A stretch of 64,000 nucleotides of DNA from IMG/VR virus record IMGVR_UViG_3300048598_000131; one strand, written 5' to 3'. A program made the position numbers and the translations under genes. The notes below the pieces were generated by a model. The model searched no databases, had not been told where the DNA came from, and saw only the letters and a list, made by a program, of their open reading frames with translations. This document shows positions 1 through 64,000 of the stretch, one piece after another (position 1 is the stretch's first letter; every line of letters begins with the position of its first letter). This DNA comes from a virus (taxonomy: Duplodnaviria; Heunggongvirae; Uroviricota; Caudoviricetes).

Positions 1-215
1 GTTATAAGGATGGGTTTGGTATTGATAGGGGAACAAGCACATGTTCGTTCCCGAAAGGGGAGGAGAAAATTCTTTATAAGGATTTGTACTTGGTAGAGGT
101 GAGTTGTGCGCGGTTGACTAGTCAAATGTGCTGGATGGTCTGAGAGTCTAACTAGGATATTTCTTCTGGAAGGGTTGGACGATTTTTCTGCTAATAAATA
201 GAAACTAAGTATATT

Positions 216-650
216 ATGATAAGATATGTTTTAGGATTCATGTTTTTGGACAACGAGCGTGTTGCGTTGATTCGTAAGAAACATCCAAAATGGCAAGAGG
301 GATGTTTAAACGGGATTGGCGGCAAAATCAATGATGGTGAGTTTCCCGACGCAGCAATGCAGCGAGAGTTTAAGGAGGAAACAGGTTTGGATACTTCACA
401 CGTCGGCTGGTATAAATTCTGTGTGATGGGAAATAGCTTGTTTGATTGCAAATGCTATACTGCGCATTGCTCGTTGCACGAGTGGGAGGCTATCGCCACT
501 CAGACCGATGAAGAGGTGGTAAAGCTGCCTATTAGCAAGATTAAGCAGCATAAGTGCATATCCAACGTGCCCTGGCTCGTTGAAATGGCTCTAAATGGCT
601 TGAATCATGATTTTGAGGCTGAAGTGCGCTATCCTTTTGAGAAGGAATAA
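216..650 (+). CDS. NUDIX (MutT-like) hydrolase
   Basis: Nudix box in the translation: GGKINDGEFPDAAMQREFKEETGL fits G-x5-E-x7-REUxEExGU. Preceded by an VALIRKK...W segment typical of Nudix folds. Start could also be the in-frame ATG at 240. Confidence 0.8.
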   Translation: MIRYVLGFMFLDNERVALIRKKHPKWQEGCLNGIGGKINDGEFPDAAMQREFKEETGLDTSHVGWYKFCVMGNSLFDCKCYTAHCSLHEWEAIATQTDEEVVKLPISKIKQHKCISNVPWLVEMALNGLNHDFEAEVRYPFEKE

Positions 651-652
651 TT

Positions 653-937
653 ATGATATATCCATACTCTGTAAATTTAAGCAATGAACAGCTAGTAAAG
701 CTGTTGAAAGATTTAAAGCACCTTGGAGTTGGCGGGCTACTTTCTGTAAGATTTAAAACAGAGAGCGGGCCAATTGAGGCGTTCACAGGTTATGTCTGGC
801 AACTTGATGCAAAGTATGAGCACGTGGTTCTGACGCAGATAGAAGAGCCCTACGCGTCAAAAGACCTTGTGATTAAGGACATTGTTAGCATTCTGTGGCG
901 TGATCCCCTTGTGTTCAACTGTTCAGGCGGCGAATAA
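653..937 (+). CDS. hypothetical protein
   Basis: 94-aa ORF tightly packed after the NUDIX gene (3-nt gap). No recognisable motif. Confidence 0.45.
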   Translation: MIYPYSVNLSNEQLVKLLKDLKHLGVGGLLSVRFKTESGPIEAFTGYVWQLDAKYEHVVLTQIEEPYASKDLVIKDIVSILWRDPLVFNCSGGE

Positions 938-980
938 ATTAAAAATAAATGTTGACAATGACGTAGATAATGTATACATT
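936..980 (+). promoter_or_regulatory. sigma70-type promoter with conserved A/T-rich upstream element (AAATTAAAAATAAATGTTGACA)
   Basis: TTGACA at 952-957. A TACATT -10-like hexamer follows 17 bp later at 975-980. The upstream AAATTAAAAATAAAT element recurs at at least 9 other sites in the window. The downstream ATGTATACATTT is shared with the 11.9-kb copy. Confidence 0.5.
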
Positions 981-1002
981 TTAGTCCAATAAATCTATTT
1001 TT

Positions 1003-1665
1003 ATGCACGAATACAGTAATCAATCAACTCCGGTAGAGCCTACCGAACAAAAAGTTAAAGCCAAAGCACGTAAGGTGCGCAAAACTGCTAAAGTCAGCAA
1101 AGCGCGGAATGCGTGTAAAGCGCGTAATCGATTGCTTGAGCGCACAAGCCGATTGCTTAAGGACTATGCGCAGTTGAAATCGCCATACTATGCGACTTAC
1201 GGTCCAGGTGTCGTTTATCCGGTGTTTAGTATCGTGAAGGTAGCACGAGATATCGCTACGGCAAAGTACGACAATTCTTTTTATCATGAAACTTGGTCGG
1301 ATCACCGTGCCGGGGTTGCTGCTAATGCACAGTCTGCTGTGAGCGAATTAAACGGTGTATTCACTAAGATAGGTAAGCTATCTCGATCATCGGTGGCTTG
1401 GACACCGCAGCATTCATTGTGTGCAACGGTATGTGTTGATCAAACGAATGTAACAGTGCCCTTATTTGCTGTGCACGTGTGTAATTGCGATGGCATAGAC
1501 GGTATCAAGATCGTGATCGGACCATCTGATCTGGCTGCTGAAGCTAACGCAGATAACGATAAGCCCGTGTTCATTCCTTTTACTAAGACAAACTACAAAG
1601 AGGCAATCAACACATTTCGGTTGTGGTGCACGGCTTATCTGTCTAACCTAATCGTAGTATATTAA
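1003..1665 (+). CDS. hypothetical protein, paralog family A (member 1, divergent)
   Basis: The C-terminus IPFTKTNYKEAINTFRLWCTAYLSNL is homologous to the C-termini of the next two ORFs (VPLLLYYTDNDYKSVLSTFRTWLIKYISNLL). Confidence 0.55.
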   Translation: MHEYSNQSTPVEPTEQKVKAKARKVRKTAKVSKARNACKARNRLLERTSRLLKDYAQLKSPYYATYGPGVVYPVFSIVKVARDIATAKYDNSFYHETWSDHRAGVAANAQSAVSELNGVFTKIGKLSRSSVAWTPQHSLCATVCVDQTNVTVPLFAVHVCNCDGIDGIKIVIGPSDLAAEANADNDKPVFIPFTKTNYKEAINTFRLWCTAYLSNLIVVY

Positions 1666-1668
1666 ATC

Positions 1669-2382
1669 ATGAAAAAATCAACAAAGCACAAAATGAATAA
1701 GTGCAACGGAATAACATCGGTTGAGATAGAGCGCATGCTTGAACTCGAAGGAAAAGCGCTTAAGCACACCATCAGTAAGGCTGAACAAGCTGAGCTTGAT
1801 GCACTCAGGGAAAGTCATCCAGATATTGATGCTAACGGATTGAGTGGGTTATACCTGCTTGGGAATCTTATAACAATAAACGCATTAGCAAATCAGTATG
1901 CAGGAAAACATACTGATGAGCGTCAAGAGCCTAAGAGCGAATGCAATGATGGTGACATATATGCTCAAGCTCAGACACGTGCAGCGGCTCGGAATAGCGC
2001 GGCTAGAGCTGAAGAGAAGGCGAAGGCTACCTGGTATGAGGTTAGGCTGGCTATTCAGCGCTATTTGCGCGATTTGGATGGCAAGTCTAGTAAGATCGGT
2101 AAGTTAGGAGTAGCGTTCGATAACGCACCAGATAATGACGAAATTGCTACGTTATACGCTACAAGTTCATGCGGTGAAGGTTTTACACTGTTCACGGTTG
2201 ATGCTACGCGTAATGCTACGAATGAAGGCTTTAAGGTGAGTGCTGGAAACTCCTCCTTGGCTGTATCTGCGAGCGAATATAGCGCTGTTCCTTTGTTGCT
2301 GTATTATACGGATAATGATTATAAGTCAGTGCTGTCTACTTTTAGAACGTGGCTCATTAAGTATATATCAAATCTTTTGTAA
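1669..2382 (+). CDS. hypothetical protein, paralog family A (member 2)
   Basis: 237 aa. The N-terminus MKKSTKHKMNKCNGITSVEIERMLELEGKALKHTISKAEQAELDAL and the C-terminus VPLLLYYTDNDYKSVLSTFRTWL are shared with 2410..3123. Confidence 0.6.
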   Translation: MKKSTKHKMNKCNGITSVEIERMLELEGKALKHTISKAEQAELDALRESHPDIDANGLSGLYLLGNLITINALANQYAGKHTDERQEPKSECNDGDIYAQAQTRAAARNSAARAEEKAKATWYEVRLAIQRYLRDLDGKSSKIGKLGVAFDNAPDNDEIATLYATSSCGEGFTLFTVDATRNATNEGFKVSAGNSSLAVSASEYSAVPLLLYYTDNDYKSVLSTFRTWLIKYISNLL

Positions 2383-2409
2383 TCCTTTAGCATTTTATTT
2401 TTATAAATT

Positions 2410-3123
2410 ATGAAAAAGCGTAATGAAGCAAACAAGTGTAAAGGTATGACAATGACTGAGGCAGAACGTTGGCTTGATCTCGGAATGAAGGAGCTTAAGC
2501 ATACCATCAGTCAGTCTGAGCAGGCCGAACTTGATGCACTCAATAAAAGCTATCCTAGCGCTGACATCAAAGCATTAAGTGCACTAACCTTATTGGTACG
2601 CACTTTGACTGGGGCTGTAGACACAAAAGTAGCGAGTGACTGTCAGTCTCAAGAGCCTAAGAGCGATGAGTCAAATAGTAGCGTATACTCTGATGCTGTG
2701 CAGCGAGCCGCAGACTTTCGGAAGGTGAAACCGACTAATTACACAGTAGGAAGCGTTGTCGAGCTTAAAGTTAGATCGGCTGTTCAGGACTACTTGAAAG
2801 AGCTGGACAATAAATCTGTTATATTTGATAGGCTTAACAAGCTTAGAACGCTTACACCTGAGAGTAACGTGTCTACGACTGAAATTGCTTCGTTGAAGGC
2901 TACAACTTCGTGCGGTGAAGACATTACTCTGTTTATTGTTACGGCTGTGTGCGCGAATGGTAAACAGGGCATTAAGGTGAATGTCGGGCCTACAGACATA
3001 GCAATAGCTTCAAATAATTACAGCGAAGTTCCGCTATTGTTAGTATATACAGACGATGATTATGCGACAATGCTCAGCACTTTTAGAACTTGGCTGGTAG
3101 ATTATGTCGCACGCTTGCTGTAA
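2410..3123 (+). CDS. hypothetical protein, paralog family A (member 3)
   Basis: 237 aa, same length as 1669..2382. Carries the conserved KCKGMTMTEAERWLDLGMKELKHTISQSEQAELDAL and VPLLLVYTDDDYATMLSTFRTWL blocks. Confidence 0.6.
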   Translation: MKKRNEANKCKGMTMTEAERWLDLGMKELKHTISQSEQAELDALNKSYPSADIKALSALTLLVRTLTGAVDTKVASDCQSQEPKSDESNSSVYSDAVQRAADFRKVKPTNYTVGSVVELKVRSAVQDYLKELDNKSVIFDRLNKLRTLTPESNVSTTEIASLKATTSCGEDITLFIVTAVCANGKQGIKVNVGPTDIAIASNNYSEVPLLLVYTDDDYATMLSTFRTWLVDYVARLL

Positions 3124-3153
3124 CGACCTAATAGCTCTATTACATAAAATAGT

Positions 3154-3381
3154 ATGAATATCGATACATTTAAGCCCCTAGTCATTGAGAGACCTGTGCT
3201 AAAGTCTAAAACCGTCGCTTATGGTAATTTAGCCGCTGGCTGCTTCTTTGAAATAGGTAGCGAAGTATTTATTGCCATGGGCTCTGCTGAGAAGGCTTTT
3301 AGCCTTAAGAGTTTTTCAGTTAAGACTCTGCGTATGGACACGCTAGTTCTTCCACTTCGCGGTAGAGTAGTCATAGACTAA
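3154..3381 (+). CDS. small protein, paralog family B (G-VF...LF-AM...AFSL...LV-PL motif), member 1
   Basis: 75 aa. Shares the motif GCFFEIGSEVFIAMGSAEKAFSLKSF...DTLVLPL with the five downstream ORFs. Confidence 0.55.
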   Translation: MNIDTFKPLVIERPVLKSKTVAYGNLAAGCFFEIGSEVFIAMGSAEKAFSLKSFSVKTLRMDTLVLPLRGRVVID

Positions 3382-3387
3382 AAAGCT

Positions 3388-3630
3388 ATGGATACAAAAT
3401 GCTACGTAGTAAGGCCAGTATCCACCGCACATGATGCAAATAAGAATGAGCGTGTGCCTTATTCTAGCCTATCTCCTGGCGCCGTGTTTGTACTGGATGA
3501 CGAGCTGTTTATGGCCATAGCAACTAGTATGGAGGAGGCCTTTAGTCTTGATTCATATAAAATTAAGGAGATAGGCGGAGATACTTTAGTTATCCCTTTG
3601 CATGATGTAATATTGAGTTTAATAAAATAA
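3388..3630 (+). CDS. small protein, paralog family B, member 2
   Basis: Contains GAVFVLDDELFMAIATSMEEAFSLDSY...DTLVIPL. Confidence 0.55.
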   Translation: MDTKCYVVRPVSTAHDANKNERVPYSSLSPGAVFVLDDELFMAIATSMEEAFSLDSYKIKEIGGDTLVIPLHDVILSLIK

Positions 3631-3635
3631 ACGCT

Positions 3636-3869
3636 ATGAAATCGAATAATAAACCTATGCGAATAAAGCGTGAATCACACGCGTGTAAGGCAATAGCTTA
3701 TGACGTTATAGAGCCTGGATGCGTATTTGAGAGCGAAGGTGAGCTGTTCATAGCTATGTCCACGACTGTTGGTGCGGCTTTTAGTTTAAAGACTTTTGAG
3801 ATTAAGCCAGTGAATTTAGATGTCCTCGTTACACCATTACGCAGTGCAACTTTAACCTTGGTTGATTAA
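3636..3869 (+). CDS. small protein, paralog family B, member 3
   Basis: Contains GCVFESEGELFIAMSTTVGAAFSLKTF...DVLVTPL. Confidence 0.55.
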   Translation: MKSNNKPMRIKRESHACKAIAYDVIEPGCVFESEGELFIAMSTTVGAAFSLKTFEIKPVNLDVLVTPLRSATLTLVD

Positions 3870-3874
3870 GCAGT

Positions 3875-4162
3875 ATGAAATTAAATAAAACAAAATCTAA
3901 GGAGTCAGATACTGAGGAGTTTACACCACTGATTATCACGCGCGAAAAACCGCAGCCCAAGAAGTATGCGTGTAGAACATTACAGGCGGGCACGGTATTC
4001 GAGTTCGAAGAAAATCTATACCTGATAATGTCGAACAAGGATGGACACAATAGTGGTGTCGAATTTCCGGTTTTTTGCCTTAGTACGTGCACCGTTAATT
4101 ACATAAGTTCAGATGCACTTGTGCGTCCAGTGAAGAGCGCAGAATTGACTATAAATTACTAA
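3875..4162 (+). CDS. small protein, paralog family B, member 4
   Basis: Contains GTVFEFEENLYLIMS...ALVRPV. Confidence 0.5.
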   Translation: MKLNKTKSKESDTEEFTPLIITREKPQPKKYACRTLQAGTVFEFEENLYLIMSNKDGHNSGVEFPVFCLSTCTVNYISSDALVRPVKSAELTINY

Positions 4163-4167
4163 GTAAT

Positions 4168-4464
4168 ATGAAAGAACAAGAAAACAACAACAATGAGTCT
4201 AGTTCAGCTGAGCTTAATCAGGCAGGTGCCCCTGAATTTGCACAAATCGCTGTGCACGTTGCCAAGAGAAAGCCTAAGCTAGTGAAGCTTAGGCATCTAG
4301 GCGTTGGTCGTGTGTTTAAATTTGAGGATAAGCTGTATCTATCAGTCGACTACGTGAATAACGATAGTTACGCTTTGCTCTTGGAATCATTTTCTCTGCG
4401 CCATGTAGGTGCAGATTCTCTAGTGCAGCCCTTGTACAATTCGGTGATACTTGCAGAAGACTAG
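4168..4464 (+). CDS. small protein, paralog family B, member 5
   Basis: Contains GRVFKFEDKLYLSV...SFSLRHV..DSLVQPL. Confidence 0.5.
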   Translation: MKEQENNNNESSSAELNQAGAPEFAQIAVHVAKRKPKLVKLRHLGVGRVFKFEDKLYLSVDYVNNDSYALLLESFSLRHVGADSLVQPLYNSVILAED

Positions 4465-4783
4465 CTACAACAGACTAAAAATAGGATATACTATGATGCC
4501 AAATGATACAGCAGAACATGGAGAAATGCCTGCAAGCTTTAGCAGACTCGTTGCCGATAAGTCCGAGCAGTTGTCCGTGCGCTATGTTGAGCGTGAGGCT
4601 GAGGAAGTCCGTTACAGTACCCTGTGTGTAGGACAAGTGTTCAAGTATAAGGGTATACCTTACGTAGCTGCGATCTCGGAAACAGGTTCGGCATTTAACC
4701 TACATGCGTTTAAGATGGATTGCATTGGCCGTGAGGCACTCGTTCGTCCGTTGCACAATCCAGTGCTAAGCGTATCGCGTTAA
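4451..4783 (+). CDS. small protein, paralog family B, member 6
   Basis: Contains GQVFKYKGIPYVAAISETGSAFNLHAF...EALVRPL. The real start may be the ATG at 4493. Confidence 0.5.
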   Translation: MQKTSYNRLKIGYTMMPNDTAEHGEMPASFSRLVADKSEQLSVRYVEREAEEVRYSTLCVGQVFKYKGIPYVAAISETGSAFNLHAFKMDCIGREALVRPLHNPVLSVSR

Positions 4784-4788
4784 TCGGT

Positions 4789-5094
4789 ATGAGAACAAAA
4801 AGTGTTGATCTGGAATTTAAGGTGCATACGCGACGGCTTTTGCAAGAGATTGCTAACCATACAAATCAGCCGACACTGTGTCAGCCTTTGAGTATATTTG
4901 CCTCTATCTTAGTTCAGGTCGCTACCAGGGCCTCTGAGCTGAATGATGACAGGCTGAATGCACTGATGTGCCAGTTGGCGCTCTACGATGTCGCAGATCC
5001 TGATAGCGCGTTATACGACGTAAAGCTAGTTGAATCAATCATTGCTAAAGGAGAAATTCATGAAGACAAAACACAAGACAAAGCTGTCGTCTAA
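4789..5094 (+). CDS. hypothetical protein
   Basis: 101-aa ORF. Its 3' end overlaps the Lar-like ORF that follows. Confidence 0.4.
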   Translation: MRTKSVDLEFKVHTRRLLQEIANHTNQPTLCQPLSIFASILVQVATRASELNDDRLNALMCQLALYDVADPDSALYDVKLVESIIAKGEIHEDKTQDKAVV

Positions 5095-5296
5095 AGCGAA
5101 GATCGTTTTAAAACCTTGCCCGTTCTGCGGTAATACCAATATAGAGATTCGGTCAAATGGCATTGGAGACTACTACTGTATCTGTGCTGGCCATGATGAT
5201 GACGACGAAGGCTGTGGTGCTCGAACAGATGATGCTAGGTGCGAAATACAGGAGCAAGCGATTGAGCGTTGGAATAGGCGCTGTGCGAAGGATTAG
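5060..5296 (+). CDS. Lar-family zinc-ribbon protein (restriction-alleviation-like)
   Basis: Contains KPCPFCG...YYCIC..C.......AIERWNRRC, i.e. a CxxC..CxC zinc ribbon plus a C-terminal W-N-R-R, typical of Lar family. Start chosen at the ATG at 5060, preceded by AAAGGAGAAATTC (strong SD). The longest ORF begins at 5030. Confidence 0.6.
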   Translation: MKTKHKTKLSSKAKIVLKPCPFCGNTNIEIRSNGIGDYYCICAGHDDDDEGCGARTDDARCEIQEQAIERWNRRCAKD

Positions 5297-5298
5297 CC

Positions 5299-5493
5299 AT
5301 GAATAAGCTAGAAGAGGCGCTTAGCATGTTGAAGCACGTGCAGTGGGTTGAATACTACAATCCCGATAGTGGTATAGATTGTTTTTGTCCTGTCTGTCGA
5401 GCGGACATGAACGTCGGGCACTATGCTAGCTGCGAGCTGGCTAACCTGATTAATAGAATCCAGCAGGAGTTAGCCGTGAAGAAGACTGAGTAA
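5299..5493 (+). CDS. small CxxC zinc-ribbon protein
   Basis: 64 aa with CFCPVCRAD...C. Confidence 0.45.
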   Translation: MNKLEEALSMLKHVQWVEYYNPDSGIDCFCPVCRADMNVGHYASCELANLINRIQQELAVKKTE

Positions 5494-5507
5494 TTGAATA
5501 CGCGTAT

Positions 5508-5945
5508 ATGAACGATGTATATAGTTTATACTGCCTATTTGCATATAAGCCTTTTAGCATTGATGAGGATGGAATGATACATCAAGGTGCCTCCATAGTG
5601 CGGCAAGACGTCAGAAAGATGAGTATCATTGAGCATGTTCAGCTTATTCTAAGCGTCAATGCACACTTGGCTAAAGATGAGCTGGGCTTTGGAGAGATTA
5701 AAATTGCACAGAGCCGACACATGTATGTCGAAGGTGATGAAGATGATAACGAATTTGATCCGACAGATTACGGTATGTATTTCTGGTTAAAGGAGTCAAG
5801 CCGTGAATATCAGGAGATCATAGCAGAAGCGAAGGCACGCAATATTGTTCTAGGCCACATAGAAAAAGTTGAAAATGAAATACAGCCTGAAGCTAAAGAG
5901 CGAGCGCTGTACAAACGATTAAAGGAAAAATATGAAGGAAAATAG
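5508..5945 (+). CDS. hypothetical protein
   Basis: 145-aa ORF. Begins YSLYCLFAYKPFS, similar to the start of the next ORF (YLYCIIAYKRNS). Confidence 0.5.
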   Translation: MNDVYSLYCLFAYKPFSIDEDGMIHQGASIVRQDVRKMSIIEHVQLILSVNAHLAKDELGFGEIKIAQSRHMYVEGDEDDNEFDPTDYGMYFWLKESSREYQEIIAEAKARNIVLGHIEKVENEIQPEAKERALYKRLKEKYEGK

Positions 5946-6411
5946 TCTTATCCATGAACCTGCGCCTGATAATAAAGGCCAGTATCTTTACTGTATAATT
6001 GCATATAAGCGCAATAGTGGTTGTATTGACTACGGCTTATATTCTAGTGATAGTATTCTACGTAGGCATATATCAGAGGCTGATGTCACTGCTGAGTGGT
6101 CAAACATAATGTGGATAGATGCACAACGTGAGAATGATGAGGTTGCTTACGAAGATGTCAACATATTAAAGAGCACACGTGCTATTGGTGAGGATGAATT
6201 ATGGGATGACGTTCCTTACGTCTGGTTGAATGGCTACAGCGATGAAGCTAAACGGTTGTACGTAAAGGCGGAAGAGATTTTTGTTCAGAGGATGCAGAAA
6301 GAAAAGGATGAGAAGGCTGCTAGAGAAAAGCAGGAATCGGAGGAAAATATAGCACGTGTGCAGGCCGAAGAAAGGCGTGAATACGAACGGTTAAGAGCTA
6401 AGTTCGAATGA
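5932..6411 (+). CDS. hypothetical protein (paralog of 5508..5945 N-terminal region; Glu/Lys-rich C-terminus)
   Basis: 159 aa. The N-terminal block QYLYCIIAYKRNSGCIDYG resembles that of the preceding ORF. Confidence 0.5.
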   Translation: MKENSLIHEPAPDNKGQYLYCIIAYKRNSGCIDYGLYSSDSILRRHISEADVTAEWSNIMWIDAQRENDEVAYEDVNILKSTRAIGEDELWDDVPYVWLNGYSDEAKRLYVKAEEIFVQRMQKEKDEKAAREKQESEENIARVQAEERREYERLRAKFE

Positions 6412-6426
6412 TAGGACAAGCCGTAT

Positions 6427-6684
6427 TTGTGTTACCAGAGGCAATTAAGTTTATGGGGAGGTGCTACGAAAATATATACTAAGCCAGATAAAAATTGCCC
6501 ATCGTGTAGTGGGACAGGAATTACTGATACCGGTGGTTTCACTCCGTGGGGAAGTCCTATTTTTGACAAGTGTCCTTGCATCACGCTGGTTGAAGTTGCT
6601 GATTCTAGGAAAAGACATAATAGGTCTTTATACTGTTTAAATAGTAAGTTTAAACAGAAATACGCTAAACGTGTTTCTGTTTAG
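6427..6684 (+). CDS. hypothetical Cys-containing small protein
   Basis: 85-aa ORF containing CPSCSGTG...CPC. Confidence 0.4.
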   Translation: MCYQRQLSLWGGATKIYTKPDKNCPSCSGTGITDTGGFTPWGSPIFDKCPCITLVEVADSRKRHNRSLYCLNSKFKQKYAKRVSV

Positions 6685-6687
6685 TTT

Positions 6688-6957
6688 TTGCAAAGTTTTA
6701 TGAGTGTAGAAGTTGATATTAAGTGTCTTAACTCGTGCAATGCTTTTGAACATGATCCGTGGAGCGTCGTAGCGGACCGTTTAAAGCCATACAGCATCAG
6801 TCTTAATGGCTATATCAATGAGATGGATTGGATTGGCTATGCCACTTGGCGCAATGTTAAGGTGGTGATTTCTACAGAAGACGGGTTATGCGCAGAATTT
6901 AATCTATCAGCTCCAGTGCCCTGTAGCGCTAAGTTTAAAAATGTTAGGATAATTTAG
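6688..6957 (+). CDS. hypothetical protein
   Basis: 89-aa ORF lying 3 nt after the previous stop. Confidence 0.45.
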   Translation: MQSFMSVEVDIKCLNSCNAFEHDPWSVVADRLKPYSISLNGYINEMDWIGYATWRNVKVVISTEDGLCAEFNLSAPVPCSAKFKNVRII

Positions 6958-6970
6958 ATATTACTCCGTT

Positions 6971-7387
6971 ATGACTAGAGTATCATCACCTGTTCCATTA
7001 GACTGCACTAAAGCGCGCTATATTGAGGAGGTGGATTTCATAGGTAACACTACACTTTTCTGGCAGTATGAGATCGAGCACGGAAAAGTCACGCACATGA
7101 GCGTGGATAGCCTTGTAGTAGAAGGCAGGCTATTTGTTACAACAGAGATATTAGAGAAGCAGATGCTTAATGGTAAAAAGAAATGGAAAGAGCCAGAGGC
7201 GGTGGCTAACTATTTTCGAAGCGGTTTCAAGTTAGAGATTCTGCCTAAGGATTGGAATATTTACATGATACGTCACTATCCGCTTACAGTCAAAACACTT
7301 TCGATACTAGTTCCTGGAGGCTTATACTTGGATTTTGTTAAGCGCAGAGCCACAGTGTCTTATGGATATAATTTGTGCTATAACTAG
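6971..7387 (+). CDS. hypothetical protein
   Basis: 138-aa ORF. Confidence 0.5.
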   Translation: MTRVSSPVPLDCTKARYIEEVDFIGNTTLFWQYEIEHGKVTHMSVDSLVVEGRLFVTTEILEKQMLNGKKKWKEPEAVANYFRSGFKLEILPKDWNIYMIRHYPLTVKTLSILVPGGLYLDFVKRRATVSYGYNLCYN

Positions 7388-7390
7388 CCA

Positions 7391-7434
7391 AATTAAATAA
7401 ATTTGTTGACGATTGAACTGTTCAATGATAGATT
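7391..7434 (+). promoter_or_regulatory. sigma70-type promoter (AATTAAATAAATTTGTTGACG ... TAGATT)
   Basis: TTGACG at 7406-7411. After a 17-bp spacer, TAGATT at 7429-7434. The predicted TSS falls at about 7441, i.e. at the ATG at 7442. Confidence 0.5.
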
Positions 7435-7441
7435 GTGTACT

Positions 7442-8005
7442 ATGAATATCTCATTGGCCATGTTTGATGATTGCGATGAATCTGAACTCACCGCGATTGA
7501 AGTATCGGCAAAAGCCGAGCTTGAAACGGCTGCTACAGCCGCATGTAAGGATTGGGCGCAGAAAGGCGATTGGGGTGAAAATGGCGCCGTTGTTCATGTG
7601 CATTGGGAAGTTGTTGGTGTGGATGGAAGTACGGCGCACGAGTTGGTCGGGGAATCGGGTGATGTGGATGTTGAAATTGAGCCAGATCATGCGAGCTTAA
7701 TCAGGCGGTGCGGCGGCGCAGATCACAAGACAGAGGATGGTCGATGTGGCTCAGATCCAGCCAGCCATGACTGGACAAGCGCAGGCGAAGATGGGTGCTC
7801 GGACAATCCAGGTGTATTTGCACTCGGAGGCACCAAGATAGAATACAACACGCATTGCCGACGCTGCGGACTGCACCGAAGGATAATTAATCCAGGTGAA
7901 GCTCGGAATCGTGATGATCATGCAGTGTATGAATATCACATGTTGACCGATGACGCAATCTCTCAGCACCGTAATGAGGGCAGCATGGATAGTGATTTAG
8001 ATTAA
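7442..8005 (+). CDS. hypothetical protein (acidic, His/Cys-containing)
   Basis: The ORF-track start at 7403 is a TTG that lies inside the promoter -35 element. The in-frame ATG at 7442 is more plausible and may give a leaderless mRNA. Confidence 0.5.
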   Translation: MNISLAMFDDCDESELTAIEVSAKAELETAATAACKDWAQKGDWGENGAVVHVHWEVVGVDGSTAHELVGESGDVDVEIEPDHASLIRRCGGADHKTEDGRCGSDPASHDWTSAGEDGCSDNPGVFALGGTKIEYNTHCRRCGLHRRIINPGEARNRDDHAVYEYHMLTDDAISQHRNEGSMDSDLD

Positions 8006-8011
8006 CAGTTT

Positions 8012-8497
8012 ATGAATATTTTTTCTTGGTTCAAACGAAAGAATCCAAACAGCTTGATTCAGATCGATTATGGTAAGCTCAGCGATCGAGTGCTGAAGGA
8101 CATAGAGAGCAATTTTAGGTTTGAGCCACGCGGGTTTAATTTGAGCGATGCGGATCGAGCCTTTTTAGGCGTTGACATAAAAGTAACAGAGATCACGGCT
8201 TACTACTGCACGCCTGAGACTTCTCTATGGGAAAAGGACCGAAGATGCTATTATTTGTTTGTCGTAGATAAGAGCAGATTTACTGAGACTGTCGGAGGTC
8301 CTATCTACTATATTTCGCCTTACTACACTAGTTTAAGCAATTATCAATTTTCACAGCTGAGATTTCGAGACGCTAAGCAATTGGCGGATTTCACTGCGGC
8401 TATAACGCGCTTGCAGTTTAGGCTTAGCACGAACACAACTAATGCTCACGCTAAGCGCATTCTTAGCTGTTTTCCAGGCGTGGATTATAAGTTATAA
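8012..8497 (+). CDS. hypothetical protein, paralog family C (member 1)
   Basis: MNIFSWFKRKNPNSLIQIDYGKLSDRVLKDIESNF is similar to the start of 8504..8995. Confidence 0.55.
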   Translation: MNIFSWFKRKNPNSLIQIDYGKLSDRVLKDIESNFRFEPRGFNLSDADRAFLGVDIKVTEITAYYCTPETSLWEKDRRCYYLFVVDKSRFTETVGGPIYYISPYYTSLSNYQFSQLRFRDAKQLADFTAAITRLQFRLSTNTTNAHAKRILSCFPGVDYKL

Positions 8498-8503
8498 CTT
8501 AGC

Positions 8504-8995
8504 ATGAATATTTTAGCTCTATTCAAGCGAAAGAAGCTTAGTGTGTCACTTGAGCTTGATTACTGTAAACTCAGTAATCAAGTGATCAAGGACATGGAAG
8601 ACGTGTCCAAGTTTGAGGAGCGTGAATCGGATTTTACAGATAAATTGAAGTCATTCGCAGGTTGTAAAGCCGATTCAGATGCTATATGCCTTTTCTATTG
8701 CAATGTTAATCCGTCCATGTGGCTAAAGTATAGGTGTCCTTACTATTTGATTAGAGTAGACTACAGTTGGAATAGCGAGAGCAGCGATTTTGGATACTAC
8801 ATTGCGCCTGCGTCTCAGACCACGGCTTGCACTGAATTTACTCGGCTTCGTTTTGAGAACGAGGATCATCATAAAGCTTTTGTGACAGCTTTTGATAATG
8901 TATACTTAGCATTATCTAGCAAGCATAACAGCGCTAAGTACAGAGATATTGCAGAATGTTTTCCAGATGTAGTGCATAAAAGCTATGAGCATTAA
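8504..8995 (+). CDS. hypothetical protein, paralog family C (member 2)
   Basis: MNILALFKRKKLSVSLELDYCKLSNQVIKDMEDVS. The two genes have nearly equal lengths (163 and 161 aa). Confidence 0.55.
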   Translation: MNILALFKRKKLSVSLELDYCKLSNQVIKDMEDVSKFEERESDFTDKLKSFAGCKADSDAICLFYCNVNPSMWLKYRCPYYLIRVDYSWNSESSDFGYYIAPASQTTACTEFTRLRFENEDHHKAFVTAFDNVYLALSSKHNSAKYRDIAECFPDVVHKSYEH

Positions 8996-9326
8996 GCTGC
9001 TTGTTTATTTGTATTTAGCGGTCTCTATCATTTTTGAAATGTGTGGAGATTATTGTGTAAAGATTGCGTCTATAAGCGTAGGTAGTAAATCCAAATTTAT
9101 GTGGATTGTATCGCTCGTAGCTTATAATTTTATGCTTATCGCTTGGATGATTGCAGTAAAGTATGCCAAAGTGATTACGATTCCTGGCACTGTTTGACTT
9201 GTATGCGGTCAGATAGCCGTAATAGTCGTAGGCGTGGGCATACTGCATGAACATGTCACGCTAATACAGCTTGTAGGTCTAGGCTTAGCCGTTGTAGGTT
9301 TGGCACTATTAGGATCAACAAATTAA
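8985..9326 (+). pseudogene. SMR-family (EmrE/SugE-like) small multidrug-resistance transporter interrupted by an in-frame TGA at 9195-9197
   Basis: Residues 1-70 (LAVSIIFEMCGDYCVKIAS ... IPGTV) and the in-frame continuation after the TGA (LVCGQIAVIVVGVGILHEHVTLIQLVGLGLAVVGLALLGSTN) together form a 113-aa, 4-TM protein. Its motifs align with SMR proteins: the TM1 Glu, IP.GTAYA.W.G.GAV, and ILLLGE/LLSLGLIVAG. The stop sits in the same frame. It is a UGA followed by C. Confidence 0.5.
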
Positions 9327-9446
9327 CTTTTATTTTAATTTGATTTAACTTTGTGCCGTGCTATAGTAGCAATGATTTAAGACTAGTCCCGTTTCTTCTA
9401 CTGAGGATTGGCCTTAAAACTTTCATAATAATTAATATAACATATA

Positions 9447-9479
9447 AGCTAGCATAGTTAGAAGCTGTGCTAGCTTTTT
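9447..9479 (+). terminator. hairpin + T-run (intrinsic-terminator-like), repeat copy 1
   Basis: AGCTAGCA tagttagaagctg TGCTAGCT, then TTTT. Confidence 0.5.
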
Positions 9480-9598
9480 AGCGTACGACACGGCTTTAAT
9501 TTGACTTAGCTCTGCGTTGTGATACAGTATCATTGCTTAAGGCTAATCTCAACGCTGTTCGTTGAGGGAGTGGCCTTGAAATTACATATATCATATTT

Positions 9599-9634
9599 AA
9601 GCTAGCATGGTGTAGCAATCATGTTAGCTTTTTA
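9599..9634 (+). terminator. hairpin + T-run, repeat copy 2
   Basis: AAGCTAGCATG gtgtagcaat CATGTTAGCTT, then TTT. One G-U pair in the stem. Confidence 0.5.
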
Positions 9635-9728
9635 GTGTACGACACAAATATAATTTGACATTCACTGCGCTTGCTGTAATTTGTAATCATTAAGACTGCA
9701 AGTCCTCGTTAGTCCTAGGCGATAGTTG

Positions 9729-9762
9729 AGCTAGCATAGATCATAAGCTGTGCTAGCTTTTT
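9729..9762 (+). terminator. hairpin + T-run, repeat copy 3
   Basis: AGCTAGCA tagatcataagctg TGCTAGCT, then TTTT. Confidence 0.5.
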
Positions 9763-9848
9763 AGCGTACGCCTTAGTTTCGATTTGACATTCTGTGCACA
9801 CGTGTTACATTCATTTTACTTTTAAGTAGGCCTGCCGACTAATCCGGT

Positions 9849-9886
9849 AGCTAGCATAGTTATAAGCTGTGCTAGCTTTTTCTTTT
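9849..9886 (+). terminator. hairpin + T-run, repeat copy 4 (immediately 5' of the tRNA)
   Basis: AGCTAGCA tagttataagctg TGCTAGCT, then TTTTCTTTTG. Ends 1 nt before tRNA position 1. Confidence 0.5.
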
Positions 9887-9962
9887 GTCTCTATAGCTCA
9901 AATGGATAGAGCACGAGATTTCTAATCTTGTGATTTTGGTTCGATTCCAAATAGAGACACCA
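9887..9962 (+). tRNA. tRNA-Arg (anticodon UCU), CCA encoded
   Basis: Hand-folded cloverleaf. The acceptor stem GTCTCTA pairs with TAGAGAC. The D-arm is GCTC/GAGC. The anticodon stem CGAGA/TCTTG encloses the loop TTTCTAA, giving anticodon TCT. The T-arm is TTTGG-TTCGATT-CCAAA. ACCA is at the 3' end. Length 76 nt. Confidence 0.9.
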
Positions 9963-9965
9963 TCA

Positions 9966-10010
9966 AATTAAAAATAAATGTTGACTACTGTACAGTCTAT
10001 GCTACTGTGT
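9966..10010 (+). promoter_or_regulatory. sigma70-type promoter motif (AATTAAAAATAAATGTTGACT)
   Basis: TTGACT at 9981-9986 with the conserved upstream element. The -10 is unclear. Confidence 0.4.
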
Positions 10011-10091
10011 ATTCATCACATAGCTCTACCCTATCAGGTGTGATTAAACCCGAGCAACTACGCTCGCAAAATGAGCTTGAAAGGAAATGAA

Positions 10092-10910
10092 ATGAAAGTG
10101 CATGTGAAGCAAGACGTGGCCGCAGCAATTCGAGCTGGGATTGAACCAAGTGAACTTACAGAGATCGATTTACCGATCAGTCTTTTAACTGCGGAACAAC
10201 GCGATTATATCGCTGATCGCAGGCATTATGTTTGGCCCGTGACAAAAGGCACCCCTGAGGAGGTGATCGCGGTCCTCGATAAAGATATCGCCGAATATAA
10301 GCGTTGTCAGGCGGAAGCCGAGGCTGAAGTCAAAGTCTGGCTGAAAGAGGCTAAGCCACAGCCAAAGGGGCACAGGAGCGAAGAAGGCATTAGCTGGATG
10401 GAATATGCAGTATACTACCCAAATTGTTATTCGCAAGGTATAGCGGCTTGGGCTGATAAAGAAATGAGTGAGAAAGTGGCTAAGCGCTACGCGGAGCTTG
10501 AGGCAGAGTGCAAGAAGCTTAATGCTGAATCACGTGCAAAGGTTCAGCCGCAGATCGACCGGATTAAAGCTCAGAGGGAAGAACGGGCACGGATTGAGGC
10601 AGAGCATGAGATGTTAGCGACTAAGGCTAAAGAGGAGGAACGCCTTAAGACCGGCATTGTGCGCATTCATTTAGAGCGGGGCACGCGTAGTACTTGGGGA
10701 GAGCCCTGGATTGCTATAGTGATTCCTCAGAACGGTCGTCGCCCAGAGTACGACTTCAGCAAAGGGAAGTACGACGAGACAACAGAGGAGCTGTCGATTC
10801 CGGCCAAGCCCGGTGATGTGATTGCTTATGGCCAGAGAAATTATAAAAAGGCCAGTGACACGATACATCACGTTGTTACCTTCTTAAAAGACGGTTCTTT
10901 TAAGGAATAA
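10092..10910 (+). CDS. hypothetical protein with central Ala/Glu/Lys-rich coiled-coil segment
   Basis: The longest ORF starts at 10071. The in-frame ATG at 10092 is preceded by AAGGAAA (SD, spacer about 5). The region ...AEAEAEVKVWLKEAKPQ...KAKEEERLK reads as coiled-coil. Confidence 0.55.
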   Translation: MKVHVKQDVAAAIRAGIEPSELTEIDLPISLLTAEQRDYIADRRHYVWPVTKGTPEEVIAVLDKDIAEYKRCQAEAEAEVKVWLKEAKPQPKGHRSEEGISWMEYAVYYPNCYSQGIAAWADKEMSEKVAKRYAELEAECKKLNAESRAKVQPQIDRIKAQREERARIEAEHEMLATKAKEEERLKTGIVRIHLERGTRSTWGEPWIAIVIPQNGRRPEYDFSKGKYDETTEELSIPAKPGDVIAYGQRNYKKASDTIHHVVTFLKDGSFKE

Positions 10911-11230
10911 TGACAGCAAAAGAATTTAAATCCATTCGTGCCCAGCTCGAATTAAAACAATACGAGCTGGGTAAAAAGTTAGGCATACGCGCTTCTCGTA
11001 CATGCCGCTACGAAAATGGTATGAGTAGAATTCCAGAGGATGTAGCTACGAAGTTGCTGCACTTACAGCAATTAGATACTTATGCTAGATCACTCAATAA
11101 ATTTATTAAGTCTAAAGAGGGAAAGGCCGCTGTACGTTTAGCGCTTACGCGAACAGAAGTTGCGATTAAGCAGTTGCATGAATCGTGTGAGGCCTATAGA
11201 ACGTTTCTGGACGATGAGGTAACTATCTAA
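10910..11230 (+). CDS. XRE-family helix-turn-helix transcriptional regulator
   Basis: Contains LKQYELGKKLGIRASRTCRYENGMSRIPEDVATKLLHL, a canonical HTH_XRE pattern. The ATG overlaps the upstream stop (TAATG). Confidence 0.7.
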   Translation: MTAKEFKSIRAQLELKQYELGKKLGIRASRTCRYENGMSRIPEDVATKLLHLQQLDTYARSLNKFIKSKEGKAAVRLALTRTEVAIKQLHESCEAYRTFLDDEVTI

Positions 11231-11243
11231 TAACATTTAGTAT

Positions 11244-11552
11244 ATGCCATTCTTTAAAAAGAAAATTGATGTAAAGTCAGTAGGTAGTGCAGAGATGAAA
11301 AGCACCTTGGTATTCTTAAAGGAACGTCGAGACTCTTTGGAGTCAGAGGTGAAAGAATTACGCGTTACGCTTAAGGAAAAAGAAACTAGGTTGACTAATC
11401 TAATAAGAGTTTACAATAATTTGTCGTTGTTAGACATGGAGATTAAAGCTAAGCTAGCTAAGATCAGTGAACGGGACATAATTAAAGAGCGGGATAGAAT
11501 CAGAGAGCGACAGGCTAGACTGCATGAAGCAGGTATAACTGAAGGTTTATAA
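11244..11552 (+). CDS. hypothetical coiled-coil protein
   Basis: 102 aa with heptad-like charged repeats. Confidence 0.5.
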   Translation: MPFFKKKIDVKSVGSAEMKSTLVFLKERRDSLESEVKELRVTLKEKETRLTNLIRVYNNLSLLDMEIKAKLAKISERDIIKERDRIRERQARLHEAGITEGL

Positions 11553-11566
11553 TTTAGCCACATATG

Positions 11567-11599
11567 AAAGCTCGTAGATTGAATCTCTACGAGCTTTTT
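11567..11599 (+). terminator. rho-independent terminator between convergent genes
   Basis: AAAGCTCGTAGA ttgaatc TCTACGAGCTTT followed by TT. A perfect 12-bp stem. Confidence 0.7.
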
Positions 11600-11608
11600 G
11601 CTGTACGA

Positions 11609-11893
11609 CTATAACCTGATTAATTGTTCGAACTCAGGTGTGAGCCGTTTGATCGTGGGCAGGTTAGTGCTTAGGACTTGGGCACAGCGGCGTAGAGACG
11701 ACACAGCTTGGTTCTCGATGCCGGAAAGAAAAGCCAATTTGCATATAGCCGTATAGGCTGCGTTTACCTCGTGCTTTAGAAGGTCTTCACATCCAAGTGC
11801 TTTGAACATTTCCACTTCTTTCGGTGAAAATTCTGGGTAAGTTTCGTCTCTCAGTTGTTGATTTTGGGCTGTTGAATTCATGTCGTCTACCAT
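11609..11893 (-). CDS. hypothetical protein (one of only 6 minus-strand genes called)
   Basis: 94-aa ORF convergent with the upstream plus-strand block. Divergent from the promoter region at 11.9 kb. Confidence 0.5.
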   Translation of the reverse strand: MVDDMNSTAQNQQLRDETYPEFSPKEVEMFKALGCEDLLKHEVNAAYTAICKLAFLSGIENQAVSSLRRCAQVLSTNLPTIKRLTPEFEQLIRL

Positions 11894-11915
11894 ATCTTAA
11901 AATGTATACAAGTCA

Positions 11916-11969
11916 AATTAAAAATAATTGTTTACATTTGAAAATCGTGTGCTACGTTATGTATACATT
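11916..11969 (+). promoter_or_regulatory. sigma70-type promoter motif (AAATTAAAAATAATTGTTTACA ... ATGTATACATTT)
   Basis: TTTACA at 11931-11936 with the conserved upstream element. The downstream ATGTATACATTT block is identical to the one after the 952 promoter. Confidence 0.4.
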
Positions 11970-11978
11970 TACTAGCCT

Positions 11979-12440
11979 ATGTTAACCTATAGAAAGTCAC
12001 ATACAGATCACGCAGAATTACATACTAATGAGCGTAAGATGCTCGATCAAATCGATACGTACATCGATTTGATTTACATCTATTTTAAGGCTAATCAAAA
12101 GGAGGAGACAGCACGAGATTATCTGCTCTATACGTTTTTGCTTAAGCTGGATGAGATGATGATAGATCAGCTTGAGCGGCCTGCGCTGTTCGCTCAGTAT
12201 GAGTTTGACGTATTTGCCTACATTAAGGAGGCGCGTATCCCGGTGCTTAAGCAGCTGAAGCTTGTGGACGGCTGTATGCTCTTTGAGATGGAAGACGGCT
12301 CGTGTAAGTCAATCTATGATTTACGCGTTATTTTGGAAGCACAGTACGACAGTGAGAGTAAGCTACGTGCTTTGACATGGGACTACAATGCGTTTTTGCT
12401 GAGTGCCTGGGGGCTAGGATCTGTTAGTAAGAAGAGATAA
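11979..12440 (+). CDS. hypothetical protein
   Basis: 153-aa ORF. Confidence 0.5.
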   Translation: MLTYRKSHTDHAELHTNERKMLDQIDTYIDLIYIYFKANQKEETARDYLLYTFLLKLDEMMIDQLERPALFAQYEFDVFAYIKEARIPVLKQLKLVDGCMLFEMEDGSCKSIYDLRVILEAQYDSESKLRALTWDYNAFLLSAWGLGSVSKKR

Positions 12441-12463
12441 CTATTTAATATAAACTAAATACT

Positions 12464-12949
12464 ATGACTGATAATGAAATTGAAAAATTGATACGGGCAA
12501 AGATTGATGAAGCACTAGGAGACCGATCTTTGCTAATTGCGCGCTGGCGTGCGCTCGATCCTAAGGCCGATGCTAGCCGTATCAATGTGTTTCCAAATCA
12601 TAAATTCAGGCACTATCACTATAGCTCAGGCAAAGACGCGTGGTCGGTTGAAGTTTCAGCTCCATGGGATGTTCACGTAAGAGCCGTGAAGTATCCTGTG
12701 GAATTGAGCGATAATGCTGTGTCATTTAATGTTAAAGCCGTGTTGGAGCGCTATAAGCTAATTGTTGATGCTTTGGTTGATCTTGCAAAGAAAGATTCTG
12801 GTGAACGTGCTCTTGCACAGGCTATTCCGAAGCACGATGATCCAACAATTTCCATTTATGTTGAAAATGGGGCTTACACACTTAGTCTTTGTAGACGTCA
12901 TCTTACGTTAGATGACGTGAATTCACTGTTGGCTAAGCTTAAATCTTAA
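12464..12949 (+). CDS. hypothetical protein
   Basis: 161-aa ORF. Confidence 0.5.
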   Translation: MTDNEIEKLIRAKIDEALGDRSLLIARWRALDPKADASRINVFPNHKFRHYHYSSGKDAWSVEVSAPWDVHVRAVKYPVELSDNAVSFNVKAVLERYKLIVDALVDLAKKDSGERALAQAIPKHDDPTISIYVENGAYTLSLCRRHLTLDDVNSLLAKLKS

Positions 12950-12953
12950 TCAT

Positions 12954-13823
12954 ATGAAAGACACATTATTTGAACCTGTAGTCGGAATACCAAAGTCATT
13001 TGAACAGTATGCAGAGAAGTTAAAGGGCGAAGATGATTCAAAATCATGCTTTCTTACTTTAGTCTCTGGTGCGAAAGAGCCAGAAGTCTGTAGCTGGGCA
13101 CATGACATGATGAATATGTACAAAGCTTGGTTTGAGAGCCTGGGCATGAAGTGTATTGTGCTGCATACAGCGTGCCTTGATGGTAAGCCAGAGCTTATCG
13201 CACGTGCGACGTTGCTGATAGTGGGTAACTATGCTTATGGCATTGGCAAGTGTGAGACGGGCATTCATCGGTGTAGTCGCTGGACGAAATTTAAGCCGAC
13301 GGCTATGCTGTGTACATGCTTTGTCTCAGTAGAGGTTTTACCGTTTGACGCTATAAGCGTTAAAGACTACGAAGCTGAGTTATTCTATTCTGTAGGTTTC
13401 GACTTTTTGGCTGGATCGTCTACGACGATTATTACTGCGATGCGTGAAGGAGCCGAAGCGAGTGTTACACTTACACCTGCTACTGAAATTAGCGTGATCG
13501 GGGCTTGCGTTAAAAATGACATAGCTGTTCCTAAGACAGAATATAAAGAGTCGGATGTTGCTACAGTTAAGGGAGGCAACTTAGAATCGGATATTATGGT
13601 TGCTATGGTCAAGCACCTGCTTGCCGCGAGATTGAACAACGGAGCGTTTAGCATAGCGTGGGGTAACATTATTCGCAGCTATGTGTTTGCGCCGTATACG
13701 GCGATAAAGGACAGCCGTAATGGCTATGAGACGGCTAACGTGAACGGAGTAGTGAACGGCGATTTAAACGAGTTAGTTGCCTTGTGGTTTGAGCACGGTT
13801 GTCCTAATACCTGCTCAGCATAG
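12954..13823 (+). CDS. hypothetical protein
   Basis: 289-aa ORF with good coding look. No motif recognised. Confidence 0.55.
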   Translation: MKDTLFEPVVGIPKSFEQYAEKLKGEDDSKSCFLTLVSGAKEPEVCSWAHDMMNMYKAWFESLGMKCIVLHTACLDGKPELIARATLLIVGNYAYGIGKCETGIHRCSRWTKFKPTAMLCTCFVSVEVLPFDAISVKDYEAELFYSVGFDFLAGSSTTIITAMREGAEASVTLTPATEISVIGACVKNDIAVPKTEYKESDVATVKGGNLESDIMVAMVKHLLAARLNNGAFSIAWGNIIRSYVFAPYTAIKDSRNGYETANVNGVVNGDLNELVALWFEHGCPNTCSA

Positions 13824-13831
13824 CGTGTTTT

Positions 13832-13877
13832 AAATTAAAATTTAATGTTGACATTTAAATAGGATGCACTATATTAA
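13832..13877 (+). promoter_or_regulatory. sigma70-type promoter (AAATTAAAATTTAATGTTGACA ... ATATTA)
   Basis: TTGACA at 13848-13853. After a 17-bp spacer, ATATTA at 13871-13876. The predicted TSS falls at about 13883, which coincides with the ATG (possible leaderless transcript). Confidence 0.5.
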
Positions 13878-13882
13878 ATAGT

Positions 13883-14314
13883 ATGAACATTGTTTTGGAC
13901 ATTACAGTAGTCGATGTTGAACGATCGGGGAGTGTGCTCGAAGCGATTAGGCGTAACATATATTACTCGAACAATCTGTACGAAGGGCAGGTTGGCTCGT
14001 CAAAGATGACGACGTTTACAGGTAAGGTCGTAAATCGCACTGTAGACGACTACGCTGAGACAGCACTGATTGACTTGGATGCTGATGCTTATATCGACGT
14101 AGAGAGTGGCAGGGCGGCTTATCTGGATGAGGATAAGCGCGTTCAATGGACGCCTAAGAGCCGAGTTTGCCTAGTACCCCCGGACTACACGCAAATAGCT
14201 CAGTATCCGGCTTCAACAGCCAAGATGATTGAGGCGCTGAATGTTCATGTAGATTGTAGCGATTTGGTAAGATGGAAAGAAATCAGTGAAACAATTGAAA
14301 ACAAAAATCGATAA
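13883..14314 (+). CDS. hypothetical protein
   Basis: 143-aa ORF. Confidence 0.5.
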   Translation: MNIVLDITVVDVERSGSVLEAIRRNIYYSNNLYEGQVGSSKMTTFTGKVVNRTVDDYAETALIDLDADAYIDVESGRAAYLDEDKRVQWTPKSRVCLVPPDYTQIAQYPASTAKMIEALNVHVDCSDLVRWKEISETIENKNR

Positions 14315-14319
14315 GAATT

Positions 14320-14511
14320 ATGACTAGATACTATGCGTTAGTTGAAGTGGTAAAAGACAACATAACAGGCACTGAACCTTTCGTGGTCGTACAGTCGACG
14401 AAGGACAGACAGCCTGTGGTCTTGCACGATCAAGCGATGGAAGAGGATATCACGTGGGTAGGCCCGGTGCGCGTTAAGATGTTCAATCTTGGAGTGCTTC
14501 ACGCGGACTAG
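14320..14511 (+). CDS. hypothetical small protein
   Basis: 63-aa ORF. Confidence 0.4.
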   Translation: MTRYYALVEVVKDNITGTEPFVVVQSTKDRQPVVLHDQAMEEDITWVGPVRVKMFNLGVLHAD

Positions 14512-14526
14512 GCACAATTTCTAGTA

Positions 14527-14757
14527 ATGAACGCTAAACAACAGGTTTTATCTGATCAACTTTGGTCGGTGGTTAAGCCAAGGTGTGGCACCGCTGATGC
14601 CATTGAAGAAATGAATGCTAAGATGTTGGCTTTTCATTCAGCGTTGCATTCTACGCGAAAATCTGATCCCAGGCTTGTTCATTACGCGAAGGCGGTGATG
14701 GAGCGCGATATTTCAGCGGCTGAGCTGTTCAGAAGTATAATTAGTAGTAATTACTAG
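14527..14757 (+). CDS. hypothetical small protein
   Basis: 76-aa ORF. Confidence 0.4.
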   Translation: MNAKQQVLSDQLWSVVKPRCGTADAIEEMNAKMLAFHSALHSTRKSDPRLVHYAKAVMERDISAAELFRSIISSNY

Positions 14758-14784
14758 GTAAATGTTTTTAACAAGGAATAATGT

Positions 14785-15210
14785 ATGAGCGATTCTAGTG
14801 AAGATCCGGTTATTGAGTCTGCAATAGCTGGGCTTAAAGATGTCACGGGCAAAGAAGTTAAGCGCACGGACGAAGGCTTGGTCTTCTACGATCATTTTAC
14901 CGGGAGATACTGGCTTGCTCCTTGGACGACCGCGCGTGCTTTTGCCAATTGGACGCGCAACGTCGGAGGCTATAACGCGTGGCGACTAAATTTTGAATTC
15001 ATACGACTGAGCTATTATAGTCCGGCTGAGGCGGCTAAAGCTATTCAGAGATCGAATGAACCACGCAATGATCCTGATGAGTATGTTGAATATTTCATGG
15101 CTTTGTTCTATAGAAAGCCCACAAAAGATGAGCTGGCTTACGCAGATATTTTTGAGATGTGCGAGAATAAAGTAGAAGAGATTAGTGCATCGAACAAAAT
15201 GAAAGATTAG
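14785..15210 (+). CDS. hypothetical protein
   Basis: 141-aa ORF. Confidence 0.5.
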   Translation: MSDSSEDPVIESAIAGLKDVTGKEVKRTDEGLVFYDHFTGRYWLAPWTTARAFANWTRNVGGYNAWRLNFEFIRLSYYSPAEAAKAIQRSNEPRNDPDEYVEYFMALFYRKPTKDELAYADIFEMCENKVEEISASNKMKD

Positions 15211-15213
15211 CCT

Positions 15214-15438
15214 ATGAATATCATATTGGATAAAGGTGTGTGTTTTGGAGAGCTTAAACCGGGTGATGTATTTGTGCGCCGTGATGATTCGAGTATGATT
15301 ACACTTATAAAAGCTGAAGTCTCCGCGTGGCACGGTACTGCAAATGCCTATAGTATTCGTAACGGTGGTGCTTACAGCCTTAAATCTGATTGTAAGTGCA
15401 TTCGGCGTTCTGCGGAAATTGTAATTAGCGATTTATAA
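15214..15438 (+). CDS. small protein related to paralog family B
   Basis: LKPGDVFVRRDDSSMITLIKAE resembles the G.VF..(D/E)..L(F/Y) core of family B at 3.1-4.8 kb. Confidence 0.45.
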   Translation: MNIILDKGVCFGELKPGDVFVRRDDSSMITLIKAEVSAWHGTANAYSIRNGGAYSLKSDCKCIRRSAEIVISDL

Positions 15439-15445
15439 ACTAGGT

Positions 15446-15664
15446 ATGAAAATAACAGATAATAGGTCAAAAAGCATATTTCTTAGGATAAGAGATATTA
15501 AGCCGGGTGAAGCCTTTACAATAGATAAAGACAATACTCCATACATGAAAACAGATGAAGGTGATAATGATTGTGCGCTTAATCTTGTTACTAGCGAACC
15601 TCAGCTAGTTGATCCAGGAGTTCCTGTTGTGCGGCTTAATGCCATAGTTATAACCGGCGCGTAA
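15446..15664 (+). CDS. small protein related to paralog family B
   Basis: IKPGEAFTIDKDNTPYMKTDE shows the same pattern. Confidence 0.45.
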   Translation: MKITDNRSKSIFLRIRDIKPGEAFTIDKDNTPYMKTDEGDNDCALNLVTSEPQLVDPGVPVVRLNAIVITGA

Positions 15665-15667
15665 AGA

Positions 15668-15711
15668 TATTTAAATTTAATGTTGACTTTCGGTACACGT
15701 GCATTATCTTA
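15668..15711 (+). promoter_or_regulatory. sigma70-type promoter motif (TTAAATTTAATGTTGACT)
   Basis: TTGACT at 15683-15688. A TATCTT-like -10 lies 16-17 bp downstream. Confidence 0.45.
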
Positions 15712-15723
15712 TCCGTATAACCT

Positions 15724-16158
15724 ATGAGCACGACAAACAATTACTCGGTGGTCCTTATCCCAAAGAAAAATGGGAAATGGACGGTCATCAGCGGACATGG
15801 CAACTATAAAGGTACTTTCAGCAGTGAATTCGCTGCTAGAAGCTACTGCCTTAAAGCCAAGCTCACTCCTATTGATGCCAATAGCACCCTTGGGATGAGC
15901 GCGATCAAGAATTATCGGCACGGTAATGGAAGCCGACGTATGACCGTGGTAACTGTGGATAACACGTCGTACGACGTTACCGTGAAAGGCGACAAGATAG
16001 ACTTTAAGCATTACGCCAAAGGTCCCTATTTGGCTGTAAGCGGCAAGAATAAGGTGTTGGCCGCTGCTCGTAGGGGCGATGACGTTGTTCAGCTTAAGAC
16101 CACTGATTTCTTGGGTGAAACATGGGATGTGAACGAATTAGTAGCCTATTTGGGCTAG
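15724..16158 (+). CDS. hypothetical protein
   Basis: 144-aa ORF. The overlapping minus-strand ORF is judged spurious. Confidence 0.55.
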   Translation: MSTTNNYSVVLIPKKNGKWTVISGHGNYKGTFSSEFAARSYCLKAKLTPIDANSTLGMSAIKNYRHGNGSRRMTVVTVDNTSYDVTVKGDKIDFKHYAKGPYLAVSGKNKVLAAARRGDDVVQLKTTDFLGETWDVNELVAYLG

Positions 16159-16159
16159 T

Positions 16160-16658
16160 GTCTAGCCCTGCTTGCCAGTTTGTTGTGGCGATGGATTGGC
16201 AAGAGCACGCATGCAGAAACATCCCAATGCTGTATGCGTGCATCCTTTCTTGGCTGAACTTGCGATGATTCAGCCAAGATAATATGACACCTGCGCGTAA
16301 TCAGGTTACTCAGTTATTCGCAGGCGTAGTTTAGCAGCGTTGCTGATGTTTAGGATTTGTACATCAGTTGATACGCGCTGACTAAGCCAGTAGTCTTACG
16401 CTGCTGGCTTCATCAATTTGCTGCGGTTTCAGCCTGTGCTCATATGCCGGTGGTCTTCCGGCAACTGAGATCGCAGCGACTATTTTGTGATAGGTCAGTA
16501 GTGTATTATGGTTAATGGTTGGAACTATTAGCTGTGTGCACGCATAGGCAGTATTGGCCTATCACGCTAATTTAGCAGGTTGGTTCGTAGAATAGGGCAC
16601 TGATTGGTGGTAGGTGCTGAAGTGGGGATGACCAACCTGCTATTAAATTTTACTGCGT
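16160..16658. other. about 500-bp ORF-free, GC-richer, hairpin-dense region (candidate structured ncRNA / cis element)
   Basis: No ORF of at least 60 aa on either strand. Multiple inverted repeats: CTTGCCA..TGGCAAG, GGCTGAA..TTCAGCC, GCCAG..CTGGC, and AGCAGGTTGGT..GACCAACCTGCT (11 bp). Confidence 0.35.
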
Positions 16659-16928
16659 ATGTCACATTTTCGATTAGTGTTAATCATCCTGCTGCTAAAA
16701 GTAGTAGGTTTATTTTTAATAGTCGCTGGAGGTTATGCTGCGATTCAGACGGGTTACTGGATAATTTACATGCTTTCTGAAATGAAGTCTGGAGAGCTAT
16801 TCATGAGCATTTTGATTTTAATTTTTAAGCTCTGCTGGATTGTTTCGTCCGAAGTGTGCGCTAACCTGTGCATTGCTCAGTGTCATGCGTATAGTTCAGG
16901 GCTATTGATGATTAACAATACTAAGTAG
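16659..16928 (+). CDS. possible small hydrophobic protein
   Basis: 89-aa ORF that is very hydrophobic. Its odd composition means it could be non-coding. Confidence 0.3.
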   Translation: MSHFRLVLIILLLKVVGLFLIVAGGYAAIQTGYWIIYMLSEMKSGELFMSILILIFKLCWIVSSEVCANLCIAQCHAYSSGLLMINNTK

Positions 16929-16947
16929 CTTTATTTTACGAAATATT

Positions 16948-17130
16948 ATGGCTAGTGAACCTGAGTCAGTGATTATTGGTCAATACTCTGGAGATAATAA
17001 AATCCAGGATTATGCGCGCAGTGCACATGACTGTGCAAAGGCTAGTGCACAAAATCCAGGACTAACTGCAATTGTGGATTATGCAAAGGCTATGAACGAT
17101 TATATGACTTCAGTAAAAAAGCTTACTTAA
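16948..17130 (+). CDS. hypothetical small protein
   Basis: 60-aa ORF. Confidence 0.35.
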   Translation: MASEPESVIIGQYSGDNKIQDYARSAHDCAKASAQNPGLTAIVDYAKAMNDYMTSVKKLT

Positions 17131-17178
17131 GCCACTCGTGAACTTGTTGAGTGCGTCTGTAAAATTGCTGAGTTACAG

Positions 17179-17451
17179 ATGGCTAAGGCCGAGGTTAAGC
17201 AGCCTGAGGTTAAGGTGATCAGCAGGAATCGATGCGACTATTTAAGTGAGACTGTAGACTATATCGAAGAACTTGCCCGGCAGTCAAAAGCTAAGGTTGA
17301 ACATATTGAAAAAATTGTCAGTCAGGTAGATGCTATATGGAAAGATGCGTCAGATCATAAAGCTTCGTCTTCTACATCTGATTCAGACGGTAATGGTTTA
17401 GACGAAGACTTAGGCGAAGACTTAGGAGACGGCTATGATGTATACAAATAG
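17179..17451 (+). CDS. hypothetical protein with acidic C-terminal tail
   Basis: 90 aa, ending DSDGNGLDEDLGEDLGDGYDVYK. Confidence 0.5.
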   Translation: MAKAEVKQPEVKVISRNRCDYLSETVDYIEELARQSKAKVEHIEKIVSQVDAIWKDASDHKASSSTSDSDGNGLDEDLGEDLGDGYDVYK

Positions 17452-17505
17452 CATAAGGTTTAATACTTATACTATACTAAGCAAATTTGATTATAGTGTA
17501 CAATT

Positions 17506-17844
17506 ATGACTATTAACAAAGAGGCCTTACTGATGGCTAGACAATCATTATCTAAAGCTATTGCTTGGATGCTGAAGTTGGAGCTTGTTGGATTTTTGGG
17601 TATGACCGCTTTCTATTGTGGTCTTGCACGCCGCGTGCATGCGGATATAGATTTGGCTACATTTTCGTTTGTTGTGCCTTATTGGATTGTTTGCACATTT
17701 TATAATGTATTCATCTATGCTAGCTGCTTAGGCCCTGAATACGATTATGCCGTCGATAAACTAAAGGACGAACAGGCTAAGAAAGATGCTGAACAGATAA
17801 AACGTGGTTTGCAAAATAAATTAATTAAGTATGAAACAAACTAA
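17506..17844 (+). CDS. hypothetical membrane protein
   Basis: 112 aa with two predicted TM segments. Confidence 0.45.
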   Translation: MTINKEALLMARQSLSKAIAWMLKLELVGFLGMTAFYCGLARRVHADIDLATFSFVVPYWIVCTFYNVFIYASCLGPEYDYAVDKLKDEQAKKDAEQIKRGLQNKLIKYETN

Positions 17845-18301
17845 AAATAAGACTGTGTGCACAGATGTGAAGCGCTGCGCACGATGTGGCAAAAATCATT
17901 TAGGCATTAAATTTGTGCCATTTAAACGTTGTGGTAGTTCACATTTCTCGCATTGGGCACCTTGTCCTACGACGCACGAGCCTATCCTGATGACTGTATT
18001 GCCCGATACACCAGAAGTCGAATCAGGCATAACACAGCTCCGTAAAATGCTGCAAGATGTTTTGGATGGCTCAATTAAGAGCATCAATTATGCGTCAACG
18101 AAGCCTGTAACTGTAGTCTATAGCTGTTTACAACCAGGTAGCATTTTTAAGCATGGCGGCGATTTTTATTTTGAGCTGCCGACGTGCTGTGATTTGCGAA
18201 TGGGTGCAGTTAGTCTGAGTAAGTTAAAGCCCGCGAGTTTTGACCGTAGGACAAAGGTTAGCGTGTTTGGCACGGTTGACATAAATTGGACACAAAAATA
18301 A
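17831..18301 (+). CDS. hypothetical Cys/His-containing protein
   Basis: 156 aa with CARCGKNH...C. The start overlaps the previous gene. Confidence 0.5.
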   Translation: MKQTKNKTVCTDVKRCARCGKNHLGIKFVPFKRCGSSHFSHWAPCPTTHEPILMTVLPDTPEVESGITQLRKMLQDVLDGSIKSINYASTKPVTVVYSCLQPGSIFKHGGDFYFELPTCCDLRMGAVSLSKLKPASFDRRTKVSVFGTVDINWTQK

Positions 18302-18311
18302 TAATAATAGT

Positions 18312-18590
18312 ATGAGTAACGATAATCTAATAAATAAAGTGATTGGCAAGCCAGAGGATCAACCCGCAGGAGCTACCGGTATTAAGCTGTTAGAGCCGTA
18401 CAAACTGAGAGACATGATTGATAATATCAATCATCTGATCGAGCTTAATCTTGCTAAGAATGAAAAGCTTGAAGAGATGAAAAACGCGCTTATCAGTAGA
18501 CACGGCTATTATACCGATTCATCGGGAAAGGTTAGAAGTAAGTGCGATGATACTGTGCTGTATATTCCGAAGCCTGTAGGCAAAGTCTAG
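18312..18590 (+). CDS. hypothetical protein
   Basis: 92-aa ORF. Confidence 0.45.
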   Translation: MSNDNLINKVIGKPEDQPAGATGIKLLEPYKLRDMIDNINHLIELNLAKNEKLEEMKNALISRHGYYTDSSGKVRSKCDDTVLYIPKPVGKV

Positions 18591-18604
18591 TAGAAAGTTC
18601 GTGT

Positions 18605-18907
18605 ATGGATAATGAGTATTATAGTGTTGGGTTAGACATGCTTAGCGCTAGCGAGCTATCTATACAGAAAAGTATTAAGAATATAAGTAAGCTAACGGAA
18701 AACGGAGCCACATCAGATAAGCAGAGGCTTGTGCTCGAACAGCTTGATGCCATCTTTATGGCAGAGGCTGTTCGCAAGAAACTATTAGAGAAGTATCGCA
18801 TGAGCATACTAGGTAAATTTGCGCTCACATTGTCTAAAGATGATAGATCGGATAGACTACTTGTTCACGACAAGACTGGATTTATAGATTACGAGTTTAA
18901 ATTCTAG
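18605..18907 (+). CDS. hypothetical protein
   Basis: 100-aa ORF. Confidence 0.45.
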   Translation: MDNEYYSVGLDMLSASELSIQKSIKNISKLTENGATSDKQRLVLEQLDAIFMAEAVRKKLLEKYRMSILGKFALTLSKDDRSDRLLVHDKTGFIDYEFKF

Positions 18908-18965
18908 CCTAAAAGTAAGCAAAAATATTTATTGTAATTTTATGATTACAGGTTAAATTGTACCT

Positions 18966-19334
18966 ATGAATAAAGATTGTTGTCCCATGTGCGGGTGTCC
19001 CATCGTTGCTACGGCAGAAGGATTAGGCGATGATCCTTTATGCTACTGTGAATGCTGGCACTGCAAGATGCGGACAGAAGCAGGTCCAGACATTGATACA
19101 GCAAGGAACAACTGGGAAACATACACAAAAACGTACAGACCAGCTTGGGTGTCTTCCGCAGATTTGAAACCATTTCGGGATACTCGTGTAATCGCTCGGG
19201 TTGAAAGTGATACTGATTTTGAATATTGTGCCGCCCACTACGATTCAAAGGACCGTGCTTGGATTATCGAAAATGGAAAATTGCCAAACGGCGTGGTTGT
19301 TCGTTGGATTAACGCTTGCCCGATTAAAATTTAA
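18966..19334 (+). CDS. Lar-like zinc-ribbon domain protein, paralog family (member 1)
   Basis: CCPMCGCPIV...CYCECWHCKMRTEAGPDIDTARNNWE is an N-terminal Lar-type ribbon with a conserved W-N motif. The C-terminal domain ends WINACP. Confidence 0.55.
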   Translation: MNKDCCPMCGCPIVATAEGLGDDPLCYCECWHCKMRTEAGPDIDTARNNWETYTKTYRPAWVSSADLKPFRDTRVIARVESDTDFEYCAAHYDSKDRAWIIENGKLPNGVVVRWINACPIKI

Positions 19335-19346
19335 CACCTCAATTGT

Positions 19347-19745
19347 ATGAATAAATCCGATAAGGTGACTAATGCTAATTTACCTGCTTGCCCGGTGTGC
19401 GGCTGCACGGTTATTAAAAATATTCTGCTATTTCCAGATAAGTTTATGCACATGAAAGAATGTGCGAACTGTCATGCAGTTTCGCCTGCGGCTAAGACAG
19501 AAGATGAAGGGATAGACAGTTGGGTAAATTTTGTTAATACTCAGCTTCCTACCTGGATTCCTGTTACCTCTTTTTTGCCTTACCCTTTTGCGCGTGTTAT
19601 TGTGCGCTTAGCCACTGATTCTCACGTCAGATATAGCTTAGCCTACTATGATGGCGACTTAGATAAGTGGATTGTAATAGGCGATGAATTGCAAAACAGC
19701 ACGATCACTCACTGGATCAACGCAGCTCCGACAACAAATGGATAA
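19347..19745 (+). CDS. Lar-like zinc-ribbon domain protein, paralog family (member 2)
   Basis: CPVCGC...CANCHAVSPAAKTEDEGIDSWVNF. The C-terminus HWINAAP matches members 1 and 3. Confidence 0.55.
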   Translation: MNKSDKVTNANLPACPVCGCTVIKNILLFPDKFMHMKECANCHAVSPAAKTEDEGIDSWVNFVNTQLPTWIPVTSFLPYPFARVIVRLATDSHVRYSLAYYDGDLDKWIVIGDELQNSTITHWINAAPTTNG

Positions 19746-19748
19746 AAT

Positions 19749-20183
19749 ATGTCTAGTCGTTTAATTAGTATGAGGAGTGGAAAATACGGAGAGGTTAAGT
19801 CCTGCGCTTGGTGTGGTAGCACTGATGTTGGAGGAGTTAAGCACATAGACAAAGACGCGTTTATTGTGCAGTGTCATAACTGTGGTAATGCGCTAGAGCA
19901 CGGAGTAGACACAGTAGATGGTGCTGTCGTCGCTTGGAACAAAATTAACACAAATGTGTGCCCATTGTGGCATTTTTCTAATAAAATATTACCTGACACG
20001 ACTCGTTTGGTAATGGCTATTGTGGCTGTGTATGATAGCAATAATAGCGATGTTGATAGGCATTTTTACACATGCCAAGCTCGCTATGATAAGAGTAGTG
20101 ACATTTGGACGTTACCAAGTTGGTTTGAGGGCTTGAGGATTTGTGTAATTCAATGGTCTCCTTTGGCTTTAGTCCAGGACTAA
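19749..20183 (+). CDS. Lar-like zinc-ribbon domain protein, paralog family (member 3)
   Basis: CAWCGS...CHNCGNALEHGVDTVDGAVVAWNKIN. The C-terminus reads IQWSP. Confidence 0.5.
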   Translation: MSSRLISMRSGKYGEVKSCAWCGSTDVGGVKHIDKDAFIVQCHNCGNALEHGVDTVDGAVVAWNKINTNVCPLWHFSNKILPDTTRLVMAIVAVYDSNNSDVDRHFYTCQARYDKSSDIWTLPSWFEGLRICVIQWSPLALVQD

Positions 20184-20213
20184 CATTAAAATAGTTAAAG
20201 TATTTATCAAATT

Positions 20214-22214
20214 ATGATTAAATTGGAACATACTGTTAAAAACCGAAATGCAGTTGGTATAGTGACATTACCAGCTAATGTGAAATCTCCATTTGAGTGC
20301 GGCACTGCCTTTGCGTTTACTATCGATGTAGCAACAATAGGCAATAAAATTAAATACATACTGGAATGCAGGCGTAACTCCGATGCGGGCGTACTGGGAA
20401 TACATGGTTCGTTTGACACGTTTAAATATGCTACAGACTATGCAGAGCGTGAGCTTGAACGCTACATAGCTGTTGCACATGTTAAGTCTTATGTGACATG
20501 GACGTGCTCGGATAGGTGTAAGGCGTGTGGTCTATCTGATTTTTCTATTCATTTTCCTCCGCTTAAAGATATAGTATATTTCGCTATTCAGGAATTACCA
20601 GATGCAGACGGCATAGTGCGCTATGCACTATCAGTTATAGTTCACGCTGGAAATGATTTGCATTATGTTGCTTACGATACGTTTACAGTTGAGTATAGTG
20701 CCATGGACTACGCTATGACTCAATTTTTTGAGTATCTTAAACAACGGCGGTTAGTTGATAGGTTTGGCATTAGGCTAGGCTGCGCTAAAGTGAAGTCTAC
20801 GGAATTTTCTAAGGCTAAAGATGAAGTTAAACTTGGGACTAAAGGCAGTAATCTGAGTGCTATGATTAAGACAGACAAATCAGCAGAGGACTGGCTTAAG
20901 CCTAGTGATTACATGCCGTACGACTACGTAGTAGTAGAGATTAATTATACTACTGATTTTCGTTCAGATGACACGCTTTCGTGCTTAGCCTATCACGCTA
21001 AATCAAGTTGGTACATTGCTGGTACACCAAAGCGTGTAAGACGCGTAGTGGCTAGCTGGAGGCCACATCCTGCTGATATGATAAACTTGAACGAAGTTAA
21101 ACCTGAATCTGACGTGCCTAAGCTTAGCTGGTTCGACGCTAAAAAGGTTTTGCCTGCTAAGAAGGGTTGCGTTTTGGGCTATTATAAGTCAGGTGAACAA
21201 GGGATGTATGCCTCGGTTTACTATAGCGCCGAGAGAAAGCGCTTTATTGGCTATGACGATATGGATGGCTGTCGTTTTTATACTGAACCAACGCACTGGG
21301 CCTACCATGAAGACGTTCTTACTTGGTATAGTGCTGGAAACTATATTCCTAGAACGAATAGTGTCATAGTGGCAAAGTTTGAAGAGTTTAAATACGAAGA
21401 CGTGTGTGTATCAATGTCCTATGACAAGGATAGCCGACAGTGGATCGCTCCATTTCCACGTCCTGATTCAAAAGGCCAAACCGTGGCTTTTGCCGAGATT
21501 CCAAATGGTCCAGACATAACTGTAGGGCCTACTCCTAGCATGAGTGAGGCAGAAATTGCAGTATTAAGTTGTATAAAGGCTGCTCCTGCGGGAAATGTTA
21601 AAAATGCGACGGTATCTGATGATTTGAAAGCTATAGATAGCAAGCTGGATGTGATTGGAATAAACGAGCTTAATCCCAATGAAGTTGTTAAGCACGAGAT
21701 AGATAGTAAGACTGTGGCGTGCTTTAATAAGGTTATTCATAGTTTATCGGACAAGGCCAGTGGATATATTAAATATGCTCCATCCGATTGGACATTTTGG
21801 CATCCTATTGCGGATATGATTGTGGATATAGTTGGCCCGAGATCAGGCCAGTCATGCTTGTATAAATTTAGTAATAATAAGCTGCGTTTAGTCTCGCGTA
21901 ATACACAACAGCACGCAAATGACCTAGACTGCTGTGTGAAGACTAATTTGCGCATAATTGATGCTGTTAGCGTTGCTTCAAATCTGGCCGTTATAAGTGA
22001 CGTAATTGAGCGCATAAACCGCGATGCAGTTAGATGCGATTTTTGTAATAGTCCGATTACTTGGCATCACTCTGATAGTCATCCAGATGATGGACGCGAT
22101 GTGCTGGCATGCTTTGTCTCTGGACAGTATTTGCTATTGCGCATCAGCCGTATTGTAGCCGGTGAATGGAGCTTTGATTTTGGTCCTGGTCAGTTTTTGT
22201 GGGCTGACATGTAA
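20214..22214 (+). CDS. hypothetical large protein (666 aa)
   Basis: Long uninterrupted ORF. No motif recognised by eye. Confidence 0.6.
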   Translation: MIKLEHTVKNRNAVGIVTLPANVKSPFECGTAFAFTIDVATIGNKIKYILECRRNSDAGVLGIHGSFDTFKYATDYAERELERYIAVAHVKSYVTWTCSDRCKACGLSDFSIHFPPLKDIVYFAIQELPDADGIVRYALSVIVHAGNDLHYVAYDTFTVEYSAMDYAMTQFFEYLKQRRLVDRFGIRLGCAKVKSTEFSKAKDEVKLGTKGSNLSAMIKTDKSAEDWLKPSDYMPYDYVVVEINYTTDFRSDDTLSCLAYHAKSSWYIAGTPKRVRRVVASWRPHPADMINLNEVKPESDVPKLSWFDAKKVLPAKKGCVLGYYKSGEQGMYASVYYSAERKRFIGYDDMDGCRFYTEPTHWAYHEDVLTWYSAGNYIPRTNSVIVAKFEEFKYEDVCVSMSYDKDSRQWIAPFPRPDSKGQTVAFAEIPNGPDITVGPTPSMSEAEIAVLSCIKAAPAGNVKNATVSDDLKAIDSKLDVIGINELNPNEVVKHEIDSKTVACFNKVIHSLSDKASGYIKYAPSDWTFWHPIADMIVDIVGPRSGQSCLYKFSNNKLRLVSRNTQQHANDLDCCVKTNLRIIDAVSVASNLAVISDVIERINRDAVRCDFCNSPITWHHSDSHPDDGRDVLACFVSGQYLLLRISRIVAGEWSFDFGPGQFLWADM

Positions 22215-22232
22215 TTTTTAAAACTATGAAGT

Positions 22233-22256
22233 CTGAGTAGTGTACTCAGGCTTTTT
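22233..22256 (+). terminator. rho-independent terminator
   Basis: CTGAGTA gtg TACTCAG, then GCTTTTT. Confidence 0.6.
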
Positions 22257-22279
22257 GTTAACTATTTAAATCCTAGTAT

Positions 22280-23635
22280 ATGCAATCATTTGATATTCAT
22301 ACTTTTGCTTGGCTGGCATTTCTGGCGCCGTTAGGACTATTTTGGCAGCAGGTAAGATCATTTGTGCTACGGCTGCTTGGCATTTTGATTAAGACTAGAA
22401 TGATTGAAGACTATACATTTTCAGAGGTGTACTACGTGTACTTGCACGATAAGTATCCTTGGTATAGGACAGATAATTATAAAATAGCACGTAACGGAGC
22501 ACAGTCTAAGGAATACAAGTGCATGGTTGAAGCGTACTTAAAGCTTCCGACTACTGAGATTATTCTGTATAAGTATTTCATACCTGTAATTGTTAGGGGC
22601 AGAAAAAATCGTGGAGTACAGATAATATATTTTAAATGGACATTTCCTTTTGAAAATCTATTTCGTATCTTAGACAGAGACTATGTAGCTAGCAGAATGG
22701 ATGCGTCTAAAAAGAGGCAAGAATTAAATGGTACAGGTAGAGATAGATTCGAAATAATTACTGAATCAGGTAGTTTAGGCCAAAAGTCTGACGGCCCTAT
22801 GAGCTACGCGGATAAGGCGATAAGAGATAAAGCTGAATCTGTTTCTGAACAGAATAAGACTGATGAAGATGCTGCTATTTTTGGCACGTATTCGGCTATA
22901 AATAGACGAGACACTTGGTGCAGCCTAGGATGGGATGTACTGGATTATGAATATTGTAGCGCTAATCCAGAAAAGGATCGGTTTCAAGAAACACCTGTGG
23001 CCAAAAAGGTGTTTAATCAGCTTAATACGTGGATTAGAGCTAAGCAGTGGTATGGAGAGCGTAATATACCTTGGAGGATAGGCTACATGTTCTACGGTGA
23101 TCCAGGTAATGGCAAGTCCACTCTAGCCGTGGAAATTGCTAAAAGGTTACAAATTTCATTGACCGTGTTTAATCTGCCTAGCATGACCGATTATGATTTT
23201 ATACGCGCGTGTCAAAGGGATGCGTGTAATAATGAAGTAGGTGTAGTGCTATTTGAAGATATAGATACTGTGTTTGAAAAAAGAAAAAATGTTAATGATA
23301 CAAGCATGCAGCATGGTGTGACATTTCAGTGTTTTTCAAACAAGCTAAGTGGTGCAGAAGGAATAAGGAATAGAATTATAATAATGACTGCAAATAATCT
23401 ATCTCAAATAGATCCAGCACTGTTGCGCAAGGGTCGGATAGATGAGCAGTTATTTATTGGACCGTTAACGCAGGCTGAAAAAGCAAAATTTGCTGCTACT
23501 ATTTTTGATGACGCTGAAACTATTCAGCGCGTAGTCAACGAGGGTGTTGACGATACTACAGCTGCGTTTGAATATCGGTGTACGTCAGAAGCACTGAATC
23601 AGTTCTGGAAAAATAAACATGTGGATAATTTATGA
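22280..23635 (+). CDS. membrane-anchored AAA+ ATPase (BCS1-like)
   Basis: N-terminal hydrophobic segment. Walker A GDPGNGKST. Walker B VVLFEDID. Sensor/Arg-finger region MTANNLSQIDPALLRKGRID. Confidence 0.75.
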   Translation: MQSFDIHTFAWLAFLAPLGLFWQQVRSFVLRLLGILIKTRMIEDYTFSEVYYVYLHDKYPWYRTDNYKIARNGAQSKEYKCMVEAYLKLPTTEIILYKYFIPVIVRGRKNRGVQIIYFKWTFPFENLFRILDRDYVASRMDASKKRQELNGTGRDRFEIITESGSLGQKSDGPMSYADKAIRDKAESVSEQNKTDEDAAIFGTYSAINRRDTWCSLGWDVLDYEYCSANPEKDRFQETPVAKKVFNQLNTWIRAKQWYGERNIPWRIGYMFYGDPGNGKSTLAVEIAKRLQISLTVFNLPSMTDYDFIRACQRDACNNEVGVVLFEDIDTVFEKRKNVNDTSMQHGVTFQCFSNKLSGAEGIRNRIIIMTANNLSQIDPALLRKGRIDEQLFIGPLTQAEKAKFAATIFDDAETIQRVVNEGVDDTTAAFEYRCTSEALNQFWKNKHVDNL

Positions 23636-23979
23636 GGCTAATCGATTTAATAACAAAAATACTAAATAAAAGCATAAACAACGTGCCGGATGTTAAGTGT
23701 AGTCCTGCACATCACGACTGCTGGTCGTCTGGGTGTCGAGCGGTGGTGAAGGCCGTGGATAAGGCTCTGTGCGAATTAGAGCCTGAGCTTAAGCTTAGTG
23801 ATGATCAGCTAGACGCGTGGGCAGCAAAATATGACATTGGCCTATCGCCGGTTGATTTAAGGTCTGCGGTTGATGACTTGCTGACAAGTTTTGAAGATAC
23901 AGCAGAAGCTAAGGACAAGCAGTTAGAGCCACTGGCTAATGATGTTGAATGGCCACCGATGCAGGAAGTGAAGTTCTAG
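23632..23979 (+). CDS. hypothetical protein
   Basis: 115 aa. The ATG overlaps the upstream stop (ATGA). Confidence 0.5.
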   Translation: MRLIDLITKILNKSINNVPDVKCSPAHHDCWSSGCRAVVKAVDKALCELEPELKLSDDQLDAWAAKYDIGLSPVDLRSAVDDLLTSFEDTAEAKDKQLEPLANDVEWPPMQEVKF

Positions 23980-23991
23980 TAACAGTTCTAT

Positions 23992-24699
23992 TTGCGCATG
24001 AATAATTCAAGCATTACGCCGGATAATTGGCTGTTAGCCAGGAATCTAGACGCTGAAAATCATAGCCCGTTGTCATTAGAAACCGAATTAAAACACGTTG
24101 CAGCTCGCTATGAATTAGAAGCATACACGCATGGAATCGCTGATGGCATAAAAGGGTTCTATAAGTATAAGTCTATAGATATTAACTCAGTTTCTAAAGA
24201 GGAGTTAATAGCGTTGATAGCTAGCGAATACGATTCTGTGATGAAAAAGTGGAGAGATAAAGTGTGCCCAGCTGCTAAAGGCTTGTCCAGTGAATATGAC
24301 AAAAATGAGCCAACAGCTTTTATTCCGTGTGACGCGTTTCTTGCTTATGTTTTAAAGTACACAAAATCAATATCGTTTAGGAGGATAGACGAGATATTAT
24401 CAAAAATACACGATACTAGGCCCTGTTATTGCATCCTCTGGGATAACACTTCTGTGTTGGAAGCAGCTACGAATTATCCTAATCTAATTTACTATGAGCG
24501 CGGAACTAATTGCGTTAGCAGAAGAGACGATGATCATTATGACGCGACTTATGTGGAAAATGCATTTCATGAGGATGGACAGCTAAGATTTGCTGAAGAG
24601 GTGGCTAAAGACTTAGACACTATTTTGACTGATTATTTTAAGCGCTATAACCAAATGCCTGAGGAAAGTAGAGCAGAAAGAAAAAGTAGTAAAGTGTAA
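23992..24699 (+). CDS. hypothetical protein
   Basis: 235-aa ORF. Confidence 0.5.
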   Translation: MRMNNSSITPDNWLLARNLDAENHSPLSLETELKHVAARYELEAYTHGIADGIKGFYKYKSIDINSVSKEELIALIASEYDSVMKKWRDKVCPAAKGLSSEYDKNEPTAFIPCDAFLAYVLKYTKSISFRRIDEILSKIHDTRPCYCILWDNTSVLEAATNYPNLIYYERGTNCVSRRDDDHYDATYVENAFHEDGQLRFAEEVAKDLDTILTDYFKRYNQMPEESRAERKSSKV

Positions 24700-24734
24700 G
24701 TCCATTTCGTCCTAGCTACAGCGGTAGTTAAGGC

Positions 24735-25298
24735 ATGAAGAAGTTAGTGGGATCGGACATTGGATCATATGTGTTTACTCCAGCTAGTCGCACAATCGCA
24801 ATTAGTGGAGTGTCCGGTTTGTCGTTAAATCAATTTTTGCTTATTACTAACGTAACTAGTAATAAAATAGTATATAATTTCGCAGATTCTACCCTTGGTG
24901 GCACGCTATCCGGTAATATTCTGACATTAGCCTACGATACAACGGCAATGTCAGCCGATGATTCGTTACAGATATACATCGATCAACCTTATGCCACGGA
25001 TGACGAAATTACTCTTCTTAGACGTATTGTCAAACTTCTCGAATCTTCAGCTACTGTAGATAGCTCTAATAGGCAAAAAATCATTGTAGATAACATTGCT
25101 GCGGTTGCTCCAACTGTAAACGTAGCAGGGCCTAACGGTACACTAACAAGCAATAATCCGTCCGCTAACTTATACAGCGGATCTAGCGTAACGCCTGTAG
25201 GCATATTTGAAACTCCTGTTGATCAGCGCTGGCGCATCATTGATGCTGCTCATGCAACATACGCTGCTTGTATTCGTTCACAACTAGTTAATTCATAG
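24735..25298 (+). CDS. hypothetical protein (possible virion structural component)
   Basis: 187 aa, Ser/Thr/Asn-rich. Lies immediately upstream of the large repeat protein. Confidence 0.5.
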   Translation: MKKLVGSDIGSYVFTPASRTIAISGVSGLSLNQFLLITNVTSNKIVYNFADSTLGGTLSGNILTLAYDTTAMSADDSLQIYIDQPYATDDEITLLRRIVKLLESSATVDSSNRQKIIVDNIAAVAPTVNVAGPNGTLTSNNPSANLYSGSSVTPVGIFETPVDQRWRIIDAAHATYAACIRSQLVNS

Positions 25299-25300
25299 AT

Positions 25301-28159
25301 ATGGCAATCACTAATAACCTTAAAAAGGGTATAGATTTACCGACATGGGAATGGCTTAGATTTCAACCAGCTGTAAGCACAGCAGGCACAGTAATGTGTA
25401 CTTCAGATGACGGATCTGATCGGTACATCTATTACTTGAATACTACTACATTTTATCGTTATGATGCTTGGACTGACGGCTGGCAAACGCTAGCTCCTGC
25501 CATAACAGCCCCATCGACAGCAGCTTCTTTAAAATATACAGTGTATGGAGGATATCGCGGTAACTGCTTAGGTGCCACGTCTAATACAATTACTATTCCT
25601 GGGTTAAAGAATAACGCGCTTTTAGGTTATAAAATTAGAATTTTGTCAGGGACAGGAATGGGGCAGGAAAGAACTATCTCTAGTATAACCGATGCGACTA
25701 TTCAAGATTCAGGCATTATTACTGCGGGTGGCAACACATCTTTAACCGATAGCACTAAGAAATGGGCAATAAATCAATGGGTTGGATATCAAGTGCGCAT
25801 AGTCATGGGCACAGGTCTTTCTCAGATAAGGAAAGTGTTATATAACGATTCAACTAATATATACTGGTATGATGCTAATTACCAGCAGCTTGAACCCTGG
25901 GCCAATACTACGTTACCTACAGCCTTGTCTGCTACAGCTCCAAACCAAGCTCACTACTATATCGAATCATCAATTGCTACTGTTGATTCTAATTGGACAG
26001 TACAACCTGATGCTTCATCTAGCTTTTGCGTGCTAAGCGGTGGCGTTTGGTATCTCACATCGGCTACAACGACTCCTTACGGTATTCTTTTCTTTTATGA
26101 CGTGGTTAGCGATACTTGGACAACTAAAACAGGTATGTTCGGTGTATTGCCAACATCAGCTTTGACACAAGCAGGTTCTCCAGAATTTCCATTAGAGCGA
26201 ACAGGTGAAGTAGGGGGTGCGTATCTAACAGGCACAGCGACCGCAGCAAGCAATACTGACAGGTCTTTGACTGATTCGTCTAAGGCATTAACCGTGGGAA
26301 TGTACAATAACTATCAAATTCGTATCACAGGAGGTACAGGAATTGGGCAAAGGCGCAGGATAGTTACGTCTACAGCGGATATGTTCTATATTGAATATCC
26401 GTGGGATATCGTTCCAGATACTACTTCAACCTATTCTATTTTTGCGAATGTTGATAATATCTACGTAATGGGTGGATCGAATGGTTCTACTATTTTTAAT
26501 TACTCAGTAGAAAAGGATTTATGGACTTATGGACATGTCATAGATTGTGGCACTGTTACTACCTTTTCTGCGGCTTATGCGGGGCAAGAACCGTTCGGAC
26601 TATCTTCAGGAACACGTAATGCGGGAGGAATTTACACCGTAAATGCAACACCAGTTGCAGCAGGTTCAGGCTATGTTGTAGGAGACCTATTGACATTAAC
26701 TACTGGGGGTTCAAATGGTACTGTTAGAGTTACAGGCATATCAGGACTTGGGGCAATCACATCTGTATCATTATACCGTTGCGGATCTGGTTATTCAACA
26801 GGAACATCAGCAACTTCTGGCGGAACAGGTTCTAGCGCGACAATCAGTATTACAGCGGTTGGTTATACAGGATATCTAACAACAGTCGTAAATCACAATC
26901 TATGTGTGGGAGATTCTGTTGTCATAACGGGTAGTAATGAAACAAATTGGAATAGCACATTCACTCTTATTGGTTGTAACTCTCTTACAACTTTCGAGAT
27001 AGCAATACCTTCGTCTACAGGTTCTGCCGGTCCTAGTACGAATATTACTAGCACAACTATTACTGATTCAACAGCAAGTTGGGCAACGAATGAACTTGCA
27101 GGCTGTATTTGTATGCTTCAGGCACCTGGCACAACGCCAGCCACAGTTTATCAGCGCAGAATTGCAAGTAATGCAGCAACATATCTCACGTTTACCACAA
27201 CAATGGCGTCAAATCCTGTTAGTGGCACTTGGCGTTATGCAATTACGAGGCAATGGGGACTAGGGTCTGACACTCAATATAAGACTGCTAATCAAAGTAA
27301 TACAGGGTTTGCTACAAGTGGAACAACGACTACATTGGTAGATTCTTCAAAAGCTTGGAAAGCAGGTCAATGGCTTGGTTATAAATTAATCGTGGTGTCT
27401 GGCACAGGCTGGGGAACAGGTGAAATAACTATTAATAGTAATTCAACTAATTCTTTAGTTTTTTCTACTCAAACTTTTACACCGGATGCAACTACACGAT
27501 ACATTATTGCAGACGGCTTTGGAACAGCTTCTGCCACAGGTACAACCACAACTTTAATAGATAGCTCTAAAAACTGGATTACCAATCAATGGGCTGGACA
27601 GCAGGTGCGAATGCTCTCTGGAACAGGAGCTGCGCAGTTTTCAACAATTCAAAGCAATACCGCGACAACTTTAACATTTACTGCTGTAACAACAGCACCT
27701 GTGGCCGACACACAATACATGATTCAAGGAGTGCTCCCAAGAGGTGCTGGTTGCAGTAATCAATGGGCCTTTGGCGGGACTGATGCAACTAAAGCAGGTA
27801 AATATCTTTATAGTGCTAGAGGTGGCGGTACTACAGGGTTTGATCGTTATGATATTACGACTAACTTATGGGATATAAACTTATCCGCTTTACCATTAAG
27901 CGAAACGCTCAATACTGGAACAATGGTAGCATATGATGGAGTGAACCGTATTTATTTCACAGTTAATGCCACTGGTCGTGTGCTCTATGTCGATTTGACT
28001 ACGCTAAAGATAGGCTCATTGAGCACAACACCATTTGCTCAGGGCACAGCGCTAACCGGTAATAAAATGGAAATAATTACTACTCCTGATGGCTTGAACT
28101 ATTTGTATGTTATGAGACATACAGGTCAGGAATTCTTCCGAACTCTTATTTTCCTATGA
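25301..28159 (+). CDS. large internally repeated protein (952 aa), probable structural/fibre-like protein
   Basis: At least 5 copies of a roughly 35-aa module T/I-DS-x-K-x-W-x-x-N-Q/E-W/L-x-G-Y/Q-x-x-R-I/M-x-x-G-T-G. Examples: TDSTKKWAINQWVGYQVRIVMGTG, TDSSKALTVGMYNNYQIRITGGTG, VDSSKAWKAGQWLGYKLIVVSGTG, IDSSKNWITNQWAGQQVRMLSGTG. Confidence 0.65.
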   Translation: MAITNNLKKGIDLPTWEWLRFQPAVSTAGTVMCTSDDGSDRYIYYLNTTTFYRYDAWTDGWQTLAPAITAPSTAASLKYTVYGGYRGNCLGATSNTITIPGLKNNALLGYKIRILSGTGMGQERTISSITDATIQDSGIITAGGNTSLTDSTKKWAINQWVGYQVRIVMGTGLSQIRKVLYNDSTNIYWYDANYQQLEPWANTTLPTALSATAPNQAHYYIESSIATVDSNWTVQPDASSSFCVLSGGVWYLTSATTTPYGILFFYDVVSDTWTTKTGMFGVLPTSALTQAGSPEFPLERTGEVGGAYLTGTATAASNTDRSLTDSSKALTVGMYNNYQIRITGGTGIGQRRRIVTSTADMFYIEYPWDIVPDTTSTYSIFANVDNIYVMGGSNGSTIFNYSVEKDLWTYGHVIDCGTVTTFSAAYAGQEPFGLSSGTRNAGGIYTVNATPVAAGSGYVVGDLLTLTTGGSNGTVRVTGISGLGAITSVSLYRCGSGYSTGTSATSGGTGSSATISITAVGYTGYLTTVVNHNLCVGDSVVITGSNETNWNSTFTLIGCNSLTTFEIAIPSSTGSAGPSTNITSTTITDSTASWATNELAGCICMLQAPGTTPATVYQRRIASNAATYLTFTTTMASNPVSGTWRYAITRQWGLGSDTQYKTANQSNTGFATSGTTTTLVDSSKAWKAGQWLGYKLIVVSGTGWGTGEITINSNSTNSLVFSTQTFTPDATTRYIIADGFGTASATGTTTTLIDSSKNWITNQWAGQQVRMLSGTGAAQFSTIQSNTATTLTFTAVTTAPVADTQYMIQGVLPRGAGCSNQWAFGGTDATKAGKYLYSARGGGTTGFDRYDITTNLWDINLSALPLSETLNTGTMVAYDGVNRIYFTVNATGRVLYVDLTTLKIGSLSTTPFAQGTALTGNKMEIITTPDGLNYLYVMRHTGQEFFRTLIFL

Positions 28160-28314
28160 GCATCGATGAACTAGTTCAGATACTAACTAATGAATTAACT
28201 GATCTAATTAACAGGCAACAACTTGCGTTACAACTTGGCGATGTTGATGCCTATACCGAACTAGAGCAAAAGATCGCAGATACTAAGGTTAGTCTGAACA
28301 AACTAAAAAGTTGA
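28156..28314 (+). CDS. possible small coiled-coil protein (52 aa) translationally coupled to the 952-aa gene
   Basis: ATGA start/stop overlap at 28156-28159. Reads MSIDELVQILTNELTDLINRQQLALQLGDVDAYTELEQKIADTKVSLNKLKS. Below the ORF-track size cutoff. Confidence 0.35.
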   Translation: MSIDELVQILTNELTDLINRQQLALQLGDVDAYTELEQKIADTKVSLNKLKS

Positions 28315-28360
28315 TTTATACTAACCGTATAAGGCTTACATCTGATTTTAGCGCGGAAGT

Positions 28361-28400
28361 AAAATTAAATGTTTACAATGGCTAAAATCAAGTGTAAGCT
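28361..28400 (+). promoter_or_regulatory. sigma70-type promoter motif (AAAATTAAATGTTTACA ... TAAGCT)
   Basis: TTTACA at 28372-28377 and TAAGCT at 28395-28400 (17-bp spacer). Confidence 0.4.
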
Positions 28401-28433
28401 CATTTTGTGTACAAATATAGCGTTCTCTAAACT

Positions 28434-28805
28434 ATGAGAAATGATTTGTTGTTAAAGCTAAATCAGATCAGGGAGTCAAGTGACATTCCTACAATGCTCT
28501 TGGCTAGAATTATTCGTTTGATTTATCAGATGCCGTACAACGTGTGTGCGACTGAAATAGCCCAGGTGAATCATAACTGTTTTGAACTTACATGGAACGG
28601 CTGTAGCGGAGAGTTTAATACTGAACTAAAATTAAACATTACAGATAAGACGGCGGATTATGTGTATATTTTGGGTAAGGTTAAAAAGACAGGAAAATTT
28701 GATATCAAAGCTAAAAAAGCACTTAATCCGAGTGTGTTTAATTTAATTAGCGTATTTGTTGAAGATGATAGTCAAACTAATCTAATACAGACAAAGGCGT
28801 TGTAG
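28434..28805 (+). CDS. hypothetical protein
   Basis: 123-aa ORF. Confidence 0.5.
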   Translation: MRNDLLLKLNQIRESSDIPTMLLARIIRLIYQMPYNVCATEIAQVNHNCFELTWNGCSGEFNTELKLNITDKTADYVYILGKVKKTGKFDIKAKKALNPSVFNLISVFVEDDSQTNLIQTKAL

Positions 28806-28854
28806 TCCATCTTAGCTACGCTGATCTATGCGCATAAAATTAAGTAGTTAAAAT

Positions 28855-29229
28855 ATGGATTCTTACTCTACAAATTTAGTTGAAGAAATTAAAAAATATC
28901 TATGCACGCAGTATGACTGTCAATCGTGGGAGGACTTTGTAGATGGGCAAGAAAACGGCGATTGCCAGCTTATTGTGTCCTATATTGCAAGCGAATTTCC
29001 ATCTGTTAAAAAGTGCTTTGGAGAGATTGAACGTGATATTCCTTACATAGATGAAGATGATGAAGAACAAATTCTACAGGTGCATCATTGGGTGGAAATA
29101 TCGGGAAGATATTTCGATTTTTCAAAAGGAACGCTGAAAGATTGTATTAATTTTGAACATATTTACGATCCATATGTAGACGACTGTGATTTATTTCGAT
29201 ACAGGACTATGGCTAGACGTAATCGATAA
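28855..29229 (+). CDS. hypothetical acidic protein
   Basis: 124-aa ORF. Confidence 0.5.
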   Translation: MDSYSTNLVEEIKKYLCTQYDCQSWEDFVDGQENGDCQLIVSYIASEFPSVKKCFGEIERDIPYIDEDDEEQILQVHHWVEISGRYFDFSKGTLKDCINFEHIYDPYVDDCDLFRYRTMARRNR

Positions 29230-29239
29230 GGACTAATGT

Positions 29240-29506
29240 ATGTGTGACTCTGATATTAGAGGCGAAGGTCTTATAACTGCTGGCGGTACGTTCGGACCGC
29301 GCAAACCATTCGAAATTGAGTCTTCGTGCCTGATTTTGGTTGCTAGAGTAAAAGAAGATCAATGGTGTACAACGATAAACTATGAGGCTTACTCAGACTC
29401 TGATCTTACGTACATGCAACAGGCGACTTTAAAAATCTGGTGCAAGAACCAAGGATTAGACTATGACCGGTTTTTGGAGAAAAATTTACTTGGTATAGAA
29501 AGCTAA
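29240..29506 (+). CDS. hypothetical protein
   Basis: 88-aa ORF. Confidence 0.45.
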   Translation: MCDSDIRGEGLITAGGTFGPRKPFEIESSCLILVARVKEDQWCTTINYEAYSDSDLTYMQQATLKIWCKNQGLDYDRFLEKNLLGIES

Positions 29507-29728
29507 TAACTATGGAATTCTTGTTCGAATACCACATAGACATGTTGCTATTAACGCCTTCAGTGCGACTTGTGCGTGGTACGTGCACAAATCCGGCGTG
29601 TAAGGCTAATCACTATATGTTGGAAATTGGATGGTTCTTTTGGACGATAGGCTTAGCGCGGTAGCGCTATACCAATTTATATCATGTTATAACCACTTTT
29701 GGATATAACCTGATATAAATGATTATAA

Positions 29729-30058
29729 TTGAACGGTATGAAAGAAAAAGAGCAGCTAAAGCCAAATTATGCACCTGTGTATGCAGCAGCGCTCTATCCT
29801 GGACTTGCACGTATAGCTCATCAGCACGGTTATGCTCTTGCTGCGCATGGTTCTTGCGCAAACGATTTTGATTTGATTTTTGTACCGTGGACAGAGCAAT
29901 GTTCGTCTATGGACACTGTTGTTAAGGAAATTACGACAGAATTTGCCATTACGGAATGCGGCAGTCCGTCAGTGCGACCGCACGGCAGGATAAGCCGGTT
30001 CTTTTCAGTCGGTTTTGGAAGATGCGCGCTAGATATTTCCTTTTTTCCACAGGTGTAA
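29729..30058 (+). CDS. hypothetical protein
   Basis: 109-aa ORF following a 220-bp non-coding gap. Confidence 0.5.
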   Translation: MNGMKEKEQLKPNYAPVYAAALYPGLARIAHQHGYALAAHGSCANDFDLIFVPWTEQCSSMDTVVKEITTEFAITECGSPSVRPHGRISRFFSVGFGRCALDISFFPQV

Positions 30059-30173
30059 ATGTAGCTACACTTAAAATAATTAAAAAATAATGTAGACAGT
30101 TAATCAAAAGTGTGCAATAGGTTATTAAGTGTTAGATTTATACTAACTTAAAATTAACTTAAAACAAAGTACC

Positions 30174-30419
30174 ATGGCTAAAAATACAAAAAATAAAACG
30201 GTCCGCTCTGCCGGACAAAAACTGATCAGTATCCCTGTGTCGGATGATTTCATGTACGCAGTGGATGAAGGCCTGCCAAAAGTTGGGTTCGCTTCGCGTT
30301 CAGAGATGATTCGCATGGCGATCATCAAGCTTTACGAAGCAAATGGGATCAAAATTGATCCCAGCTTGGCTATGCCACCGTCTCGTGTAGGCAAAGGTGG
30401 CCGTCCTCCCAAAAAGTAA
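30174..30419 (+). CDS. ribbon-helix-helix (CopG/Arc-like) DNA-binding protein with basic C-terminal tail
   Basis: ISIPVSDDFMYAVDE....GFASRSEMIRMAIIKLYE gives the beta-strand, helix and helix pattern of RHH. Ends GKGGRPPKK. Preceded by the AATTAAAAAATAATGTAGACA promoter-like motif at 30078-30098. Confidence 0.55.
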   Translation: MAKNTKNKTVRSAGQKLISIPVSDDFMYAVDEGLPKVGFASRSEMIRMAIIKLYEANGIKIDPSLAMPPSRVGKGGRPPKK

Positions 30420-30494
30420 TATCTGAAATCTACGCGGACGGCAGCGTGTAATCGCCGTGGCAGCTCGGAAAGACGAGCCTTCTTAAAATTCCCT

Positions 30495-31532
30495 ATGAAA
30501 AACAAAAGAGATATTCTGTACTCAGATGACGGCGATAAGTCGCAGATTAAATCCAGTGTATTTGAATCAGCATCAGCGGTTGAGCTGGTGCTTTTATTTG
30601 TGATTATAGCCATGGTGTTGGTGTTTGGAGCTATGAGCACGGTGTTTACTGTGGCCGCTAGTGATGAGGCTGTTGTGACACAATTTGGAGCATACGACCG
30701 GACTGTCGGCCCGGGCATTCACATGAAATTTCCATGGATCGAGAACGTTCGAAAAGTTCCTGTCAAAAGCCAGCTACGCATGGAATTTGGCTTTAGAACA
30801 GGCGCTACACGCGATACAGAGCAGCGGGCTGGCGGTGGTAGTCGTAATCGCACACATTATACAGATGCGCCTAAAGATGAGGCTGAAGTGCTTACAGGAG
30901 ACTTATATGTCATTCACCTAGAGTGGAGCACGCAGTTTCGAATCACGTCAGCTAAAGATTGGCTGTTTAGCTTGCGAGATCCATTAGCTACATTTGCTGA
31001 CTTGAATGAAGCTACGGTGCGCGAAATACTTGGTGATCGCACGTTTGATGAGGCTCTAACCACAGGTAGAACTGAGATACAAGAAGAAGTGCACCGAGTC
31101 TTGCAAGCTAGGTGTAAGCTGTATGGATTACCCATAACTGTGGATCAAGTCATTTTGCAGGATGTGGCGCCGCCAGCATCAGTGCAACAAGCGTTCATTG
31201 AAGTGAATGGCGCACTTCAAGAGAAAGAGACGTTGATCAATAACGCTCAAAAGGAATATAACGCTGTAATTCCAAAAGCTAGAGGAGAGGCCATTGCTCT
31301 AGTCTCTAAAGCAATTGGAAATGCCACGGAGCAAACAAATAAAGCTTACGGTGATATTGCGCGGTTCAGGGCGCTATACGCGTCATACACGAACTCACCG
31401 GAAATGACGCGAATTCAGCTTTATATCGATGCGATGAATTCGTTTAGTACTTGCGGTGTGTCAAAAGTAGTCGTTGATGATAAGTTGCCGCCTGGTTTTA
31501 TCTATGCTCCAAACCTTAAGTTAACAAAGTAA
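30495..31532 (+). CDS. SPFH/band-7 protein, HflK-like
   Basis: N-terminal TM, then VVTQFGAYDRTVGPGIHMKFPWIENVRKVPVKSQ and ...AQKEYNAVIPKARGEA..., which are typical of HflK. Confidence 0.75.
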   Translation: MKNKRDILYSDDGDKSQIKSSVFESASAVELVLLFVIIAMVLVFGAMSTVFTVAASDEAVVTQFGAYDRTVGPGIHMKFPWIENVRKVPVKSQLRMEFGFRTGATRDTEQRAGGGSRNRTHYTDAPKDEAEVLTGDLYVIHLEWSTQFRITSAKDWLFSLRDPLATFADLNEATVREILGDRTFDEALTTGRTEIQEEVHRVLQARCKLYGLPITVDQVILQDVAPPASVQQAFIEVNGALQEKETLINNAQKEYNAVIPKARGEAIALVSKAIGNATEQTNKAYGDIARFRALYASYTNSPEMTRIQLYIDAMNSFSTCGVSKVVVDDKLPPGFIYAPNLKLTK

Positions 31533-31544
31533 TCTGTACAAATT

Positions 31545-32471
31545 ATGAAACGTTTAAGCTTAATCGTAATGACAGTTATGGCCTTTTTCTTGCTGTCGCT
31601 CATCATGGGATGCTATTGGATAGTTGAAGAAGGCAATCAAGGTTTTTTGACCACGTTTGGAAAGCCCGCTAGTGCAACTTATACGAATGCAGGGTATTAT
31701 GTAAAGTTTCCATTTATTCAGTCAGAACATATCTTTGAAAAGCGTGTTTTGGATTGGGATGGAAATCCAAACCTAGTATCAACCAGAGATAAGCGAATGA
31801 TTTACATTGATCCGTTCGCTCGTTGGAGAATTACGGATGCTAAGACATTCTATAGCAAATTTGTGGACGAAAGCACAGCTATTGTGCGCCTGGACGACGT
31901 GTTAGATGGCGCTACGAAAACTGTTGTTGCTGAGCACGATTTAGCGGATGTAGTCAGGTCTAAGCCGCGCAAAGACGATCCAACTCTAGTGACTTTTAGC
32001 TCTGGAAGAGAACAACTAGAGTCGGAGATATTGGCTTTGGCTAGATCGAGCATCACCAATTGGGGAATTGAAATCCTGGACGTGCGTTTGCAGCGCGTTA
32101 AATATGAATCAGATAACTTGGCAAAGATTACTGTACGTATGGCCGCAGAGCGCAGAGCTGTTGCCGAGAAATACCGGTCAGAAGGACAAGGTGAAGCCGA
32201 GCAAATCCTTGGCAATAGGGACAAAGAGCAAAAGGTGTTAATGTCTGATGCTCAGCGTAAAAGTGCAGAGATAGCAGGTAAAGCCTTGGAAAAGTCTATG
32301 GCGATCTATGCGAGTATTGTGCAAGATAGTCAAGGTAATCCGAGCGCAGATGCTGAAAGGCTTTATGAATATAGCGCGATGCTATCTTTATATACTAAGA
32401 TGTTTTCAACTAATGATGTTGTTGTTCTATCTACAACAAACAGCTTTTTGACGCACCTCAAGGGAAAATAG
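31545..32471 (+). CDS. SPFH/band-7 protein, HflC-like
   Basis: N-terminal TM, then GNQGFLTTFGKP...YYVKFPFIQSEHIFEKRVLDWDG...WRITDAKTFY, which matches the HflC pattern. Adjacent to the HflK-like gene, as in bacterial hflKC operons. Confidence 0.75.
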   Translation: MKRLSLIVMTVMAFFLLSLIMGCYWIVEEGNQGFLTTFGKPASATYTNAGYYVKFPFIQSEHIFEKRVLDWDGNPNLVSTRDKRMIYIDPFARWRITDAKTFYSKFVDESTAIVRLDDVLDGATKTVVAEHDLADVVRSKPRKDDPTLVTFSSGREQLESEILALARSSITNWGIEILDVRLQRVKYESDNLAKITVRMAAERRAVAEKYRSEGQGEAEQILGNRDKEQKVLMSDAQRKSAEIAGKALEKSMAIYASIVQDSQGNPSADAERLYEYSAMLSLYTKMFSTNDVVVLSTTNSFLTHLKGK

Positions 32472-32476
32472 CACGT

Positions 32477-32510
32477 AATCCCTTGGGCTAATTCGGCTCA
32501 AGGGATTTTT
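32477..32510 (+). terminator. rho-independent terminator after the HflKC-like pair
   Basis: AATCCCTTG ggctaattcggct CAAGGGATT, then TTT. Confidence 0.7.
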
Positions 32511-32550
32511 AAATATTTTTGTTTACTTTTAGCTAAAAGTCTGTAGATTA
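32511..32550 (+). promoter_or_regulatory. sigma70-type promoter (ATATTTTTGTTTACT ... TAGATT)
   Basis: TTTACT at 32522-32527 and TAGATT at 32544-32549. Confidence 0.4.
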
Positions 32551-32555
32551 CTGTT

Positions 32556-32834
32556 ATGCAAGAAAAAGTCTATATCACCTACGATGCTTTAACAAAGGGC
32601 ATAGTTTGCGCAAATGCCGAAGTGTGCGGTAGCAATCACGAAGACATTTCTGTGCACATACCATATTCTCTTTATGTAAAGTATTACAAAAAAGGAGATT
32701 GGTTTCGCACGAAGGAGGAGGCCGTAGCTAGAGCCGAAGCAATGCGCAAAAAGCGAATAGCTTTGATTAACCGGCAGTTGGAAAAGTTGTCTAAGCTGGA
32801 TTACAACGTGATCTGTGATCGCACAGTTTCTTAA
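32556..32834 (+). CDS. small protein, paralog family D (member 1)
   Basis: MQEKVYITYDALTKGIVCANAEV...WFRTKEEAVARAEAMRKKRIALINRQLEKLSKL. Confidence 0.55.
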   Translation: MQEKVYITYDALTKGIVCANAEVCGSNHEDISVHIPYSLYVKYYKKGDWFRTKEEAVARAEAMRKKRIALINRQLEKLSKLDYNVICDRTVS

Positions 32835-32875
32835 TCACTTTTGTGCATGCTTAAATAACTTAGAAAGTTTAATCT

Positions 32876-33136
32876 ATGAAAGAAAAATTTTATGTCACGA
32901 ACTATGCCCTAACAAAGGGAATATTGTGTATGACAGGTGAGGTAGACGCTAGCAGACAAGATGTGCTTATTTCGGGTTTTCAATTTTTTCACAAAAATGA
33001 GTGGTTTCGAACGAAGGAGGAGGCTGTAGCTAGAGTTGAAGCTATGCGTCAGGAGAAGATTGAGTCCATTAATCGGCAATTGGCTAAGTTGACTAAAATG
33101 GATGTTACAAAGGTTACAGACACTACTACAGACTAG
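32876..33136 (+). CDS. small protein, paralog family D (member 2)
   Basis: MKEKFYVTNYALTKGILCMTGEV...WFRTKEEAVARVEAMRQEKIESINRQLAKLTKM. Confidence 0.55.
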   Translation: MKEKFYVTNYALTKGILCMTGEVDASRQDVLISGFQFFHKNEWFRTKEEAVARVEAMRQEKIESINRQLAKLTKMDVTKVTDTTTD

Positions 33137-33155
33137 ATACTTATAAATTAGTGCT

Positions 33156-33413
33156 ATGCAAGAAAAAGTTTACATCACGAAGTACGCGCTGACTAAAGGC
33201 ATTTATCATTTATCTGCGGAAATTGATGGAAAGTATGCGCATGCTACATTGCCGGGGGCGCACTTTCCTTCGGTGTTTTCTGCTAGCGAGTGGACTCGTT
33301 CGAAAATAGACGCTGAAGATAGGGCCACTGATATGCGCTGCAAGAAAATTAAGGCTTTAGAAAGAAAAGCAGCTGTGTTAGTTAGGATAAATACAAAAAT
33401 TGTGGAGATTTAA
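33156..33413 (+). CDS. small protein, paralog family D (member 3)
   Basis: MQEKVYITKYALTKGIYHLSAEI... Confidence 0.5.
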   Translation: MQEKVYITKYALTKGIYHLSAEIDGKYAHATLPGAHFPSVFSASEWTRSKIDAEDRATDMRCKKIKALERKAAVLVRINTKIVEI

Positions 33414-33415
33414 TT

Positions 33416-33694
33416 ATGGAAAAACAAATTTATGGAGAGCGTAAAGGCTATTGGCACACACGGTGCCATACGGATGATCACGGGCATGATATCGCGTGCC
33501 GGATCATGACGCCTGATAACGGAGCTATCTACGCTAAAACTGAGGCTGACGCAATCTGGCTTTGCCATCAGCTTAACACACTTACAACTCAAGTTGAATC
33601 TCTTACAGCTTGTTGTAAGATTTTGGACGCTAAAGTGAAGGAATGTTCTAGGCAACCACATCATGAGCAAGAATCAGACATTATTTACAAATAA
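33416..33694 (+). CDS. hypothetical His/Cys-rich small protein
   Basis: 92-aa ORF. Confidence 0.4.
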   Translation: MEKQIYGERKGYWHTRCHTDDHGHDIACRIMTPDNGAIYAKTEADAIWLCHQLNTLTTQVESLTACCKILDAKVKECSRQPHHEQESDIIYK

Positions 33695-33706
33695 TGTCTA
33701 AAGCAT

Positions 33707-34036
33707 ATGAGAGTTACCAGCGATGAAGCTAAGTTTGCAGTGCTTGGATATCTTACCGGAGGTAGTGGCATGTTCGAACGTAAATTATCTAAAGAAGATT
33801 TGTCTGAAAGTGAAGATTTACTTCGTGAGATACTGCGCGAGTTACAGCATATTTCACGGTGCGTAGAGGCATGCGCAAAGAACAATTTAGCCACAGCAGA
33901 AGAGGTGGAAAGTGTAAAGAACTTGATAGTCGCGGACATGACGTATCGAAACGTTCCTCTGGTGGTCTACACTGAAATTCCTGAAAGCTTAAGAAATGTT
34001 AAAATAGACGAGAGTAAAGATCGCATTGACATCTAA
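33707..34036 (+). CDS. hypothetical protein
   Basis: 109-aa ORF. Confidence 0.45.
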   Translation: MRVTSDEAKFAVLGYLTGGSGMFERKLSKEDLSESEDLLREILRELQHISRCVEACAKNNLATAEEVESVKNLIVADMTYRNVPLVVYTEIPESLRNVKIDESKDRIDI

Positions 34037-34140
34037 GATAAGTCTTAGCCTCATGAATTTTAAATATTCATACGCGGTATTTGAGCTATTCATAATCATA
34101 CTCGCGTTGCTGGTTATAGCCCAGCTTACAATTTTATACT

Positions 34141-34494
34141 ATGACATTATTAAATAGTTATACAGATGGAAAGAAACAAGTAACAGCATACATTGTAAAA
34201 GATGCAGTAAACACAGGAATTATATGCGCTACAGGGTGCGTGTATAAAAGGTCTCCGCATACCCTATACGCCGTGGTCAACGGACGAGAATGTGTGTATA
34301 AACAGAGTGAGTGGGACTATTCAAAAGAAGAAGCAGAGAAGAAAGCCTTGCGTTTAAAAACTGATTATCTTCTGAAAGGCCAGAAGATATTAACCACGAA
34401 ACTAGGCCATCTTGTTCGGCTCCAGCAAGAGATCGACGCATTTAAACGGCAACTAAAAACTGTGGAAGATCGGCCTCTATACGCCGCATCCTAA
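34141..34494 (+). CDS. small protein, paralog family D (member 4, divergent)
   Basis: TAYIVKDAVNTGIICATGCV...SEWDYSKEEAEKKALRLK follows the same YxTxxALTKGIxC...W..(S/T)KEEA pattern. Confidence 0.5.
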   Translation: MTLLNSYTDGKKQVTAYIVKDAVNTGIICATGCVYKRSPHTLYAVVNGRECVYKQSEWDYSKEEAEKKALRLKTDYLLKGQKILTTKLGHLVRLQQEIDAFKRQLKTVEDRPLYAAS

Positions 34495-34683
34495 ATATAT
34501 ATTATGTCAGCTACATCTTACTATTTGGCGCTGGGCGTAGTTGCTCTATGTAATTTTTTACTCATAGTCGTGCTTTTGTGCAATCGGCCTCGTAGCGACG
34601 AAGAAATGCTAAGACCGAATAAGCCTGCGCCTAAAGCGGATGATGCCGATTACTGCCGTGATCGTGTAGATTCTATTTGAAAT

Positions 34684-35028
34684 ATGGCCTACGTGCTATC
34701 AGATGACTACTACAATCTCAATAAGGGACAACCTATTGAGATTGTTTCATTTAAGGCATCAATAGATGAAGCTTGGGCATTATTTAATCGGAGATTGTTC
34801 AAGCTTCCAATGTCTATGCTTAGGCATAGACCTGATGTTGGAGAGAGCGTTCTTGTGCACAATAGAGATAGGATTTTGGAACGTTTACCCGTAGTAGCCG
34901 TATTAGATAGTCAGTATTTAATTAAATCTGGATTATCTGTCTATCGCGCCTACGACGTTCTGAATTATGGGCACGAATACTGGGCAGAGAAAAGCCTGCC
35001 TAGTCATTGGAAAGAATTGCTATGCTAA
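34684..35028 (+). CDS. hypothetical protein
   Basis: 114-aa ORF. Confidence 0.5.
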   Translation: MAYVLSDDYYNLNKGQPIEIVSFKASIDEAWALFNRRLFKLPMSMLRHRPDVGESVLVHNRDRILERLPVVAVLDSQYLIKSGLSVYRAYDVLNYGHEYWAEKSLPSHWKELLC

Positions 35029-35309
35029 AGATCGATAATGTGCACACTGATGATGCAGGTAGGTTAGTCGTGAACTATATTGTTAGTCATTCTACTCCTG
35101 GAAGAGAAGGTACAACTGTGTCTGAACCAATGACACTAACCTGTGCTAATAGAGGCAGCGGCGAATGGACGTGCAGCATGAAAATAGAAGACGCTACTGG
35201 TGATACGCCGCAAGCTGTATTGCTCAAGCTTCAATCTTGGCTTGAGCGCTTAAGCATTGCGCTAAAAGATAGCGAGAAGGCTACTGTGACACTGCCAGGT
35301 AGATTTTAG
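35007..35309 (+). CDS. hypothetical protein
   Basis: 100-aa ORF. Confidence 0.45.
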   Translation: MERIAMLKIDNVHTDDAGRLVVNYIVSHSTPGREGTTVSEPMTLTCANRGSGEWTCSMKIEDATGDTPQAVLLKLQSWLERLSIALKDSEKATVTLPGRF

Positions 35310-36439
35310 GCCTTGATGACGTCAATCTTGAGTGTTTTGTCTGCCTTTTCGACACTTAATTCATACTTTGTTCCACTGAGTGTGCAGCCAATAGCAGTGA
35401 GCAATCCTGTGATTTCAGCGATCTTTTCAGCGCTTTGAACTAAGCAATCATAGTGGCCGTAGGGTGAATCATAGTCATCGCTTACTTTGTAGTAATGAAG
35501 CATGTCACCCTTAATCGCAACATTGCCTACCTCAGTGACAGTTATGCTCTTATTACTGACAGAGCGTGCGCGAATGGTAATCTCAGGATTATCAAGTTTA
35601 CCCTCTGTGAATCCAGTGATTGGTCGGGCAAGGAGCAGAGTTAACTTCAAAATTAATCCATTTTTTGCTTCTAAAGCCTTTTCAGCTTCTGTCGGCTGAA
35701 TTGCGATACCAATCCATTCAAATCGATATCCAGGCTTTTCGTTGAAAGCGTCCAGATCATCAATAGCATCGGCAGACAGATAGTATTCAGCGGTATGGCG
35801 TAGCTGGACGTAGTTGATATCTTTAACCCTGTGAGTAGAACCATCGGGCATCTCTTTGCTCTTGCAAACAAAGCGCTTGATGGGGCAGTCTGGACGTATC
35901 TTGTAGCCGTATTTTTGAGCCTCCGTAGCTGCCATTTCAACCGTCATCTCAGGCATGCTCGCCGCAGCAGGTAATTTAGGTGCAGCTTGTTTCGGCGCAG
36001 CCTGCTGGTTTACGATGGCATTGGCTTTAGCAGCTGTCTCAGCGTCAGGAGCCATCCAGCACTTGTTATCCGAATTCCAGCGGCATCCAAGGGCTTTCAG
36101 CCTGTCTTTCACAGGATAGGTATTTCCGGTGATCGGTACCTGCTGTGCACGCTTTTGTGCGAATGCTGCGTCAGCAGCTGTGGCCGCATCAAGATCTGCT
36201 TGATTTGGATTGCTTAAGCCAGCAATCAGTTGTCGAATAGACCGGTCCCCAGTGACAGTCCATCGAGGATCATTTTCGCCGTTGCCTGATCTAGCCCAAA
36301 ATTTTCCACCATGCTTTTTGATGATTTCTCGATACTTACGCGTATCACCTCTGATTACAGCAGTAGGCCTGGTGTAATCAGTTAAAATTTTCACAACTAA
36401 TTCTGCCGGTAATTTCTGTGTTTTATATTCGGCGCTCAT
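35306..36439 (-). CDS. hypothetical protein (377 aa), minus strand
   Basis: Long minus-strand ORF. Its own conserved promoter motif lies upstream on the minus strand. Confidence 0.6.
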   Translation of the reverse strand: MSAEYKTQKLPAELVVKILTDYTRPTAVIRGDTRKYREIIKKHGGKFWARSGNGENDPRWTVTGDRSIRQLIAGLSNPNQADLDAATAADAAFAQKRAQQVPITGNTYPVKDRLKALGCRWNSDNKCWMAPDAETAAKANAIVNQQAAPKQAAPKLPAAASMPEMTVEMAATEAQKYGYKIRPDCPIKRFVCKSKEMPDGSTHRVKDINYVQLRHTAEYYLSADAIDDLDAFNEKPGYRFEWIGIAIQPTEAEKALEAKNGLILKLTLLLARPITGFTEGKLDNPEITIRARSVSNKSITVTEVGNVAIKGDMLHYYKVSDDYDSPYGHYDCLVQSAEKIAEITGLLTAIGCTLSGTKYELSVEKADKTLKIDVIKA

Positions 36440-36444
36440 GTTTG

Positions 36445-36485
36445 TACTATGGCATACTTTAACTATTCGTCAACATTAAATTTTA
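36445..36485 (-). promoter_or_regulatory. sigma70-type promoter on minus strand (reverse complement of AAAATAAAATTTAATGTTGACG)
   Basis: On the plus strand, GTCAACATTAAATTTTATTTT at 36468-36489. Drives the minus-strand gene that starts at 36439. Confidence 0.45.
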
Positions 36486-36571
36486 TTTTGTTTTGTAAGT
36501 TGACAAATAGGCTATGAGTTGTAGGTTAAACGCTGTTAATTCCATAGTTGTTTTAGTTGTTTAATCGTGTA

Positions 36572-36600
36572 AACAGCGTACTATTTAGTACGCTGTTTTT
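36572..36600 (+). terminator. rho-independent terminator-like hairpin
   Basis: AACAGCGTAC tattta GTACGCTGTT, then TTT. Confidence 0.5.
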
Positions 36601-36604
36601 GTTA

Positions 36605-36643
36605 AAATTAAAAGTTGACATAGCGCTATTAAGCTTTTAATTT
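36605..36643 (+). promoter_or_regulatory. sigma70-type promoter (AAAATTAAAAGTTGACA ... TAATTT)
   Basis: TTGACA at 36615-36620 and TAATTT at 36638-36643 (17-bp spacer). Confidence 0.45.
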
Positions 36644-36736
36644 AATACATGTCCTTCTTTTTAAAAATCTTTTCAAAAAGGCACAAGAAGAAGCGACAGC
36701 CTTCGCTACCCACAGAATCACAGAATAGACACATAT

Positions 36737-37204
36737 GTGTATACTGTGAGTATAAGAAGAAACCATTTTGTGACTGTAGTTTGTGTCAAAAATGTAATGA
36801 GTAGTATGGCTAAGACAAAAAAATCAGTGCATCAAGCACACCAAATAAATCATGTAAATCAAGTAAAGCGAGTCCAACCCACGAAAGGCCCGTACACGCG
36901 CAGTGATTGTGCAGTAAAAGGTCCAAAGGGCGAGCCAATAATTTATTGCTCTTCTTGTTGGGGTACTCATACTTTTCAAGATCCAGAGCGGGGGCAGGAA
37001 AGCTGCACAGATTACAGTGTAAACGATGATGAGGCCAGAGCAAATGCTGACTTTATTGTTAAAGCCTGCAACAATTACGAAGTGATGCGTGATCTCTTGG
37101 ACAAGGCTTCAGCACAGCTATTTAAGATAGCAACATCTTCAGAGGAGAATGAATTGGCTCTTAATATCGCTGCTCTTCTGCACAAGCTTGAAATTACGGG
37201 CTAA
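36737..37204 (+). CDS. hypothetical Cys-containing protein
   Basis: 155-aa ORF. Alternative in-frame starts at 36797 and 36806. Confidence 0.45.
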   Translation: MYTVSIRRNHFVTVVCVKNVMSSMAKTKKSVHQAHQINHVNQVKRVQPTKGPYTRSDCAVKGPKGEPIIYCSSCWGTHTFQDPERGQESCTDYSVNDDEARANADFIVKACNNYEVMRDLLDKASAQLFKIATSSEENELALNIAALLHKLEITG

Positions 37205-37573
37205 ATCTGTGATGCGCCTTAAGCGTTTTTTACGCTGTTCCTACTTGGCAATGTATATTGCTATAACGAGAGAACAATACATCCGCAGAAAGTGTATGTA
37301 TGTGCATTATTTTGTTAACAGCTATCTAGCTGTAGTTCCAAATACTTGGTTTTGTAATTACTGTAAGAGACAATCGAATAATTTGATATACAAGCGAATT
37401 CCTAGAGTTTATAGAAAAAAGAATTTAAAAGGTCTGCTGCTTTGCGTTACTCACTTTAAGGTTACGCCTGCGTACTTAGACGGTGGTGAGGGCATGTATA
37501 TTGCCGCAGGTCCCTACTTAACACCGCTGCGCAAAAGACGCCGGTTCTTAGACAACGTTCGCTATCTGCTAGG

Positions 37574-37587
37574 TGTTCCACGTGGAA
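37574..37587. promoter_or_regulatory. perfect 14-bp palindrome GTTCCACGTGGAAC 4 nt upstream of the ATG at 37592
   Basis: Read directly from the sequence. Candidate operator or translational-control site. Confidence 0.3.
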
Positions 37588-37591
37588 CAAA

Positions 37592-38089
37592 ATGACACTC
37601 ACTGAAAATAACATTGCTCAGCTGATAATATCACGGTCTAGGTCTCGTATTATAATGCCACGATATACTCCGTCTAACTGGTGGGAGTGTGATGTTTACG
37701 AGATCACGGATTCTGGTTACGCACGAGAGTACGAGATTAAGCTGAGTGTTTCGGATTTTAAGGCCGATGCTGATAAGTGGGACAGAAAGCACACGCGCAA
37801 TAAGCACTGTTTACTCGAATCAGCTGATGAACAGTGTCCCAAACATTTCTATTTTGTAGTGCCAGAATCTTTGATATCAGTGGCTGAAGTCCCAGTTTGG
37901 GCTGGTCTCATTTACGTAATTGACAATCATCCAGGCAGTTTGTTTGGAACTGTTTACTCAAGATTTTGCTTAAGCACCGTGAAAGAAGCTCCAGTGATTA
38001 ACGCTAAAAAAGTTTCTGACAAACAAATTAATGCTGTCAAAGAAACTGGTTATTGGAGATATAGGTCTATGCTTTTAAATTCTAAATAG
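37592..38089 (+). CDS. hypothetical protein (possible PD-(D/E)xK-like motif ECDVYEIT...EYEIKLS)
   Basis: 165-aa ORF. The nuclease assignment is only a motif-level guess. Confidence 0.45.
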   Translation: MTLTENNIAQLIISRSRSRIIMPRYTPSNWWECDVYEITDSGYAREYEIKLSVSDFKADADKWDRKHTRNKHCLLESADEQCPKHFYFVVPESLISVAEVPVWAGLIYVIDNHPGSLFGTVYSRFCLSTVKEAPVINAKKVSDKQINAVKETGYWRYRSMLLNSK

Positions 38090-38344
38090 TTATGGAAAGT
38101 ACCAAGCTCTCGAAAGAACGACGCGTAGCTGAAACAAAAATTGCGTTAGATCGCACTAAATCACTTGATTTTAAACTTGTTGCCTATCTCGCCTTTAATC
38201 GAAGAAAATCTGGGCTAAAACAGGCGTAATTAGGCTATAACAATTTTAAAATAAGATTGTTGCACTATGTAGAATACTGTGTTATGCTGAGACTAGGCTA
38301 AATTCGAGCAGGCGTTCTAAACTGACAGCGTATTTAAAACAGCT

Positions 38345-38977
38345 ATGATTCCTACAAACCCATATGGAAATGTGGATTTAACGCACGGTGATGTTCCTAA
38401 AGGCTGTGTACACGTTCCAGGACAGCGGTTATCGGTTACGTGCAAGTCTATAGGCATTGAATGTGCTCCAGCAGTTACAGGATGGTCCAAAAATCGTTAC
38501 GGTTATTCTCCGGTTACAGACGGTGTTGTAATCCACGCTAAGGACAAAGCTAAGTTGCTCGCAGCTATTGCCAAGCGCGATAAAAATCGTTTATCTCCAG
38601 CTTCAAGACTGGCTCTACGTGCAAAGAGACAAAAGCGTGATACAGCTGATTTTTCTGAGCTGATACGCCAAAGATATCCATCAATGCCAGAAAGCGATGT
38701 AATGGCCTGTGCTGAGCATGCTACAGAGATAGGAAGTGGCAGAGTTGGCCGGACGTCAGATGATGTGGATACTGTGCGTTGTGCGGTTGTAGCTTATGCA
38801 CGTCACAACTACACAGACTATGATAGTCTACTTAGCAGATATAGAAGTTCAGGTAGTGATGGCCGAGACCAGGCCAGAGAAGAAGTATCGGATGATATTC
38901 GCAAAAAGGTAGCTGAGTGGGAAACGCCTAAGCCATCAGTTGCCGAGTGTATTGTGTCCAGTTTGATTAGTCAATAA
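38345..38977 (+). CDS. hypothetical basic protein
   Basis: 210-aa ORF. Confidence 0.5.
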   Translation: MIPTNPYGNVDLTHGDVPKGCVHVPGQRLSVTCKSIGIECAPAVTGWSKNRYGYSPVTDGVVIHAKDKAKLLAAIAKRDKNRLSPASRLALRAKRQKRDTADFSELIRQRYPSMPESDVMACAEHATEIGSGRVGRTSDDVDTVRCAVVAYARHNYTDYDSLLSRYRSSGSDGRDQAREEVSDDIRKKVAEWETPKPSVAECIVSSLISQ

Positions 38978-39012
38978 TTTCCTGCCGTTGTCTTAATCTT
39001 AGACGACGCTTA

Positions 39013-39047
39013 TAGCGCCCAAGGTGCTTTTCCGTCACCTTGGGCGC
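39013..39047. terminator. strong hairpin between convergent genes (bidirectional terminator candidate)
   Basis: AGCGCCCAAGGTG cttttccgt CACCTTGGGCGCT. A 13-bp perfect stem. Confidence 0.6.
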
Positions 39048-39059
39048 TCTTATGTACAG

Positions 39060-39440
39060 TTATACCGTTTTACAGTCGTTTTCATCTTTTACGACATAGC
39101 CTGTGTCTTGCCTATTTAGATTTATTTTATTTTTAGCGACGTAAGCTGCGTACATATCATCTGCGCTGATGCCCATGACTTGTGCTAGGCTGATGATGAA
39201 GTGCAGCATGTCAACAATCTCAACTTTTGCATTTTGCTTATCGAATTTTTGATAGTGTGCCCACCATTTCCAAGGCACGCTGTCTGTGAGCTCAGCAAGC
39301 TCTTGCGAGAGTGCACGACAGTAGTTCAGGGTCCATTTTATTTGCTCGGCTTCTGTCATACTGTCGGTATCAACACCGATTCTGGCGTTGAGTGCCTTTT
39401 GCATTTGAAATAGCGAATTTAATTTATCTGAATTTTCCAT
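39060..39440 (-). CDS. MazG-like / all-alpha NTP pyrophosphohydrolase (dimeric dUTPase-like)
   Basis: EAEQIKWTLNYCRALSQELAELTDSVPWKWWA and DMLHFIISLAQVMG have a MazG/dimeric-dUTPase-like helical pattern. Confidence 0.5.
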   Translation of the reverse strand: MENSDKLNSLFQMQKALNARIGVDTDSMTEAEQIKWTLNYCRALSQELAELTDSVPWKWWAHYQKFDKQNAKVEIVDMLHFIISLAQVMGISADDMYAAYVAKNKINLNRQDTGYVVKDENDCKTV

Positions 39441-39519
39441 TCAAAATAGAACAAATTATATTTTTGTGTTGACTATACAATAGCTTGGCCTATAAAAGGT
39501 AAAAATCATTGCAACTCTT

Positions 39520-39714
39520 ATGACAAATCATATTCTATTAAGCGTGAATAACGCGATTAAACGTTGTAAAATACTCGCAGTTATCGATGACTATTACCTG
39601 GTTAAAGTCGGTAACGGATTAAATAGATTCAGAGTATATTGCGACGGATTCACAAGTTATAAGGAATATTCAGATTTGCCACATAGGTGGCAGCGAGCAA
39701 TTAAGACAGTATGA
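39520..39714 (+). CDS. hypothetical small protein
   Basis: 64 aa. Overlaps the thyA start (ATGA). Confidence 0.4.
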
Positions 39715-40505
39715 AGCAATATCTACAATTATTAGATCACGTATTAACACACGGTAAATTACGTCATAATCGAACAGGAGTGGATACCTGCTCTGTGTTT
39801 GGCGCACAAACCACATTCGATTTAAGTCAAGGGTTTCCTTTGTTAACCACGAAGAAAATGCACCTAAAATCGGTCATTTATGAACTGCTTTGGTTCATAA
39901 AAGGAGACACTAATATTAAGTATTTAAACGATAATGGTGTCTCTATCTGGAATGAGTGGGCAGACGCAAATGGAAACTTAGGTCCTGTATACGGTGAGCA
40001 ATGGCGGCGTTGGAAAACTTCAGATGGCAGAGTTGTTGACCAACTTGGAAATGTGATACAGGAAATCAGGAGTAATCCAAGTAGTAGAAGACTTATCGTA
40101 TGTGCGTGGAATCCAGGAGAAGTGGATAAGATGGCGCTTCCTCCGTGTCATACCCTTTTTCAATTTTACGTCCACGACGGCTTATTGGATTGTCAGCTTT
40201 ATCAGCGTAGCGCCGATTTATTTCTGGGCGTTCCGTTTAATATCGCATCGTATGCCCTATTGACGATGATGGTTGCACAAGTATGCAATCTTGAACCAGG
40301 TAACTTTGTGCATACTTTTGGCGATCTTCACCTTTATTCAACACATTTAGACTTAGCCCGGATGCAGCTAAAGCGCGAGCCACGGCCATTACCGACAATG
40401 CAGCTAAATCCAGTTATAATTGATATTGATGCTTTTGGCTATAGCGATTTTACGCTTACCGGATACTATCCTCACGAAGCAATTAAGGCAGAGGTTGTGG
40501 TGTAG
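39711..40505 (+). CDS. thyA: thymidylate synthase
   Basis: Near-complete match to the classical ThyA signature: RTGVDT..FG, LLWF.KGDTN, ALPPCH..FQFYV (catalytic Cys), [25 protein letters not shown] (Asn giving dUMP specificity), GDLHLY. Confidence 0.92.
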
Positions 40506-40518
40506 ACAACAATAATTT

Positions 40519-40803
40519 ATGAAAAATTTGAGTGCAGAAGAAATTACTAATATATACGCAGAAACCATAAAAGAGGCTAAAAGGCGATTTGACGAAGCCA
40601 TGTTTAGCCTAAGGTCAATAGACTATACGATTGGCACTAACGTGCGCTATATGGATAAAAGTGACTGGGTACAGGCTGTAGTTGTTGATCACAGCTTAAG
40701 CTATCCGTCTACGATTATTGTAAAGCGTAAAGACGATGGCACACTAGTTAGGGTAGATCTAATTGATGTTAAAAAATCAGTGGAGACAAAAAATGACCTT
40801 TGA
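40519..40803 (+). CDS. hypothetical protein
   Basis: 94-aa ORF. Confidence 0.45.
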   Translation: MKNLSAEEITNIYAETIKEAKRRFDEAMFSLRSIDYTIGTNVRYMDKSDWVQAVVVDHSLSYPSTIIVKRKDDGTLVRVDLIDVKKSVETKNDL

Positions 40804-41056
40804 AGAATCTGTTAGTTGCTTAGCCGACGCTCTCAAACAATCTCAGGACAAACTGGTTGCTGACTATAATCGAGATGTGCTTAAGCTGTGTGAGAAAGAA
40901 CTGCCTGTTGGAACAGCTGTACATTGGATGTGCTGTGATGGCACTAGCGAAGATGGCGTTGTAGTAGGCTACAGTACAAATGCTACAGTGATTGCGCGTA
41001 TGTTCGACGGTCTTACTGAAGAGTTGAACGTGGATCAGATTGTAAAAAACAGTTAG
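40763..41056 (+). CDS. hypothetical protein
   Basis: The likely true start is the in-frame ATG at 40793, preceded by GGAGA. Confidence 0.45.
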   Translation: MMLKNQWRQKMTFEESVSCLADALKQSQDKLVADYNRDVLKLCEKELPVGTAVHWMCCDGTSEDGVVVGYSTNATVIARMFDGLTEELNVDQIVKNS

Positions 41057-41098
41057 TTACGCAAGTAAAATCAAGTTAGCTGCGTAAACGTAGTTAAC

Positions 41099-43495
41099 TT
41101 GATGTTTGCGAGTAATGCCTACTATCAGTACGTTGATGCACACGGGCGCCTAATCTTTGTATCTGGCGGAAGTCTCATAGACAAAGGGGATTGGACGGCC
41201 TTGTCAGATTATGCGTACGGAAATGTAGTAGCTTACTCAGATAATCTTTATGTTGCTTTAGGGACAATTAGTGCACCTGGATCAACACCGGCGGCTTTAA
41301 CCTACGGTTACACAGATAATCCACTGTGGGCTGAGCTAACGTTAAAGATGGTGAGTGTTCCATCCACAGGTGGAACTACGGTTACACCGCCTACTACAGC
41401 TGTTAGTAGCTTAGATACGGGAGCTGTCTATCAGATTGTAAATGGCTATGGAATATCGAAGTACATATCTGGTAGTAATGTAACACTAAAGGGACCTTGG
41501 GACACTACGGTATCTTACATTGTAAATGACGCTGTAATTTACAACGGTGTTATTCTTGTGTGCGTAGTTCCTGTATCTCCTCCACAGACTTATCCTTATT
41601 TAGGCGTCTATGGCACAGGTAACTTTACTTATTGGTCTTATCTTACATTGACTAGCTACACTAGCTCGTCAGTGCTAGTAACCGGGTACACTGCTTATCA
41701 GAGCCAAGTTGTACTAGGTGGTCCTACTGGTCCAACAGGCTATACAGGCTACACAGGTTCATCTGGTGATCAGGGTTCGACGGGTTTTACCGGCTATACA
41801 GGATATACGGGTCCATTGGGATTCACAGGTTACACAGGCTATACTGGACCTTTTGGCTTGGGTGACACAGGATATACAGGATACACTGGAACTACGGGAC
41901 CTCAGGGCATACCTGGAATTCAAGGCTCAACCGGTTATACAGGTTACACAGGACCACAAGGTCAAGATTCTACAGTAACGGGTTATACGGGATTTACAGG
42001 CTACACGGGTTCTCCAGGAACTAATGGAATTCAAGGTTCAACCGGTTATACAGGGTACACCGGTCCTACTGGACCTGGAAATTTTACAGGTTACACTGGC
42101 TATACAGGCGTTTCTGGATCACAGGGATCCACAGGTTACACAGGATTTACAGGTCCACAGGGAAACCAAGGTAATCAAGGTTTAATCGGTTACACTGGAT
42201 TTACAGGATATACTGGAAGTCAAGGTGGAGTAGGCAGCACAGGCTACACTGGCTATCAAGGTCCTACAGGATACACTGGTTATACTGGTCCACAAGGTAT
42301 TCAGGGTGTAACAGGGTATACCGGCTACACAGGATATACCGGAAGAACGGGTTACACAGGGTACACCGGACCTACAGGCGTTACAGGATACACAGGGTAC
42401 ACTGGACCGTCTGGAAGTAACGGTAGTCAAGGGACTACCGGTTATACAGGTTACACTGGAAATCAAGGATCCACGGGCTATACAGGATATACTGGTCCAA
42501 CAGGAACTGCTTCGAATGTAACGGGTTACACTGGATATACCGGTCCGCAGGGATCATCCTATACGGGTTACACAGGATATACTGGTGGATTAGGGAGCAC
42601 AGGACAGACCGGTTACACCGGTTATACTGGCCCGGCAGGACTAGCATCCACTGTAACTGGATACACTGGCTATACGGGACCTTCAGGCAGCAATGGAAGT
42701 CAGGGCACTACCGGTTATACGGGATATTCAGGTTCATCAGGCACTACGGGATATACAGGCTACACCGGTCCTTCAGGAAGTAACGGTAGTCAAGGTTCAA
42801 CAGGCTACACAGGTTACACAGGACCTGCTGTAACAGGCTATACCGGTTTTACAGGTCCAGCTTCTACAGTAACAGGATATACTGGCTACACGGGATATAC
42901 CGGTAGGACAGGTTATACAGGATACACTGGTCCACAAGGACAAACAGGATATACGGGTTATACTGGTCCAACGGGTGCTGCTTCTACTATTACAGGATAC
43001 ACTGGATACACGGGCTACACAGGTTCGTCTGGAGCTGCATCTACGATTACTGGTTATACAGGTTACACTGGGCCTTCAGGTAGTAACGGAAGCCAGGGCA
43101 ACACAGGATATACGGGTTATACAGGATACGCGTCAACAGTTACGGGTTATACCGGTTACACAGGCCCACAAGGATTAGCCTCTACAATAACAGGGTATAC
43201 CGGTTATACCGGTTCTCAAGGTGGCATAGGTTCTACGGGATATACAGGTTACACAGGTTCATCTGGTAATACTGGTTCATCCGGTTCAACTGGTTACACA
43301 GGGTACACAGGATATACAGGACCACAAGGGATAGCTTCCACCATAACTGGATACACAGGATACACCGGAATATCAGGTTCAACTGGCTATACTGGCTATA
43401 CAGGTCCTCAGGGTCCAACCGGTCCAAGCGGCTCAGGCGGATCAGGCGACGTAACAGCAGCCTATGTGGCTGCGATTGCAATTGCACTAGGATAA
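41099..43495 (+). CDS. collagen-like triple-helix-repeat protein (Gly-Tyr-Thr triplets), fibre protein 1
   Basis: About 200-aa N-terminal non-repeat domain (..[16 protein letters not shown]..). Then about 600 aa of uninterrupted G-X-Y triplets, dominated by [20 protein letters not shown]. Confidence 0.75.
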
Positions 43496-43499
43496 ATCT

Positions 43500-44627
43500 A
43501 TGAATTACGACGGAGCTACTGGCTACACAGGTTATACAGGTTACACTGGCCCTTCAGGAGGACCGGCAGGACCTCGCGGAGTAGACGGTCCAACAGGTTA
43601 CACTGGCTACACAGGTCCACAAGGCGCTACAGGTCCAGGTTATACGGGGCCTCAAGGAGCCATGGGGCTAAAAGGCACTACGGGCTATACGGGCTATACT
43701 GGTGCATCTGGCTCGGACGGCAGAAGCTATACAGGTCCTCAAGGCGTCCAAGGAGGGACTGGCTATACAGGTTATACAGGATACACTGGATCAACTGGAT
43801 CAACAGGTCCAGGCTATACAGGTCCACAGGGACCAGCCGGATTAAAAGGAAGCACTGGTTACACTGGCTATACCGGCGCAGCAGGCAGAGATGGTGCTAG
43901 CTATACAGGTTACACAGGACCTCAAGGCCTAAGGGGATTTACAGGCTATACGGGTTACACTGGAGTAGGCGGCGTCACCGGTTACACAGGCTACACAGGT
44001 CCAATGGGAATTATGGGGAGTAGAGGATACACTGGCCCTCAGGGCGATACCGGCTACACCGGTTATACTGGCTATACTGGAAGTAGAGGGCTGTCCGTGA
44101 CTGGCTACACTGGCTATACAGGTCCTAGTGGCACAGTAGGCACGACAGGCTCACAAGGCACTACGGGCTATACCGGCTACACAGGTTCAGCCTCTACAGT
44201 CACTGGCTATACGGGTTACACAGGCCCGCAGGGCATAATAGGCAAGGGTGGTAGTCAAGGTCCTGTCGGTTATACTGGATACACTGGTTATACCGGCCAA
44301 TCTGGTGACATGGGTCCACGTGGATTTACAGGATATACCGGTTACACTGGTCCTAAGGGACCAGCAGGTGGTGGAATACGCGGTGTAAGCGGCGTTATTG
44401 ATTTGGACACGTCTTCTGTATCGGGCAGCTTCAGCGTAGCCGTTGATTTTAGCACATTAACGTCTGTAGTGCTTACAGTAGCACGGCCACATGGATCTTC
44501 GGTTATTTATGCCAATCTGGATAGCTCTGCCACGTATTATAGTAATGGTTCTATCGTCGTAGGCTACGATCTAAGCGCACTTCCAGCAACAGATGCCTAT
44601 CGTCTGCATTATGTGATTTTAGCTTAA
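43500..44627 (+). CDS. collagen-like triple-helix-repeat protein, fibre protein 2
   Basis: G-X-Y triplets for about 290 aa. The C-terminal roughly 85-aa non-collagen domain is [12 protein letters not shown]...YRLHYVILA. Starts 4 nt after the previous collagen-like gene. Confidence 0.75.
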
Positions 44628-44638
44628 TTAAAGACAAA

Positions 44639-44673
44639 TGTTAACGTGCGTCTAGTTCTAGCACACGTTAACA
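44639..44673. promoter_or_regulatory. inverted repeat TGTTAACGTG-N15-CACGTTAACA
   Basis: 10-bp perfect arms at 44639-44648 and 44664-44673. Lies directly after the collagen-like gene 2 stop. No T-run follows. Confidence 0.3.
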
Positions 44674-44729
44674 ATATACAGGAGTTTAACACTTGAATTT
44701 GTTTAAGTCAGTATAGAACTATTTAAACT

Positions 44730-44972
44730 ATGACAATTTCTGCTAGTTTAGTCTACCGTGCTGTTAATGGAGACGATACGGCACATAATCAACTTGTAGC
44801 TTTTATTTCTGAAAATATAGCTAATGGCTTTAATTTTGATGATTTAGTCGTTGAAGCTGCGGATTGTGAAGCTAGTCAAGTACCAACAGACTATCAATTA
44901 GATTGCTATCAGCAGAGGCTAATAAAAGACGTAGCGCATCATTTCATTGAGCACAAACTTGTAATTAAATAA
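44730..44972 (+). CDS. hypothetical protein
   Basis: 80-aa ORF. Confidence 0.45.
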   Translation: MTISASLVYRAVNGDDTAHNQLVAFISENIANGFNFDDLVVEAADCEASQVPTDYQLDCYQQRLIKDVAHHFIEHKLVIK

Positions 44973-45349
44973 TGCTGCGATACAAGGACATACACATTAC
45001 TGCTGTAGGCGACGGATTTGTTGTAGCTAGATACGTTGTAGATGGACACAGTAGACATTTAGTTTACTGGAATAACGATAATGCGCAGTGGTTGTCTAGC
45101 TGTGCAAAACCGATGTCGTACGCGTTAGCTAATACTCTACAGCATAAGCTGGCTGATGCAGAGCTACAAGAACTATACACTTATGATTCAGTAGCATATC
45201 TAAGATCAGTTAATCCTATATTAGGACTGCGATTAGTTCTTAAAAAACTAATTTCTAAGCACAAGCTAGCAGGCTATTCTGCGCGCTGTTTTAGATATAA
45301 GCTGTCCAAGTGTAGGCTTAAAATTGCGAAAGCATTATGCGAACACTAG
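44972..45349 (+). CDS. hypothetical protein
   Basis: 125-aa ORF. Confidence 0.45.
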   Translation: MLRYKDIHITAVGDGFVVARYVVDGHSRHLVYWNNDNAQWLSSCAKPMSYALANTLQHKLADAELQELYTYDSVAYLRSVNPILGLRLVLKKLISKHKLAGYSARCFRYKLSKCRLKIAKALCEH

Positions 45350-45864
45350 CTAAAATTTATTCAGATATAGTAAAAGAATTTCCTTATCATTCAGATAAGG
45401 GTAGTAGTCACAGTTATATATCAGTATACGATAGTTTATTTGATAGCATCAAAGACAATAAGATGCGCGTACTAGAGATAGGTGTTGAGTACGGAACATC
45501 TTTGATAATGTGGGCTCGCTATTTTAAAAATTCGGAAGTTGTAGGCCTAGACATCAATACGGCTAATGTAAAATACGATGTTAGTCCGGCTAAGCTTATT
45601 CAGGGTAATTCACTAGATAAAAGCCTTAATTTAGGCATGTTTGATCTTATAATTGATGATGGGGGCCACGATGTAGAAACGCAGGCTAATACGATTTTGA
45701 ATATGCGTGATAGGCTATATCCTGGCGGGCATTATGTGATAGAGGACATCTTTGTTGAGAATGTTAAAAGTTTAAGTAACCTATTAGGTAAAAATACGTG
45801 TGTATACGATTTACGTGCACTAAAATATAGAGCTGATGACATAGTAATATGTTCTGTAAAGTAA
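45337..45864 (+). CDS. class I SAM-dependent methyltransferase (sugar/macrolide O-methyltransferase-like)
   Basis: DKGSSHSY..YD.LF......VLEIGVEYGTSLIMWARYF....VVGLDI.......G....IIDDGGHD is a Rossmann SAM-binding pattern. Confidence 0.6.
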   Translation: MRTLAKIYSDIVKEFPYHSDKGSSHSYISVYDSLFDSIKDNKMRVLEIGVEYGTSLIMWARYFKNSEVVGLDINTANVKYDVSPAKLIQGNSLDKSLNLGMFDLIIDDGGHDVETQANTILNMRDRLYPGGHYVIEDIFVENVKSLSNLLGKNTCVYDLRALKYRADDIVICSVK

Positions 45865-45879
45865 ACAAAATAAGATTAT

Positions 45880-46482
45880 ATGGATGATACAACAGCTACA
45901 ACTCCAAGTACAACGGTAACTAGTACTGACACAGCTACTACAGTTACAACTCCTAGCACTGATACAGTAACTCCTAGCACGAGCACTGTTACTGATACAG
46001 TAACTCCTAGCACAAGCACTGATACAATAAGCACAACAACTACAGCTCCAACTACAGCTCCAAGTACAACTCCAAGTACAACATCAAGCACAACGGTGTC
46101 GAATACAAGTGTGGATACGACGACTACAGCTACAAGTACGGATACTGTAACTCCTAGCACAACGGCTACCACAACAACTACCACAACAACTACTACGCCT
46201 ACGCAAGTTACAGCTTATGCAGTGAGTAACGGGGACGACATTCCAAGCGTGCTGTTTACGGATAAGCAAGTAGCTGATCATCTTAATCTAAGTAGAGGAA
46301 TATCTTCAGAATACACAGTAAGCGTTGATCCTAACGACGATAGCATTGGCACGATTACAATTACGCGTAAAGTTGCGTTAGATAATACAGTAGCTAGTGA
46401 CTTTTTTAAAAGCAGTGCTTTGTCTAAGCTTACTACAGATGAAGTAACTGCGCTTAAGAGTGCTTGGAATGTTAAAAGCTAA
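45880..46482 (+). CDS. Thr/Ser/Pro-rich mucin-like low-complexity protein with C-terminal globular domain
   Basis: The first roughly 110 aa are almost only T/S/P/A/V/D (TTATTPSTTVTSTDTATTVTTPSTDTVTPSTSTV...). The C-terminal 90 aa are ordinary. Confidence 0.55.
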   Translation: MDDTTATTPSTTVTSTDTATTVTTPSTDTVTPSTSTVTDTVTPSTSTDTISTTTTAPTTAPSTTPSTTSSTTVSNTSVDTTTTATSTDTVTPSTTATTTTTTTTTTPTQVTAYAVSNGDDIPSVLFTDKQVADHLNLSRGISSEYTVSVDPNDDSIGTITITRKVALDNTVASDFFKSSALSKLTTDEVTALKSAWNVKS

Positions 46483-46885
46483 ATTTTTTGAATAGCCATT
46501 CAACGCTAACTTTAGCTACGGCTGTGATGGCTATTACAGCAAGGACTGCAATTATAGCCCATTTTCCGGTAAAATATTGCTTCCAATCCCATAAGGTGTT
46601 TAGCCTAGGACTTATAGACTCCGAGATATCTTTTTTAATTCCGTCTATGTCGCTATAGCGCAACTCAGTTTCCGCCAGTCGCTTTTCTGCCTCTGAAAAA
46701 CGTTTGCTGTGTTCGATTACGGTATTGAGCGTCCAATTCGACTGATTTTCCAGTTTACTCACAGCTTCCACGAGATAACGTTCATCATCTGGTAAATTTT
46801 TTATCAGATGACTTGGAATGCTGCTTTTAAACACTGGAATGGGCGAATCAACTGAATTGTCGCTTCCACAGCTCATGTCTTTCAT
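46472..46885 (-). CDS. hypothetical protein with C-terminal transmembrane anchor
   Basis: 137 aa on the minus strand. The C-terminus reads WAIIAVLAVIAITAVAKV. Confidence 0.5.
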   Translation of the reverse strand: MKDMSCGSDNSVDSPIPVFKSSIPSHLIKNLPDDERYLVEAVSKLENQSNWTLNTVIEHSKRFSEAEKRLAETELRYSDIDGIKKDISESISPRLNTLWDWKQYFTGKWAIIAVLAVIAITAVAKVSVEWLFKKFSF

Positions 46886-47115
46886 TTCAACATTAAATAC
46901 AGTTTAACATCAACAGTGCTAAGATATAGCACTCATTTAGTTCTAACAGGCTAGGGCAGTCAAAAAGTGCGTACACGAATACTATTAGCTATAATGATTA
47001 CACTAATATTAATACTGAATACATCGCAAGTGCTGCTACGCTAGACGCTGTAGATAAAGTGCCCAAAATTACATAAAATGTGCTAGTCGTATTTAAGACT
47101 TAAATGTAGTTAACT

Positions 47116-47376
47116 ATGAAGCGAGTGATCATATTAGTTTCGTTGGTTGTGCTAATGAGCCTATTTGGATGTGCAGCAGGAAAAAATAGGGTATATCCTG
47201 TAGTTGGCTTTGGATGGATATCTGTTGCAACAAATACTGAGGATTTGTCTGTAATAAAAACAACTCTTATAGGGCCTGGAATAAATATGAGATCACAGTC
47301 AGTAGTTGTTGGTTACGAACAGTCTGTGATAGTAAAAGCAAAGACAAATGCTGATAACATAATTGAGGTAAAATGA
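47116..47376 (+). CDS. putative lipoprotein
   Basis: Signal peptide plus lipobox: MKRVIILVSLVVLMSLFGC. Confidence 0.55.
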   Translation: MKRVIILVSLVVLMSLFGCAAGKNRVYPVVGFGWISVATNTEDLSVIKTTLIGPGINMRSQSVVVGYEQSVIVKAKTNADNIIEVK

Positions 47377-47765
47377 GAAATATTTACGTTGCTTTAGCCG
47401 CTATATGCTTAATCTGTGGGTGCAAAGCGCCGACATCGAGCACAATTGTTTTTACGACAACAGTGCTAGGTTTTGAAGTAGCTCAGAATCCAGTCAGTCA
47501 GATGTATCAGGCAAGATTGGGCTATGTTAGAGCAGAAGCTGCTTACACTCCATCGACTAATTCTGATTTGATAACTGAAATGAGATGGAATTCTATTTTT
47601 ACGACTGGAGGGCTTTATCAGCGCATGGCCATCGGCAAGACGGCTGTTGATAATTCAATGTACATGTTCGTAAAAGACGATAACGGAAAAATAGATACGA
47701 ATACGGTAACAAAGCTGATATCGATAGGTGAAGCTAAAATCAAAGCAGCGAATACAAATCGGTAG
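47373..47765 (+). CDS. putative lipoprotein
   Basis: MRNIYVALAAICLICGC has a lipobox-like cysteine. The start overlaps the upstream stop (ATGA). Confidence 0.55.
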   Translation: MRNIYVALAAICLICGCKAPTSSTIVFTTTVLGFEVAQNPVSQMYQARLGYVRAEAAYTPSTNSDLITEMRWNSIFTTGGLYQRMAIGKTAVDNSMYMFVKDDNGKIDTNTVTKLISIGEAKIKAANTNR

Positions 47766-47770
47766 AATTT

Positions 47771-48823
47771 ATGGCGTGGAATTCGGCGCTTAACTATGTC
47801 TATTTTGATAAGAGTTTAAAAACGTATTCAGTATATGGATATTCTTTAAACTTTAAAGGCACGTGGATACTGTCTACTCTCTATTCTAAACTTGATGTAG
47901 TAAGCGTAGGCACAGACCTGTACGTAGCCTTGTGCGCTAATCAAGGTATAAAGCCTAGTGGCACTGTTAGCACGCAGTGGTCAGCACTGATACAGGTAAA
48001 TAATACGTTGTCAGGCTCTGGAGGTTCTACAGGCTATACTGGACCTGCGGGTGCAGATGGAAGCATAGGGCCAACTGGATATACGGGTTACACAGGGCCT
48101 AAGGGAGATTCTGCTGATTTAGGCCCTGATGTCATAAATTGCAGTAATATCAACTGGGGTAACGGGACTGATCAGGTAAATTCTCAACAGATGCCCTACG
48201 CGAATAGTGGCTATCCTAGTTTAATCACTGTTGCTGCTGCGCTAGACCATTTGCTTTATGTACCGCTGGTAATAAATGCCTTCACTAATACGGTTAATGT
48301 GGTCGAAATTGGAGCGACTGTAAGCTCAGTTCAACTAGATTGGGTATATAACAAAAGTGTAACAAGCCAACATCTAAGCGTAGGTCCGTCTTCTTTAGAT
48401 GTGAGTCTTAGAGATTACACAGATAGTTCGTCATATACATCAAATAAAACATATACACTGTATGCTTCTGACGGAACAACGAGTCTAACGGCATCTACTT
48501 CTTTAATTTTTAGACCGAGAAATTATTATGGTCAAAGCGCGTCTAGCACGTTAAATAATTCAGGCGTACTTGCTTTAGCTTCAAATCCATTAGCTTCTGG
48601 AAAGGGCTTGAGTCTTAGCAACTATGTCATATCTAGCGCTTATATGTGGTTTTGTTATCCAGCTGGCTATGGCACGGCAAATTTTACGGTTAATGGATTA
48701 GCCAATACTGCTTGGACACTTACTACACTATCGCTTACAAATGCGTCTGGTTATACACAGAACTATTACTGTTATAGATCAAACAACGTGTTAAACGGAA
48801 CATATAGTTTTACATTATCTTAG
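47771..48823 (+). CDS. short collagen-like protein with C-terminal globular domain, fibre protein 3
   Basis: The N-terminal domain (..[17 protein letters not shown]..) resembles the N-terminus of 41099..43495. It has about 15 G-X-Y triplets ([28 protein letters not shown]), then a 230-aa non-repeat domain. Confidence 0.65.
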
Positions 48824-48827
48824 CAAT

Positions 48828-51800
48828 ATGCCTACCATACCAGGTACAGTAGTAGCAGCAGCAATAACAACGGGTGATACCAATCTTTTATTTTCAATTG
48901 GTGATACAAATGAAATGCAGGGAGGCCATCATTCAGTAGCAGCAGATACTGATAGAGACAATATACCTAGCGCGAGACGAACAGAAGGTATGAGCTGCTG
49001 GGTACAGACGAGCCAGAAACTTTATAGGCTTGTAGGTGGTATAGACAATTCTAATTGGACTGAAGTTACCGTAGCTCCAACCGGTTATACTGGTTACACT
49101 GGTCCTCAAGGTCCTGGAGGAGAAGATGGAGGCCCAACAGGATACACAGGGTACACTGGACCTACAGGAGTTACCGGTTATACCGGTTACACTGGGCCGC
49201 AGGGAAATGCATCAACAGTTACGGGCTATACCGGTTACACTGGTTCATCAGGTAGTCAAGGCAGCACTGGATTTACTGGTTTTACCGGGTACACCGGATA
49301 TCAAGGGATTCAGGGATCAACTGGCTACACTGGATTTACAGGACCACAAGGAATACAAGGAGTTACAGGATATACTGGCTACACCGGTTATACTGGAAGA
49401 ACTGGATATACAGGATATACTGGAAATCAAGGTTCAACCGGCTACACTGGTTATACTGGTCCATCAGGCGCGCAAGGGACTACAGGGTATACCGGTTATA
49501 GCGGTCAAACAGGCTATACGGGTTACACCGGACCGCAAGGAAGTCAAGGGAGTACCGGCTATACAGGATTTACAGGACCTATCGGAGCTGCATCAACTGT
49601 AACAGGGTATACGGGATACACTGGTTATACGGGAAGAACGGGATACACCGGTTACACTGGTTCACAAGGAATTCAAGGTGCTACTGGTTATACAGGATTT
49701 ACAGGACCACAGGGAGTGCAAGGCGTAACGGGTTATACGGGATACACAGGTAGTCAGGGTGCCCAAGGCAGTGCTGGATTAGCAGGCGATACAGGATATA
49801 CCGGATATACAGGTTATACAGGACCTCAAGGAATTACAGGATACTCGGGTTCTCCAGGTCCAACAGGCTACACTGGCTATAGTGGTCAAGGCTATTTAGC
49901 CCATAGCTATTCAGCGCTTACGCTTACACTAGGCTCAGTGGCCTATGCAACAGCAGAAACTAATTTAGCTTATGCCGTAAGTGATAGAGTGCAGTTAACA
50001 TGTACCAGCGATCCTGCTGTATGGATGGCTGGATTTATTACAAATTATGACGGTGTAAATTCGTACGTAATAAATGTAGACCTGCTTAATGGTAGTGGAT
50101 CATATACAAGTTGGTCAGTAAGCTTGACAGGTAGGCTAGGAGCAACCGGTTATACAGGCTATACCGGAGCACAAGGAATTCAAGGTGCTACCGGCTACAC
50201 AGGCTATCAAGGTCCTACAGGTTATACCGGATTTACCGGTCCACAAGGTATTCAGGGTGTAACAGGTTACACAGGATATACTGGTAGAACAGGATATACG
50301 GGTTATACTGGTCCGCAAGGACAAACAGGATATACGGGTTATACTGGTCCACAAGGAAGCCAAGGTTCTACAGGTTATACAGGTTATACAGGATTTACGG
50401 GCTATACGGGTTACACGGGGCCTTCAGGCAGCAATGGAAGTCAAGGCTCAACTGGTTACACCGGGTACACAGGAGCTGCATCAACAGTTACGGGGTACAC
50501 CGGCTACACAGGTGCTGCGTCTACTGTAACAGGCTACACAGGTTATACCGGTCCTGTAGGTGCTGCATCAACTGTAACAGGGTATACAGGATACACTGGT
50601 TCTACTGGTCAAACAGGATACACAGGCTACACTGGTCGAACAGGATATACGGGCTACACTGGATCTCAGGGAATTCAAGGATTTACGGGTTATACAGGAT
50701 ACACTGGTCCAGCAGGTAGCAACGGTAGTCAAGGTAATACTGGTTACACAGGGTACACTGGCTATACAGGTCCTGTTGGTGCTCCATCAACTGTGACAGG
50801 TTATACTGGTTATACAGGATCTTCTGTAACAGGCTATACCGGATACACCGGTCCTCAAGGGCCGCAAGGACCGGGTGGAGAGAGCGGAGGCCCTACAGGA
50901 TATACAGGATATACAGGAGTAACGGGCTACACAGGGTACACAGGCTATACGGGACCTCAAGGACTAACAGGCTATGCAGGTTCAGCTGGTCCGACTGGCT
51001 ACACAGGGTATACAGGTTCAGGCTATTTGGCTTACAGCTATTCTGCGCTTACCGTCACTCTAGGATCAGTTGCTTATGCTACAGTTGAATCGGGCTTGGC
51101 TTACAGTATAGGGGATAGAGTTCAGCTTACTTATACAAGTGACTATAATATATGGATGTCAGGTACGATAACCGGATTTGATGGCGTAAATTCGTACGTG
51201 ATAAATGTGGATGCCACAAGCGGCAGTGGCTCATATATAAGTTGGTCAGTAGGTTTAGCTGGTAGAATTGGTTTTACTGGCTATACTGGACCTCAGGGAA
51301 TTCAAGGCTCTACAGGCTATACTGGTTACACAGGCAGTCAAGGCAATACCGGCTATACAGGATATACAGGACCTCAGGGTATCACAGGATACACTGGATA
51401 TACAGGTCCTGCTTCTACAGTAACAGGCTACACAGGATATACTGGTAGAACGGGATACACGGGATATACGGGTGGAACTGGTTATACCGGTTATACAGGT
51501 TACACAGGACCTGTTGGTAGCGCTTCTACGGTTACTGGCTACACAGGATTTACAGGTTATACCGGTCCGCAGGGTATTCAAGGAACTACAGGGTACACAG
51601 GGTACACCGGTTACACAGGGCCTGCTTCAACTGTTACAGGTTACACAGGTTACACTGGACGAACAGGATATACAGGTTACACAGGCCCACAGGGCACTAC
51701 TGGATATACAGGTTACACTGGACCTGCTGGATCTGCGTCTACAATTACAGGCTATACCGGTTACACTGGATATACTGGTCCTAGCGGCGTAACAGGCTAT

Positions 51801-54800
51801 ACAGGTTTTCAAGGAACTACAGGCTATACAGGTTACACAGGCTACACAGGTCCCGCTGGATTACAGGGGCCTACTGGCTATAATGGGGATCAGGGACCTA
51901 CGGGCTACACTGGTTACACCGGTTCAGGCTATTTAGCGTCAACTACTTCAACCCTTACAATTACAACCGGATCTGTAGCTTTTTCTACACTTAATAGCGG
52001 ATTAGCCTACGAAATCGGAGATAGAATACAGGTAACATCCACGAGTAGCTCTGATTTATGGATGTCTGGATATATAACAGGATTTGATGGTGTTAATCTA
52101 TACACATTTAATGCTGATACTTGCAACGGTGCAGGATCTTACAGTAGTTGGTCAGTGAGCCTAGCAGGAAAACCTGGCTCTACTGGTTATACAGGCTATA
52201 CAGGTCCACAAGGAAATCAAGGAACTATAGGATTTACTGGCTATACTGGATACACTGGAGTAACAGGTTACACAGGTTACACAGGTCCGCAGGGAAATGC
52301 ATCTACTGTAACAGGATACACAGGATATACAGGCAGAACTGGCTATACAGGTTATACCGGTCCGCAGGGAGCAACCGGTTACACCGGATTTACTGGTCCT
52401 CAAGGAATTCAAGGTGTAACTGGTTATACAGGTTATACAGGTTCACAAGGTATTACGGGCTACACAGGCTACACCGGAGCTGCGTCTACGGTTACGGGTT
52501 ATACAGGATATCAAGGAATTCAAGGTAGTACAGGATATACAGGCTACACTGGATCACAAGGCAATACGGGTTATACTGGCTATACGGGTCCTACTGGTGC
52601 AGCGTCTACTATTACAGGTTATACAGGTTTTACTGGCTATACTGGTCCACAAGGGAATCAAGGTGTCACAGGCTACACAGGATTTACAGGTCCAGCTGGT
52701 GCTGCATCAACTGTTACTGGTTACACAGGCTATACCGGTTACACAGGTCCAACAGGATTGGCTTCTACAGTAACAGGCTACACTGGCTATACAGGGAGAA
52801 CTGGCTATACAGGTTACACTGGATCAAATGGTGCTACAGGTTATACAGGCTACACAGGTTCAGCCTCTACAGTTACTGGCTATACTGGCTACACAGGATA
52901 TACTGGTCCACAGGGATTAGCCTCTACTGTTACAGGTTACACTGGCTACACAGGACCGCAAGGGAATCAAGGTGTCACAGGCTACACAGGATATACGGGT
53001 TACACTGGACCATCTGGCGCCGCATCTACTGTTACGGGCTACACTGGATACACGGGCTACACTGGTTCGCAAGGAATTCAAGGTCCTACAGGCTATACAG
53101 GATTTACAGGCCCTACTGGTTCAGCATCTACTGTTACTGGATACACAGGATATACTGGCTACACAGGATATCAAGGGGTCACAGGATATACGGGCTACAC
53201 CGGTCCTTCAAGAGGCAACAATATTGTTGTAGCCCTTCCAGCTAATGTCGGTGATTATACAGAAATAGGAAATTGGCTAAAGGCGAACGGACCACACAGT
53301 CTTATTTTAACAGCTACTTTATCAGATTTAGGCATGTCGGTGTCTCAGACATATCTGATAAATACAAGGTTTAATCTTACCTCTGGAACGTGGTATCGGC
53401 TAGTTCCGTCTAATATAAACACGCAACCAGAGATAACTTTCGACATAGATTTAAGTCAGACAAATAGCTATCTATACTTAAGAATACGAAAAACAAATGG
53501 TACATCAGCTAGTAATGTAAATATATACATACTAAACACAGGATACGCTGATGACGCTTTTACACAGACATATGGAACAGGTAGCACAACTGTTCCGACT
53601 AATAGTCTTACATGCGGCGTAGGACCTACAGGATATACGGGTTATACTGGGCCTGCTTTAAGCAGAATGTTTGATTTAGGACTGTTGCCCGCTGCTACTG
53701 CTAATTATGCACGTTATTATAGATTTGCTACGTTGCCTGTTAGCAGTGCAAGTACTTTTGATACACTGTGGTTGCACATGACTACAGGGGGCTGGATATC
53801 TGCTTCAAAAACTTATATTGATTTTAAGTGCGGTAATAGAGGCGGGTTTTACTACACATGGAATTACACAGGTTCATCGCCTAGAACAGGCAGCTATAAT
53901 AGTTTACAGGCTTACATAGAATCTACAGGAGCAGTTACGCTATACGTGACGGTAGCGGCTAATTCATACAGCTGTAGCGGAGTTTCAGTCATAAACAGCG
54001 AAGGTGCTTCAGTTGAAACTAGCTTCGTATACTTGGGAGATAATGTCACGCCTACAGGCACTCTAGCCTTTGATAGCGCAACATATTCAGTGTATGATAC
54101 TGAAGGCTCCGTGACGTCGAATATGCTGGGTGATACCCACTGGGTTCCAGGGACTGTAGGATCGCAAGGAACGTATAAATATTATAATGCTTACGGCACT
54201 GGTTCAAATAACAGTGTGTCTGTGATACAGGGGCCACATACTGAAGACATTGTGGCATGGCATGCTCCAGCGACAGGTCAGTCTACCTATGATGGTGGAT
54301 TTGATACGCCTTACATGACGATAGACAATAATAAGGCGTATAGATATACATGCTGGGTAAGTGTTGCAAATGATAACACAAATGGTGCTTATATCTATTT
54401 TGGACATAATGCTGGCTCTCTTTTAAACTTAGATGGTTCCACTCAGGTTTCTCCGAATTTTACTTATGTACCTCCTTCAGCGCTTACTTTAGGCAGATGG
54501 TACTTGATGGTTGGATATATATGGCCTAATGCCACAAGTAGAACTGCATCATCTAATCTTGGCGGTATATACGACGGAGTAACTGGTGCACAGATAGCTA
54601 ATGGAACTGATTTTAAGTGGGCATCTACGTCAGTTACTGCGTCATTAGTTACCACGGCTTTAGCGTCCACGACAGCTGTTGGAGACTTTTACTGGTGTGA
54701 ACCAGCTATAGAAGAGCTAAGCGGCAAAGAAAGACCGCTTAGTACCATACTTGGGTTAAAATCGGCTGTGAGCACGGTAGTTTCAGTTGTACTTCCTACC

Positions 54801-57011
54801 AGTAGCGTAAACAGCTATACTGAAATTGGAAATTGGTCTATTCCGAGTGGTGGACACACACTGCTAGTGACTATTACAGCGTCTTACACGGGATTTTCAA
54901 CTTCTCAGACGTATTCTATAAATACTAGCTATAACTATACAGGCGGCGTGTGGTATAGATTAGTACCGGCAGGCGTAGCCTCTTACTGTTTTGATCTGGA
55001 TATGAGCCAGACAAACAATGGGCTTTATCTTCGAATTAGAAATATATACGGAACACTAACCGCAGGTTCTGCCACGGTTTACATGCTGAACCTTGGTTTG
55101 GCAAATGATATCTTTACGCAGACATACGGCACGGGAACGACTACTGCGCCTGCCTCTAGCATAAATAGTGGTTTAGGCCCTACAGGATATACTGGCTACA
55201 CTGGACCTCAGGGAGTTATCGGCTACACCGGCTACACCGGTCCACAGGGAGTTACGGGCTACACTGGATTTACAGGACCTACGGGTGTTACGGGTTACAC
55301 TGGATACACAGGTTATACCGGTCCTCAGGGAAATGTAGGTTATCAAGGTGCGCAGGGTAATCCTGGTGCTACAGGTTATACCGGCTACACTGGCCCAACT
55401 GGAGTAACAGGTTATACAGGTTACACAGGTTACACAGGAGGAACTGGCTACACAGGTTATACAGGCTACCAGGGAGTTACGGGCTATACCGGTTACACTG
55501 GTCCATCAGGTATTACTAAGGTATCTGTTGCACTTCCAGTTAATTTAAATGATTACACAGAAATCGGTAACTGGGTTATTGGCAACGGTCCACATAGCTT
55601 ATTTATATCCATTACAGTGGCTGGGTCTGGCATATCAATATCTCAGACATACACGATAAATACCTATTACAATTATACTCTAGGCACATGGTGCAAAGTA
55701 GTACCGGCGAATATCGCAGATTATCAGTATGAAAAGTATGATTTAGACATATGTCAGACAAATAATACGCTTTATCTGCGAATTAGAAACACCTACGGGA
55801 GTTTTACCGGCTATGCCAATGTTTACATGCTAAACCTTGGTTATGCAAATGATGTTTTTACACAGACATACGGCACAGGTAATACAACAGCGCCTACGTC
55901 TGTTTTAAGCGGAGGCTTAGGTCCAACTGGTTATACAGGTTACACAGGGCCTTCAGGTAGTAACGGAAGCCAAGGCTCAACAGGTTATACCGGTTACACA
56001 GGTCCAGCCGGAAGTAATGGTAGCCAAGGAAGCACGGGTTACACAGGGTATACAGGTCCTGCTGGAATTACTGGTTCAAATGGAAGTAATGGTAGTACGG
56101 GATATACGGGATATACTGGTTATACCGGACCTGCTTCTACGGTAACAGGATACACAGGTTACACAGGATATACAGGTAGAACAGGATATACAGGTTATAC
56201 TGGCCCACAGGGAGTTACAGGATATACAGGATATACTGGTCCATCCGGCGCTGCATCTACGGTAACAGGCTACACAGGTTATACCGGTAAAGGCTACTAT
56301 GCAACGAGTGCGTCAACGCTTACGCTTACCACCGGTTCTGTGGCGTTTACGACTAGTCAGTCTAATCTGGCGTATGCTGTAGGTTCGAGAGTAAGACTTA
56401 CCTATAATAGCAGCAATTGGATGGAGGGCTATTTAACTGCTTATGATGGCGCATCCCTGTTTACTGTTAGCGTTGATAGCGTAAAAGGCAGTGGAACATA
56501 TAACGCGTGGACGTGTAACATGAGCGGTGAATACGGTGCTACTGGTTATACCGGCTACACTGGTCCTACTCCATCATCCTACGTTGCGCGCATAATTGCC
56601 GGTACAAACGTTACAATTGATCCAACTACCGGTACTGGCACTGTTACAATAAGCGTGTCGTCATCGTCTGATTTGCGCGTTAAGAAAAATATAAGACCGT
56701 TTACTGACGGCTTGAGCGTTTTGGAAAAATTACCCATAGTTCAATGGGAATTTAATGGTGCAGGAAATACAGTCGACGGCAAACACGGAATGGGTATCAT
56801 AGCCCAAGAAGTCGTCGATAAAATACCTTATTGTATCGGAACACGTAAAGGAAAACTACATCCAGATGATAAGGATGAAACTGATATATATACTGTTTGC
56901 AATGCTGATCTTGTTTGGGTTCTCGTTGTTGCTTACCAAGAGCTGTTAAAGTCTCACAGGCTGCTTGAGGAACGCGTGGCTAAGCTTGAGACTACTAGCG
57001 CTAAATATTAG
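48828..57011 (+). CDS. giant modular collagen-like tail-fibre/tail-spike protein (2727 aa) with C-terminal peptidase-S74 intramolecular-chaperone domain
   Basis: Long GYTGYTG.. collagen-like stretches alternate with repeated globular modules. Module A is about 85 aa ([19 protein letters not shown]...W..G.IT.(F/Y)DG(V/A)N.Y) in 4 copies at about nt 49890, 51021, 51927 and 56292. Module B is about 140 aa ([13 protein letters not shown]......H.L.......G.S.SQTY.INT.(F/Y)N....G.W(Y/C).(L/V)VP......LYLRIR...G......[17 protein letters not shown]) in 3 copies at about nt 53213, 54775 and 55514. A unique roughly 370-aa domain sits at about 53650-54770. The C-terminus [14 protein letters not shown]...GIIAQEV matches the SD.R.K.NI start of the endosialidase/T5-pb1-type auto-cleaving chaperone. 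Confidence 0.8.
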
Positions 57012-57022
57012 TTCTAATTCAG

Positions 57023-60000
57023 GTGCTGACAGGCATAAACTATGATTTTTGCAATGGGTTGCACCTGAAATTAGATGGCTACGGAGATGCATCAGATCGA
57101 TTTGATGTAAACCTTTATGACACTAGTAACAGGCTTAGTTCATTGTACAAATCTATTGGTTATAATGAACTACTGTCAGTAGATAAAACGTATTATATAC
57201 CTTGGCGCATCGTTATTAGCCAAGGCCCTTCTGTACTGTTTGATTATACGCTGTCATTACAGGACAAAAAGGTCGTGATAGCTAGTAGCTTAGGACTAGG
57301 CGATACACTCGCGTGGATTCCTTATGTCGATGTATTTCAAAAAGTGCATAAGTGCGCTGTTACTTTCTGGTCGAATTATTCCGATCTTCTTAAATCAGGC
57401 TATCCAAACATTCAATTTACCTCAGATAGCCATTGCGATAATGTATATGCGATGTATCAGCTCGGTTGTAACGACACTATTGGGGGTAAACTATCTCCTG
57501 AGATTTGGTACAAGCAGAATTTGCAAGACGTAGCTAAAACAATATTAGGACTAACTGGTTACGGAGAATTAAAACCAAGTATTGTTTTAGAAGACAATTT
57601 ACAAGACGATCTGTTTAAAGTTGTGTGCATAGCTACAGAGGCTACGTTTGACTGTAAACAGTGGAATTATCCACACGGATGGGAGCACTTAGCTTTTTGG
57701 CTGAAACAGCAGGGCTATACTGTAGTCAACTTAAGTGTTGATAGTAAAAAGATAGCTGGAATAGTCAGCATAGGTAAAAATGCTTCGTTGTTGGATATTG
57801 CCCTTTACATTAAGCACTGTAAATTTTTCATTGGTTTATCCTCTGGGTTGTCCTGGTTAGCTTGGGCTTTTGGTAAAAACATGGCCGTAATATACGGTGC
57901 AACTGAAAGTTGGCATGAGTTCAAAGATAAAATAGCTATTTGTCCACCTGAAGGCGTGTGTCACGGGTGCATACACGCAGGACAGATAGACCGGTCTAAA
58001 CCGGATTGGTGTCCAATGGGTAAAAGTTTTGAATGCACTAAAAGCATAAATCCTCAGCAGGTCATCGATGCTATAAAAGGCTATTTAGTTGCGTCTAAAT
58101 CTACGTTCTTATCGACTATGAATAAACCGCTATGGTCATTTGTACTAATCGCAAAAAATGAGGCAAAGACACTGCCACGATTTATGGGTTCGATAAAAGA
58201 GTTCACGAATCGCGGAGGTATAACAGTGGTGGTGGACACGGGGTCTACAGACGGCACACCTGAGGTGGCGCGCAAATTGGGTTGCATTGTTTACGAAGAG
58301 GGGCGCCGATTTATGACAACAATTTCAGCGGATTTAGCCAATGGGATAAACACGCGGTTTATTGTTGGTGATGATAAGGCAGTTGTATCTAGTGGCCAAG
58401 AACTTTTTGATTATTCAGCAGCCAGAAACTACGCAGCGAGCAAGGCTCCTACTGATGTGATTGCTATGCCTGATTGCGACGAGGCTTGGACAAAATTAGA
58501 CATAGATGCGATCAACAAGGCCATAGAAGATGGTATTGAGCGCTTTGAATACAATTTCGTGTTTAGTCACGATCAATTTGGAAATGAAGTTGTTAAGTTT
58601 CTGCACAGTAAGTTTTATGACCGGAGAAAAGTGCACTGGGAAGGGATAATTCATGAGCTATTGATGGGTGATAGCCGCACAAAGTTTTTTGACGAAAGTG
58701 TGATGAAGTTAGAGCACTGGCAGAATCATGAAACAAATAGATCAGGCTATTTGACCGGATTGGCTCTAGATTGCTATCTGCATCCCGAGAAAGACAGAAA
58801 TAGTCATTATTTTGCGCGTGAAATGCTGTTTATGGGCCGCTATAAATCAGCGATCAAAGAATTTGAGCGGCATATGGCGATGGATAAGTGGCTTCCTGAA
58901 AAAGCGCAGAGCATGATTTATGTTGGAGATTGCTATATCGCGCTGGGAGAAATACAGAAGGGCTTAAACAGTTACTTTCAAGCTTACTGCATGGATGGTA
59001 GTAGACGCGAATCGCTGCTTAAGCTCGCGCATCACTACTATAGACAAAACGATGCACAGCGCACAGCTGCTTTTGCTGCGGCATCGTTGACCGTTCCTTG
59101 GAACAATTTCTATTGCAATACCATGACAGATTATACATTTGAGCCGCATCAGCTCATGTACTGGTCTCTTTGGTGGTTAGGCGATCGAAAAGGCTCTAAA
59201 GAACACTGGGATAAAGCCTTTAACTGTGCAAAGTTTAATCCAAAATTCATTCAAGATGGCGTGTTTTATAACGATTACAAAGAATCAGGAATTGATGGTT
59301 GGATGAACTACAAAGAATGCGTATGGCTACACGGCGTTGCCAATAAAATGGATTCTATTTGTGAGATTGGCTCTTGGAAAGGTCGTAGTACACACGCTTT
59401 ACTGAGTGGGACTAAAGGAACAGTAACGGCTGTTGATCATTTCAAAGGATCTGTCGGAGAAGATGGGCCACATGCAGAAGCGAAGCAACCGGATGATCCC
59501 GTGTACAGACAGTTTATAGAAAACACGAAAGGCTTTGACAACTTAAACGTGTATCGGTCATCCAGTTTAGAAGCAGCAGCACATTTTGAGGGCCAGAAGT
59601 TTGACATGGTTTTTATTGATGCTGAACATAGCTATGAAGCAGTTAAAAAAGACATAAAAGCATGGAAATCAAAAGCTAAGCTCTTAATTTGTGGTCATGA
59701 CTATTCAGATGATTGGCCAGGGGTAAAACGTGCTGTGCATGAAGAGATAGGACTGGTTGATCACTGCGAATCTATATGGTACAAGTGGCTGGTAAATCCA
59801 AAAGTGAGTATCGTTATACCGACGCTAGATCGGCCAGAAAAGCTGGAGAGACTGCTTAACGGAATTAAAGACTGTGCTGGATATTCAAACTATGAAGTAA
59901 TTGTAAAGCAAGACAGCTTTCCTCCGTATAATATCGGTGTTCCTGTGCTGGTTAAGACGGCTGTGGCCGAAAGTAGCGGTGATCTTGTAATGTATCTTGG

Positions 60001-61003
60001 AGATGATTGCGTGCCTAAGCCAGATTTCCTGTTGAATGCTGTGTTGGACATGGCCAGATGGTTTCCTAACTTAGACGGATTAATTGCGTTAAACGATGGC
60101 TACTGGAAGGGCGAGATGGCTACGCACTGGCTGGCGAGCAAAAAATTACTTCAATACCTTGGCGGTGAATTTTTCCATACTGGATATTATCATGCAGGTT
60201 GTGACAATGAGCTAACTGAGCGCTGTCGAATGCTAAACAAGTATGCTTGGAGTGAGCGTGCCTTGGTAGACCATGATCATCCAATTAAAACAGGTTTTAA
60301 GCCTGAACAAATGGATGCTACGATGCAGTTTGCCTATCAAGATGTTCGGCGAACTCATGACCAAAATCTACTTGAAAAACGGTCTAAAATGTTTGGTTTT
60401 ACAGTTAAAGATTTTCATATTGAGCCAGTTGTTCCTAGACAAATATATACTATATGGCTTAATGACAGCCTAGACTATCCTGACTTGATTAAAAAGTGCA
60501 TAGCTACTCACAATTGGCCTGGCTATAGACATCGACTTATTACACTGGATAACTGTAATAAGGATTCAAATTACGTTAAGCGCTGTATTGAGTTAAGACA
60601 GTGGGCTCGCGCCGCAGACTATTTGCGAGCATACTATCTATGGAAAACAGGCGGTATTTACATCGATGCAGACATGGAGGTGCTTAAAGACTTTGACGAC
60701 TATTTAACCTCTCCATTAACTTGTGACAGAGAAGACAACGGATTTATTGCCAATAGCTTTATAAGCGCAAATCAAGGTAATAGAATACTGAAGGCTTATA
60801 TGGACGGTCTTGACGGTAAAGAATTTGACATGAGCGCCGATAGCACGTGGCATAACGGAATGGGCGCGTGGACAGTGCTCATTCAAAACGAATTGAATGG
60901 AGGCGCTAAAGACATCAATGTGCTGGATATTGGTAGCCTACGAGGTAGACTGCTGCATTACTATTCAAGGTCGTGGACGCAAACACCGGCGGTGCTTAAG
61001 TAA
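57023..61003 (+). CDS. multidomain glycosyltransferase/methyltransferase polyprotein (1326 aa): GT9-like, GT2, TPR, SAM-MTase, GT2, GT32-like (DXD)
   Basis: GT9 (heptosyltransferase-like): KVVIASSLGLGDTLAWIPY...GYPNIQF with FIGLSSGLSWLAWAFGKNMAVIYG. GT2: WSFVLIAKNEAKTLPRFMGSI...VVVDTGSTDGT. TPR-like helices at about 600-680. SAM-MTase: ICEIGSWKGRSTHALLSG...FIDAEHSYEAVKKDI...ICGHDY. Second GT2: KVSIVIPTLDRPEKLERLL...YLGDDCVP. C-terminal Gly_transf_sug/GT32-like: IYTIWLND...YLRAYYLWKTGGIYIDADMEV. Confidence 0.8.
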   Translation: MLTGINYDFCNGLHLKLDGYGDASDRFDVNLYDTSNRLSSLYKSIGYNELLSVDKTYYIPWRIVISQGPSVLFDYTLSLQDKKVVIASSLGLGDTLAWIPYVDVFQKVHKCAVTFWSNYSDLLKSGYPNIQFTSDSHCDNVYAMYQLGCNDTIGGKLSPEIWYKQNLQDVAKTILGLTGYGELKPSIVLEDNLQDDLFKVVCIATEATFDCKQWNYPHGWEHLAFWLKQQGYTVVNLSVDSKKIAGIVSIGKNASLLDIALYIKHCKFFIGLSSGLSWLAWAFGKNMAVIYGATESWHEFKDKIAICPPEGVCHGCIHAGQIDRSKPDWCPMGKSFECTKSINPQQVIDAIKGYLVASKSTFLSTMNKPLWSFVLIAKNEAKTLPRFMGSIKEFTNRGGITVVVDTGSTDGTPEVARKLGCIVYEEGRRFMTTISADLANGINTRFIVGDDKAVVSSGQELFDYSAARNYAASKAPTDVIAMPDCDEAWTKLDIDAINKAIEDGIERFEYNFVFSHDQFGNEVVKFLHSKFYDRRKVHWEGIIHELLMGDSRTKFFDESVMKLEHWQNHETNRSGYLTGLALDCYLHPEKDRNSHYFAREMLFMGRYKSAIKEFERHMAMDKWLPEKAQSMIYVGDCYIALGEIQKGLNSYFQAYCMDGSRRESLLKLAHHYYRQNDAQRTAAFAAASLTVPWNNFYCNTMTDYTFEPHQLMYWSLWWLGDRKGSKEHWDKAFNCAKFNPKFIQDGVFYNDYKESGIDGWMNYKECVWLHGVANKMDSICEIGSWKGRSTHALLSGTKGTVTAVDHFKGSVGEDGPHAEAKQPDDPVYRQFIENTKGFDNLNVYRSSSLEAAAHFEGQKFDMVFIDAEHSYEAVKKDIKAWKSKAKLLICGHDYSDDWPGVKRAVHEEIGLVDHCESIWYKWLVNPKVSIVIPTLDRPEKLERLLNGIKDCAGYSNYEVIVKQDSFPPYNIGVPVLVKTAVAESSGDLVMYLGDDCVPKPDFLLNAVLDMARWFPNLDGLIALNDGYWKGEMATHWLASKKLLQYLGGEFFHTGYYHAGCDNELTERCRMLNKYAWSERALVDHDHPIKTGFKPEQMDATMQFAYQDVRRTHDQNLLEKRSKMFGFTVKDFHIEPVVPRQIYTIWLNDSLDYPDLIKKCIATHNWPGYRHRLITLDNCNKDSNYVKRCIELRQWARAADYLRAYYLWKTGGIYIDADMEVLKDFDDYLTSPLTCDREDNGFIANSFISANQGNRILKAYMDGLDGKEFDMSADSTWHNGMGAWTVLIQNELNGGAKDINVLDIGSLRGRLLHYYSRSWTQTPAVLK

Positions 61004-61021
61004 TCATCTTGACGCCAGCAT

Positions 61022-61486
61022 TCAGTTGCTGGCGTCTTTTTGTACAGCTTGGCCAGATTTGTCTACGTGTGATAGCATTGATCCAAGTAAAGGCACGCGG
61101 TCTTCAACGCGCTTTAGGAGCCATTTGTGCGCTAGCCACGCGCCAGCGCCTATGATTGCTCCTAGAAGTATGTTTCGCCCTAGCCAGACTCTGAAGCTTG
61201 TATGCGCAGGTATGTCTGAAATTAGCGGGGTAAAGGTCATGCCCCACAGGATACACGCTAGCGGTATGCCGTTATTTGGGAAGTTTTTAGCTAATCTCAG
61301 TGCATAGCCAAAAATTATGCAAGTTATGCCCACAAGCAGACTAGAGGGTAGTCCGTACAGCGAATTGAGCAGCTGTATGAAACTATCTGAAAAGCTGTTG
61401 TCTACGTCATAGAGGCTCGGAACGTTTGTGTCTCCATAGGCGCAAAACGCACTCGTCACTAAGCATAAACAAATGCAGTATTTCAT
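61022..61486 (-). CDS. hypothetical secreted/membrane protein
   Basis: 154 aa with an N-terminal signal-like segment MKYCICLCLVTSAFCAYG. Three more hydrophobic segments follow. Confidence 0.5.
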   Translation of the reverse strand: MKYCICLCLVTSAFCAYGDTNVPSLYDVDNSFSDSFIQLLNSLYGLPSSLLVGITCIIFGYALRLAKNFPNNGIPLACILWGMTFTPLISDIPAHTSFRVWLGRNILLGAIIGAGAWLAHKWLLKRVEDRVPLLGSMLSHVDKSGQAVQKDASN

Positions 61487-61489
61487 AAT

Positions 61490-61939
61490 TTAACTACGCC
61501 AGTTATGCTCAGGGCAAGCTTCTGTTTTTAGCTTGGCCTTGCTGAATACAATACATCTGCATATTTGGCATTGAAACCAACGATAGTTTTTGCATGCTTT
61601 GCACGCTGTAATTCTATCGGTATATTCAGTGTCTGACACTAGTGGATAGCCTGCTTCTTTCCAGAGCTTAACAGCTTCGAATAAGTGTTTAAAGACATCA
61701 GACCAGGCTAATGGTTCTATTTCTTTGCTATTTTTAGCCCCGCAGCACCTTTTAATTTTTGTATTTTCGGTTTTATTAGCTGCGATCGGCATGTAACCAA
61801 CAGCCTGTATTCCTGGAAATTTTTTAAGCGGACAACCTAATGTATTTTGCAGTGAATGTCCGAGCATGCAAACACCTTTCCAATTTGCGCAATTAGTACA
61901 AATGGCTTTGCGTGCATAAAATATTTTAGAGTCAATCAT
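61490..61939 (-). CDS. hypothetical Cys-rich protein
   Basis: 149 aa with about 17 Cys, including CTNC...C, CKAC and CQIC pairs. Confidence 0.5.
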   Translation of the reverse strand: MIDSKIFYARKAICTNCANWKGVCMLGHSLQNTLGCPLKKFPGIQAVGYMPIAANKTENTKIKRCCGAKNSKEIEPLAWSDVFKHLFEAVKLWKEAGYPLVSDTEYTDRITACKACKNYRWFQCQICRCIVFSKAKLKTEACPEHNWRS

Positions 61940-61955
61940 CTCAAGTAGTTACGAT

Positions 61956-63635
61956 GTGAAAGTGAACACAATTGTTACACGGCTGATAGAGATGAATTTG
62001 ATTAATGGAAAAGCTCTAGACCAAGAGCTAGATCAAATATCTTCGGGAATCATTGATCCTAAGCTGGAAGTATGGTTTAAGAAAGTCGTAAGATATTGGG
62101 TGTTTAATTTAGATAAGTTAAATCAGCCATATCATGCACAGGCAGAACCTAGGTCTAAACGCGTTGGCGGAAGACCATCAGATTTTTACGTTAATCCAGG
62201 CCCTGGACCACTGTATGATCCTAGCCAAGCTCCAAAGGATAAATCGGGTGTATGTCCTGTGTGCAAAGGCCAAAAAGGGGTTTACACTGATGATAAATGG
62301 ACTGCATGCAAATACTGTAATGGCACAGGTGCGTACGAGGTTCCTTATGGAGGCGGTTCAAAATGTGAACTGTGCAAAGGAAAAGGCCGTGTTAAAAAGC
62401 AGAATGGTTTAACGATTCCTGCCGATACAGATGATCCTGATTCAAAAGAATGTCCAGCGTGCAAAGGCATAGGTAGCAAAGAAACATGCAGAGCTTGTAA
62501 TGGAAGAGGGCACAAAGGGGCTACAAATGAGCCGTGTGATGTGTGTAAAGGCAGTGGAATTAGACCGGTTAAATCTGCTATAGGAAGTGAAGGATTTCAT
62601 ATAGGAGATTCTAAAGTAGTTGATTTGGTAAATTCTATACTAAATGAGGTTAATGATAATTATGATCCAGCGGATAGAACGTATGCTACTGCGCTTAATA
62701 CAGGTGGTAATGAATGTGAGACGTGCCGTGCTATTGGTAAAATAGATCCTGATTGTCCATACTGCCATGGAACAGGAATCATTGACGCTGATACAGCAAG
62801 AGACATAAAGGCTAATTTTAATAAGTTTGATCCGAGTCAGGCCAAAGATTCAAGATTTTACGGCGAAGCTCCTACAAAGAGTGAATTAGAGCCGTGGATG
62901 AAAGGTAACGACTATCAATTTTTTGATCCTATTCGAACAAGTGATAGATATCTATTTGAACTTCTTAATAATTTAGTACACTATTTGAATTTTATACATG
63001 ATAATTTAGAACTACCTGATGAAACGCATACTGAAATATACGGCGAAATTGATGATGTAAAAGATTTGCGTAAAAGGATAGAGGCTAGAAAACTACAGGC
63101 TAAAAGTGCGTATAAAAAAATAGAACAATCATTGGCACATCCTAACGATATTGATGTGTTTAAATCAATAATGTCTGATTGTTATGACTGGATAGATAAA
63201 ATACATAATAATTATGTATTTTCATTAGTTAATGGTTTTCGCACATTAAAACGGGAGGGTTCATTTGTGCTTAAGCAGTGTTTGTCTGTAGACGCAGTGT
63301 TGAAGGGAGCAAGTGTGCCTTGGCTTGTTATGCCTAGGGAGACAAAACATGAATGGTGTTTAAATCGACCGTATAGTGCTAATGACTATTTTAATCACGG
63401 TACGATATACTACGTAGAAAAAGACGGAATGGCATATTTCTCTATATACGTTTCAGCAAAAGATAGTAGGTACTTTAATCAGTGTAAGTTACCTAATAAT
63501 GAAGTGTTAGACAAAGTTCCTGACATCGAGAAAGAAGTTGCTCCGTTTCTAGTAGACACTAATTTTGAGCCAGAAGATTTTAAGCCTGATGCTAAAAATT
63601 TGGGCGATATGATTCAGGCTATGCGCTTGGCGTAA
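61956..63635 (+). CDS. protein with eight DnaJ-type CxxCxGxG zinc-finger repeats plus a large C-terminal domain
   Basis: The repeats are CPVCKGQKG, CKYCNGTGA, CELCKGKGR, CPACKGIGS, CRACNGRGH, CDVCKGSGI, CETCRAIGK and CPYCHGTGI. The spacing is like the DnaJ cysteine-rich domain. There is no J domain. Confidence 0.65.
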   Translation: MKVNTIVTRLIEMNLINGKALDQELDQISSGIIDPKLEVWFKKVVRYWVFNLDKLNQPYHAQAEPRSKRVGGRPSDFYVNPGPGPLYDPSQAPKDKSGVCPVCKGQKGVYTDDKWTACKYCNGTGAYEVPYGGGSKCELCKGKGRVKKQNGLTIPADTDDPDSKECPACKGIGSKETCRACNGRGHKGATNEPCDVCKGSGIRPVKSAIGSEGFHIGDSKVVDLVNSILNEVNDNYDPADRTYATALNTGGNECETCRAIGKIDPDCPYCHGTGIIDADTARDIKANFNKFDPSQAKDSRFYGEAPTKSELEPWMKGNDYQFFDPIRTSDRYLFELLNNLVHYLNFIHDNLELPDETHTEIYGEIDDVKDLRKRIEARKLQAKSAYKKIEQSLAHPNDIDVFKSIMSDCYDWIDKIHNNYVFSLVNGFRTLKREGSFVLKQCLSVDAVLKGASVPWLVMPRETKHEWCLNRPYSANDYFNHGTIYYVEKDGMAYFSIYVSAKDSRYFNQCKLPNNEVLDKVPDIEKEVAPFLVDTNFEPEDFKPDAKNLGDMIQAMRLA

Positions 63636-63687
63636 TCATTATTTTTTACTTGCAAATCTTGCGTTGATGGTGTTCTTTTGTATACAA

Positions 63688-64000
63688 ATGAATGTCATTA
63701 ACGTATGCGACGTTGAAAAACGCGTTAATTGCTACTCTGCACGAGCAAAATTACCAGCAGTGCGCTGTTGGATTAATACTGTTGCACGAAATCATTTCTT
63801 AGGCAAATTAAGTGCGAGCGATATTGAGGCAAATTTCAAGAAATATGATCCAAATGATGTCTTTATGGCCAAGAGGGAGGAATTACCTGATTGGGCTAAA
63901 TGTGCGCTGAAACGCAATGAACCACTAATGTGGTTTGATTTGCACCGTTCTCAGAATGCTGGCATTTGGAATGTCCTAGATAACATTTTGCTGTGGTTTA
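63688..64000 (+). CDS. hypothetical protein, 3'-truncated by window end
   Basis: Open from the ATG at 63688 to the window edge, with no stop: MNVINVCDVEKRVNCYSARAKLPAVRCWINTVARNHF.... Confidence 0.4.
   Translation, partial: MNVINVCDVEKRVNCYSARAKLPAVRCWINTVARNHFLGKLSASDIEANFKKYDPNDVFMAKREELPDWAKCALKRNEPLMWFDLHRSQNAGIWNVLDNILLWF

Follow-up and report, generated by a model that had tools for sequence, protein, structure and literature searches.

The stretch of phage DNA analyzed in this study (64,000 nucleotides, hereafter referred to as the window) carries a series of collagen-like and tail-fibre-like genes followed by a large open reading frame (ORF) of 1326 aa at 57023-61003 on the plus strand, starting with GTG (Table 1). 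The latter begins 11 nt past the stop codon of the gene encoding the 2727-aa fibre, bearing out the directly downstream position given in a preliminary description of this DNA, and the public JGI gene call (P0001) represents the identical protein.

Table 1. Features of the fibre gene cluster and modules of the 1326-aa protein
Feature	Position	Strand	Basis of assignment
Collagen-like fibre, 798 aa, mostly G-Y-T triplets	41099..43495	+	Pfam Collagen 2.8e-64; PHROG tail-fibre families
Collagen-like fibre, 375 aa	43500..44627	+	Pfam Collagen 1.7e-32; Y positions 56% Thr
Stand-alone class I SAM methyltransferase, 175 aa	45337..45864	+	Methyltransf_24 6.8e-8, Methyltransf_31 5.4e-7
Thr/Ser/Pro-rich ORF, 200 aa, start uncertain	45880..46482	+	Composition
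Tail-fibre-like protein, 350 aa	47771..48823	+	PHROG 5073 tail fibre 3.5e-16; single short G-X-Y run, aa 85-114
Giant collagen-like fibre, 2727 aa; proposed glycan acceptor	48828..57011	+	Pfam Collagen 1.7e-151
Module 1 (aa 1-356), TibC/Aah-like protein O-glycosyltransferase homologue with iron finger	57023..58090	+	TIGR04414, 4rap
Module 2 (aa 365-590), GT-A fold GT2 of SgtA-like unit	58115..58792	+	PF00535 5.3e-17
Module 3 (aa 591-755), TPR domain	58793..59287	+	Designed TPR proteins, AlphaFold model
Module 4 (aa 756-920), Methyltransf_24 class I SAM methyltransferase	59288..59782	+	PF13578 4.2e-15
Module 5 (aa 921-1125), second GT2 (GT-A)	59783..60397	+	PF00535, isolated segment
Module 6 (aa 1130-1326), GT32-type Gly_transf_sug with DXD	60410..61003	+	PF04488 6.3e-8; PF05704 (Caps_synth) 1.6e-5

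Within runs of at least five triplets of the giant fibre (n = 407), Thr occupies 68% of the Y positions and Tyr 48% of the X positions; in the 798-aa fibre these residues account for 66% and 44%, respectively. Counting runs of at least four triplets, 285 out of 419 triplets are of the G-x-T type, with only eight carrying Ser or Asn at Y. The C-terminus of the giant fibre hosts a Peptidase_S74 chaperone domain (aa 2614-2664, 5.2e-10), and the collagen-like fibre of one relative reaches a length of 4689 aa.

Two smaller ORFs are located between the fibre genes. The separate SAM methyltransferase reported previously proved to be real (Methyltransf_24, 33.8 bits against a threshold of 26.3). Its best match in the protein database shows 43% identity, leaving it without a close counterpart, and its distant homologues sit in phage cassettes of sugar-synthesis and glycosyltransferase genes (L085-L087). 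The protein is probably a sugar methyltransferase, weakly tied to the system discussed below. The second, a 200-aa ORF, had been considered a mucin-type acceptor. Its N-terminal 115 aa are indeed composed of 51% Thr, 14% Ser, and 8% Pro, but the JGI gene call (P0148) covers only the last 86 aa, starting from GTG, rendering the start codon uncertain. No homologue of the C-terminal domain except itself was found among 5.8 billion proteins, and the ORF yielded no Pfam, PHROG, or NCBIfam match. With an orphan protein whose Thr-rich half lies outside the public gene call, the acceptor role is unsupported. Also present in the window are genes for a thymidylate synthase and a Lar-like restriction-alleviation protein.

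Modules of the 1326-aa protein

The six-module composition attributed to the ORF held, each module being backed by HMM matches or a structure model, and domain annotation with Pfam HMMs supported the glycosyltransferase and methyltransferase folds. The designation as polyprotein had to be abandoned: the AlphaFold model of aa 355-1326 is confident (pLDDT 90.1, pTM 0.76) and depicts one compact multidomain protein with no sign of proteolytic processing, i.e., as modeled, a fusion enzyme and not a polyprotein. No membrane segment was predicted in the 1326-aa protein. Wherever putative catalytic or cofactor motifs were read in the alignment of homologues, they proved invariant, and consequently the modules carrying them look functional. 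The fusion order, described initially as unrecognized, is not unique, as its GT2-TPR-GT2 core is widespread in uncultivated phages; the six-module form, though, is a rare extension of this core. Among 80 related viral loci, module 5 was found in 72, the optional module 4 in 25, and module 6 in 20. In one relative (L004), the counterpart of module 1 is a gene of its own just upstream of the core (364 aa, 42% identity, E 8e-98), pointing to a fusion or fission event.

Module 1 had been assigned as a GT9 heptosyltransferase-like domain. The Pfam family Glyco_transf_9 is matched (6.9e-6), but the module is a homologue of protein O-glycosyltransferases of the TibC type and not a heptosyltransferase of lipopolysaccharide synthesis. 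Its residues 3-352 cover positions 10-372 of the 374 positions of the NCBIfam model TIGR04414 (E 5e-58), and the score of 196.8 bits falls narrowly below the equivalog cut-off of 200, with the homology as such being certain; the TibC structure 4rap was matched at E 1.6e-31. TibC heptosylates the passenger domains of autotransporters, and the roles of its catalytic and iron-finger residues have been described (PMC4358343). D94 of module 1 aligns with the catalytic base Asp110 and C313, C316, C330, and C338 with the iron-finger residues Cys339, Cys342, Cys358, and Cys370; this Asp and the four Cys are kept in 40-41 of the 41 aligned homologues. Regarding sugar binding, T208, K212, and W278 correspond to Thr226, Lys230, and Trp305 of TibC, and Arg286 is replaced by Ile259 at a position that is variable among the phage homologues. 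The position of TibC Pro300 is occupied by Ser, likewise found in Aah (Ser294). In the phmmer alignment, deletions of module 1 lie opposite TibC residues 267-270 and 275-279, beside the thumb tip residues 265-266. TibC and Aah (bacterial autotransporter heptosyltransferases, BAHT) are cytoplasmic O-glycosyltransferases of repetitive proteins, to which module 1 is homologous over its full length. In contrast to them, it is fused to a 970-aa partner and has no autotransporter nearby: no autotransporter family was matched among the window ORFs scanned, and the neighbors of the enzyme are collagen-like fibres.

Modules 2 and 3 form a unit resembling SgtA of C. difficile, a GT-A+TPR enzyme that transfers beta-O-GlcNAc onto Thr within the G-P-T repeats of the spore collagen-like protein BclA3 and whose gene adjoins bclA3 (PMC7157674). 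In the D-C-D motif of module 2, D484 and D486 are invariant in the homologue alignment, C485 nearly so. Designed TPR proteins match aa 593-696 at about 2e-5, and in the AlphaFold model aa 576-748 fold into stacked helical hairpins; a binder of the protein substrate is the probable function of this domain. In total, aa 372-750 align end-to-end with an SgtA-like GT-A+TPR ORF of Paeniclostridium (L140:6253-7317, 354 aa, of which residues 5-352 are spanned) with a BLASTP E of 7e-26 and 24% identity. This ORF begins with MISISLCMI, compared with the primer-encoded MITISLCMI of C. difficile SgtA. The parallel to BclA glycosylation drawn in the preliminary description thus rests on real homology, and the features of the SgtA type are present, namely a GT2 directly followed by TPR, homology over the whole length, and an adjoining collagen-like gene with Thr at Y. 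The best Foldseek matches were the peptide glycosyltransferases SunS and ThuS (E 1.5e-14). GmaR matched weakly. The glycocin S-glycosyltransferases SunS and ThuS (7msn, 7msk) share the succession of GT-A and a helical TPR-like peptide-binding domain and act on a peptide substrate; they differ by an identity of only 12-15% and by glycosylating Cys or Ser of small bacteriocin peptides.

Module 4 exceeds the Pfam gathering threshold of 26.3 with 56.9 bits, and its E-x-G-S-W-K-G-R-S motif is invariant in the homologue alignment. The second GT2 was missed when the whole protein was scanned and matched PF00535 in the isolated segment 919-1129 (1.1e-6, 29.1 bits against a cut-off of 23.3), as did all 16 homologous segments. 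A profile of these homologues matched the solved GT2 structures 9jma (2.7e-6) and 6h1j (9.2e-6), and the V-S-I-V-I-P-T-L-x-R-P-E stretch, the N-terminal nucleotide-binding motif, aligns with solved GT2 enzymes. Module 6 reached 33.7 bits with a PF04488 threshold of 23, and D1215-A-D1217 is invariant in 12 sequences.

Considering that glycosylation of DNA is a classic role of phage glycosyltransferases (PMC9614988; PMC12619734), and with the thymidylate synthase and the Lar-like protein of the window fitting such a scenario, the enzyme could be thought to hypermodify the phage DNA with sugars as a protection against restriction. We regard this as highly improbable. No module bears resemblance to known DNA glycosyltransferases, polypeptides are the substrates of TPR-bearing GT-A enzymes as well as of TibC-like ones, and the gene is part of a fibre module linked to collagen-like genes and not of a nucleotide-metabolism module.

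Conserved linkage to collagen-like genes

Relatives sharing 62-65% identity (L001-L004) have retained the gene order of fibre and enzyme. In IMG/VR, homologues of the GT2-TPR core were found on 277 contigs. Of 80 viral loci sampled, 60 have a collagen-like ORF no more than 10 kb away, without exception in the same orientation, and in 55 of these 60 the distance is at most 2.5 kb; the remaining 20 loci hold no collagen-like ORF within the available flanks. Grouped into clusters of 80% identity, the linkage applies to 42 of 58. As a control, 22 thymidylate-synthase loci were examined, none of which contained a collagen-like ORF (Fisher p 4e-11), with the reservation that these are non-structural loci and that tail-fibre regions may generally be richer in collagen-like genes. 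In the collagen-like ORFs of the linked viral loci, 73% of the Y positions are Thr, the value for bacterial collagen-like proteins overall being 31.6% (PMC8968730).

Extension of this analysis to distant Firmicutes homologues of the GT2-TPR unit showed adjoining collagen-like ORFs of the BclA type in 56 of 80 loci, with Thr being the commonest Y residue in most of these ORFs. The TibC-like domains of other phages, searched separately, comprise at least 586 matching stretches, a set separate from the contigs of the SgtA-like core. A Gly-triplet fibre ORF is linked in 52 of 80 loci, and the pairing is with (G-T-S)n repeats. As relatives of the SgtA-like and of the TibC-like part, each searched on its own, adjoin genes for Gly-triplet fibres in roughly 70% of the uncultivated-phage loci sampled, sugar coating of phage fibres is probably common, though not described.

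The usual view of glycosyltransferases in phage tail-fibre regions (PMC7029224) is a different one: the enzyme would act in the infected or lysogenic cell and remodel the host surface, be it lipopolysaccharide, capsule, or a different polysaccharide or protein, thereby blocking superinfection or changing receptors, and the fibre neighborhood would merely reflect a variable host-recognition region. The GT2, GT9, and GT32 families are rich in polysaccharide enzymes, and the Foldseek list also includes chondroitin polymerase, heparosan synthase, and a capsule multienzyme. Nevertheless, we consider this explanation unlikely. The enzyme is devoid of a membrane segment, a flippase or polymerase partner was not seen among the ORFs scanned, the closest characterized relatives of two modules act on proteins, and remodeling of the host surface does not predict the linkage to Thr-rich collagen-like genes in phages and Firmicutes.

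That the enzyme modifies a different part of the virion, for instance capsid or tail tube subunits, and not the collagen-like fibres appears quite unlikely as well. A precedent is given by glycosyltransferases of mycobacteriophages modifying capsid and tail tube subunits (Freeman et al. 2023, cited through PMC12619734), and in an SU10-like phage (L085) the sugar cassette with homologues of the 175-aa methyltransferase is located between the portal and adaptor genes. The conserved neighbor over dozens of phage lineages, however, is a collagen-like gene and not a capsid or tail tube gene, and the homology to SgtA points to G-x-T repeats.

Proposed glycosylation of the phage fibres

Based on this evaluation, the product of the 1326-aa ORF is likely a multi-enzyme, soluble and located in the cytoplasm, by which the phage O-glycosylates its own collagen-like fibres during their synthesis. 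In favor of this assignment, two of its modules belong by sequence to families whose characterized members glycosylate proteins directly. Counting against it, with respect to module 1, are the score just below the cut-off, the exchange of Arg286 for Ile, and the small number of triplets with Ser or Asn at Y. The initial claim that the virus builds and methylates glycans on its own fibres finds strong support in the homology and the conserved linkage; on the other hand, nucleotide-sugar synthesis genes were not found in the window, suggesting that the donor sugars are drawn from the host.

In the following scheme, the choice of sugars and acceptor residues and the sequence of reactions are modeled on relatives that are 24-35% identical. 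The TPR domain of the SgtA-like unit (aa about 365-755) would bind unfolded fibre chains, and the unit would place the first sugar on the Y-position Thr of G-Y-T and G-P-T triplets; judging from SgtA, this would be a HexNAc derived from a UDP-sugar. For this reaction, each chain of the giant fibre would offer 285 G-x-T triplets. A further type of sugar, possibly a heptose, may be O-linked to Ser or Thr by the TibC-like unit (aa 1-356), although one of its sugar-binding residues differs. Subsequently, the second GT2 and the GT32-type module would lengthen the glycan, and the Methyltransf_24 module, perhaps together with the 175-aa methyltransferase, would O-methylate a sugar. Likely benefits would be a triple helix stabilized and hydrated without hydroxyproline as well as a protection of the very long fibres or an altered adhesiveness.

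Compared with the C. difficile SgtA/BclA3 pair, the phage locus shares GT-A plus TPR, the aligned D-x-D, and a collagen-like neighbor rich in Thr at Y. It deviates in that the enzyme is encoded by a phage and not by a spore-forming bacterium and is only 24% identical (to the Paeniclostridium SgtA-like ORF), that most triplets are G-Y-T in place of G-P-T, that the unit has been joined to four additional catalytic modules, and that a virion fibre with a length of up to 2727 aa serves as the putative acceptor. BclA of B. anthracis, carrying on its collagen-like region an O-linked oligosaccharide of rhamnose that ends in the methylated sugar anthrose (PMC6222408, PMC9614988), is likewise a surface collagen-like filament with Thr-rich triplets; in the phage, methyltransferase modules are fused to or located near the glycosyltransferases. 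Mycobacteriophages also encode glycosyltransferases that modify virion structural proteins, yet these are separate small enzymes acting on the C-termini of capsid and tail tube subunits (Freeman et al. 2023, cited through PMC12619734), differing from the present six-module fusion of other enzyme families with its presumed collagen-like fibre acceptor. Mimivirus, having heavily glycosylated fibrils, encodes collagen-like proteins together with an enzyme glycosylating them, but its L230 performs an animal-type hydroxylation of Lys and glucosylation of hydroxylysine (PMC9614988), in contrast to the bacterial-type Thr O-glycosylation that we infer for the phage. Correspondingly, lysyl hydroxylase and 2OG-Fe oxygenase domains were absent from the Pfam and NCBIfam scans of the enzyme and the cluster ORFs scanned.

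As a more speculative extension, which we put forward tentatively and hold to be somewhat short of probable, the long Gly-triplet fibres of many uncultivated phages might be hyperglycosylated "bottle-brush" collagens following an acceptor code with two parts. In fibres of the G-(Y/P)-T type, Thr at Y would be glycosylated by SgtA-like GT2-TPR enzymes, and in G-T-S and G-T-N fibres Ser would be the target of TibC-like enzymes, the enzyme of the window fusing both initiators with extension and methylation. If true, this code would amount to a post-translational system that is widespread among phage virions and has escaped description, and it would include the first TibC-family enzymes acting on collagen-like substrates.

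To our knowledge, the only phage virion components for which direct glycosylation has been demonstrated to date are the capsid and tail tube proteins of mycobacteriophages. Bacterial collagen-like proteins are, according to a review, mostly not glycosylated (PMC8968730). Should the glycosylation of the phage's own fibres hold true, a large and mostly uncultivated set of phages, comprising at least 277 IMG/VR contigs with the SgtA-like core plus at least 586 TibC-like stretches, would put self-directed glycans on its host-recognition fibres, affecting fibre stability, adsorption, adhesion to mucus or particles, and antigenicity. It would also provide a compact, soluble glycosylation toolkit on a single polypeptide for recombinant bacterial collagens, and it would explain many of the glycosyltransferases in phage fibre modules that are routinely annotated as modifiers of host lipopolysaccharide.

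Gene content of the fiber module

The fiber module occupies 41-61 kb of the window, where all genes, including several small ORFs, lie on the same strand, and the ORF positions of the preliminary description were confirmed. The giant fiber, which matched Pfam Collagen at 1.7e-151, has at its C-terminus a Peptidase_S74 intramolecular-chaperone domain of the sort typical of trimeric phage fibers and spikes. Its runs of five or more triplets comprise 407 Gly-X-Y triplets, in which Tyr takes 48% of the X (second) and Thr 68% of the Y (third) positions. G-Y-T alone was counted 189 times in the fiber. Ser or Thr at X combined with Ser or Asn at Y was found in just 8 of 419 triplets, the window fibers being of the G-x-T kind. 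Direct inspection of the translation revealed non-collagen modules repeated between the collagen runs, one of ~80 aa (G-Y-L-A-x-S-x-S-x-L-T...) in about four copies and one of ~130 aa (V[15 protein letters not shown]...) in three, as well as a triplet register shifted by frequent A-S-T-V-T interruptions. In cultured phages, the C-terminal fiber domain matched only five Synechococcus phage records, too few to serve as a control set.

Two further genes of the module had been counted among a candidate fiber-glycosylation toolkit. The 175-aa methyltransferase is genuine according to Pfam, and a sugar-methylating role is plausible. Its membership in the fiber-glycosylation system is weakly suggested; the protein database yielded no close counterpart, the best reaching 43% identity. 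More distant homologs sit in phage sugar cassettes. In an SU10-like phage (metagenome contigs L085 and L086), such a cassette lies between the portal and adaptor genes and comprises an epimerase/dehydratase, a DegT aminotransferase, two small methyltransferases, a TOD1_MUCI70-type protein, and a GT1; it may represent a virion-glycosylation cassette within the structural module. The second gene, the 200-aa ORF, is as rich in Thr as described. However, its interpretation as a mucin-type acceptor was not adopted, since its C-terminal domain matched itself alone in the homolog search, and an acceptor role is speculation. The public gene call P0148 begins at a GTG and comprises no more than the C-terminal 86 aa, and the start of the ORF cannot be judged by Shine-Dalgarno motifs because no gene of the cluster has one. 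Both strands are open across the Thr-rich half; if P0148 is correct, ~350 nt would be non-coding, which is unusual in such a tightly packed region.

Shine-Dalgarno motifs were absent from all 12 gene starts of the cluster (41099-61956), and the few cultured-phage matches of the window are to cyanophages (Pseudanabaena phage Pam2, Microcystis phage Mel-JY01, and Synechococcus phage ACG-2014e). Together, this hints at a host initiating translation without such motifs, e.g., Cyanobacteria or Bacteroidota. Outside the module, the window encodes translation-related genes (a release-factor domain and a tRNA), as they occur in large phages, two adjacent SPFH/Band 7 paralogs, and a domain pairing unusual for a phage (Rad4 with DUF2293). 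For a 666-aa ORF of the window, the search gave no match.

Features of the window and of selected related loci (nucleotide positions unless marked aa, which refer to the 1326-aa enzyme)
Feature	Length	Position	Remark
tRNA-Arg(TCT) gene		9887-9962	
Release-factor protein		12954-13823	peptide-chain-release-factor PCRF domain, 2.1e-14
ORF	952 aa	25301-28159	Pseudanabaena phage Pam2 sole match
SPFH/Band 7 paralog		30495-31532	9.8e-26
SPFH/Band 7 paralog		31545-32471	9.1e-27
Rad4/DUF2293 protein	210 aa	38345-38977	Rad4 beta-hairpin domain 3, 1.1e-18; DUF2293, 7e-21
Collagen-like protein	798 aa	41099-43495	
Collagen-like protein	375 aa	43500-44627	
Methyltransferase	175 aa	45337-45864	
ORF opposite Thr-rich half		45876-46184	minus strand
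Thr-rich ORF	200 aa	45880-46482	
Tail-fiber-like protein	350 aa	47771-48823	
Giant collagen-like fiber	2727 aa	48828-57011	
Enzyme ORF	1326 aa	57023-61003	GTG start; 11 nt past fiber gene
Glyco_transf_9		aa 199-295	whole-protein Pfam scan
Glycos_transf_2		aa 372-429	whole-protein Pfam scan
Methyltransf_24		aa 780-885	whole-protein Pfam scan
Gly_transf_sug/Caps_synth		aa 1134-1229	whole-protein Pfam scan
CXXCXGXG protein	~560 aa	61956-63635	also L001:16222-17931, L004:7729-9351
SU10-like sugar cassette		L085:5457-11192	
SgtA-like ORF, P. hominis	354 aa	L140:6253-7317	

Modules of the 1326-aa enzyme

The enzyme is identical to the public JGI gene call P0001, and its previously described six modules were corroborated by Pfam and NCBIfam scans, a scan of an isolated segment, TPR matches, and a structure model. 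Aa 593-696 matched designed TPR proteins, in agreement with the model. The second GT2 was not seen when the whole protein was scanned with Pfam, but segment 919-1129 alone scored 29.1 bits against a threshold of 23.3. Furthermore, all 16 homologous segments matched PF00535, and their profile found solved GT2 enzymes. An AlphaFold model of aa 355-1326 (35 sequences; pLDDT 90.1, pTM 0.76) shows five packed domains and there is no sign of cleavage, so that the term polyprotein was dropped; judged from the model, the protein is a fusion enzyme. The homolog alignment revealed invariant putative catalytic or cofactor motifs (D484 and D486 of D-C-D, an E-x-G-S-W-K-G-R-S loop, D995, and D1215-A-D1217). 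Glycosylation of DNA as the role of this enzyme is without any matching domain and highly improbable, and an L230-like hydroxylysine route was rejected as no matching domain was found.

The N-terminal 352 aa matched the full NCBIfam model TIGR04414 (autotransporter O-heptosyltransferase Aah/TibC) at E 5e-58, with 196.8 bits just below the 200-bit cut-off, and the solved TibC structure at 1.6e-31. The module earlier called GT9-like is more precisely of the Aah/TibC type. Members of the TibC family act in the cytoplasm, where they glycosylate proteins. No membrane segment was predicted in the 1326-aa protein. With residue roles taken from the TibC study (PMC4358343), an alignment of 41 homologs showed that the catalytic Asp is kept, as are the four Cys of the iron finger and three of the four residues binding the sugar; TibC Arg286 is replaced by Ile, and Pro300 by Ser, which Aah also has at the corresponding site. 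The module is a clear TibC/Aah homolog, but its score stays below that required of an equivalog, one of the sugar-binding residues is missing, and no autotransporter partner was found among the window ORFs scanned.

The first GT2 and the TPR repeats (aa ~365-755) constitute an SgtA-like unit. Best structural matches of the model were the GT-A+TPR peptide glycosyltransferases SunS and ThuS, while the flagellin O-GlcNAc transferase GmaR gave a weak sequence match. SgtA of C. difficile combines GT-A and TPR, is encoded beside bclA3, and transfers beta-O-GlcNAc onto Thr in the G-P-T repeats of BclA3, a spore collagen (PMC7157674). As no copy of the gene was found among the fetched loci with the C. 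difficile sgtA primer sequence, a Paeniclostridium hominis ORF served as stand-in; its start, MISISLCMI, resembles the primer-encoded start of SgtA, and it aligns end-to-end with aa 372-750 (E 7e-26). The window unit agreed with SgtA-like enzymes in every sequence-level comparison made. In the P. hominis locus, three large glycosyltransferase-like ORFs (662, 397, and 667 aa) precede the SgtA-like gene and could extend the glycan.

Linkage of related enzymes to collagen-like ORFs

No close relative of the enzyme was found in cultured phages: megablast against 50,697 phage records gave no match, and tblastn yielded only partial matches of at most 32% identity (Microcystis phage Mel-JY01, huge metagenomic phages, PaBG, and Lu11). 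A single-protein scan of IMG/VR viral contigs likewise returned no relatives, and an alignment-based scan was needed, which detected relatives of the GT2-TPR core on 277 contigs. Among the 80 loci kept with 10-kb flanks, 60 carry a collagen-like ORF, on the same strand every time and in 55 of these 60 no more than 2.5 kb from the enzyme gene; when the loci are clustered at 80% identity, 42 of 58 clusters are linked. Thymidylate-synthase-centered control loci, unmatched for structural modules, gave 0/22 (395 kb; Fisher p 4e-11). The linked viral ORFs have Thr at 73% of Y and Tyr or Pro at 65% of X positions, compared with a published mean Thr content at Y of 31.6% in all bacteria and 48.3% in Gram-positive bacteria (PMC8968730).

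All 80 loci encode GT2+TPR, and a second GT2 was found in 72, a methyltransferase in 25, a GT32-type module in 20, and a TibC-like module in only 2, GT2-TPR-GT2 being the commonest architecture (47 loci). In terms of this module census, the six-module protein is a rare, maximal form of a common family. Close relatives (L001-L004, 62-65% identity) keep the order fiber, enzyme, small minus-strand ORFs, DnaJ-zinc-finger protein, and PcfJ, with a fiber gene product of 4689 aa in L001. In L004, the TibC-like unit (42% identity, E 8e-98) is encoded by its own gene of 364 aa, which immediately precedes that of a 964-aa core, and this fusion/fission relative to the window argues that both units are functionally tied. 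Downstream of the enzyme, the window, L001, and L004 encode a protein with DnaJ-type CXXCXGXG zinc-finger repeats, next to which a PcfJ-domain protein follows in L001 and L004.

Scanning one genome per bacterial species revealed distant GT2+TPR homologs (20-30% identity) nearly all from Firmicutes. In 56 of 80 such loci (Clostridia, Bacilli, Paenibacillus), a BclA-type collagen-like ORF is located nearby, mostly with Thr as the commonest Y residue, and the SgtA/BclA3 pairing therefore seems general across Firmicutes. The sole close relatives in the bacterial genome collection are on two ~40-kb contigs binned as Candidatus Scalindua and Akkermansia (L110 and L111). Both contigs carry G-Y-T collagen-like ORFs and have the appearance of phage DNA that was assigned to bacterial bins.

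Proposed fiber glycosylation and a possible second pairing

Considering the observed homology, motif conservation, and gene linkage, the 1326-aa enzyme probably O-glycosylates nascent fiber chains, and the system would work like SgtA/BclA3 by analogy, with one module resembling TibC/TibA in its action. That the enzyme instead modifies the host surface, as such genes are usually interpreted in published work (PMC7029224), is unlikely, and glycosylation of other virion proteins, as in mycobacteriophages, even slightly less likely; mycobacteriophage virion glycosylation (PMC12619734) shares only the general theme, as does the Mimivirus L230 system (PMC9614988). Sugar identity, acceptor sites, step order, and biological benefit of fiber glycosylation are inferred. 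The SgtA-like unit would initiate on Thr at Y, and the TibC-like unit would attach another O-linked sugar. Lengthening of the glycan would fall to the second GT2 together with the GT32-type module, and its methylation to the methyltransferase module(s). Sugar donors would be supplied by the host, since none of the ~45 window ORFs scanned is a nucleotide-sugar synthesis gene. A full-text search of limited literature found no report of SgtA-like or TibC-like enzymes paired with phage collagen-like fibers.

In uncultivated phages, TibC-like domains are very common: searched for alone, they gave at least 586 matching stretches in IMG/VR. None of 80 kept loci contains a GT2-TPR unit, and in 52 of them (41 of 58 clusters) a Gly-triplet ORF, in some cases giant, lies within 10 kb. 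Here, X is Thr in 67% and Ser in 19%, and Y is Ser in 61% and Asn in 24% of triplets, forming (G-T-S)n, (G-T-N)n, and (G-T-D)n repeats, as in the 3087-aa (G-T-S)n ORF of L227 (features at 11744-21007, minus strand, and 6692-11047, plus strand). This suggests a second fiber-glycosylation pairing, of TibC-like domains with (G-T-S)n-type repeats, and because triplet composition differs between both locus sets, each protein-glycosyltransferase family pairs with its own kind of repeat.
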